From assembly GCA_002269645.1 (NCBI GenBank), contig NIVC01004968.1, forward strand, positions 1 to 29,852: 29,852 bases of DNA, in the 5' to 3' direction. Shown here piece after piece: positions 1 to 29,852 of the stretch. Under the pieces are notes generated by a model. It ran no database searches. It was given only the letters and a program-made list of their open reading frames with translations, and was not told the origin of the DNA. The position numbers and the translations under genes were made by a program. Each line of letters begins with the position of its first letter. Positions within the stretch are counted from its first letter, which is position 1. Source of the DNA: Macrostomum lignano (lineage: Eukaryota).

Positions 1-1020
1 TAACAGATCCCATCTTTTCCCATAACAGATCCTATATTTTTCCCATAACAGATCCCATCTGTTCCCATAACAGATCCCATCTTTTCCCATAACAGATCCC
101 ATCTTTTCCCATAACAGATCCTTTATCTTTTCCCATAACAGATCCTTTATCTTTTCCATAACAGATCCTTTATCTTTTCCCATAAACAGATCCTTTATCT
201 TTTCCCATAACAGATCCCATCTTTTCCATAACAGATCCCATCTTTTCCCATAACAGATCCCATCTTTTCTCCATAACAGATCCTATATTTTCCCATAACA
301 GATCCCATCTGTTCCCATAACAGATCCCATCTTTTCTCCATAACAGATCCTATATTTTTCCCATAACAGATCCCATCTGTTCCCATAACAGATCCCATCT
401 TTTCCCATAACAGATCCATCTGTTCCCATAACAGATCCATCTGTTTCCCATAACAGATCCTTTATCTTTTTCCCATAACAGATCCCATCTTTTCCCATAA
501 CAGATCCTTTATCTTTTCCCATAACAGATCCTTTATCTTTTCCCATAACAGATCCATCTTGTTTCCCATAACAGATCCCATATTTCCGATAAAAGATACA
601 TTTTCCCATAACAGATCCCATCTGTTCCCATAACAGATCCCATCTGTTCCCATAATAGATCCCATCTGTTCCCATAACAGATCCCATCTGTTCCCATAAT
701 AGATCCCATCTGTTCCCATAATAGATCCCATCTGTTCCCATAACAGATCCTATCCGTTCCCATAACAGATTCCCATCTGTTCCCATAACAGATCTCATAT
801 TTTCCCGATAAAAAGATACCATTTTCCCATAACAGATCTCATATTTCCCGATAAAAGATACCATTTTCCCATTAACAGATCTCATATTTCCCGATAAAAG
901 ATACCATTTTCCATAACAGATCCATCTGTTCCCATAACAGATCTCTATTCCCGATAAAAGATACCATTTTCCCATAACAGATCCCATATGTTCCATACAC
1001 AACAAATGCTCAATAACAGA
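1..1020. repeat. ~22-bp minisatellite (TTTTCCCATAACAGATCCCATC)n, about 45 copies, with a ~44-bp dimeric variant at ~800-990
   Basis: Unit read directly; TAACAGAT recurs at positions 1 and 23. Units of 22-24 bp with many indels. ORFs 195-1035 are repeat translations. Confidence 0.97.
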
Positions 1021-1089
1021 TCCAATTTTTCCCATTTATTCCAGTAAATCCGATACCATACTAAAACTCAAACAAATCAAGTCACTAAC

Positions 1090-1426
1090 TGGATAGTGCA
1101 GTCGGCACAGAGCTTCAACATTCAGAGCCAGCAGGTCGGAAGGCTGCCGTGCAGTCTGCACAGCTGTCTGACCGACTCGGCCAGCTGTCTGTGCACCCCG
1201 TCGGCCAGCATTCGACGCCGGAATTCGCCAGAATAGCAGCATAGTTCGCCAAACAGAGGGCAGAGGGCGCGCATGCAGAATTCCAACAGCGTAGCGGCGC
1301 GGCTAGCAAAGGCCAGGCGGGCGTGCTGGTCACAGAAAAAGGCGTCACGTGATCTGCCCAGCTAGACGAGCAATAGTAAGTGTCTAGAAGCAGGGCTGCT
1401 GCTCTCACGATTAGCACTGTCTGCTC
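1090..1426 (-). CDS. Probable exon 4 of uncharacterised helical (ARM/HEAT-like?) protein, apparently with two -1 frameshifts
   Basis: Phase-0 acceptor caccccccAG|GAG at 1426 matches the phase of exon 3; possible donor CCA|GTTAGT at 1090. Protein-like reading passes through three frames: EQTVLIVRAAALLLDTYYC / SRDAFFCDQHARLAFASRAATLLEFCMRALC...RQLAESVRQLCRL / QPSDLLALNVEALCRLHYP. Alternative phase-0 acceptor at 1361. Confidence 0.5.
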
Positions 1427-1514
1427 CTGGGGGGTGAATAGATTTTTATTAGATAAAATCATGTGACATCCCACTTTAATTGTTCATTCACGATTTATAA
1501 TTCTAAGATTTCGA

Positions 1515-2260
1515 ATGGCTGGCGCAGACACCCACCTCACTCCTCCACTTAACTATAATTAATTTCTGTTCCAAAGTTTCTTATTAGCTGGCGCAGAAAC
1601 CCACCTCACTCTTTCATCCACTAACGTCATTTCTGTCTAAAACTAATTCTTATTGGCTGGCGCAGACAACCTCCCTCACTCTTTCATCAACTAACGTTTC
1701 ATTTCTGACTAAAACAATATTCTTATTGGCTTGGCGCAGACAACCTCCCTCACTCTTTCATCAACTAACGTTTCATTTCTGACTTAAAACAAATTCTATT
1801 ATTGGCTGTGGCGCAGACAACCTCCTCACTCTTCATCAACTAACGTTTCATTTCTGTCTAAAACAAATTCTTATTGGCTGGCGCAGACACCCCCCCTCAC
1901 TCTTTCATCAACTAACGTTCATTTCTGACTTAAACTTAATTCTTATTGGCTGGCGCAGACAACCTCCCTCACTCTTTCATCAACTAACGTTTCATTCTGT
2001 TCTCTAAAACAAATTCTTATTGGCTGCGCAGACAACCTCCCCTCACTCTTTCATCAACTAACGTTCATTCTGTCTAAAACTAATTCTTATTGGCTGGCGC
2101 AGACACCCCCTCACTCTTTCATCAACTAACGTTCATTTGTCTAAAAAATTCTTATTGGCTGGCGCAGACACCCCCTCACTCATCCACCAACTACCGTTCA
2201 TTTGTCTAAAAAAATTCTTATTGGCTGGCGCAGACACCTACCTCACTCTTCCACTAACTA
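1515..2260. repeat. ~70-bp tandem repeat, 11 copies, intronic
   Basis: GCGCAGA core at about 1522, 1591, 1660, 1734, 1811, 1881, 1953, 2026, 2097, 2162 and 2228. Confidence 0.95.
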
Positions 2261-2328
2261 CTTTCTGGCGCTTTACACAATACATAACTTCATTCATGAC
2301 CTTAGTTGAAAGGGCGCAACGTGCATAC

Positions 2329-2527
2329 CTGTGAATCGACGCCGTCAGCTCCGCCAACAAAGGCAGTCTTGGCAAAGTTGATAATCTTCTCGTGTCGCCA
2401 CATACACCGACGGAGAGGCCCGGCCAGTTGCACAGAGCAGAGCAGCTCAAGCAGAAGGCCAAGATGTCGCGTCATCTTAGTCTGCTCAGCATCAATTAGC
2501 TGCTCAAGCGTCTCAGTCAGGTGCCGT
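2329..2527 (-). CDS. Exon 3 of uncharacterised helical protein
   Basis: Acceptor ttttccttcAG|A, donor CAG|GTATGC; 199 nt, open: (L)RHLTETLEQLIDAEQTKMTRHLGLLLELLCSVQLAGPLRRCMWRHEKIINFAKTAFVGGADGVDSQ. Phase 2 matches exon 2. Confidence 0.8.
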
Positions 2528-3084
2528 CTGAAGGAAAACGTGTCAACACTATTACACTATTACGCAATCACTTGGCCTCGATTCGAATTTGATAAGCTAC
2601 TAGCGACAAAGCTGGACCTGATAAATAAAACCATATACGAGCTAAGTACCAACTGCTCTTTACTAACTATGAGTATATACTATACCATGCGTGCGTGTCT
2701 GTCTAAACCCTAAGGATACGATTTGTAGTTAGATTTTAAAGAAATATGTTTTCAAGTTCAGTTCAAAGTAGTTAAATTTCAAGTTTCTAATTCTAAGCAC
2801 TCTGGTGCACTCACTTTCAGAATATTACGCAACATTTAATTTAACCTTTGAAAATAGCTTTCACATTTTTAAACAGCAGCCCGATAAATGTGAAGCTTGA
2901 CTTAGCAATAGTTTTGAAAGAAACTCTAAAACGCTTTGGAAGACTAGATAATTAGGATTATTGTTATTGGAATTATTTAGATAAGCTAATTTGTTTATTA
3001 ATATAGCTCGTAACTACGAATCGCTTGATGCATTATTTGGGTTAGGGTTAATTATACGGTCAGATAACCTTGACTGAGATAGGA

Positions 3085-3395
3085 TCTGGGATGGGATCAC
3101 AGATTTGAGTCATTTTGATAAGATGGGATCACAGATTTGAGTCATTTTGATGAAGATAGGATCACAGATTTGAGTCAGTGGTGAGATGGGATCACAGATT
3201 TGAGTCAGTGGTGAGATGGGATCACAGATTAGAGTCATTTTGAAGATGGGATCACAGTTATTAAAAGGGGATCAGATTTAAGTTTTTTAAAGATGGGATT
3301 ACAGATTTGAGTTAGGGATGAGATGGGATTACAGATTTGAGTCAGGGATGAGATGGGATCACAGATTTGAGTCATTACGGAGATGGGATCCCGAA
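3085..3395. repeat. ~30-bp tandem repeat (GATGGGATCACAGATTTGAGTCAGTGGTGA-like), about 10 copies, intronic
   Basis: Exact 30-bp period at 3181/3211; variants read directly. Confidence 0.93.
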
Positions 3396-3530
3396 TTTTT
3401 AAGCTTGGATGAAATCAAACGCTGGATCATTTTCATTCAACAAGCACAGAATTACAATTGACAAATTAAGTAATGAGTGGGACGTCAAGTCTAGTCATAG
3501 AAGTTGAGCAGATTCGAATCCCCGACTTAC

Positions 3531-3726
3531 AGCAGATCCTGATTAATCTGGATTGACATTCGCAGCTTCTGAGTCCGGCAGCTGAGCACAAGCAGAGCAG
3601 AGTAGGCTGCGCACTGCAGTCTCTGGGCGGACTCAGAATCAGTCCTCTCGCCCGGTTGAAACTCTTTCAAACAGTCAATAATGTCGCGATGTACTTTATG
3701 CTCTTCAATGTACTTTAGAGAGTCGA
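3531..3726 (-). CDS. Exon 2 of uncharacterised helical protein (not in ORF track)
   Basis: Acceptor atttcAG|TC, donor CT|GTAAGT; 196 nt, open: (L)DSLKYIEEHKVHRDIIDCLKEFQPGERTDSESAQRLQCAAYSALLVLSCRTQKLRMSIQINQDL. Phases 1 and 2 match both neighbouring exons. Confidence 0.82.
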
Positions 3727-4235
3727 CTGAAATCGGTTAGTTTGGAAATAAAAATCAATAGAGTAGCTTAATTTTAGCATTCATGCAATTTAAGTGCATT
3801 CGTTCGTACCCTAAAATTCAAGTAGCTAATGTAGGATACGAGGTTCGTTTTGGTTTGAAATATAACGAAGAAATGCTTCGTTCTATATATAGCCATTTTT
3901 GCTTACTCATAAATAATTATATCACACACGTCAGAGCTATAGGTTGCCACAGGTTGAATCGTTTACATTTATAATGTTAATAAATTAAGATAGACTAAAA
4001 TATAGGGTATACACACATTTCTTTTATGCAAGATAGCTTATAATTTAGTAAACTTATAATTAAGATAACTTTTGATTTAATTGGATCCTGGCAATCTTTT
4101 TGTGATTCGTGACCCGATCATTGATTGTCATTACTCATTGGTTTTATTATCAATGCCATAAAAATTGGTTAGTTACGAAAATTATTATTAAGAAAACAAA
4201 AGTACAAAGTAAACGTCTAAGCGGAAAGAACTCAC

Positions 4236-4443
4236 GCTGCGCGGCCAGACTCTCAATATCCTGCATCGCAGTCACCGCCTGCGTTAATAAACGCCGTCGG
4301 CGCGCTTCAATTAGCGCCTGTCTGGCGTTATTCGCCGTGCGAACATTGTCAGTGACGTAGGGCGAAGCTGGCACTGGCGCCCGAACGAGTCCGGCGCGAT
4401 CTGTCCGAGCTGTCAGCTGTGACAGGTCAAGCAAACTGGCCAT
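4236..4443 (-). CDS. First coding exon of uncharacterised helical protein
   Basis: ATG at 4443, donor CAGC|GTGAGT at 4236; 208 nt, MASLLDLSQL...QDIESLAAQ. Exons 1-3 sum to 603 nt (201 codons) with no stop. Confidence 0.8.
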
Positions 4444-5559
4444 CTCTTCTAGCTAAGACTTAGATGAAGTCGCAAGGAGGACTGTTATTTGGCCTTTGCA
4501 ACCGCCCCAAACACCCAGTCGATCGACCGAGGTGTTTTGGGGTTTTTCTGACTCGAAACACCGCGTGATGTTTTAATAGGATTTTTTAAAGAACCGATCC
4601 ACCACAATCGGATTATAAGAATTCTTTGACTGCGAGGTTATTACTTATTACTTATGTAGGTTACAACTCAGCGAGTCAGCGATACCGATCGAAAAAGCTT
4701 GTGGCGAAACGCGCGTTCGTTGAGCCGTCTCTTACTGGCTTTGGCTAGAGCCTATCTTATCTTTTTATGGGCCTCTCGACCCCTTCTCGCCACAGGGGCC
4801 CGCCGCCGGCCGGTCTTTCCGATCTTATTCCACCACGTGCGCCCATCCACCCTCCTTTCCACGCGTCGACTTACACAACCCTGAAGAGAAAACTTCCATT
4901 CCACTCCCTCCTGCCCCCGTCCGTTACTTTCACCCTTTCCCCAGAATTGTACATTGCTAGCATGTACATCCAGAGCTGGCGTGCGCCGCCCACCCCACAG
5001 ATCTAGCCCAGTAATGTACATATGCTTAGACAAGGTCGATTAGTCAATATGTACACGATTAGTAAAAGGCCCGAAGAGAAAAAATTCGCGTGACTATCGC
5101 TACTATACGCCCTACGTTAGCAAATAAAAAACTGCCCTACTTTTCTAATCTATGAGTAGCCTAATGTCATAGTAGCGTTTTACGATACACCGTATTAAGT
5201 TACGAGGTTAAAATTACTAAGATTATTATTATTACACTCGTCCGTACTGGAGAACCGCAAAGATTTCTTAACTTTAATCCCTTGACAAAAACCTAAAATT
5301 TAATACTAAATTTATGTAGCTAGCTCGAGCTAATGATGCTATTTTCAGTCTTCTAATGTCGAATGATAAAAAAAAGAAAAAATAGACTTTTCATCAAGCA
5401 ATTGAAGCGAACCCGAATATACTACAGATTAACCATAGAACAGTGTAACGCAACAATAACATATTTATGTTGTATATTGGTATATTTAAAAAATAAACCA
5501 ATATAACTGTGTCCTTATTTTTATCATGTGATCATCAGACCAAACTCGTAATAAGATTC

Positions 5560-6600
5560 GTACTTTAAACAGTACACACACAACCTTTCTAGACATGTAC
5601 TCATGCGTGTAAAAACTGAATCGCTAAAACATGTTGACACCTTGACCTTATTTGTGTATGAAAAATTGTTGCACCAAGGCCTAATTTACTATGCAAATAA
5701 AAACATGTATACTAAGCTAATAAAATACTATCATTGAAATAACAATAATCGATGTAAACTTGTTCTGACCAAACTTGTCTTGATTAAAACACCGACGCCT
5801 AATAGTTAGAAAAAAGTGTGCAAAATATAAAAACAGTCAATAATACCAACTTATTAAAAGCAACAGGCGAAACGGCACATTTTGTGACCCCTATAGTAAA
5901 CTTTTAAGAAAAAACTAGACTGCTTTAGCGGGATGTAACAAGTAAAAATCAAGAATAAAATTTACACAATTCCTAAATAAAATATTTCAATATCAACATT
6001 AGCAATAGAAGATAATTAACAGGTAAAAAATCTCCAACCATCTTCATTGCGGTAGATTTACATGTACACTTCAATTTGGTGCCAAAATTAAAGGATAAAT
6101 TCATATTTTATAATTCAAAATTAATAAACTGGACATTGGAATTTAAACAACGGGTTGAGCCAGAGATTTTGGAAAACAACTTTTTTTCCGCACCAATTTA
6201 AATCATTAATACGATAAAACAAATAAACCACTGTTTGTTAACTTGAAATCGTTGCAGAAAATTAACAACCCTCACAGTTAAACAAACAAAAATAATTTGA
6301 AAACCAAATCAAAGAAAGTTTGTCAACAAAAAGCAACACGAAAAATCTGGATTGGCACAAAGAATTTAAACGGATTTTGATTAGGTTGGAATCAATAAAA
6401 ATACACAGGAAGCAAATCAACAATCGTCACTATTGTAGTTAAACAAAACCGATAGATTTCTAAGAAATGTTTCAAAAGTTCGTTAAAACAAATACCAACA
6501 TTGATTTGATCAACAATCATTTGATTGAATTTGACAACCAGATCGAGGCGCGCACAATTCAGAAGAGAGAATTTATTGCATATTGAAAGGCACGAAGACG
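5560..6600 (+). mobile_element. Probable fossil non-LTR retrotransposon (APE endonuclease region), heavily degraded; bounds approximate
   Basis: Broken motifs in the expected order and spacing: LDLICV.EKLL (~DLICVTETWL) at ~5641, VT.YSK (~YRPP) at ~5890, TIFIAVDLHVHFN (~IAGDFNxH) at ~6040, FKQRVEP (~LxQxVxxPT) at ~6140. Many stops and frameshifts. Confidence 0.35.
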
Positions 6601-6949
6601 GATCGGTAAGGCATTAAATTAATGATTCATAATTGGTAATGATGATAAACATCGATAATATTACTGTAATATTGGCATATTGCACAGCCGACTATGATGA
6701 GTGAAATCTGTAGCTAGAAATCGCGCTAAATAAGGCAAATAGGTGTATGATAGAAAAATGTATTTTTTGTCAATAAAAGTGGAAGCTTAAGAACAGACAA
6801 TAGAAAATTATTAATATCTAACTAACTACAGACACAACCAATTGTCCAAAATTAAAGAAAATTAAAAAAGTACAAACTTCCAGGCAAATAAAAATACAAA
6901 AAAATACCTAAGCCTGATCGCCGAATAACAAGAGAATTTTCATATTTTA

Positions 6950-7215
6950 AAGATTCGAGACTCTGGGCTACGGAATGGCAGATTTCTAGATCTGGGATTA
7001 CACATTTGGGATTTGGGACTCTCTCAGATTCAGTATTTCGAAATTTGGGATTTCGGACTCCTAGACAAGGGATTCTCAAAGTTGGGATTTGAAATTTGAG
7101 ACTCCCAGCTACGGGATACCTAAATTTGGGGATTTGGTATCCGGGACTCCCTCCGAGCTGCGGAATTTTGGATTCTTGAAATTTGGGATTTGAGTCTCTC
7201 CCAGCTTTGGGATGA
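6950..7215. repeat. Degenerate low-complexity (T)TGGGA(T/C)T-rich repeat
   Basis: Repeated GGGATT/GGGACT/GAGACT words with irregular spacing. Confidence 0.6.
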
Positions 7216-7249
7216 AAAACTTTTTTGCGTCGACTTTGAGACAGATGAT

Positions 7250-7255
7250 TTTATT
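7250..7255 (-). promoter_or_regulatory. Candidate polyadenylation signal AATAAA of the GALNT gene
   Basis: Minus strand reads CTG TGA TTT AATAAA, 3 nt after the stop codon. Position only; no transcript evidence. Confidence 0.45.
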
Positions 7256-7258
7256 AAA

Positions 7259-7780
7259 TCACAGCCTTTTGCTGTCGCTAGCAGCAGCTGGCACTTGCCG
7301 TTTCCATTTCCATTGCTGCCTCTTGTTGCCAGGCTTACAACTGGCCAGAGTGAGTTTATTACCTGGCGAAGCTTCCATACAGAGGCCTCTTAAAGCGTGA
7401 TAAATGCTGCCATCGGATCGATAGCGCCACTCCTGATTGCCGCGGCCGCCGTGACAATTGTAGATGATGACATTGTCACCGCCTGGAAAGTCTACGCAGC
7501 CTTCGTCCCGCCGAATTTCGCCGTTCTTAGACAGCATCCAGAACTGATTGCCGCCCTGGCCGTGACAGGGCCAGAGCTTCACGATGGTCCTGCCGGACTC
7601 GTGATGACTCACTGGCGAGTCAATGCAGTACGGCACCGCGGCGTTCTCGATGGGACCTCGGGCCAGAGCGTGTCTGGGCAGGAACAGTTCGGGGTAGACG
7701 GTGTCCAAATACCACTGGAAACTGCGGCAGCCAAGTCGCTGGCGGAGTGCTTTGCGTTCAGACACGTCGCCGTAATTTCC
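7259..7780 (-). CDS. GALNT: Polypeptide N-acetylgalactosaminyltransferase, last exon (end of catalytic domain plus ricin-B lectin domain)
   Basis: Phase-0 acceptor tttacgccAG|GGA; [32 protein letters not shown], then ricin repeats [42 protein letters not shown]; TGA at 7261-7259. Confidence 0.95.
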
Positions 7781-7867
7781 CTGGCGTAAATGGGATTTTG
7801 GAGATTCTTTTTAATTTAAACTAATTGCAGTTAAGACAAACAAGATAAGCCAGGGGTAGATGATAAT

Positions 7868-8218
7868 GATTGGATCTGAGTAGGGATCGATGGGATCAAA
7901 GTAGGAATCGATGGGATCAGAGTAGGGATCCATGGGATCAGAGTAGGGATCCATGGGATCAGAGTAGGGATCCATGGGATCAGAGTAGGGATCCATGGGA
8001 TCAGAGTAGGGATCAATGGGATCAGAGTAGGGATCAATGGGATCAGAGTAGGGATCAATGGGATCAGAGTAGGGATCCATGGGAACAGAGTATGGATTAA
8101 TCGGATCAGAGTATGGATTGATAGGATCAGAGTATGGATCAATCGGATCAGAGTATGGATTGATAGGATCAGAGTATGGATCAATCGGATCAGAGTATGG
8201 ATTGATAGGATCAGAGAT
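7868..8218. repeat. 21-bp minisatellite (GATCAGAGTAGGGATCCATGG)n, about 16 copies; right part alternates two variants (42-bp dimer)
   Basis: Period 21 at 7921/7942. ORFs 7811-8288 are repeat translations. Confidence 0.96.
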
Positions 8219-8678
8219 GAGGATTCAAGTAAAGATGTATTTCGCAAATATAAATCTGTTGAAAATCCTTTTGGCCTTGATAATTTGATGTTAAGCTAAA
8301 AATGATAAAATTATTAAAGCCAGACATAAACAAACGAAACAAACCGGTTTTGACTAGTTAAAGAATTCGAGAAAGCTTAGCAAATAAAATAAAAGATCAA
8401 AAAAACACATGATAATACGCCTAACTTGAATCTCAAGCCGGTTATAATAGAATTTAGCAGCCGAAACAGCGTGCATTAATAGCATTAATGGCTATGACAT
8501 GTCTCAACGTGCGCAAGTGGCGGTGTTACAACAAATAAGCTCTTTCGCGCGCATCTACTAGCTATGGAAATGTTATTATTTATCTGAGACAAATATAGAT
8601 CCAGGCATTTGCTAAAATTTGCACTGATTTTAAATCGACAACATTTAGTAAATTGAATGAAAAATTTCTATACTAAAC

Positions 8679-9655
8679 CAGCTACAGAGAGGGCGCCAGC
8701 TACAGAGAGGGCGCCAGCTACAGAGAGGAGGCGCCAGCTACAGAGGGGAGGCGCCAGCTACAGAGGGTAGGCGCCAGTTACAGAGGGGAGGCGCCAGCTA
8801 CAGAGGGGGCGCCAGCTACAGAGGGGCGCCAGCTACAGAGGCGGCGCCAGCTACAGAGGGGAGGCGCCAGCTACAGAGGGGGCGCCAGCTACAGAGGGGC
8901 GCCAGCTACAGAGGCGGCGCCAGCTACAGAGGGGAGGCGCCAGCTACAGAGAGGAGGCGCCAACTACAGAGGGGGCGCCAGCTACAGAGGGGGCGCCAGC
9001 TACAGAGGGGAGGCGCCAGCTACAGAGAGGAGGCGCCAGCTACAGAGGGGGCGCCAGCTACAGAGGGGGCGCCAGCTACAGAGGGGGTGCCAGCTACAGA
9101 GAGGCGCCAGCTACAGAGGGGGCGCCAGCTACAGAGAGGCGCTAGCTACAGAGGGGGCGCCAGCTACAGAGGGAACGCCAGTGAGGGGGCGGCAGCTACA
9201 AAGGGGGCGCCAGCTACAGAGAGGCGCCAGCTACAGGGGCGCCAGCTACAGAGAGGCGCCAGCTACAGAGGGGGCGCCAGCTACAGAGGGAACGCCAGCT
9301 TCAGAGGGGGCGGCAGCTACAGAGGCGGCGCCAGCTACAGAGGGGAGGCGCCAGCTACAGAGGGGAGGCGCCAGCTACAGAGGGGGCGGCAGCTACAGAG
9401 GCGGCGCCAGCTACAGAGGGGAGGCGCCAGCTACAGAGGGGAGGCGCCAGCTACAGAGGGAACGCCAGCTTCAGAGGGGGCGGCAGCTACAAAGGGGGCG
9501 CCAGCTACAGAGAGGCGCCAGCTACAGAGGGGGCGCCAGCTACAGAGAGGCGCCAGCTAAAGAGGGGGCGCCAGCTACAGAGGGAACGCCAGCTTCAGAG
9601 GGGGCGGCAGCTACAAAGGGGGCGCCAGCTACAGAGGGGCGCCAGCTACAGAGGG
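8679..9655. repeat. GC-rich 17-21-bp minisatellite (GGCGCCAGCTACAGAGGG(G/AG))n, intronic
   Basis: About 50 copies of CCAGCTACAGAG with variable G-run length. Confidence 0.97.
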
Positions 9656-9736
9656 CCTTGCTGAATATAAAGACAAAACTGAAGCTGAAATTTGCAGTCA
9701 AAGCATTATGCTCAGGCAATGAGATAATTTGCCTAC

Positions 9737-10369
9737 CTTTCCCCCTACTCTCTCGTAGTAGATAGTCGCGTACTCGTCCATCCACACGTCAGCCAGTCGC
9801 ACAGAATTCTTTTTCAACACGCTGCCGGTGCCCCAACTGTAGGGCGAGCGCTTCCGAAAGATGTGACCAACAATGGAGCAGGGCACAATCTCCAGGGTGC
9901 CGCCGCACATCCAAATTTTGAAGCTAATCTCTAAATTCTCTCCGCCCCAGATGTCGAATCCGGGATCGTAGCTGCCCAGATGGGCAAAGTATTTCCTGGA
10001 AATGGAGAACAGTCCGCCAGCCATGGTGGGGCTGCGAACCGGATCGATCCTACTTAGCCGGCGCTTCCTGTCGCGCTCGGGCACAACGTGCCAATTGAAT
10101 TGTAAATTCCAGTCGAATCCGCCAACACTCATCGAGTCTAAATTAGTTGCCGTGGACATTGCCAAGGTGCTATCGCTGATCACTTCGATAGTTGGCGTCA
10201 CAACGTTTGTCCAGTTGAGCGCGATCCGATGCAGCAGCGGCTCGAGCCAGCCTGTGGGGCATTCGCAATGCGAATCCAGGAATGTCAGCACAGTGCCTTC
10301 GGCTTTGCGGGCTCCCATTAACCTGGCGCGGATTAGGCCTTCGCGCTTGGCTGCCCGAAGGATTCGAAC
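9737..10369 (-). CDS. GALNT: GALNT exon, catalytic GT-A and Gal/GalNAc-T region
   Basis: Acceptor atcactcAG|GTT, donor AAG|GTAGGC; 633 nt, phase 0/0. Motifs REGLIRARL, FLDSHCEC (DxH), SPTMAGGLF, WGGENLEISFKIWMCGG, GHIFRKRSPY. Confidence 0.96.
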
Positions 10370-10454
10370 CTGAGTGATGCAAATTAGGCTACTTTTAGTA
10401 GTGTGAGAAGAATTATATTCAACTTTACATTGTATAACTTTACAACTACTTAAC

Positions 10455-10620
10455 TTGAAGGTCAGGGGTTCGATTCTTGATCCCACTAGAACAATTTGTG
10501 TCCTTGAGCAACACACTGAACTCTGCATTGCTTCAGTTCACCCAGCTGTAAAATGGATGCCAGCATTAGCTGAGGTAATTAAAGGTGTGCGTGGCGACCC
10601 CCCACAGTCCTTGGACTGAA
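10455..10620 (+). mobile_element. tRNA-derived SINE fragment with CORE-like central domain, 5' truncated
   Basis: B-box-like GGTTCGATTC at 10467-10476. It is followed by TGTGTCCTTGAGCAACACACT...CTTCAGTTCACCCAGCTGTAAAATGG (10497-10556), resembling the CORE-SINE consensus TGTGTGACCTTGGGCAAGTCACT...CTCAGTTTCCTCATCTGTAAAATGG. No A box seen. Confidence 0.55.
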
Positions 10621-10639
10621 CAGCCGCACGCAGCCTTCA

Positions 10640-11405
10640 GATCAGGTGACAATCACACGCTAATCTAATCAGTGATCAGGTGACAATCACACTAATCTAA
10701 TTAGTGATCAGGTGAAAATCACACTAATCTAATTAGTGATCAGGTGACAATCACACTAATCTAATTAGTGATCAGGTGACAATCACACTAATCTAATCAG
10801 TGATCAGGTGACAATCACACTTATCTAATCAGTGATCAGGTGACAATCACACACTAATCTAATCAGTAATCAGGTGACAATCACACACTAATCTAATTAG
10901 TGATCAGGTGAAAATCACACTAATCTAATTAGTGATCAGGTTACAATCACACACTAATCTAATCAGTGATCAGGTGACAATCACACACTAATCTAATCGG
11001 TGATCAGGTGACAATAACACACTAATCTAATTAGTGATCAGGTGACAATCACACTAATCTAATTAGTGATCAGGTGACAATCACACACTAATCTAATCAG
11101 TGATCAGGTGACCATCACACACTAATCTAATCGGTGATCAGGTGACAATCACACACTAATCTAATTAGTGATCAGGTGACAATCACACTAATCTAATTAG
11201 TGATCAGGTGACAATCACACACTAATCTAATCAGTGATCAGGTGACAATAACACACTAATCTAATTAGTGATCAGGTGACAATCACACTAATCTAATTAG
11301 TGATCAGGTGACAATCAAACACTAATCTAATCAGTGATCGGGTGACAATCACACACTAATCTAATCAGTGATAAGATGACAATCACACAATAATCTGATC
11401 AATGA
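10640..11405. repeat. 32/34-bp tandem repeat (GTGATCAGGTGACAATCACAC(AC)TAATCTAAT(T/C)A)n, about 23 copies, intronic
   Basis: Period 32 at 10681/10713; the 34-bp variant has an extra CA. Confidence 0.96.
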
Positions 11406-11437
11406 TATAAAAATAATTTCAATAAGTAAAACCTTAC

Positions 11438-11639
11438 TTTAGGCGAATAATAACGCATATATTCGGTGAGCGGCCGTTTCAGATGCTCATATTCGGATGC
11501 ATCGTCAACTAGAATAATTTCTTTAATAAGACTAGGCGGAGACCGATTGATAACCGAGTGCACAGTGCGCAGGAGCACTGACCAGGCCTCGTTGTGGAAG
11601 CAGATAATTACAGATGTGTCCGGCAGAGGACCCGGGTAT
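11438..11639 (-). CDS. GALNT: GALNT exon, start of GT-A domain (not in ORF track)
   Basis: Acceptor aactgcAG|A, donor AAA|GTAAGG; 202 nt: [67 protein letters not shown], in frame with the next exon (VRILR). Confidence 0.96.
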
Positions 11640-11702
11640 CTGCAGTTTTAGGGGAAAGAGCGCCTGTTTTTATAAGGCAATTTTGTAAGCAGTTCGTGTA
11701 AA

Positions 11703-14700
11703 TGAAAAAGGGGTGTTTATTAGTGACTATTGCAGGTAGCTTACGTGTGAATAAAAGGGGTGTTTATTAGTGACTATTGCAGGTAGCTTACGTGTGAATA
11801 AAAGGGGTGTTTATTAGTGACTATTGCAGGTAGCTTATGTGTGAATAAAAGGGGTGTTTATTAGTGACTATTGCAGGTAGTTTACGTGTGAATAAAAGGG
11901 GTGTTTATTAGTGACTATTGCAGGTAGCTTATGTGTGAATAAAAGGGGTGTTTATTAGTGACTATTGCAGGTAGCTTATGTGTGAATAAAAGGGGTGTTT
12001 ATTAGTGACTATTGCAGGTAGCTTATGTGTGAATAAAAGGGGTGTTTATTAGTGACTATTGCAGGTAGCTTACGTGTGAATAAAAGGGGTGTTTATTAGT
12101 GACTATTGCAGGTAGCTTACGTGTGAATAAAAGGGGTGTTTATTAGTGACTATTGCAGGTAGCTTACGTGTGAATAAAAGGGGTGTTTATTAGTGACTTT
12201 TGCAGGTAGTTTACGTGTGAATAAAAGGGGTGTTTATTAGTGACTATTGCAGGTAGCTTACGTGTGAATAAAAGGGGTGTTTATTAGTGACTATTGCAGG
12301 TAGCTTACGTGTGAATAAAAGGGGTGTTTATTAGTGACTTTTGCAGGTAGTTTACGTGTGAATAAAAGGGGTGTTTATTAGTGACTATTGCAGGTAGCTT
12401 ATGTGTGAATAAAAGGGGTGTTTATTAGTGACTATTGCAGGTAGCTTATGTATGAATAAAAGGGGTGTTTATTAGTGACTTTTGCAGGTAGTTTACGTGT
12501 GAATAAAAGGGGTGTTTATTAGTGACTATTGCAGGTAGCTTATGTGTGAATAAAAGGGGTGTTTATTAGTGACTATTGCAGGTAGCTTATGTGTGAATAA
12601 AAGGGGTGTTTATTAGTGACTATTGCAGGTAGTTTACGTGTGAATAAAAGGGGTGTTTATTAGTGACTATTGCAGGTAGCTTATGTGTGAATAAAAGGGG
12701 TGTTTATTAGTGACTATTGCAGGTAGCTTACGTGTGAATAAAAGGGGTGTTTATTAGTGACTATTGCAGGTAGCTTACGTGTGAATAAAAGGGGTGTTTA
12801 TTAGTGACTATTGCAGGTAGCTTATGTGTGAATAAAAGGGGTGTTTATTAGTGACTATTGCAGGTAGTTTACGTGTGAATAAAAGGGGTGTTTATTAGTG
12901 ACTATTGCAGGTAGCTTATGTGTGAATAAAAGGGGTGTTTATTAGTGACTATTGCAGGTAGCTTATGTGTGAATAAAAGGGGTGTTTATTAGTGACTATT
13001 GCAGGTAGCTTATGTGTGAATAAAAGGGGTGTTTATTAGTGACTATTGCAGGTAGCTTACGTGTGAATAAAAGGGGTGTTTATTAGTGACTATTGCAGGT
13101 AGCTTACGTGTGAATAAAAGGGGTGTTTATTAGTGACTATTGCAGGTAGCTTACGTGTGAATAAAAGGGGTGTTTATTAGTGACTTTTGCAGGTAGTTTA
13201 CGTGTGAATAAAAGGGGTGTTTATTAGTGACTATTGCAGGTAGCTTACGTGTGAATAAAAGGGGTGTTTATTAGTGACTATTGCAGGTAGCTTACGTGTG
13301 AATAAAAGGGGTGTTTATTAGTGACTTTTGCAGGTAGTTTACGTGTGAATAAAAGGGGTGTTTATTAGTGACTATTGCAGGTAGCTTATGTGTGAATAAA
13401 AGGGGTGTTTATTAGTGACTATTGCAGGTAGCTTATGTGTGAATAAAAGGGGTGTTTATTAGTGACTTTTGCAGGTAGTTTACGTGTGAATAAAAGGGGT
13501 GTTTATTAGTGACTATTGCAGGTAGTTTACCTGTGAATTAAAGGGGTGTTTATTAGTGACTATTGCAGGTAGCTTATGTGTGAATAAAAGGGGTGTTTAT
13601 TAGTGACTATTGCAGGTAGTTTACGTGTGAATAAAAGGGGTGTTTATTAGTGACTATTGCAGGTAGCTTATGTGTGAATAAAAGGGGTGTTTATTAGTGA
13701 CTATTGCAGGTAGCTTACGTGTGAATAAAAGGGGTGTTTATTAGTGACTATTGCAGGTAGCTTACGTGTGAATAAAAGGGGTGTTTATTAGTGACTTTTG
13801 CAGGTAGTTTACGTGTGAATAAAAGGGGTGTTTATTAGTGACTATTGCAGGTAGCTTACGTGTGAATAAAAGGGGTGTTTATTAGTGACTTTTGCAGGTA
13901 GTTTACGTGTGAATAAAAGGGGTGTTTATTAGTGACTATTGCAGGTAGCTTATGTGTGAATAAAAGGGGTGTTTATTAGTGACTATTGCAGGTAGCTTAC
14001 GTGTGAATAAAAGGGGTGTTTATTAGTGACTATTGCAGGTAGCTTACGTGTGAATAAAAGGGGTGTTTATTAGTGACTTTTGCAGGTAGTTTACGTGTGA
14101 ATAAAAGGGGTGTTTATTAGTGACTATTGCAGGTAGCTTACGTGTGAATAAAAGGGGTGTTTATTAGTGACTTTTGCAGGTAGTTTACGTGTGAATAAAA
14201 GGGGTGTTTATTAGTGACTATTGCAGGTAGTTTACGTGTGAATAAAAGGGGTGTTTATTAGTGACTATTGCAGGTAGCTTATGTGTGAATAAAAGGGGTG
14301 TTTATTAGTGACTATTGCAGGTAGCTTATGTGTGAATAAAAGGGGTGTTTATTAGTGACTTTTGCAGGTAGTTTACGTGTGAATAAAAGGGGTGTTTATT
14401 AGTGACTATTGCAGGTAGTTTACCTGTGAATAAAAGGGGTGTTTATTAGTGACTATTGCAGGTAGCTTACGTGTGAATAAAAGGGGTGTTTATTAGTGAC
14501 TATTGCAGGTAGCTTATGTGTGAATAAAAGGGGTGTTTATTAGTGACTATTGCAGGTAGTTTACGTGTGAATAAAAGGGGTGTTTATTAGTGACTATTGC
14601 AGGTAGCTTATGTGTGAATAAAAGGGGTGTTTATTAGTGACTATTGCAGGTAGCTTATGTGTGAATAAAAGGGGTGTTTATTAGTGACTATTGCAGGTAG

Positions 14701-15270
14701 TTTACGTGTGAATAAAAGGGGTGTTTATTAGTGACTATTGCAGGTAGCTTATGTGTGAATAAAAGGGGTGTTTATTAGTGACTATTGCAGGTAGCTTATG
14801 TGTGAATAAAAGGGGTGTTTATTAGTGACTATTGCAGGCAGCTTATGTGTGAATAAAAGGGGTGTTTATTAGGGACTATTGCAGGTAGCTTATGTGTGAA
14901 TAAAAGGGGTGTTTATTAGGGACTATTGCAGGTAGCTTATGTGTGAATAAAAGGGGTGTTTATTAGTGACTATTGCAGGTAGCTTATGTGTGAATAAAAG
15001 GGGTGTTTATTAGTGACTATTGCAGGTAGCTTATGTGTGAATAAAAGGGGTGTTTATTAGGGACTATTGCAGGTAGCTTATGTGTGAATAAAAGGGGTGT
15101 TTATTAGGGACTATTGCAGGTAGCTTATGTGTGAATAAAAGGGGTGTTTATTAGGGACTATTGCAGGTAGCTTATGTGTGAATAAAAGGGGTGTTTATTA
15201 GTGACTATTGCAGGTAGTTTATGCATCAATAATAACAGGGGGTGTTTATTAGGAATCATTGCAGGTAGCT
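11703..15270. repeat. 47-bp tandem array (GTGAATAAAAGGGGTGTTTATTAGTGACTATTGCAGGTAGCTTA(C/T)GT)n, about 75 copies, filling most of a GALNT intron
   Basis: Period 47 (11751/11798); near-identical units with no spacers; last unit degenerate. Confidence 0.99.
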
Positions 15271-15308
15271 ATATAAAAATGATAGCAAACTCCATTCATA
15301 CTACTTAC

Positions 15309-15684
15309 TTAGCGGCTTTGCACTGAGCGTCGCGATTATCGCCCAACTCTCTATCCAGCGAGATCATATCGCTGGCGTATTGATTAAATGCGTTTCTCTG
15401 CCAGCCTTCGTCGTATTTTCTTCGTTCAGTGGAGGACAGCTTGTTCTTGTCAATGTTGACAGGGCGGCCGCCTTCGCCGTGCTCGTGTCCCGGGTTGGGA
15501 TAGGCGGCCCACAGCTCTCGAATATGGGCCGGCGGTGCTCGGCGAACCCGTCTGGTGACAATGTGCTGGCCGAGTTTGAGTCATCTGGATGGAGCTGCGG
15601 CTTCTGCTGCTGTGCTTGTTGATGACGATGAGCCTGGAGCATGTCCCGGTGGTGCACCCGGTTGAATATGATCTCGTCGCGTAC
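15309..15684 (-). CDS. GALNT: GALNT stem/pre-catalytic exon; 3' part certain, 5' boundary uncertain (in-frame TGA at 15583-15581)
   Basis: Donor AA|GTAAGT at 15309; phase 2 joins the next exon (K-YPGP). Conserved HGEGGRPV...KYDEGWQRNAFNQYASDMISLDRELGDNRDAQCK resembles gly-5/pgant9-type enzymes. Best acceptor tcccctgccAG at 15684; alternatives at 15565 and 15551. Confidence 0.8.
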
Positions 15685-15769
15685 CTGGCAGGGGATACCA
15701 AGTGATTAATTATATATGTATACATTATAATCCTGATAGTACTTAGTCAAAGTAGTTCAAAGCGAAATT

Positions 15770-16620
15770 TAAAGCGATTTTAAGGCGATTTTGAGCCAAC
15801 TCAAAGCAATTGTCCAGGCAAAATACAGGTAGTTTTCAAAGCGATTCTCAAGAAGAACTTTAAGCAATCTTCACGGCGCAATTCGGGCGAATCGATCGAA
15901 TCGAATCGATTCGGGATTTTCAAGGCAAAATTAAGGCGATTCTCAGAGCGAAATTAAGGCGATTCTCAGAGCGAAATTAAGGCGATTCTCAAGGCGAAGT
16001 TAGGGCGATCCTCAAGGTGAAATTAAGGTAATTTTCAAGGCGTAATAAAGAAATCTTAAGAACAAAATTACGAGATTCTCAAGGCGAAGTTAGGGCGATC
16101 CTCAAGGTGAAATGAAGGTAATTTTCAAGGCGTAATAAAGAAATCTTAAGAACAAAATTAGGAGATTCTCAAGGCGAAGTTAGGGCGATCCTCAAGGTGA
16201 AATTAAGGTAATTTTCAAGGCGTAATAAAGAAATCTTAAGAACAAAATTAGGAGATTCTCAAGGCAAAGTTAGGGCGATTCTAAAGGTGAAGTTAAGGCG
16301 ATTCTAAAGATTAATTTAAAGCGATACTCTGGGTGAATCTTAGGCGATTCGAAAGGTGAAGTTAAGGCGATTCTAAAAATTAATTTAAAGCGATTCTCTG
16401 GGTGAATCTTGGGCGATTCTCTGGGTGAATCTTGGGCGATTCTCTGGGTGAATCTTGGGCGATTCTCTGGGTGAATCTTGGGCGATTCTCTGGGTGAATC
16501 TTAGGCGGTTCTCAAGGTGAAGTTAAGGCGATTCTAAAGATTAATTTAAAGCGATACTCTGGGTGAATCTTAGGCGATTCTCAAGGTGAAGTTAAGGTGA
16601 TTCTCAGGATGTAATTAAAG
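15770..16620. repeat. Hierarchical degenerate repeat on an AAGGCGATTCTC-like base, including three 90-bp units and about five 23-bp units
   Basis: AAATCTTAAG at 16051, 16141 and 16231; CGATTCTCTGGGTGAATCTTGGG at 16391, 16414 and onward. Confidence 0.9.
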
Positions 16621-16808
16621 CAATTCCCAAGTAATGTGTTAAGGATGATGTTCTTCTGGAGGTGTACATACTCCCGGCTACGCATGAGGCGTACATCTGT
16701 GTATTCGATTCTCATGGCAATCAAAAAATTCTAGATTTAAACATTTTTCGATCAAATAGAGAACGATTTAAGCGCACACGATTTTCAGCTAGTTAGGTCG
16801 AAGTGCAG

Positions 16809-16879
16809 TCCGGAAAAATTGCCAACGAGGAGCGAAGCGAGCGAAGCGAGCGTAGCTCCTCGTTGGCAATTTTTTCGGA
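16809..16879. other. Long hairpin: 25-bp arms (one mismatch) around a GAAGCGAGCGAAGCGAGCGTA loop
   Basis: TCCGGAAAAATTGCCAACGAGGAGC (16809-16833) versus GCTCCTCGTTGGCAATTTTTTCGGA (16855-16879). Confidence 0.92.
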
Positions 16880-17060
16880 CAAACGAGACCGAGATAAGAT
16901 GTCCCGGAGACTCCCCCAACGTAAAATCAACGTTTTAGAAAATAAAATTGATGCAGAGTTAAAACCACTTGAGATGAAACCATGTGTGACCCCTCTATGG
17001 ACGTAAAACATTTAGGGCTACAAGATGTGTGACGTGAAAGTTCCATAGCAACGCGTCTTG

Positions 17061-17074
17061 GTTGCCATGGCAAC
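17061..17074. promoter_or_regulatory. Perfect RFX X-box-type palindrome GTTGCCATGGCAAC
   Basis: 14-bp palindrome matching the RFX consensus; related GTTCCATAGCAAC at 17040-17052. Function not shown. Confidence 0.4.
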
Positions 17075-17293
17075 AAAAAAGTGACTTTTTTTAGACCCGT
17101 CCAAATCTTGAATCTCAAAAAATAAGGATTCACAATATGGAGTCAAAAATTGATTGAACCCAACTTTTGGCGAATTTTCAGACCTTCAAGACACTGATTG
17201 GTTATTTTCCGCTAAATGCTTACCTTGATAGGTAATTCTGTAAAAGTGTGTTTTTTAAGTGTCAAAAAATGCGCATTTTTATCAACTTTCAAC

Positions 17294-17341
17294 TGACGCA
17301 GCTCAAAGGTCGCGCGTCAGCGCGACCTTTGAGCTGCGTCA
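17294..17341. other. Perfect hairpin: 22-bp stem, 4-nt loop
   Basis: TGACGCAGCTCAAAGGTCGCGC-GTCA-GCGCGACCTTTGAGCTGCGTCA. Confidence 0.95.
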
Positions 17342-17892
17342 TTCTAACAATGGCACCTGGGACTCTTACATGACGCACGACTTTAACCAAGATACTCACT
17401 TTAACTGTACATTCGCACCTGTTAATTACATTCGAATATTCGACGGGTAGGTATTCGAACCGAAATAAAGGAAATTCAACCTTGTTGCGAGACTCTAAAA
17501 AGTACATGAATGCGGTCATTTAGGTAAGATCTACATGTTTATAATACATTTTGAGCCGTTTCGTTGCACTGACTCTGAGCCATACACTGCTAAAGTCGAT
17601 AAACGTGATTTAGGCTATTTTTATGTATTTTTCATGATACAAATGTACAAAAAATAAGAAACGACGACATGCTAGGAAAATCAGACTTTTTAGGCAAGGT
17701 GCACAACTAAATTGCGCACAATATGTATATTTTGAAATTTCGTCTTAGTTTATTGAAGTCGCTGCCGGTACAGAAATGTACTTTAACGACGGTACGGGGG
17801 GCTTGCATATCGAACATACTTTTTAGCCTGTAACTTTTGAGCGGATTACCGGAGCGCGACGCGCTTGGTGTCATTGAACTACATTTTAGATG

Positions 17893-18955
17893 TACTTTAA
17901 TTTGAATGTATGTTCGCTGTCATTGCACGATGCGTTGTACACCTCAGGTCAGGTCACGTGACTTGCTGGAAATGAAATAATGACTTTGTACCTATACTAA
18001 GGATAGGTGAAGCGTAAGAATGAACCAAAATTTGTACTTATTAGAAACACCTAGATGACTACTGTCAGAAAAAATGATATTCACGTCTGTCAGTTGCAAA
18101 ATTTTGTTATAATTGACTTTTAAAATCGAAAAACGTGATTTTGTGCAAAAACAACCTATATGAGCACACATAGGGTGAAAAATTTATTGATTTTCGCTAT
18201 GAGGTTCTTAGCTTCCAAGAGCACTATTGTGCCCAGTAAACACGTACAGATGACTGCTATCTTCGTTAGTGTGCGAAAATTCGTATTTTTACGCTAATAA
18301 CATTTACCGAATTACGAGGTTCCGGTGTTATGCGTTTTTTTGCTATATTTCACGCTGCCATTTATTAACGATGCTACGCCAGGCCTTCAGTGTGGTGTCA
18401 ATAGTTAGCATTTAAAAAGTGCTTTAATTTGAGTGTATGTTCGCTGGCATTGCACGATGCGTTGTACACCTCAGGCCAGGTCACGTGACTTGCTGGAAAT
18501 GAAATAATGACTTTGTACCTATACTAAGGATAGGTGAAGCATAAGAATGACCCATATTAGTACTTATTAGAAACATCTAGATGAATACTCTCAGAAAAAG
18601 TGACATTCACGTCTGTCAGTTGCAAAAAAAATTTTTAATTGACTCTCAAAATCGAAAAACGTGATTTTGTGCAAAAACAACCCATTTGAGCACTACATAG
18701 GGCGGAAAATATATTAATTTTCGCTATGAGGTTCTTAGCTTCCAAGAGCACTATTGTGCCCAGTAAACACGTACAGATGACTGCCATCTTCGTTAGTGTG
18801 CGAAAATTCGTATTTTGACGCTATTAACATTTTACCGAATTACGAGGTTCCGGTACTATGCGTTTTTTTGCTATATTTCACGCTGCCATTTATTAACTAT
18901 CCTACGCCAGGCCTTCAGTGTAGTGTCAATAAATAGCATTTAGCAAGTGCTTTAA
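17893..18955. repeat. Direct tandem duplication of a ~528-bp unit (2 copies, roughly 90% identical by eye)
   Basis: CTTTAA junction motif at 17895, 18422 and 18950; shared blocks such as GTCACGTGACTTGCTGGAAATGAAATAATGACTTTGTACC. Confidence 0.93.
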
Positions 18956-20448
18956 GATGACATCATGCGCATTGCGTTGCGTAAAAGTGTGGGTCCACAG
19001 TTTCGTAACAAGTTAAAATGACCTGATTTCGCAAAAATCTTTAAAACAAAAAATACCAAATAGGTAACTAAAAAGCCTTTTGAAACTGAATAAAAAATGC
19101 ACATAAAAGTGCTATTTTGTAACGTAAAAAGTCTTGCGTCCTGCAAAAATCTTCTATGGTGACTTTTTGGAGCCGTGAAGTGTAAAAACGTGCGCATTTT
19201 TAAAGCTGTTGAACTTACTTTTTGAGGTATATTTTGAAAATAGGCATTTTATAAATTGTATAACAAAATTTAATTGAAGAAAGCAATAAGGTAAAATAGA
19301 ATTCGAAATTATTTAATTTTGAAATAATTAAACTGTACATTTCAGTCGTTCTGTTCCTTATAATTTCTACAAAAATTTAAATTTAAATCGGTTATGTTAA
19401 CAGTAGTTTATTGCTGTAGGACAAATTTGACCCCAAATTTTCAAAGCAACTTATCTAAGCAAACGCTATCTAAATCTGAAATATTTTCAAGCTTCAATCT
19501 GTAGCTATAATATTCGGTTTTGTTACGCTATTTATTCGTATCCTACTACATTATATATAATTATTGTACAATATATTATATTCTACAAGTACAAGTTTTA
19601 ATTGTAATATATTCAATTGTTATCAGTTTTACACTGTAAGTGTAAGCTTCAAATTTTATTTGAAATATAACTGAAGTATAGTACTTTAATATTATTTTAT
19701 AGCTAATTAATTGTATTCTGCCAAATATTTACGTTTTTTTTCTCTGCTTTGCTTTTTGCTCCATATTTTTATAAATTATAGTCATATTTACATATATCTT
19801 TTAAAAGTACTCATCCTTTCACATTTTATTTTGTAGTTATCAGTCAAATTTAACTTGAATTTTCCTTTTGTTTGCATAATTTTGACTTAAGACTTTAGTT
19901 TTGAAGTAAGTATTCTTTTTATTTCTTCATATGTTTAGCATAGTACAAATATCTGTAGTACTCTGCTTAATGGTAGAAGTTTGTGGACACTTTTTATAAA
20001 TTCTGCTCAATTTATTATAAATTTAGCATTTTTGCTAGACAATATATACATGCCAATGCTCCTTATATCAAGCAATGCTTGAAAGTGCTAGACACTTAGT
20101 TTATGGTGAATTTTTACCAAGGGATGTTTTTTTGCTGATATAGAATTCCTAGAAGCATGTACAAAAACATGGAATATGCCTGAAAAAACTCTAGAAAATA
20201 TGCACTAAATCCAAGAAAAAATGTTGAAAGCACAAAAACTACATGGCACACACCGCCTATATGCCAGTATATTATGCTGCAGCATATTAATCCACAATCC
20301 AGTAGCAGTGCTAGTGTTCGTAGTTTAACTAAATTTGCCACCAGAAAAGAGTTGAGTTAACTTGGTAAAGAGTAGCATGTTTTCTGTGTTTAGCTAATTA
20401 GTTTCTTTATCATTCTGAAATATTTACTAACATGTTTATTTAGACAGG

Positions 20449-20527
20449 ATGGGCAACGACAAAAACAGCATCAAGGACAACACTAGCATTAACAAGGATA
20501 CAAGTGCTTCTTCTGTTGCTGCCAATA
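20449..20527 (+). CDS. Predicted first coding exon of the Helitron RepHel gene
   Basis: ATG at 20449, preceded by TACTAAC (20425-20431) and AG acceptors; MGNDKNSIKDNTSINKDTSASSVAAN; donor A|GTAAGT, phase 1 matches exon 2. Confidence 0.6.
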
Positions 20528-20734
20528 GTAAGTTTTGTACATTTGTTGCAACTTGCAGGTGATAGGTGCTACTTTCAGGAATAGTTTCAAAGCAATCCTA
20601 CCTTTATTATTAATATTCACACCTTAGGAAACCAGCTTTTACTAGCATTCTTGGCTGCCCATTTGGGCAACAGACAAACTAAAAAGTTCCTGCACTACAC
20701 AATTTATTTACCAAACAATAAATCTCAATTGTTC

Positions 20735-21030
20735 ACACTATAACTCACACTGAATAGTTCACAGGTAATTCTGTAAAAAAGTGTTTTTCAGATGTCTAAA
20801 AATGTGAATTTTTCAAACTCTTAACTGACGCAGCTCAAATCAATAGTTCACACTCAATAGTTTAGATTGAATAGTTTCGCCTGAATAGTTTTGACAGACA
20901 GAATAATTTCAACTGAATAGTTACAACTGAATAGTTTAGACTTAATAATCTTGACTGAGTAGTTTTGACTGAATAGTGTGAACTCAATAGTTTCGACTGA
21001 GTAGTTTCGACTGAATAGTTTCGACAAAGG
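20735..21030. repeat. Degenerate minisatellite of (ACT)GAATAGTT(T) words inside RepHel intron 1
   Basis: More than 12 AATAGTT/AGTAGTT words, interrupted by a 77-bp insert at 20763-20839. Confidence 0.8.
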
Positions 21031-21242
21031 GAATAAATTCAATTGGAATCTGACCTTGTTTGACAGATCATTAAAATAATTATAGAAACTCTATTTTCGA
21101 ATGTTTAACACCCTTAGAATTTGAGCAGATTTAAGAAATTTTGACCACTGTATAATCAGTGCAAAATCTGCAATAGTTTAGAAAAAACGCTATCAAAATT
21201 GATCAAGAATGGCACGCTCTAGAGCGAAATAGATGGACAGAC

Positions 21243-21265
21243 ATATATATATATATATATATATA
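21243..21265. repeat. (AT)n microsatellite preceded by GGACAGAC
   Basis: Read directly. Confidence 0.9.
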
Positions 21266-21306
21266 GGTAGATTTATAAATTTCTTTTTTACTGTGACTTT
21301 AAACAG

Positions 21307-21678
21307 GTGCGAAAAAGTGCGGACGGCCGAAGAAGAAAAACTGGAGCCGCTCCAAGAATAATATTAAAGTTGCTGCTGTCGGTGATTTAACTGCTGGCGA
21401 AGAACAGATTCAAGAGCCAGATGTACAACCGGAAGCTGCTGCTGCCTCTTCTATTGCCGCTGCTGGGACTAAAGCTGGTGCTTCTGCTGATGCTGCTGCT
21501 AAAACTGAGTCTGTGATTAAGCTGGACGAGGCTGGTCTGGCTGCCCTGCTAGCTGAACATGATGCTGCTCTGGCCGACGCTCTGGCTGCTTCGGAATACC
21601 CCGTGGTCGAAGGTGATGCTGAAGTGCCCAATTCTGGTGCTGCTTACAATGAGCAACTTATAGGCTACTTGAGTGCTG
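21307..21678 (+). CDS. Predicted exon 2 of RepHel: GRP/AT-hook-like motif, Ala-rich linker, UIM-like motif
   Basis: Acceptor tttaaacAG|GT, donor G|GTGAGA; 372 nt, phase 1/1, stop-free: SAKKCGRPKKKNWSRSK...EHDAALADALAASE...GYLSA. Splices in frame to exon 3 (G+AT = D of DETG). Confidence 0.78.
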
Positions 21679-21863
21679 GTGAGAGTTTTATTTTTTATTG
21701 AATTTCTATGCATAGTACAAGTTAATTTTCTTTCTTACATCTGACTTTGCTTGCGAATATTGAAAATTAGATTTTAGTGTTTACGACTTGTGCAAAATAC
21801 AATTAATGCTCAATTCCTTAAAATTATCATACCTCACTGTTTAAGAGTTGTATTCTTTTACAG

Positions 21864-24800
21864 ATGAAACAGGTGCTACTGCAATGGATTTTGCCGAAGG
21901 TCATGTAACTGCTGCTGTACAAGTCCAACCTGTATGGGTTCCTTTTTCTTCGTGTCGCGTTGAGAATGTACGAGGTGACGGCAACTGTTTTTTCACGGCC
22001 ATATTGAGACAATTACAAGAACTGCCAGGTTTTTCCGCCTATCAATCGCTAAGCGTAGAAGATTTTCGAGATGCGGTTGCTGCAGAATTCGAGCAATGGG
22101 TGCATCGCGATGTCAATAATCAGGAAAGAATTATGCAAACAGGACTGAATTGGGAAAAAGTGCGCGACGATACAAGGCGTCCCCGTATGTACGTGCCATG
22201 CGGAGTTCCAGAACTAATTGGTGAACTGTTGCGGCTAGAAGTGTTTATTTATCAGTCAAACATGCTTAATCTAGCGCGGCCTGGCCATTATTCCCGACCG
22301 AATATTGGAGAACGTTTGGCTACTATTCGATTGTTGTTTAATCCTGGTAGTCAACACTACGAAATCGTTCGTGTCAATGATTTGGAAGTTAATGAAGCAA
22401 GCTCAGTTCGGCCGACTGGCCAAGGAGATTTGAGCGCCAAGAATGTGGAAATGCCCCCTCTCAACGAGAATGTTCATGTTGTCGAAGATCCTGTTGTAAT
22501 GATGCCACCTCCAGCTCCACCAATGACGCCTTTTGAAAAGGTTGCAGACTGGACCCGAGTTCAAAGTAGGCATTGGAAGGGACGTTGTAGAAATCAAGCA
22601 AAGTCCTTGGAAAATAATACGAGTTTGTTTGCGCATCCGAATTCATATGAAGTGCTTCGGGATCGGAACAACTCTGTCTGGAATTGGAATGTCGATCTTG
22701 ACGCGGAGGATAGCGCAGAGTCAGTTGAAATTGAGCATGTGTCAGAGTCAGTTAAAAGTGATCGTGTGTCAGAGTCCGTGCCATCAAATGTTCCGCGGCG
22801 CAGTCGGCGTAAAAAGGATGTTGGGAAGGCAAGTTGCGCTACGCGTCGGAGTAGTCGACTGAGCGCTAAAGCAAACACATTAGAGTCTGTGTCTGTTGCA
22901 GCCTCTAGTGTATCTGGTCAGAGCTTATTGAGAAGAAGCAGTCGCACTCGGAGAGCACCATGTTGCAGTTGCATCGGTTGTGGCGACTCAGTTTCGGCGG
23001 TTTCAAGCGTTTCTTGCCATTTGGAAAAAGGAAGAGGTCGAGAAAAGAAGAGCGACGTTGTACCAAGTGCTCCTACTCGTCGCAGCGAGCGTTTGAAAAA
23101 CCAGCAGCAAGTGGTCAACTATGCAAATTCTTTACCACGGAAACAGAGATTGACAAACGCAGAAAATCATATCTGCGAACCCGTTCGATCGTCGCCTAGG
23201 AAGACGGCACCTTTGCAGCAGGAGCAGCAAGATAAACGTCAGTCTGATAATATTCCAGCTACTTCTACGTATTCATCACCACGAAAGACACGTGCTACTC
23301 AGGAGAAGCCTGATGAAGCGATCCGTTCGTCACCCAGAAAGCGGCCTACAATGGAGCAGCAGCCAGCTAAAGAAAATGTTCCGCAGAGCAGCACTTCAGA
23401 AGAGAGCGCTCAAGATGCTCCAATTGTTGAAGATGAAATCGGAGATCCTAATCTGCCAAAGTGCCTTCGCAATCCGTTCACAGACCAGTTCAAAAAGATG
23501 AGGCAAGACTTTTTCAATGAAAACATAACAAAAGTATCACATTTGAAACAGTGCTACGTGTGTAGGGAAAAGTTTCCTGGAAAATATTTTAGCATCGATT
23601 CTGAAGACATGTGCGATCGTTGTTTCAGAGATGACAATGAGCCGAAATCGTTTAGCCAAGAAAACAATGCGATTCCGATGTTGGAGCAGCCAGAAGATTT
23701 GCAAGATTTGAGTGTAGCAGAGCAAATGTTGATTTCGCCAGTTTTGTCGGTTATTGTTGTGGTACAAATTTTTCCCCAAAAGCAAACAAAATCGAGAGGA
23801 CACGGAATCATGTTGCCTCAAGATCAGTCGCACGTTTTGCGAGAGCTGCCAAGACGATCTCTGCCAGTTGTTTTAATGTACGACGAAAGAGCCCGTGTTC
23901 AGCCTGGAGAAGCGCAAAGCGGCACAATGAACAATTTGCGAGTTCGACGCGACAAAGTGACTAATGCGATGCGCTATTTAATGGCAAACAACAAGTACTT
24001 TAGACAGTATCAGGTTTCAATGAATAATGATGCGTTGCTACATCTGCCTGAAGATGGTTATGCTCATCAAGTAGAAGGTATGATTGTCGAAATGCAGTCT
24101 GACAATGAAGTGAATTTCGAGGCGGCACAGCAAGAAGGCGGCTCAGCCAGAGCTGAGCGATTGCAGCAACAAGTAGAAAAAAATGCGGACGAGACGAACG
24201 AGCTCGAGGAAACAATTAGTTCGCTGTTGGAGACTCCTTTGCGTCGATTGGAATCGGCAGTACGAGACAAATTTTTGAGTGAAAAATTGAAATGGCCAGC
24301 AAGAAGCAACGAGCCGGTAAACGAATTTCAGGATGAAGGATATTTTACATTGGCTTATCCTCATCTCTTTCCGGATGGAGCAGGAGATTATAGTACGCCA
24401 CGTAATTTTGGACTAAGTTTGGGCGACTATGCAAAGCATTTGATGCAATTCCGGTGTCCAAGATTTCGTACCGATTTGCGGTTTAAATTTTACATTGAAA
24501 ATATGGTGATGCGTTGGAGGGCGCTGGAAGTTGGTCGCGTGTTTGTACACGACAACAAGTATGCTGGATTAAGTGCCAAGGAAATGATTGAAGCACTAAA
24601 TGACCCGGCAGTATTGGCTAGCGTGTCAGTTCGAGCATCAGATTTGCGAGGCACAAGCGCTTATTGGCAGAGTAAAGGACGGCAATTGGAAGCCATGATT
24701 CGAACGCTTGGTGTTCCTCATTTTTTCGTGACACTATCGGCAGCAGATGTACATTGGCCAGAGTTGCAGCATGCCTGGGGAATCGATGCAGAGCAATATG

Positions 24801-27800
24801 AAAGCAATGTAGAACTAAGAGCAGAAATGTTGTCAAAGTTGCAAAAAGATCCCGGAATGGCAGACACTGTGTTTTGGTTGCGATTTGAAACATGTTTGAA
24901 ACGTTTTTTGGTCGAGCACTGGAAAGTAAACGATTATTGGTTTCGCATAGAATATCAGAGTCGCGGAAGTCCACACGTTCACGGTTGCATTTGGATGCCA
25001 GATGGTGTTGATGTGACATCGAATACATTGAATGCAGAAGAATTGACGAGCTTTGTTGACAAGTACATCTGTAGTTGGAATTTGGCCATGGACGAATCGG
25101 ATTATGGAAATCAAGTTTTGAATGGCAGTTTAGCAGGTCAAGGTCATCCAGCTCAACTGAAACCGGAAGAGATTGAAAATGACAAGCAAGATTTGCAGTT
25201 AATTTCGCATTTGACAGAGAGGCACACTATTTGCAGTAAAAAGTGCTTGCGAACAGTAAAAGGCAAACAAGAGTGCCGATTCAAGTATCCGCGCGAGCCG
25301 CAGGAAAAGACTGTTGCAAAGCGAGTATCCCGTTTAAATTGGCAAGTTGAGACGCAGCGCAACGACGAGCGAATGATTTCTCACAGTCCGCAGTTGCTGT
25401 GCATGTGGAGAGCCAATGTCGATGTTCAAATGATTTCGTCCGTGAAGAATTTGATTCGCTATTTGATCAAGTATGCGACAAAAAGCGAAAAGGAGTCGGA
25501 TTATATGGCGGAGCTGACAAAGCGTCTTCATAAGGAGTTGGAAGATAATGCAGAACAGAATGCCGATAACAATTTTCAGCGTAGCAACACTGCAAGGCGT
25601 GTTGTACAACAACACTTGATGGCGCAAGTTGGAGCGCGTGATTATTCGGCGCAAGAGGCAATGCATTTGCTATTGCAGACGTCAATGTACAAGGGTTCGC
25701 GAGAATTTGTTTTTGTTCAGACTGGCGAAACCCGCGCAGTGGAGGAAAAGGGTGTTTGCAGGAATAGTTGCGACAAGTATTCAAAGCGTGCAAAGAATTT
25801 GGAAAATGTAACAATGTTTCGTTTCTTTTCCGACTACTGTCTCAGCCCTAATGGGAGGTGCACAAAAAGGCCGAAACAAGTAGTTTTGCTAATCAGTCCA
25901 TTTTTTCGACCGAATGAGCAATCAGACGAAAGACGCGAAGGCTATTATCGGCAGCAGGTTTTGTTGTACAGTTGTTGGCGAAATGAGCGAGAAGCCAAAG
26001 GTTTGCACACAAGCTGGCAGCAAGCGTACGAAGCCATGCCTGCTGAGAATCGATGCGAGCTGCAGCTGCCCAATTTGGACGATTTGCGCAACGACGAAGC
26101 TGACGAAGAAGTCGAAGCAGTTGCGGAGCTACCCGAAATGACCAACGCAAATGCGCAATCTGCTGCTCAGCCAACTTATGAGCACGAAGAGCAAGAAGAT
26201 TGGATGGTTGCAGTGGGGGCACTTCATCGCGAGAGAAATCTATTGGCCTGTCCAGAAGATCAATTGCCAAAGCCGCCAGAAAATTTTGACTGGAGCGCAG
26301 CTAGTGGCGGCCAGTTTCCAACGGTTGGAGAAGCAAAGGCGTTTTTAAGTAGCGACCTAAAACTTGGCGCAAGAGAGGTCGCTGACATGCCGATAAACAG
26401 TGTTGAATCGCTTAATGTTCGGCAGCGAGAAATGTACAACCTAATTGAAAGTCATTTGCAGCTTTCAAGACTAGCCGAAGAAAACCAAGGCGAAAAGCCG
26501 GAGCCTCTCAAAGCAATTTTGTATGGTAGCGCTGGAACTGGAAAAAGCTACTTGATTTCTACATTGCGTCGGTTGATTGGAGAATCAAGATGCAGAATTA
26601 TGGCATCAACAGGCGTAGCCGCTTTCAATATTGCAGGCGAAACTTTGCACTCGGCTTTGAAATTGAATGTAAATTTTAGTGCTGGTGTTGGCAAGAAATC
26701 CCTAATGGAGATGCAAGAGCAGTGGAAAGATGTGCGCTACATTTTTATTGACGAATTTAGCATGCTTGGCCAAAGGTTACTCCGTAAGGTGGATGCTCGT
26801 TTGCGCGAATTGTTTCCAGAACACAGTAAACAGAGTTTTGGTGGTCGATCTGTAATCCTAATTGGCGACGTGTTTCAATTGCCTCCAGTTTTGGACACGC
26901 AACTGTACGTTTACAATCCAAATCAAAAGAAGCACGATATATTGAAATCTGAAGGCTATAAATTGTACATGGAGTTCAAAAAGGTTGTGCATCTGACAGA
27001 ACAAGTCCGACAAGCAAACGATACGGAATTCGCCCAGTTGTTGGATAAACTTCGCGAAGGCAAGGCCGACGAAGCCTGCTGGAATTCGTTGATGAACAAT
27101 TGTCGCGTCTATGCTCCCGACCTTTTGCCTGAAGGTTTCCAAAGCGGGTGTACATTTTTATATCACACTAACGAGGATGTGAGAAATCGCAACTACATGC
27201 TATTGGGAAAGATGGTTTCCGAATTGAATCCTGTGCGGCAAATTAACGCAATTTGTAAAGGAGACGAAGCAAAATTGTGTGGCAAAAAGAAGGAACATAA
27301 AAAATCGGATACGAATCTGGAGAAGCGACTCTATTTGTGTATTGGTGCTCGAGTAATGCTAACTAGAAATCTGTCAGTACGCAATGGACTTGTGAATGGA
27401 TCAGTTGGAACTGTACGAGGAATTTGCTACGCTCCTGGAAGGCAATCACCAAAGGATTGGCCAGATTGTATTTGGGTTGAATTTGACAATTATTCTGGCC
27501 CAGCAATGGGGGCAATTGTACAAGATAATCGTGCAATTCGTGTAGTGCCAATTCTGTCAGTAACGAATGAAAAGTTTAAAGGAGGAGCCCAATTGTCGCG
27601 TCAACAATTTCCACTACGATTGGCTTGGGCTAGTACGATTCACAAGAGCCAAGGACTTACAATTCCAAAAGCGTACGTGGCGTTTAGCAAAGGAGGCGCC
27701 AGGAAAGCTATTCCAGCTGGATTATTTTATACTGCGGTGAGTAGAGTTCGTGCATTTGCAGATTTGCGAGTATCAAGTTGCGATTACAACAATTTCGTGA

Positions 27801-27892
27801 GCCTTTTTTCTGCACAAAAAGTGCAGACGCAGTTGCATGAGCAAAAGCGTTTGCTGAGAATGTGCTCATCCGCGAATTCTGATAGCCGCTAA
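21864..27892 (+). CDS. Helitron Rep-helicase main exon: OTU protease, basic disordered linker, Cys motif, HUH Rep, PIF1 (SF1B) helicase
   Basis: Acceptor attcttttacAG|AT. OTU GDGNCFF (Cys at 21986) and HY (His at 22355); CYVC..CDRC; EGYFTLAYPHLFPDGAGD; FFVTLSAAD; RGSPHVH (HUH, 24974-24982); YLIKYATK (25460-25483); Walker A GSAGTGKS (26525); DEFSML; GDVFQLPPV; QVRQ; TIHKSQGLT. No stop in 6 kb. Confidence 0.95.
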
Positions 27893-27905
27893 CTTGCTAT
27901 TCTAA

Positions 27906-29852
27906 AGTCGGCAACTATTTAGTCAGCAACTATCCATCCAGTCAGCATCCGTCCAGTCAGCAGCCGTCAGTCAGCAACAATCCAGTCAGCAACCATCCAG
28001 TCAGCAACCATCCAGTCAGCAAACATCCATCCAGTCAGCAACCATTCGTCCAGTCAGCATCCATCCAGTCAGCAACCATCCAGTCAGCAACCATCCAGTC
28101 AGCATCCGTCCAGTCAGCAGCCATCCAGTCAGCAACCGTCCATCCAGTCAGCAACAATCCAGTCAGCAATCATCCAGTCAGCAACCATCCAGTCACAACC
28201 ATCCAGTCAGCAGTCATCCAGTCAGCAACCATCCGTCCAGTCAGCAACCATCCGTCCAGTCAGCAATCATCCGTCCAGTCAGCGACCATCCAGTCGGCAA
28301 CCATCCAGTCACAACCATACGTCCAGTCAGCAACCATCCAGTCAGCAACCATCCAGTCAGCAACCATCCATCCATTCAGCAACCATCCAGTCAGCAACCA
28401 TCCAGTCAGCAACCATCCAGTCAGCAACCATTCGTCCAGCAACCATCCATCCAGTCAGCAACAATCCAGTCAGCAACCATCCAGTCAGCAAACATCCATC
28501 CAGTCAGCAACCATTCGTCCAGTCAGCATCCATCCAGTCAGCAACCATCCAGTCAGCAACCATCCAGTCAGCATCCGTCCAGTCAGCAGCCATCCAGTCA
28601 GCAACCGTCCATCCAGTCAGCAACAATCCAGTCAGCAATCATCCAGTCAGCAACCATCCAGTCACAACCATCCAGTCAGCAGTCATCCAGTCAGCAACCA
28701 TCCAGTCAGCAACCATCCGTCCAGTCAGCAATCATCCGTCCAGTCAGCGACCATCCAGTCGGCAACCATCCAGTCACAACCATACGTCCAGTCAGCAACC
28801 ATCCAGTCAGCAACCATCCAGTCAGCAACCATCCATCCATTCAGCAACCATCCAGTCAGCAACCATCCAGTCAGCAACCATCCAGTCAGCAACCATTCGT
28901 CCAGCAACCATCCATCCAGTCAGCAACAATCCAGTCAGCAACCATCCAGTCAGCAACCATCCAGTCAGCAACCATCCATCCAGTCAGCAACCATCCAGTC
29001 AGCAGCCATCCTGTCAGCAGCCATCCAGTCAAGCCGTCCAGTCAGCAGCCATCCAGTCAGCAACCGTCCATCCAGTCAGCACAATCCAGTCAGCGACCAT
29101 CCAGTCAGCAACCATCCAGTCAGCAACCATCCAGTCAACAACAGTCCATCCAGTCAGCAAACATCCATCATCAGCACCATCCAGTCAACAACAGTCCATC
29201 CAGTCAGAACCATCCATCCAGTCAGCAACAATCCAGTCACAACCATACATCCAGTCAGCAACCATCCAGTCAGCAACCATCCGTCCAGTCAGCAACCATC
29301 CAGTCAGCAGCCATCCTGTCAGCAGCATCCAGTCAGCAGCCATCCAGTCAGCAACCGTCCATCCAGTCAGCACCATCAGTCAACAACCATCCAGTCAGCG
29401 ACCATCCAGTCAGCAACCATCCAGTCAGCAACCATCCAGTCAGCAAACATCCATCCAGTCAGCAACCATCCAGTCAACAACAGTCCATCAAGTCAGCAAC
29501 CAATCATCCAGCGCAACAATCCAGTCAGCAACAATCCAGTCAGCAACATCAGTCACAACCATACATCCAGTCAGCAACCATCCAGTCAGCAACCGTCCAT
29601 CCAGTCAGCAACAATCCAGTCAGCACAATCCAGTCAGCAACCGTCCATCCAGTCAGCAACATCCAGTCAGCAACCATCCATCCAGTCAGCACCGTCAGTC
29701 AACAACCATCCAGTCAGCGACCATCCAGTCAGCAACATCCAGTCAGCAACATCCATGTCAAACAGCAGTCCATCCAGTCAGCAACATCCATCCAGTCAGC
29801 AACCATCCAGTCAAACAACAGTCCATCCAGTCAGCACCACCATCCAGTCAGC
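27906..29852. repeat. 15-bp minisatellite (CATCCAGTCAGCAAC)n with 19-bp variants, over 100 copies, running off the window
   Basis: Read directly; the WLLTG-type ORFs are repeat translations. Confidence 0.98.

Follow-up and report, generated by a model that had tools for sequence, protein, structure and literature searches.

Rolling-circle transposons of the HLE2 (Helitron2) type are described as encoding a Rep-helicase (RepHel) with DUF6570, which serves as a marker of the group (PMC11417382). An OTU domain upstream of RepHel has already been reported in HLE2, and the other described features are subterminal inverted repeats, hairpins at both ends and an internal minisatellite, Helitron2 being presented without an endonuclease domain (PMC11417382; PMC4067079). 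The combination of a deubiquitinase module and a rolling-circle transposase is also documented for the VTDs of Helitrons, which were shown to be active and are proposed to shield transposition proteins from the proteasome; the same paper lists 121 Helitrons with both a VTD and an OTU and states that transposon OTUs had yet to be assayed (PMC9741609). As reported, Helitrons target AT, TT or T(T/C) without duplication (PMC11417382; PMC4067079; PMC10288648; PMC13085455). A preference for TNAT^A in Fusarium (PMC5148889), telomere-repeat targeting in Paramecium (PMC13085455) and variable duplications for some algal Helitrons (PMC10288648) have been described as well, so that target preference as such is not new among Helitrons.

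Here we consider a window of 29,852 nucleotides, the whole stretch of DNA analysed, from Macrostomum lignano (contig NIVC01004968.1 of GCA_002269645.1, positions 1-29,852, forward strand). A sequence-only reading had taken 21555-22372 for a UIM-like helix directly upstream of an intact OTU domain and, by likeness to the cellular enzymes OTUD1 and OTUD5, had seen in this pairing a stronger case for a true deubiquitinase. We find that this segment is the front of a 2,159-amino acid HLE2 (Helitron2-type) Rep-helicase, without the context of a cellular enzyme. It is probable, in our view, that the window carries a young HLE2 transposon whose spliced transcript encodes this protein, with an OTU that is likely to be an active deubiquitinase serving the transposon and a UIM-like helix that is better explained as alanine-rich linker than as ubiquitin binder. 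The OTU-on-HLE2 architecture is already known and the UIM-like motif is a weak extra; what is novel in this element among HLE2 is its strict self-matching target together with its proto-Helentron-like ends. Literature on Macrostomum lignano Helitrons, as far as its text was available, yielded nothing on this family. A wider literature search found no UIM on a Helitron, no CTAG^T target and no assayed transposon OTU, with Repbase, subscription papers and supplements (where HELIANO tables may hold similar ends) outside its scope.

The features of the locus are collected in Table 1. DUF6570, Rep and Pif1 domains share an open reading frame with the OTU (Pfam), its HUH, YxxKY and Walker motifs are intact, and the frame terminates past the helicase with no Pfam match to an AP endonuclease domain after it. 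These domains, with the subterminal inverted repeats, the hairpins and the internal minisatellite, place the element in HLE2 without endonuclease. It has the RepHel with HUH, Y2, Pif1 helicase and DUF6570 that typifies HLE2/Helitron2, along with the short subterminal inverted repeats and terminal hairpins, and it departs from a narrow-sense Helentron, which has an AP endonuclease fused past the helicase. The HLE1 signature (5' TC, 3' CTRR after a hairpin, insertion at AT) is not that of this element, which does have a 3' hairpin and CTAG; its 5' TT, inverted repeats, DUF6570 and CTAG^T target all speak against HLE1.

Table 1. Features of the transposon and its gene, with positions in the window.
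Feature	Position	Strand	Basis
Left junction with the target word CTAGT, made up of host CTAG and a T that is probably the first base of the element	16789..16793	+	flank comparison
13-bp left subterminal inverted repeat	16795..16807	+	in other copies, the partner repeat lies ~26-38 bp in from the right end
Long left-end hairpin	16808..16881	.	DNA fold of 16789-16900, -34.6 kcal/mol (without shuffle control)
Coding exon 1 with the ATG at 20449, preceded by a 5' untranslated exon that stops at 19905	20444..20527	+	splice joints and in-frame translation
Coding exon 2, which encodes a basic GRP motif, a disordered linker rich in Ala and two helices (predicted)	21307..21678	+	splice joints, model
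Predicted Ala-rich amphipathic helix with UIM-like core (21555-21596) and two D/E-x-x-L-A-x-x-L patterns	21528..21596	+	AlphaFold, motif tests
185-nt GT..AG intron separating helix from OTU	21679..21863	+	joint in 4/4 runs
OTU domain; Cys 21986-21988, His 22355-22357, Glu 22361-22363	21929..22387	+	profile, fold, conservation
Basic Ser/Arg-rich linker; RRSxRL at 22844-22861 and 23078-23095; three SSPRK motifs	22388..23550	+	
Cys4 zinc-finger-like motif and DUF6570	23552..24019	+	Pfam
Rep HUH endonuclease; HVH 24974-24982, YxxKY 25460-25474	24428..25474	+	Pfam Helitron_like_N, E 1e-29
Pif1-like helicase with Walker A and B; stop 27890-27892	26500..27892	+	Pfam PIF1, E 6.9e-27
Internal 15-bp minisatellite, cut off by the end of the contig	27934..29852	.	

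Splice joints were taken from contigs of sequencing runs that are presumed to be RNA, none being on record as such, and read depth was left aside. The joints 20527 to 21307 and 21678 to 21864 fall at GT..AG ends and each occurs in contigs of all four runs, which come from four studies, and the joint 19905 to 20444 occurs in contigs of three of these four. Splicing from the ATG at 20449 gives a single frame, whose product has the UIM-like Ser at position 122, the catalytic Cys at 192 and the His at 315. In the genome the helix lies in an open reading frame at 21303-21701 and the OTU opens one of 2,015 codons at 21845-27892. The segment 21555-22372 is accordingly not one stretch, since its two parts occupy separate genomic frames and frame 1 from 21555 soon hits a stop. 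The helix does precede the OTU in the spliced protein, as had been read, but it belongs to another exon (the OTU exon is 21864-27892) and the positions of Ser 122 and Cys 192 put it about 50 residues before the domain rather than directly upstream. No Pfam family matches the Ser/Arg-rich linker at E up to 10.

Among 137 genomic matches listed, at least 45 loci are 100% identical over the OTU, and at least 14 of these keep the full 2,015-codon frame. Over 1,094 bp, 18 of 20 copies are identical in DNA and the other two differ by a single gap. The helix segment has 53 matches in the genome, 46 of them identical; the nearest named relatives are Macrostomum lignano proteins, 99-100% identical in the matched parts. 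The element is transcribed, spliced and recently multiplied, and its Rep and helicase motifs are intact. Two sister families in the same genome also bear an OTU, namely B (73% identity in Rep) and C (63% in Rep). Together with the family of this element, A, they form a single clade (SH-aLRT 100) in a quick version of a tree with long branches, used solely for this three-family grouping; the clade adjoins proteins of which two, one of them on a long branch, bear a Ulp1-type protease at the place of the OTU.

The copies coincide from 16789 onward and diverge at that point. Exact left ends numbered 38 and exact right ends 35, and 30 of each were examined. CTAGT terminates 27/27 distinct left flanks, of which about 24 are independent (there are two near-duplicate pairs and one internal composite), and CTAG followed by T is found at 27/27 distinct right ends. 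In the flanking DNA, CTAG occupies 0.33% of positions. In one copy (C3052) both flanks match four empty sites, each with a single CTAGT, and for another (C540) comparison of the right flank alone shows it preceded by CTAGT in five uninterrupted repeats. A C48/C102 paralogue was rejected as a clean empty site, as it keeps CTAG but is followed by A and is not joined to the right flank. All these junctions have CTAGT and the empty sites have it once, so that the target duplicates the 3' end of the element itself, and we regard strict CTAG^T targeting as highly probable. The cut may fall anywhere within the 5-mer; read as CTAG^T, it makes the element run from 5' TT to 3' CTAG. The right end lies beyond the contig. 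In other copies the last minisatellite repeat is 2.9-6.0 kb from the stop codon, and the right end, in which a short hairpin stands ahead of CTAG, comes about 1,080 bp after that repeat. A joint from 20358 to 16789, seen in two runs, was rejected as a circular intermediate, since the genome itself contains it in a composite copy (L143).

Family C has inverted repeats of its own but shares the target logic of family A: the left flank ends in CTAG in three of four cases (CTTG in one), the element starts with TT and ends with CTAG, and T follows in three of four. The CTAG^T target is common to a sister family at 48% protein identity. The ends of family B were not found in its retrieved genomic stretches.

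Compared with described HLE2/Helitron2, for which TT or T(T/C) insertion without duplication is reported (PMC11417382; PMC4067079), the element requires CTAG^T, and the 5-mer is present once in the empty site and twice in the filled one. The nearest likeness in its ends is to the proto-Helentron of Phytophthora infestans, which has an HLE2-type protein without endonuclease and shares the 5' TT and 3' CTAG if the cut is CTAG^T; however, proto-Helentrons are reported from oomycetes only and insert between A and T, whereas the present element is from an animal, has subterminal repeats at both ends and requires four bases before the cut (PMC4067079; PMC11417382). Replitrons are likewise HUH transposons with short direct repeats at their ends, and IS91 is an HUH transposon with a tetranucleotide target (PMC10288648). 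As described there, both differ in lacking a Pif1 helicase, and in the present element the empty sites show that one copy of the repeat belongs to the host target.

The OTU residues lie where the sequence-only reading had put them, in GDGNC (21974-21988) and QHYEI (22352-22366), which supply the D-x-x-C Cys loop and a His loop (HYE) with an acidic residue two past the His. That position is the third catalytic position in OTUs; it is Glu here and E, D or Q among relatives in the same genome. D, G, N, C, H and Y are invariant in 14/14 own-genome OTUs at 24-32% identity, and conservation of the putative catalytic Cys, His and acidic residues is clear from this alignment. Taken alone, this OTU scores 15.5 bits against Pfam PF02338, for which the cut-off is 23.3, and phmmer against the PDB gives weak otubain matches (E 0.02) plus chance matches. 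Each of the 14 own-genome relatives, on the other hand, hits PF02338 with an E value of 1 or lower (1.4e-6 at best), and a profile made of them retrieves OTUD3 (E 1.5e-6) and nairovirus OTUs; judged by the invariant residues, this profile and the structural matches given next, the OTU signal exceeds chance. The structure model has a pLDDT of 86.3, and every match listed by Foldseek and VIA is an OTU-family chain, the best in VIA being a viral OTU (Z 12.7, rmsd 3.0, 135 aligned) and OTUD3 (Z 12.1, rmsd 3.0, 126 aligned). The predicted OTU fold is thus well supported. Between two family B copies, a single pair, dN/dS in the OTU is 0.15 (18 synonymous and 10 nonsynonymous changes), similar to 0.13 in the helicase.

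From the modelled fold, the family conservation and purifying selection, an OTU-fold cysteine protease with a full catalytic set is well supported, and the domain is likely to be an active deubiquitinase; this part of the earlier claim stands, though its support does not come from the helix. The comparison with OTUD1 and OTUD5 overlooks the setting. With these enzymes and OTUD3 the domain shares a minimal OTU fold, Cys loop and His loop, but they are cellular single-copy genes, whereas the OTU described here serves as N-terminal module within a Helitron2-type transposase; moreover, the UIM of OTUD1 is C-terminal to its OTU and was shown to set Lys63 specificity (PMC3705208), whereas our helix precedes the OTU and departs from the UIM consensus at several positions.

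The UIM (PF02809) is an amphipathic helix that binds the Ile44 patch of ubiquitin. Its consensus comprises three acidic residues, a hydrophobic-x-x-Ala-hydrophobic-x-x-Ser core and another acidic residue three past the Ser (PMC5361193). The peptide that had been proposed as a UIM core, EHDAALADALAASE, lies at 21555-21596 as had been read and does contain LxxALxxS (LADALAAS, 21570-21593), but only one of the four acidic positions is kept, H-D-A preceding the core and Pro standing three past the Ser. Ala also precedes the Ser, a place held by L, I, M or V in 9/10 host UIMs. Two cuts of the peptide gave no Pfam UIM match at E up to 10, and the helix window is absent among 32 UIM matches in the same genome (13 over the cut-off), first-look candidates being those scored. 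On our own matrix, built on 10 host matches (four over the Pfam cut-off and six under), the helix reaches 9.9 bits compared with 20.6-29.0 for the host UIMs, each left out in turn. It is the best UIM-like window in the entire protein, exon shuffles reach its score with P 0.006, and one of 173 random genomic stretches scores as high, which puts it above random yet far below real UIMs. The second coding exon is 25% Ala, with GCT in 26 of 31 Ala codons, and the patterns, chosen post hoc, recur in 1.1% of exon shuffles for LxxALxxS and 0.5% with a preceding acidic residue. A single-sequence AlphaFold model places a helix at exon residues 74-94 (pLDDT ~76), which ends just before the Ser and, as predicted, is amphipathic in the manner of a UIM.

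The MIU, an inverted UIM, has the pattern acidic-x-x-Leu-Ala-x-x-Leu. Two MIU-like matches occur in the helix, with shuffle P of 0.02-0.05 for at least one and 0.002-0.006 for a longer pattern, both by simple pattern matching, and the MIU-like pattern is absent from family B. Conservation of the helix would be expected of a UIM and is not seen in the sister families B and C. Family B has the same general layout, established from splice joints, of a basic start, an Ala-rich linker, two helices, an intron at about the same place and the OTU; its helices read ELxxAAAALxE[S/C/A]G, which is outside the UIM register and has S, C or A at the Ser position. The best UIM-like score upstream of the OTU is at most 6.5 in family B and -1.1 in family C, and family C has no such helix within 2.5 kb before its OTU.

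One could still suppose that the helix is a degenerate but working ubiquitin binder, UIM or inverted MIU, that delivers ubiquitin chains to the OTU and thereby decides which linkage it prefers, as the UIM of OTUD1 does. The Leu/Ala/Leu/Ser core, the predicted helix and the standing of this window as the best in the protein agree with that supposition, as do shuffle P values of 0.005-0.011 for UIM-like and 0.002-0.05 for the MIU-like patterns. Family B too has two acidic Ala/Leu helices before its OTU, in P0036, an HLE2 protein that is distant and unrelated, a better UIM-like helix (13.7 bits) adjoins the OTU on its C-terminal side, and UIM-like scores are enriched in OTU relatives (9/150 against 1/300 shuffled). 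Against this, there is no Pfam match and about half the score of host UIMs, a Pro stands three residues past the Ser and the predicted helix stops just short of that Ser, family B lacks the register and the Ser and family C the helix itself, and acidic helices without the core also give 10-12 bits in 4/50 Rep-helicases. We therefore regard a binder that feeds the OTU as unlikely, and on the motif comparisons the UIM-like helix is improbable as a working ubiquitin binder of any kind; an alanine-rich linker helix is the more likely reading.

What the OTU acts on can also be read in several ways. An active OTU might be directed at chromatin, such as ubiquitylated histones around the place of insertion, or at silencing factors of the host, and the basic linker would recruit it there. 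RRSxRL is kept in families A and B amid a poorly conserved linker and both have N-terminal basic GRP motifs, which may resemble chromatin-binding motifs; such short basic motifs may, however, be mere nuclear import signals, and we give this possibility a low probability. Less likely again is that the OTU is a protease that cuts its own long protein, or an inert passenger. Self-cleavage has been raised as an option (PMC4067079), the OTU is not always present in HLE2 (PMC11417382) and a match to the OTU profile was found in only 8/50 Rep-helicases scanned. However, the close structural matches of the OTU are all ubiquitin or ISG15 isopeptidases, its catalytic residues are invariant with the dN/dS given above, and the Ulp1-type protease at the same place in close relatives points to ubiquitin-like modifiers. 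Were the locus a cellular deubiquitinase gene with OTU and UIM, like OTUD1 or OTUD5, this would account for the introns, the transcripts and the OTUD-like fold, but the frame shared with Rep and helicase, the dozens of identical copies, their unrelated flanks and the transposon ends leave that reading next to no probability, and the copy and flank data refute it.

We propose, following the general Helitron model, that Rep would nick the left junction, the helicase would peel off one strand, the right hairpin would end the process and the strand would be joined into the target. All three places to be cut, namely the donor's left junction, the element's own right end and the target site, read CTAG^T, so that a single recognition word would suffice for Rep, and each insertion would resemble a 5-bp duplication without a staggered cut. 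The OTU, for its part, may remove ubiquitin in cis from the transposase or from the covalent protein-DNA intermediate and so delay their destruction. Such a protective role would be in line with that proposed for Helitron VTDs (PMC9741609), whose transposons differ from this element, which has neither VTD nor endonuclease.

Strict use of CTAG^T is at odds with the dinucleotide targets reported for Helitrons (PMC11417382; PMC4067079; PMC10288648; PMC13085455) and suggests that one recognition word serves both the donor ends and the target. Such one-word targeting bears on the mechanism of Helitrons, on annotation software in which T-T or A-T boundaries are assumed, and on the design of tools for site-selective delivery. 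The UIM reading adds little unless binding is shown. A bolder picture, which we put forward only tentatively and think doubtful as a whole, is of a flatworm HLE2 clade with proto-Helentron-like ends that integrates at CTAG^T only, in the manner of IS91, by means of a transposase with an active OTU and a degenerate ubiquitin-binding helix; its targeting component has good support, and a functional binding helix is where it is weakest. The family is well suited to assaying the activity of a transposon OTU: identical copies number in the dozens, the transcripts are spliced and the catalytic residues are intact. If our reading is true, Macrostomum lignano would offer a young, transcribed and intact rolling-circle transposon in a transgenic-ready animal, in which Helitron target choice and transposon OTU activity would be directly testable.

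The left flank of the element, an HLE2 transposon, carries dense and strand-skewed minisatellite arrays, with unit lengths of 22, 74, 30, 34, 47 and 23 bp; in the array with the 47-bp unit there are 76 copies (96%). A polypeptide GalNAc-transferase-like host gene also lies there in pieces, which match a glycosyltransferase 2 domain (E 1.2e-17) and a beta-trefoil lectin domain (E 4.9e-29) and are separated by tandem repeats of 18 and 21 bp. Two other contigs with the element (L161 and L162) share this left flank, and thus the insertion is found in three assembled places. Further copies (L143, at G000:C68:39700; L049; C3095; C4943) are composite and tandem partial, with left ends or OTU segments repeated.

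Coordinates of features in the window
Feature	Position	Strand
Minisatellite arrays	1-16631	
GalNAc-transferase-like pieces	7262-7810, 9701-10537	minus
Linker motifs of the Rep-helicase, RRSxRL (two) and SSPRK (three)	22844-23341	

Within the element's Rep-helicase, short basic motifs recur in the linker, and the protein of family B, a sister family in the same genome, has similar RRSxRL/SSPRK-like motifs despite divergence of the linker. The OTU is hidden in databases because P0003, the public gene model of the element's family, leaves out exon 2 as well as the catalytic Cys and has unrelated sequence fused to its end.

Many more repeats with an OTU, at 24-31% identity, are present in the genome (loci L029-L038), and in some of them the OTU follows Arg/Glu-rich repeats. 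In P0005, a representative protein, an OTU of this kind is fused to a Helitron_like_N piece, and therefore the domain also occurs on other Helitron families of this genome. Related Rep-helicases (P0158, P0184, P0175, P0178, P0036 and P0067) carry an N-terminal Ulp1-type protease, a C-terminal OTU, or two OTUs; the ubiquitin-like protease slot looks exchangeable.

What the first reader, a model, noticed from the sequence alone, without database searches (positions are those of the whole stretch)
21307..23341. Candidate new system: rolling-circle transposase with a chromatin-deubiquitination module
In order, before the Rep domain: GRP/AT-hook-like motif, UIM-like motif, OTU protease with intact Cys/His, an HMGN-like RRSSRLSAK plus related RRSxR motifs, and three SPRK motifs. 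OTU domains in animal Helentrons are established; I do not know this combination with ubiquitin-binding and nucleosome-anchor motifs as described. Hypothesis: the protein docks on nucleosomes and removes ubiquitin (e.g. H2A/H2B marks, or its own degradation tags) at donor or target sites, countering silencing.
Basis: partly seen in the sequence, partly recalled or inferred. Interest (0 to 1): 0.85.

Follow-up and report, generated by a model that had tools for sequence, protein, structure and literature searches.

The report
Flatworm Helitron transposase with nucleosome-anchored deubiquitinase
This is an intact, recently active rolling-circle transposon of the flatworm Macrostomum lignano; in front of its transposase sits an OTU ubiquitin protease and a conserved copy of the short arginine motif that HMGN and tardigrade Dsup proteins use to grip nucleosomes, a combination that I did not find described in the literature searched.

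Summary
They lie in a three-exon gene (20449-20527, 21307-21678, 21864-27892) encoding a 2159-aa RepHel. The same protein is encoded at seven other Macrostomum lignano loci with different flanks.

The element is a roughly 15-kb Helitron2-type transposon without an endonuclease domain. Its 5' end is at 16789 and its 3' end lies beyond the window.

- **OTU domain:** real. A family profile hits OTUD3 at E 2.7e-10, the AF2 model has pLDDT 87.5, and all top fold matches are OTU deubiquitinases. The catalytic residues Cys192 and His315 are present.
- **TRRSSRLSAKA:** matches the validated nucleosome acidic-patch anchors of HMGN, Dsup and yeast Dot5. It is invariant in a paralogous family whose linker is only 31% identical, and it is far beyond chance.
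- **Relatives:** similar motifs occur only in related RepHels with an N-terminal OTU or USP protease. Two close relatives carry a Ulp1 protease instead.
- **SPRK and other RRSxR motifs:** non-random and mostly conserved.
- **UIM:** compatible with chance and not conserved.
- **AT-hook:** non-canonical.

OTU fused to RepHel is already known, so this is not a new system. It is a new variant: a probable chromatin-anchored ubiquitin or Ubl protease module. Nucleosome binding and histone deubiquitination remain untested.

The parts
16789..16880 (+). 5' terminus of the element (CTAGTTAGGTCGAAGTGCAG...) with a 31-nt subterminal palindrome at 16808-16880
   Evidence: Four copies (window, L003, L004, L006) become identical exactly here and have unrelated upstream flanks. 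AGGTCGAAGTGC is repeated in inverted orientation near the 3' end of complete copies.
16881..20448 (+). 5' non-coding region of the element, with a ~527-bp tandem duplication at 17866-18960
   Evidence: About 99.4% identical to the other copies. No ORF of 100 aa or more and nothing coding-like.
20449..20527 (+). Exon 1: ATG and the first 26 codons (MGNDKNSIKDNTSINKDTSASSVAAN), donor A|GTAAGT
   Evidence: The sequence was read. The three-exon translation is 2159 aa with no internal stop. It equals P0165, P0004 and P0005.
20528..21306 (+). Intron 1 (GTAAGT...AAACAG), containing a 14-bp tandem array at 20852-21025
21307..21678 (+). Exon 2: basic patch with an AT-hook-like KKCGRPKKKN (21312-21341), then an alanine-rich acidic segment with the UIM-like LADALAAS (21549-21599)
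   Evidence: The basic KKxGR.PK patch is conserved in P0180 and the UIM-like core is not.
21679..21863 (+). Intron 2 (GTGAGA...TTACAG)
   Evidence: The junction is in phase, G|AT giving Asp. It equals P0165.
21864..27892 (+). Exon 3, running to the stop codon: the rest of the 2159-aa RepHel
   Evidence: ORF. It is 100% identical over 2008 aa to P0165. There are 0 variable sites in 6480 exon nt among 8 copies.
21917..22387 (+). OTU deubiquitinase domain (aa 169-325), with Cys192 in GDGNCFF and His315 in QHYE
   Evidence: Profile A3 hits OTUD3 4bou at E 2.7e-10, plus nairovirus vOTUs and OTUD5. The AF2 model has pLDDT 87.5. The Foldseek top 50 are all OTU domains. D, G, C and H are invariant in six RepHel OTUs.
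22499..22711 (+). Two conserved short motifs in the linker: MMPPPAPPM (22499-22525) and WNVDLDAED (22685-22711, SIM-like)
   Evidence: Invariant blocks between the two Macrostomum families. VDLD followed by an acidic or serine-rich stretch also occurs in P0124, P0060 and P0065, and ADLD in P0011.
22793..23098 (+). Arginine-motif cluster: PRRSRRKK (22793-22816), HMGN/Dsup-like TRRSSRLSAKA (22841-22873), RRSSRTRR (22931-22954), PTRRSERLK (23072-23098)
   Evidence: Coordinates. RRSRR, TRRSSRLSAKA and PTRRSERL are invariant in P0002, P0003 and P0180, while the surrounding linker is 31% identical.
23126..23347 (+). SPRK cluster: LPRK and three SSPRK (S-P-x-K, the SPKK/CDK-site type)
   Evidence: Coordinates. 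Two RSSPRK motifs are conserved in P0180. Three or more SP[RK]K appear in 5e-6 of shuffles.
23453..24019 (+). Conserved LPKCLRNPF box, Cys-rich zinc-finger-like CxxC...CxxC, and DUF6570
   Evidence: Pfam DUF6570 at E 2.5e-18.
24428..25483 (+). HUH Rep domain (Helitron_like_N), with RGSPHVH at 24974-24988 and the YLIKY tyrosines at 25457-25483
   Evidence: Pfam Helitron_like_N at E 1e-29. RG-S-PHxH is the Helentron-type signature (PMC4067079).
26516..27892 (+). PIF1-like SF1 helicase (Walker A GSAGTGKS at 26525-26548, 2B and C-terminal domains). No endonuclease domain follows.
   Evidence: Pfam PIF1 at E 6.9e-27, plus Pif1_2B and UvrD_C_2, with no Exo_endo_phos hit.
27906..29852 (+). 15-bp tandem array inside the element, cut by the end of the window. 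In complete copies it runs 2.7-5.7 kb and is followed by ~1 kb ending ...AAGGTGGCACACCTTCAATCTAGT

Best explanation
**What it is (shown).** The region is the 5' half of the single gene of an intact, very young, multicopy Helitron2-type rolling-circle transposon of Macrostomum lignano. The element is related to Helentrons but has no endonuclease domain. Its 2159-aa RepHel carries an N-terminal accessory module in this order:
- a basic patch;
- an alanine-rich acidic segment;
- an OTU-fold cysteine protease with its catalytic Cys and His;
- a ~350-aa low-complexity linker that evolves fast, apart from a few invariant short motifs: PPPxPP, VDLD followed by acidic residues, RRSRR, TRRSSRLSAKA, PTRRSERL and RSSPRK.

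**How it most likely works (inferred).**
- The OTU domain is an active deubiquitinase.
- The RRSSRL motif acts like the HMGN, Dsup and Dot5 motif. Its arginines anchor the protein on the H2A-H2B acidic patch of nucleosomes.
- The flanking basic and SPRK motifs add DNA contacts, nuclear import or CDK-dependent control.
- The transposase is therefore tethered to chromatin together with its own deubiquitinase.
- The protease then acts on ubiquitin conjugates on or next to nucleosomes at donor or target sites. Candidates are H2A or H2B ubiquitin marks, damage-signalling ubiquitin, or the transposase itself.

Which substrate is cleaved is speculation.
For: **Identity of the element**
- Pfam finds DUF6570, Helitron_like_N and PIF1.
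- The three-exon product is identical to P0165, which is encoded at 7 other loci.
- There are 0 differences in 6480 exon nt among the 8 copies.
- The copies share termini and have unrelated flanks, with an asymmetric terminal inverted repeat and a 3' hairpin.

**OTU domain**
- The profile hits OTUD3 at E 2.7e-10.
- The AF2 model has pLDDT 87.5.
- All top fold matches are OTU deubiquitinases.
- The catalytic residues are invariant.

**Arginine anchor**
- RRSSRLSAK combines Dsup's RRSSRL with HMGN's RLSAK. The motif arginines of both proteins were seen by cryo-EM in the acidic patch (PMC12487698).
- Yeast Dot5 RRSARIAT has been validated by mutation (PMC13347269).
- The motif is invariant between two families whose linkers are 31% identical.
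- It appears in 6e-4 of composition-matched shuffles.
- In relatives outside Macrostomum, [RK][RK]S[AST]R[LI] occurs 5 times in the 2,921 N-terminal residues of 7 protease-bearing RepHels.
- It occurs 0 times in 17,323 N-terminal residues of 141 others, and 0 times in 125,399 further residues.
- One of those relatives, P0019, pairs two such motifs and five canonical RGRP AT-hooks with a USP protease rather than OTU.

**Precedents**
- The H2AK119 deubiquitinases USP21 and BAP1 dock on the acidic patch with an arginine anchor (PMC12513422).
- Helitron-encoded VTD deubiquitinases are active (PMC9741609).
Against: - There is no functional data of any kind for this protein.
- Only the 8-9 residue core resembles HMGN. 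No HMG14_17 Pfam match was listed in the scan of the N-terminal 700 aa, and the lysine-rich DNA-contacting tail of HMGN is absent.
- RRxS motifs are also basophilic-kinase sites, and arginine clusters are also nuclear import signals.
- The relaxed pattern used for relatives (K allowed for R) was defined after seeing the hits. Only 3 proteins outside Macrostomum carry it.
- The carriers may share ancestry. Subclades have 88-92% bootstrap support and the union is unresolved. The co-occurrence with proteases is therefore not several independent events.
- Other OTU-bearing RepHels (P0042, P0071, P0072) lack the motif.
- The third catalytic position is Glu here and varies among relatives.
- All 8 copies are identical, so there is no within-family signal of selection.
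Confidence: 0.5

Rival explanations
1. The protease has nothing to do with nucleosomes. The OTU domain removes K48-type chains from the transposase or from host factors to prevent their proteasomal degradation, or blunts cullin or innate signalling. The RRSxR, SPRK and basic motifs are nuclear import signals and kinase sites (PKA or Aurora at RRxS, CDK at SPxK) that time nuclear entry and activity to S phase or mitosis.
For: - This is the function proposed for Helitron VTD deubiquitinases, which prefer K48, K63 and K11 chains (PMC9741609).
- SPRK is a perfect CDK consensus and RRSS a perfect basophilic-kinase consensus (established knowledge).
- PRRSRRKK and SPRKRP look like classical import signals (sequence).
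- OTU-bearing RepHels without an HMGN-like motif exist: P0042, P0071 and P0072.
Against: - A generic import signal or kinase site does not explain invariance of the full 11-residue TRRSSRLSAKA.
- It does not explain the residue-for-residue match to three experimentally validated acidic-patch anchors.
- Phosphoregulation and nucleosome binding are not exclusive. HMGN binding is itself switched off by serine phosphorylation within the motif.
Confidence: 0.3
2. The arginine motif is a chromatin tether for the transposase only. It would serve nuclear retention through mitosis or target-site choice, as in KSHV LANA or foamy-virus Gag. The OTU domain has an unrelated task, such as self-processing of the RepHel polyprotein.
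For: - Acidic-patch tethers in LANA and foamy-virus Gag are established knowledge (my recollection, not checked here).
- Cleavage of the RepHel subunits by the OTU protease was proposed by Thomas et al. 2014 (PMC4067079).
- The position of the motif relative to the protease varies. It is downstream in the window protein and P0011, and upstream in P0124 and P0019.
Against: - In this sample the motif was found only in RepHels that also carry a ubiquitin protease.
- The protease class was exchanged (OTU, USP, Ulp1) while the protease stayed at the N-terminus. That points to deconjugation of ubiquitin or a ubiquitin-like modifier, not self-cleavage.
- The closest solved structures are true deubiquitinases.
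Confidence: 0.12
3. The N-terminal region is a passively captured host gene fragment, or an annotation artefact, with no role in the element.
For: - Helitron-like elements capture gene fragments, and accessory domains are described as often fragmented and possibly not essential (PMC11417382).
- Gene models of this family are inconsistent. P0001 is fused to Kazal exons, P0005 runs into the tandem array, and the window's own product P0008 starts at Met363.
Against: - The region is in frame with RepHel through two canonical introns, and is identical in 8 copies.
- Catalytic residues and motif blocks are retained in a family that is 25-32% identical across this region.
- They are also retained in more distant relatives.
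Confidence: 0.05

Closest known systems
Helitron2 / Helentron (HLE2) rolling-circle transposons with an OTU domain upstream of RepHel (Thomas et al. 2014, PMC4067079; HELIANO 2024, PMC11417382)
   Same: - RepHel with DUF6570, an HUH Rep carrying the RG-S-PHxH signature, and a PIF1 helicase.
- An OTU domain at the N-terminus.
- An asymmetric terminal inverted repeat, palindromes near both ends and a 3' hairpin.
- An internal tandem-repeat array and no target-site duplication.
   Different: - There is no C-terminal AP endonuclease, so it is not a Helentron in the strict sense.
- The 5' flanks are G or A rather than T.
- The linker between OTU and the zinc finger carries HMGN-like, SPRK and VDLD motifs. 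None of the papers read here mention these for such elements.
Zebrafish Helentron VTD deubiquitinases (Erven et al. 2022, PMC9741609)
   Same: A ubiquitin protease domain encoded in the RepHel reading frame of a Helitron-like element. Some of those elements also carry OTU.
   Different: - VTD is a different protease class.
- Activity has been shown for VTD and never for a transposon OTU.
- No nucleosome-binding motif was reported. The proposed role was protection from proteasomal degradation.
HMGN-type nucleosome-binding motif: vertebrate HMGN (RRSARLSA), tardigrade Dsup (RRSSRLTS), yeast Dot5 (RRSARIAT) (PMC12487698, PMC13347269)
   Same: The core RRS[A/S]R[L/I] with three arginines in a low-complexity region. 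The window has RRSSRLSAK, identical to Dsup over RRSSRL and to HMGN over RLSAK.
   Different: - There is no homology outside the motif, and no HMG14_17 match was listed in the Pfam scan.
- The motif sits in a 2159-aa transposase with three further RRSxR motifs.
- Binding is untested.
Histone H2AK119 deubiquitinases that dock on the acidic patch (USP21, BAP1/ASXL1; PMC12513422). The SAGA DUB module is a further example (my recollection).
   Same: A ubiquitin protease combined with an arginine anchor for the H2A-H2B acidic patch.
   Different: - In those enzymes the anchor is part of the folded catalytic domain or of a partner subunit.
- Here it lies on a flexible linker about 150 residues from an OTU domain.
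- The substrate here is unknown.
Chromatin tethers of other mobile or persistent elements: KSHV LANA N-terminus and foamy-virus Gag chromatin-binding sequence (my recollection, not checked here)
   Same: A short arginine-anchor peptide that fixes a parasitic element's protein to the acidic patch.
   Different: Those are viral proteins with unrelated motif sequences and no protease. No DNA transposase with such a motif turned up in the literature searches.

Membership tests
Helitron2-type (HLE2) rolling-circle transposon | RepHel protein: HUH Rep domain plus PIF1-like SF1 helicase in one reading frame | tested here: met
   Pfam Helitron_like_N at E 1e-29 and PIF1 at E 6.9e-27. HVH, YLIKY and Walker A GSAGTGKS are present.
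Helitron2-type (HLE2) rolling-circle transposon | HLE2/Helentron-type protein signatures: DUF6570, and Ser in the RG-S-PHxH motif | tested here: met
   DUF6570 at E 2.5e-18. The sequence reads EYQSRGSPHVHG. The criteria come from PMC11417382 and PMC4067079.
Helitron2-type (HLE2) rolling-circle transposon | Asymmetric terminal inverted repeats, palindromes near both ends, 3' hairpin | tested here: met
   The 5' AGGTCGAAGTGC is inverted subterminally at the 3' end of complete copies. The hairpin AAGGTG-GCA-CACCTT lies before the end. The 5' palindrome is at 16808-16880. The 3' end itself lies outside the window.
Helitron2-type (HLE2) rolling-circle transposon | Multiple copies with identical ends, unrelated flanks and no target-site duplication | tested here: met
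   There are 8 copies. Four have a readable 5' junction and 7 a readable 3' junction. No duplicated flank was seen.
Helitron2-type (HLE2) rolling-circle transposon | Insertion within a TT dinucleotide | tested here: inconclusive
   3' flanks begin with T in 5 of 7 copies. 5' flanks end in G, A, A and G. No empty site was available.
Helentron in the strict sense | C-terminal apurinic/apyrimidinic endonuclease domain | tested here: not met
   There is no Exo_endo_phos match, and the ORF stops after the helicase at 27892.
OTU deubiquitinase | OTU fold | tested here: met
   The AF2 model has pLDDT 87.5 and pTM 0.84. The Foldseek top 50 are all OTU domains: OTUD5, CCHFV vOTU, OTUD3 and OTUD1, with TM about 0.6.
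OTU deubiquitinase | Catalytic Cys in the D-G-x-C loop, and catalytic His | tested here: met
   Cys192 (GDGNCFF) and His315 (QHYE). D, G, C and H are invariant in six RepHel OTU domains.
OTU deubiquitinase | Significant sequence similarity to the family | tested here: met
   The family profile A3 hits OTUD3 at E 2.7e-10. The window sequence alone is below Pfam's cut-off at 12.5 vs 23.3 bits. The paralog reaches 22.0 bits and P0124 38.5 bits.
OTU deubiquitinase | Isopeptidase activity on ubiquitin or a ubiquitin-like modifier | not testable with these tools
   This needs an enzyme assay. No transposon OTU has been assayed (PMC9741609).
HMGN-like nucleosome-binding motif (HMGN / Dsup / Dot5 type) | Core RRS[A/S]R[L/I] with three arginines | tested here: met
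   RRSSRL at aa 478-483. It appears in 6e-4 of linker shuffles.
HMGN-like nucleosome-binding motif (HMGN / Dsup / Dot5 type) | Conserved among relatives while the surrounding sequence diverges | tested here: met
   Invariant in P0002, P0003, P0007 and P0180, in a linker that is 31% identical. Variants occur in P0011, P0019 and P0124.
HMGN-like nucleosome-binding motif (HMGN / Dsup / Dot5 type) | Binds the H2A-H2B acidic patch | not testable with these tools
   This needs nucleosome binding assays. Published work notes that AlphaFold 3 handles HMGN-nucleosome complexes poorly.
HMGN protein family | Homology to the HMG14/17 family beyond the core motif | tested here: not met
   No HMG14_17 match was listed at E up to 1 in the N-terminal 700 aa; HMMER's filters drop most matches above about 0.1. 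The lysine-rich segment that follows the motif in HMGN is absent.
Ubiquitin-interacting motif (UIM) | Consensus of acidic residues, a hydrophobic residue, xxAxxxS, then an acidic residue, beyond chance and conserved | tested here: not met
   The core LADALAAS is present, but it appears in 32% of shuffles and in 7% with acidic flanks. It aligns to LCDDTRDC in P0180. No UIM match was listed in the Pfam scan.
AT-hook | R-G-R-P core flanked by basic residues | tested here: inconclusive
   The window has KKCGRPKKK, with Cys in place of the first Arg. The paralog has KKTGRKPKR. Relative P0019 has five canonical RGRP hooks.
SPKK/SPRK motif (histone H1 type; CDK consensus S-P-x-K/R) | Repeated S-P-[KR]-K in a basic disordered region | tested here: met
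   Three SSPRK motifs plus LPRK. Three or more appear in 5e-6 of shuffles. Two are conserved in P0180. DNA binding or phosphorylation was not testable.

The most novel reading that the evidence does not exclude
A lineage of Helitron2-type transposons carries a modular, chromatin-anchored deconjugase at the N-terminus of the transposase. The protease is interchangeable: OTU, USP, or the SUMO-type Ulp1. It is combined with an HMGN/Dsup-type arginine anchor for the nucleosome acidic patch and a SIM-like VDLD motif. The module would erase ubiquitin or SUMO marks on or next to nucleosomes at donor or target sites. Candidates are H2AK119ub, H2AK13/15ub, H2Bub or SUMO-dependent silencing marks. The effect would be to escape silencing or damage signalling during rolling-circle transposition. 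This would be the first DNA transposase with a built-in nucleosome reader and eraser. It would also be a fourth independent occurrence of the HMGN-type motif.
Probability: 0.25. Interest if true: 0.85.

Novelty: new variant of a known kind. Interest (0 to 1): 0.62.

Why it matters
**For transposon biology.** Accessory ubiquitin proteases recur in Helitron-like elements, and their purpose is an open question. One class (VTD) has been shown to be active, but no substrate or site of action is known. A conserved nucleosome acidic-patch anchor next to the protease gives a concrete and testable answer: the protease acts on chromatin.

[quoted passage not shown] A transposase family would be an unexpected member. 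It would also be an example of a genomic parasite using the same nucleosome hotspot as LANA or foamy-virus Gag.

**Practical points.** M. lignano is a transgenic model. This element has 8 identical intact copies and is likely active. Both in-vitro and in-vivo tests are therefore feasible.

Tried and rejected
- **Spliced-leader start codon.** I considered whether exon 2, which has no ATG, is supplied with a start by trans-splicing. From my recollection of the leader sequence the frame does not fit. The real start is the ATG at 20449 in an upstream exon.
- **Kazal-domain N-terminus of gene model P0001.** Those exons are not in the window, and other copies start at MGNDK. It is a chimeric gene model.
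- **Single-sequence AF2 of the OTU region.** It gave pLDDT 43 and was unusable. It was repeated with an alignment.
- **Word-indexed homolog searches.** The N-terminal query, the OTU alignment and the 150-sequence alignment returned 3, 7 and 10 proteins.
- **Exhaustive profile search.** The profile unintentionally included the paralog's DUF6570 and Rep columns, so the top 150 hits were chosen by Rep similarity and not by the N-terminus. That was useful as a sample of relatives, but it is not a census of the motif.
- **Metagenome scan.** The 3-sequence alignment gave only two short loci.
- **Independent recurrence.** I first read the motif in P0011, P0019 and P0124 as independent events. A tree of the Rep region groups them near the Macrostomum families, so shared ancestry is at least as likely.
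- **Within-family selection test.** It is impossible, because the 8 copies have no exon differences.
- **Other genes in the element.** A search of the 3.7-kb 5' region found none.

Full report
**Origin and gene structure**

The window is Macrostomum lignano DNA. The long ORF at 21848-27892 matches only M. lignano proteins closely. Pfam finds DUF6570, Helitron_like_N, REP_ORF2-G2P, PIF1, Pif1_2B and UvrD_C_2 in it. That is a RepHel rolling-circle transposase. No endonuclease domain is present.

- 21307-21678 is an exon bounded by the acceptor AAACAG| and the donor G|GTGAGA.
- 21679-21863 is an intron.
- The ORF resumes at 21864 after TTTTACAG|, in phase.
- This exon has no ATG. The start lies in a further exon, 20449-20527 (ACAGGATGG, donor A|GTAAGT).

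The three-exon translation is 2159 aa with no internal stop. It is identical to database protein P0165 over its first 194 aa and over all 2008 aa compared in exon 3.

Other gene models of this family are faulty.
- P0001 is fused to Kazal exons that are not in the window.
- P0005 reads into the tandem array.
- The window's own annotated product P0008 starts at Met363 and so omits the OTU domain.

**The element**

P0165 is encoded exactly at seven other loci. Those copies match the window at about 99.4% from 16789 to the end of the window. Among the 8 copies, none of the 6480 exon positions varies.

Four copies share the 5' end CTAGTTAGGTCGAAGTGCAG at window position 16789, with unrelated upstream flanks. 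Seven copies share a 3' end ...GCACTTCGACCTGCTAAGGTGGCACACCTTCAATCTAGT, which lies beyond the window.

- The 5' AGGTCGAAGTGC is repeated in inverted orientation near the 3' end.
- The hairpin AAGGTG-GCA-CACCTT lies between that repeat and the terminus.
- A 31-nt palindrome lies at 16808-16880.
- No target-site duplication is seen.

These are the features described for Helitron2 (PMC4067079). The Rep motif RGSPHVH carries the Helentron-type serine. DUF6570 is almost exclusive to the Helitron2/Helentron group (PMC11417382). A complete copy is about 15.4 kb. It includes a multi-kb 15-bp tandem array that begins at 27906. The element is therefore young, multicopy and probably active.

**OTU domain**

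The window sequence alone scores below Pfam's cut-off (12.5 bits). The evidence for an OTU domain comes from the family.
- A six-sequence alignment of RepHel OTU domains keeps D, G, C and H invariant.
- As a profile, that alignment hits OTUD3 (E 2.7e-10), nairovirus OTU proteases and OTUD5.
- AF2 with that alignment gives pLDDT 87.5 and pTM 0.84.
- The 50 best PDB fold matches are all OTU domains.

The catalytic residues are Cys192 and His315. The residue two positions after His is Glu here and varies among relatives.

**The linker motifs**

I compared the protein with the paralogous M. lignano family P0180/P0002.

| Region | Identity to P0180 |
|---|---|
| N-terminus | 25% |
| OTU domain | 32.5% |
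| Linker (aa 326-680), with 80 gaps | 31% |
| RepHel core | 55-62% |

Within the linker, several blocks are invariant:
- PPPxPP
- WNVDLDA
- RRSRR
- SC.TRRSSRLSAKA
- PTRRSERL
- two RSSPRK

Shuffles that keep the linker's composition give these frequencies:
- RRS[AST]R[LI]: 6e-4.
- Four or more RRSxR: 0 of 200,000.
- Three or more SP[RK]K: 5e-6.

By contrast, the UIM-like core appears in 32% of shuffles of the alanine-rich exon-2 peptide. It aligns to unrelated residues in P0180. The AT-hook-like CGRPKKK becomes GRKPKR in P0180. Only a basic N-terminal patch is conserved.

**What RRSSRLSAK resembles**

- Cryo-EM shows that HMGN2 (RRSAR) and tardigrade Dsup (PPRRSSRLT) sit on the H2A-H2B acidic patch through their arginines (PMC12487698).
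- Yeast Dot5 RRSARIAT binds nucleosomes in a way that depends on the motif and on the acidic patch (PMC13347269).
- The window motif equals Dsup over RRSSRL and HMGN over RLSAK.
- Outside the motif there is no similarity to HMGN, and no HMG14_17 match was listed in the Pfam scan.

**Relatives**

An exhaustive profile search returned 3785 RepHel relatives. The 150 best were examined. Outside Macrostomum, [RK][RK]S[AST]R[LI] occurs in three proteins from different sample sources:
- P0011: OTU, then ADLD followed by a Ser/Asp-rich stretch, then KRKSSRIAKK.
- P0124: two R(R/K)KSARIAN, then OTU, then VDLDE.
- P0019: five RGRP AT-hooks, RRSARIAAQ and RRSTRLQ, then a USP domain (Pfam UCH, E 1.5e-36).

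The counts are as follows:
- 5 hits in 2,921 N-terminal residues of 7 protease-bearing RepHels.
- 0 hits in 17,323 N-terminal residues of 141 others.
- 0 hits in 125,399 remaining residues.
- Fisher p = 0.003 on proteins.

Two caveats apply. The relaxed pattern was chosen after seeing the hits. The carriers are also related to each other.
- {window protein, P0180, P0011} has 92% bootstrap support.
- {P0124, P0060, P0065, P0091} has 88%.
- One distance method joins both groups with P0019 in a single clade, but that union has only 21% bootstrap support.

In the second group, P0060 and P0091 carry a Ulp1/Peptidase_C48 domain in place of OTU. P0091 has the near-match TRSSARL. OTU-bearing RepHels elsewhere in the tree (P0042, P0071, P0072) lack the motif.

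The simplest reading is a lineage-specific N-terminal module. In it the protease class has been exchanged, while short chromatin-type motifs persist.

**Mechanism**

Shown:
- the identity of the element;
- the OTU fold and catalytic residues;
- the conservation and non-randomness of the motifs.

Inferred:
- The OTU domain is an active deubiquitinase. Helitron VTD domains are active; transposon OTU domains have not been tested.
- RRSSRL anchors the protein on the acidic patch.
- The SPRK and basic motifs add DNA contact, nuclear import or CDK control.

Speculative: the tethered protease removes ubiquitin from histones or from chromatin-bound proteins. USP21 and BAP1 show that H2AK119 deubiquitinases use an acidic-patch arginine anchor. 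Thomas et al. 2014 had already suggested a chromatin or self-cleavage role for the Helentron OTU.

Rival readings are protection from degradation combined with import and kinase motifs, a tether unrelated to the protease, and a passively captured fragment.

**Novelty and verdict**

OTU, USP, VTD and Ulp1 domains in Helitron-like elements are known. The full-text searches found no paper linking Helitrons or transposases with HMGN-like motifs. The library covers only open-access papers and preprints.

This is a new variant of a known kind, not a new system. Its hypothesis is plausible but untested.

Noticed in passing
window 22685-22711 (aa 425-433): WNVDLDAED is a conserved 'VDLD followed by an acidic or serine-rich stretch' motif downstream of the protease. 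It is invariant in the paralog family, which has a second copy. It also occurs in P0124, P0060 and P0065, and as ADLD in P0011. It resembles SUMO-interaction motifs of the VDLT type. In P0060 it follows a SUMO-type Ulp1 protease.
   Followed up: partly
relatives P0060 (aa 109-226), P0091 (aa 273-380), P0019 (aa 471-738): Close RepHel relatives carry Ulp1/Peptidase_C48 or USP/UCH proteases in the position where this element has OTU. The protease class has been exchanged within the lineage.
   Followed up: partly
window 27906-29852, and L002-L008: A 15-bp tandem array (consensus CCATCCAGTCAGCAA) is an internal part of the transposon in all copies. Its length varies between about 2.7 and 5.7 kb. 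It resembles the Helentron-borne satellite arrays described in other animals. One gene model (P0005) wrongly translates it.
   Followed up: partly
window 17866-18960: A ~527-bp tandem duplication (88-95% identity) lies in the non-coding 5' region of the element and is present in the other copies too.
   Followed up: no
window 20852-21025: A 14-bp tandem array (ACTGAATAGTTTCG, 12 copies) lies inside intron 1 of the transposase gene.
   Followed up: no
window 7259-7765 and 9698-10528, minus strand: These are host gene exons. One encodes a ricin-B lectin domain (E 4e-29), the other Glycos_transf_2 and Glyco_transf_7C domains. This is the domain set of a polypeptide GalNAc-transferase. An 18-bp array (8678-9655) lies between the two ORFs.
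   Followed up: partly
window 1-994, 1516-2250, 10640-11406, 11706-15270, 15915-16631: The host DNA upstream of the element is dominated by tandem arrays with periods of 22, 74, 34, 47 and 23 bp. The 47-bp array has 76 copies at 96% match and a GC skew of about +0.6.
   Followed up: no
window 21848-27892; proteins P0001, P0005, P0008: Public gene models for copies of this element disagree. P0001 is fused to upstream Kazal exons, P0005 extends into the satellite, and the window's own model P0008 starts at Met363 and lacks the OTU domain. Only P0165 (2159 aa) fits the three-exon structure.
   Followed up: yes
relatives P0043 (aa 7-11), P0055 (aa 10-14): RepHel fragments from other branches of the tree begin with RRSAR or RRSSR just upstream of the zinc finger and DUF6570. 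The arginine core may therefore be more widespread in Helitron2-type N-termini than the strict pattern shows.
   Followed up: no

Follow-up and report, generated by a model that had tools for sequence, protein, structure and literature searches.

In the window analysed here (the whole 29,852-bp stretch of the Macrostomum lignano contig NIVC01004968.1), exons of a polypeptide GalNAc-transferase with Glycos_transf_2 and ricin-B lectin domains lie on the reverse strand at 7259-10537 and 15364-15705, and tandem repeats occupy the introns of this gene, among them a 47-bp array with 76 copies. The sequence from position 16794 onwards belongs to a Helitron of the HLE2/Helentron type, designated family A, which extends past the right edge of the window; complete copies are 13.2 and 15.4 kb in length. 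The features of the element and of the protein that it encodes are listed in Table 1.

Table 1. Features of the family A element in the window
Feature	Position	Strand	Basis
HLE2/Helentron-type Helitron, family A	16794..29852	+	copy boundaries, empty site, lengths
Left 13-bp subterminal inverted repeat	16795..16807	+	compared with other copies
First coding exon (ATG 20449, inferred)	20444..20527	+	GT..AG joints in three runs, open spliced frame
Second coding exon	21307..21678	+	GT..AG joints, open spliced frame
KKCGRPKKK at start of second exon	21312-21338	+	
Last exon: OTU, linker, Zn finger/DUF6570, Rep, Pif1	21864..27892	+	
OTU-fold cysteine protease	21929..22381	+	AlphaFold2 model, structure matches
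Ser/Arg/Pro/Glu-rich linker, predicted disordered	22382..23449	+	AlphaFold2 pLDDT, composition
Motif 1, PRRSRRKK	22793..22816	+	RRSRR shared with family B
Motif 2, RRSSRLSAK, HMGN/Dsup-type core	22844..22870	+	
Motif 3, RRSSRTRRAP, then CCSCIGC; family A-specific	22931..22960	+	
Motif 4, RRSERLK	23078..23098	+	
Three SSPRK words (23189, 23273, 23327)	23189..23341	+	
CxxC..CxxC putative Zn finger and DUF6570	23552..24019	+	
Rep (HUH) nuclease: Helitron_like_N, YWFRIEYQSRGSPHVHG, YLIKYATK	24428..25483	+	Pfam
Pif1-family helicase (PIF1, Pif1_2B, UvrD_C_2)	26516..27745	+	Pfam
Tandem array, unit ~15 bp, part of the element's 3′ region	27906..29852	+	

Family A is an HLE2 by its domain and end features. 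The Rep (HUH) nuclease and the Pif1 helicase are encoded within one ORF, and the element has (sub)terminal inverted repeats and a 3′ stem-loop: in other copies, the partner of the 13-bp repeat lies 27 bp from the 3′ end and is followed by a small hairpin (5 of 5 3′ ends). Comparison of one filled site with two homologous sites lacking the element revealed insertion at T^T with no target duplication, while a second empty-site case gave no resolved junction. Subterminal inverted repeats, a 3′ hairpin, and T^T insertion without duplication are those described for HLE2 elements (PMC11417382, PMC4067079), which family A further resembles in a captured OTU upstream of RepHel and in DUF6570, a domain described as nearly exclusive to HLE2 (PMC11417382/PMC4067079). 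Unlike the Helentron Helitrons described in the same reports, however, family A has a 70-aa C-terminal tail in which Pfam detects no endonuclease, its target preference is apparently longer (CTAGT^T), and its linker carries motifs of which the HLE2/Helentron passages of these reports make no mention. It shares only 22-25% identity with the other RepHel group of the same genome.

CTAGT precedes 7 of 7 5′ junctions examined, one of which is that of the window (16789-16794; junction copies, L034, L036, L038, L042, L045, L069, L105-L109, and L126-L127), and the element's own 3′ end is CTAGT too (5 of 5). At one empty site the sequence is CTAGT^T, and thus family A seems to use a 5-6-bp target that matches its end, the target reported for HLE2 being TT, which is shorter than CTAGT (PMC11417382/PMC4067079); the second empty site (L118) reads CTAGA, with a mismatching 3′ flank. 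The family is very young: the 110-residue motif zone is 100% identical in 46 of 77 genome matches, and 37 of the 40 scored matches of element copies reach full score at 100% identity. The 15-bp array is several kb long and is carried within each complete copy; its depth is very high in the runs guessed to be RNA, and many copies are found at contig ends. Two strong hairpins are present near the 5′ end (16808-16880, with 31-bp arms, and 17294-17341, with perfect 22-bp arms), and the rearranged copies C3095, C954, and C1189 have breaks at or near them. The 5′ non-coding region also contains a direct duplication of ~560 bp with 91% identity (17866-18955). In G000 C3095 and C1189 (L031-L035), the element occurs in tandem, partly deleted arrays, which could reflect either rolling-circle replication or misassembly.

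The GT..AG joints 20527/21307 and 21678/21864 are present in contigs of three runs (from three studies), which are only guessed to be RNA, none being recorded as such, and are absent from a fourth. The spliced frame is open for 2159 aa, and single 6.5-kb contigs span the linker motifs in spliced form, which places these motifs, between the OTU domain and Rep, in one transcript. The unspliced ORF (21845-27892) comprises 2015 codons, with the four motifs at residues 317-418. The KKCGRPKKK word is presumably AT-hook-like, and the SSPRK words of the linker are taken here to be SPKK-like DNA-binding or CDK sites. The domain at the start of the last exon is a predicted OTU deubiquitinase by fold and by its catalytic Cys/His: the best structural matches of the AlphaFold2 model are all OTU domains (top Z 12.6, rmsd 2.9, 135 aligned), the Cys in GDGNCFF (21974-21994) and the His (22355) are conserved across three families, and Pfam identifies OTU (E = 6.5e-6) in the protein of a sister family, family B. 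In an AlphaFold2 prediction for the first 526 residues, based on a six-row alignment, only residues 1-153 fold with confidence; pLDDT is <50 over model residues 154-506, except at two single positions, and ~30 at every motif. The linker contains 9.9% Arg and 14.4% Ser.

All four arginine-rich peptides that the earlier note had listed were found in one frame of ORF 21845-27892, with CCSCIGC following motif 3. In the linker (355 aa), RRSxR occurs four times, compared with a shuffle mean of 0.045, and RRSxRL twice, compared with 0.002; these counts were reached in none of 20000 shuffles, and the one match with at most one mismatch from RRSARLSAK was equalled in 0 of 5000 shuffles. These figures overstate the significance because the patterns were picked after the sequence had been seen, and the comparison between families served as the independent test.

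Conservation across element copies, which had been proposed as a check, says nothing in this case because the copies are 100% identical; diverged families were therefore fetched from the same genome. Identity between families A and B is 67% for Rep, 31% for OTU, and 24-37% for the linker, and at the third positions of shared four-fold codons they differ at 164 of 264 sites in the core (62%) and 27 of 38 in the linker (71%), so their silent sites are near saturation. Against this background, TRRSSRLSAKA, which includes motif 2, is identical at 11 of 11 residues, with 7 of the 11 codons silently different. It is the only identical run of at least nine residues before residue 600, and permuting the linker identity columns gave a run of at least 11 in 150 of 100000 cases. 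RRSRR of motif 1 (3 of 5 codons silently different) and PTRRSERL of motif 4 (5 of 8) are likewise identical. Since these three segments were kept with different codons, they are selected as protein. Motif 4 was placed inconsistently by the aligners because family A has ~45 extra residues ahead of it, and was treated as homologous on the basis of order and the exact eight-residue match. The codons of the two families were read with a degenerate genome-wide DNA pattern, used only for this purpose; its count (130 matches versus 50 in the control) is not clean because MGN also admits Ser codons.

RRSSRL and RRSERL are both present in 10 of 12 family-B stretches, the other two being one with a replaced 5′ part and one yielding no N-terminal ORF. 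Two family-B copies carry a tandem duplication of a 106-aa module, in which 0 of 14 core positions have changed, as compared with 22/106 and 16/106 positions overall and 5/15 and 4/14 other Arg/Lys (P = 0.03 and 0.09); the two copies probably represent one event and thus weak evidence. Of the SSPRK words, two are exact in family B and one is SPTK/SPTKR, and RSSPRK is identical between the families twice. The cluster proposed in the earlier note thus holds for three of its four members, which show protein-level selection in family B, and not for motif 3, in the place of which family B has RRRKRVVKP and no cysteine cluster.

Absence from close homologues had been named as an observation that would speak against the motifs, and the outcome differs between families. 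They are present in family B. For family C, from the same genome and with 56-57% Rep identity and an OTU, the scan covered the main ORF, where RRSxRL is absent from 4 of 4 stretches; one RRSxRL word occurs upstream in a closed frame of 17 codons. The deep conservation of the motifs rests on one pair of families. The motifs are a real, selected feature.

Among 156 further relatives, 45 have at least 100 residues before the core, and the motif is absent from 42 of these, indicating that HLE2 transposition does not need it. The remaining three, distant relatives with 28-37% identity in the core, contain RRSARIAA and RRSTRL (P0027), RKSARIA twice (P0070), and RKSSRIA (P0019). The pattern R[RK][ST]xR[LIV], one of seven patterns tried, matches five times in the 45 N-termini, compared with 0.37 expected and 0 of 300 local shuffles, and these five are the sole matches in 166,377 residues of 160 relatives. 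In the same N-termini, the strict RRSxRL has one match (17 of 300 shuffles, not significant) and RRSxR two (99 of 300). A search for close relatives of P0027 and P0070 found none with >32% identity.

Motif 2 contains the RRS[AS]R core of HMGN/Dsup-type binders, in which three arginines are essential and L/I comes next (PMC12487698, PMC13347269); it lies within a region predicted, from a shallow alignment, to be disordered, and is kept between families A and B against a diverging background. By cryo-EM, tardigrade Dsup (PPRRSSRLT) and HMGN2 (RRSAR) are reported to bind to the nucleosome's acidic patch with the arginine at the fifth position as the anchor (PMC12487698). The part common to the three conserved motifs, R-R-S-x-R, is the one resolved on the patch for Dsup (RRSSR) and HMGN2 (RRSAR). 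RRSSRL of family A equals the Dsup segment, and hence the substitution from the HMGN core noted earlier is the residue that Dsup has, which bears out the description of RRSSRLSAK as HMGN-type. With respect to the HMGN core RRSARLSA, 7 of 8 residues are identical, among them all three arginines and the serine for which a role as a phospho-switch has been proposed. This is a likeness of motif and not homology: unlike the vertebrate HMGNs, the family A protein scores 8 bits (E = 7.8) with Pfam HMG14_17, below the 23.5 cut-off, and canonical HMGNs are described as vertebrate-only (PMC12487698). The likeness is most simply explained by convergence. A PDB sequence search with the motif zone gave four chance-level matches (E at least 0.58), and a host donor of the zone was not found among 77 matches at E of at most 10, the non-element ones having E values of at least 0.05 and mostly containing stops.

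Two further proposals for this zone were rejected. Motif 3 had been likened to a CENP-C-type motif, in which the anchor R8 is followed by Y16 and W17, i.e. Tyr-Trp 8-9 residues on (PMC10606924); no aromatic residue follows RRSSRTRRAP, and the motif is not kept in family B. A zinc site in CCSCIGC was dismissed in view of the missing cysteines in that family, and no role for this cysteine cluster is supported.

Dsup is the closest parallel in sequence to motif 2 (RRSSRLTS in Dsup, RRSSRL being identical) and is likewise an invertebrate protein whose motif lies in a disordered region, with basic DNA-binding stretches nearby; the report on its structure called it the only non-vertebrate case at that time (PMC12487698). 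However, Dsup is described there as a small genome-protective chromatin protein for which binding was shown, whereas here several putative motifs lie in a transposase of 2159 aa. In yeast Dot5, RRSARIAT is reported to need the same three arginines (PMC13347269). Dot5 resembles family A as an enzyme with an appended motif of acidic-patch type, and the relative P0027 has RRSARIAA, but Dot5, a host peroxidase, has a single motif, and the family A transposase has several. Foamy virus Gag, KSHV LANA, CMV IE1, and MLV p12 offer a functional analogy, that of a genomic parasite keeping its DNA or integration machinery on chromatin by means of an arginine anchor (PMC12125541, PMC9040877, PMC10606924); these tethers differ in sequence and are described on structural or episome proteins rather than in a transposase chain. 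Viral arginine-anchor tethers are reported to steer integration (PMC12125541, PMC9040877).

With modest confidence, based on sequence likeness and conservation, we consider that the linker RRSxR(L) motifs probably tether this rolling-circle transposase to the acidic patch in the manner of HMGN and Dsup. The motifs would grip the H2A-H2B acidic patch and thereby tether the transposase to nucleosomes; by extension from the Dsup and HMGN2 structures (PMC12487698), Arg1 or Arg2 would be expected to contact H2A E56/H2B E113, and Arg5 to occupy the E61/D90/E92 pocket as the anchor. The host H2A keeps E56, E61, E64, D90, E91, and E92, and the host H2B keeps the equivalent of E113. The SPRK words and the N-terminal GRP word, acting on DNA, may reinforce two or three of the motifs and so give avid, sequence-independent chromatin binding. 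If the RRS serine were phosphorylated, this binding could be lost, in line with the switch proposed for HMGN. Such a tether might hold the enzyme and the rolling-circle intermediate on chromatin during the target search, and possibly allow the OTU domain to reach ubiquitylated histones. As insertion is apparently sequence-directed (CTAGT^T), target choice need not depend on nucleosomes. Likeness of sequence is said not to guarantee acidic-patch contacts (PMC10606924). A complex prediction for a 32-aa segment with motif 2 and the host H2A-H2B gave a score of 0.03 and a mark of 0.34, in a run that used neither alignments nor controls, and weighs neither for nor against binding; AlphaFold 3 is reported to fail on HMGN2 (PMC12487698).

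It is also possible, if somewhat unlikely, that the motifs serve as signals for nuclear import and/or as a phospho-regulated tract that binds DNA independently of sequence, and that their HMGN likeness is incidental. A nuclear enzyme of 2159 aa needs an NLS, basic clusters are available (RRSRRKK here, RRRKR and AKKRR in family B), conservation is just as strong for the SSPRK words, and RRS fits basophilic kinase sites; motif 1 could indeed serve as an NLS as well. RRSSRL, however, does not fit the classical NLS consensus K-K/R-x-K/R, for which the invariant Arg5 and Leu6 are unneeded, and in the duplicated module of family B the NLS-like RRRKR decayed to DRQQKR, whereas the RRSxR cores stayed. 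Docking on another acidic partner in place of nucleosomes, be it a histone chaperone, a host factor of repair or replication, or acidic segments within the protein itself, is quite improbable in our view. Acidic blocks do border the basic zone, at residues 271-300 and 511-540 (net charge -6), and the conserved WNVDLDA adjoins one of them; yet there is no candidate partner, and the exact match to the nucleosome-binding register needs no extra assumption. WNVDLDA (22685-22705), common to families A and B and located just before the acidic block in the linker, is itself a possible further short docking motif.

Chance low-complexity words, common to the families only through descent or an exchange of DNA, would be in keeping with the Arg- and Ser-rich composition of the linker, the lack of conservation of motif 3, and the lack of motifs in family C. 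This explanation is very improbable and already largely refuted by the shuffle and permutation tests, and silent differences are as frequent within the motifs as outside them, an argument against recent exchange of DNA.

Both the motif and the class of element are known; among the open-access papers listed by the searches, judged by titles and abstract openings, none reported a nucleosome-gripping motif in a transposase. If the acidic-patch tether is real, a DNA transposon would be added to the few HMGN-like binders known outside vertebrates (Dsup and Dot5) and would have converged with the viral acidic-patch tethers. We found no answer in the papers retrieved to how Helitron transposases reach DNA in chromatin or why HLE2 elements keep capturing deubiquitinases, and a nine-residue motif with known critical arginines makes both questions testable by standard nucleosome assays.

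The second question is touched by the domain content of the relatives. P0019, P0027, and P0070 each carry a deubiquitinase domain (OTU, USP, and OTU, respectively). Among the 41 of 45 relatives scanned with Pfam, at differing thresholds, the motif is present in 3 of 8 with a ubiquitin/SUMO(-like) protease versus 0 of 33 without one (Fisher 0.005; 0.016 when length-weighted; post hoc and uncorrected for kinship). Counter-examples to the pairing are P0123, with an OTU-like word, P0014, with a C-terminal OTU, and family C. By analogy with host DUB modules, HLE2 Helitrons might repeatedly have built a one-chain nucleosome deubiquitinase, in which an HMGN-type anchor would park the captured OTU/USP on the acidic patch and strip H2A/H2B ubiquitin at donor or target chromatin; we regard this as unlikely.

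Four classes of ubiquitin/SUMO protease (OTU, USP, Josephin, and Ulp1) were observed upstream of RepHel in HLE2 relatives, and other relatives carry THAP or STPR domains; these observations come from P0019, P0027, P0046, P0055, P0060, P0070, P0104, and P0112. P0027 contains four AT-hook-like words besides its motifs. In addition, an integrase-like ORF, by eye Maverick/Polinton-like, was identified upstream of a 5′-truncated family-B copy (L055:82-1400, G000 C172).
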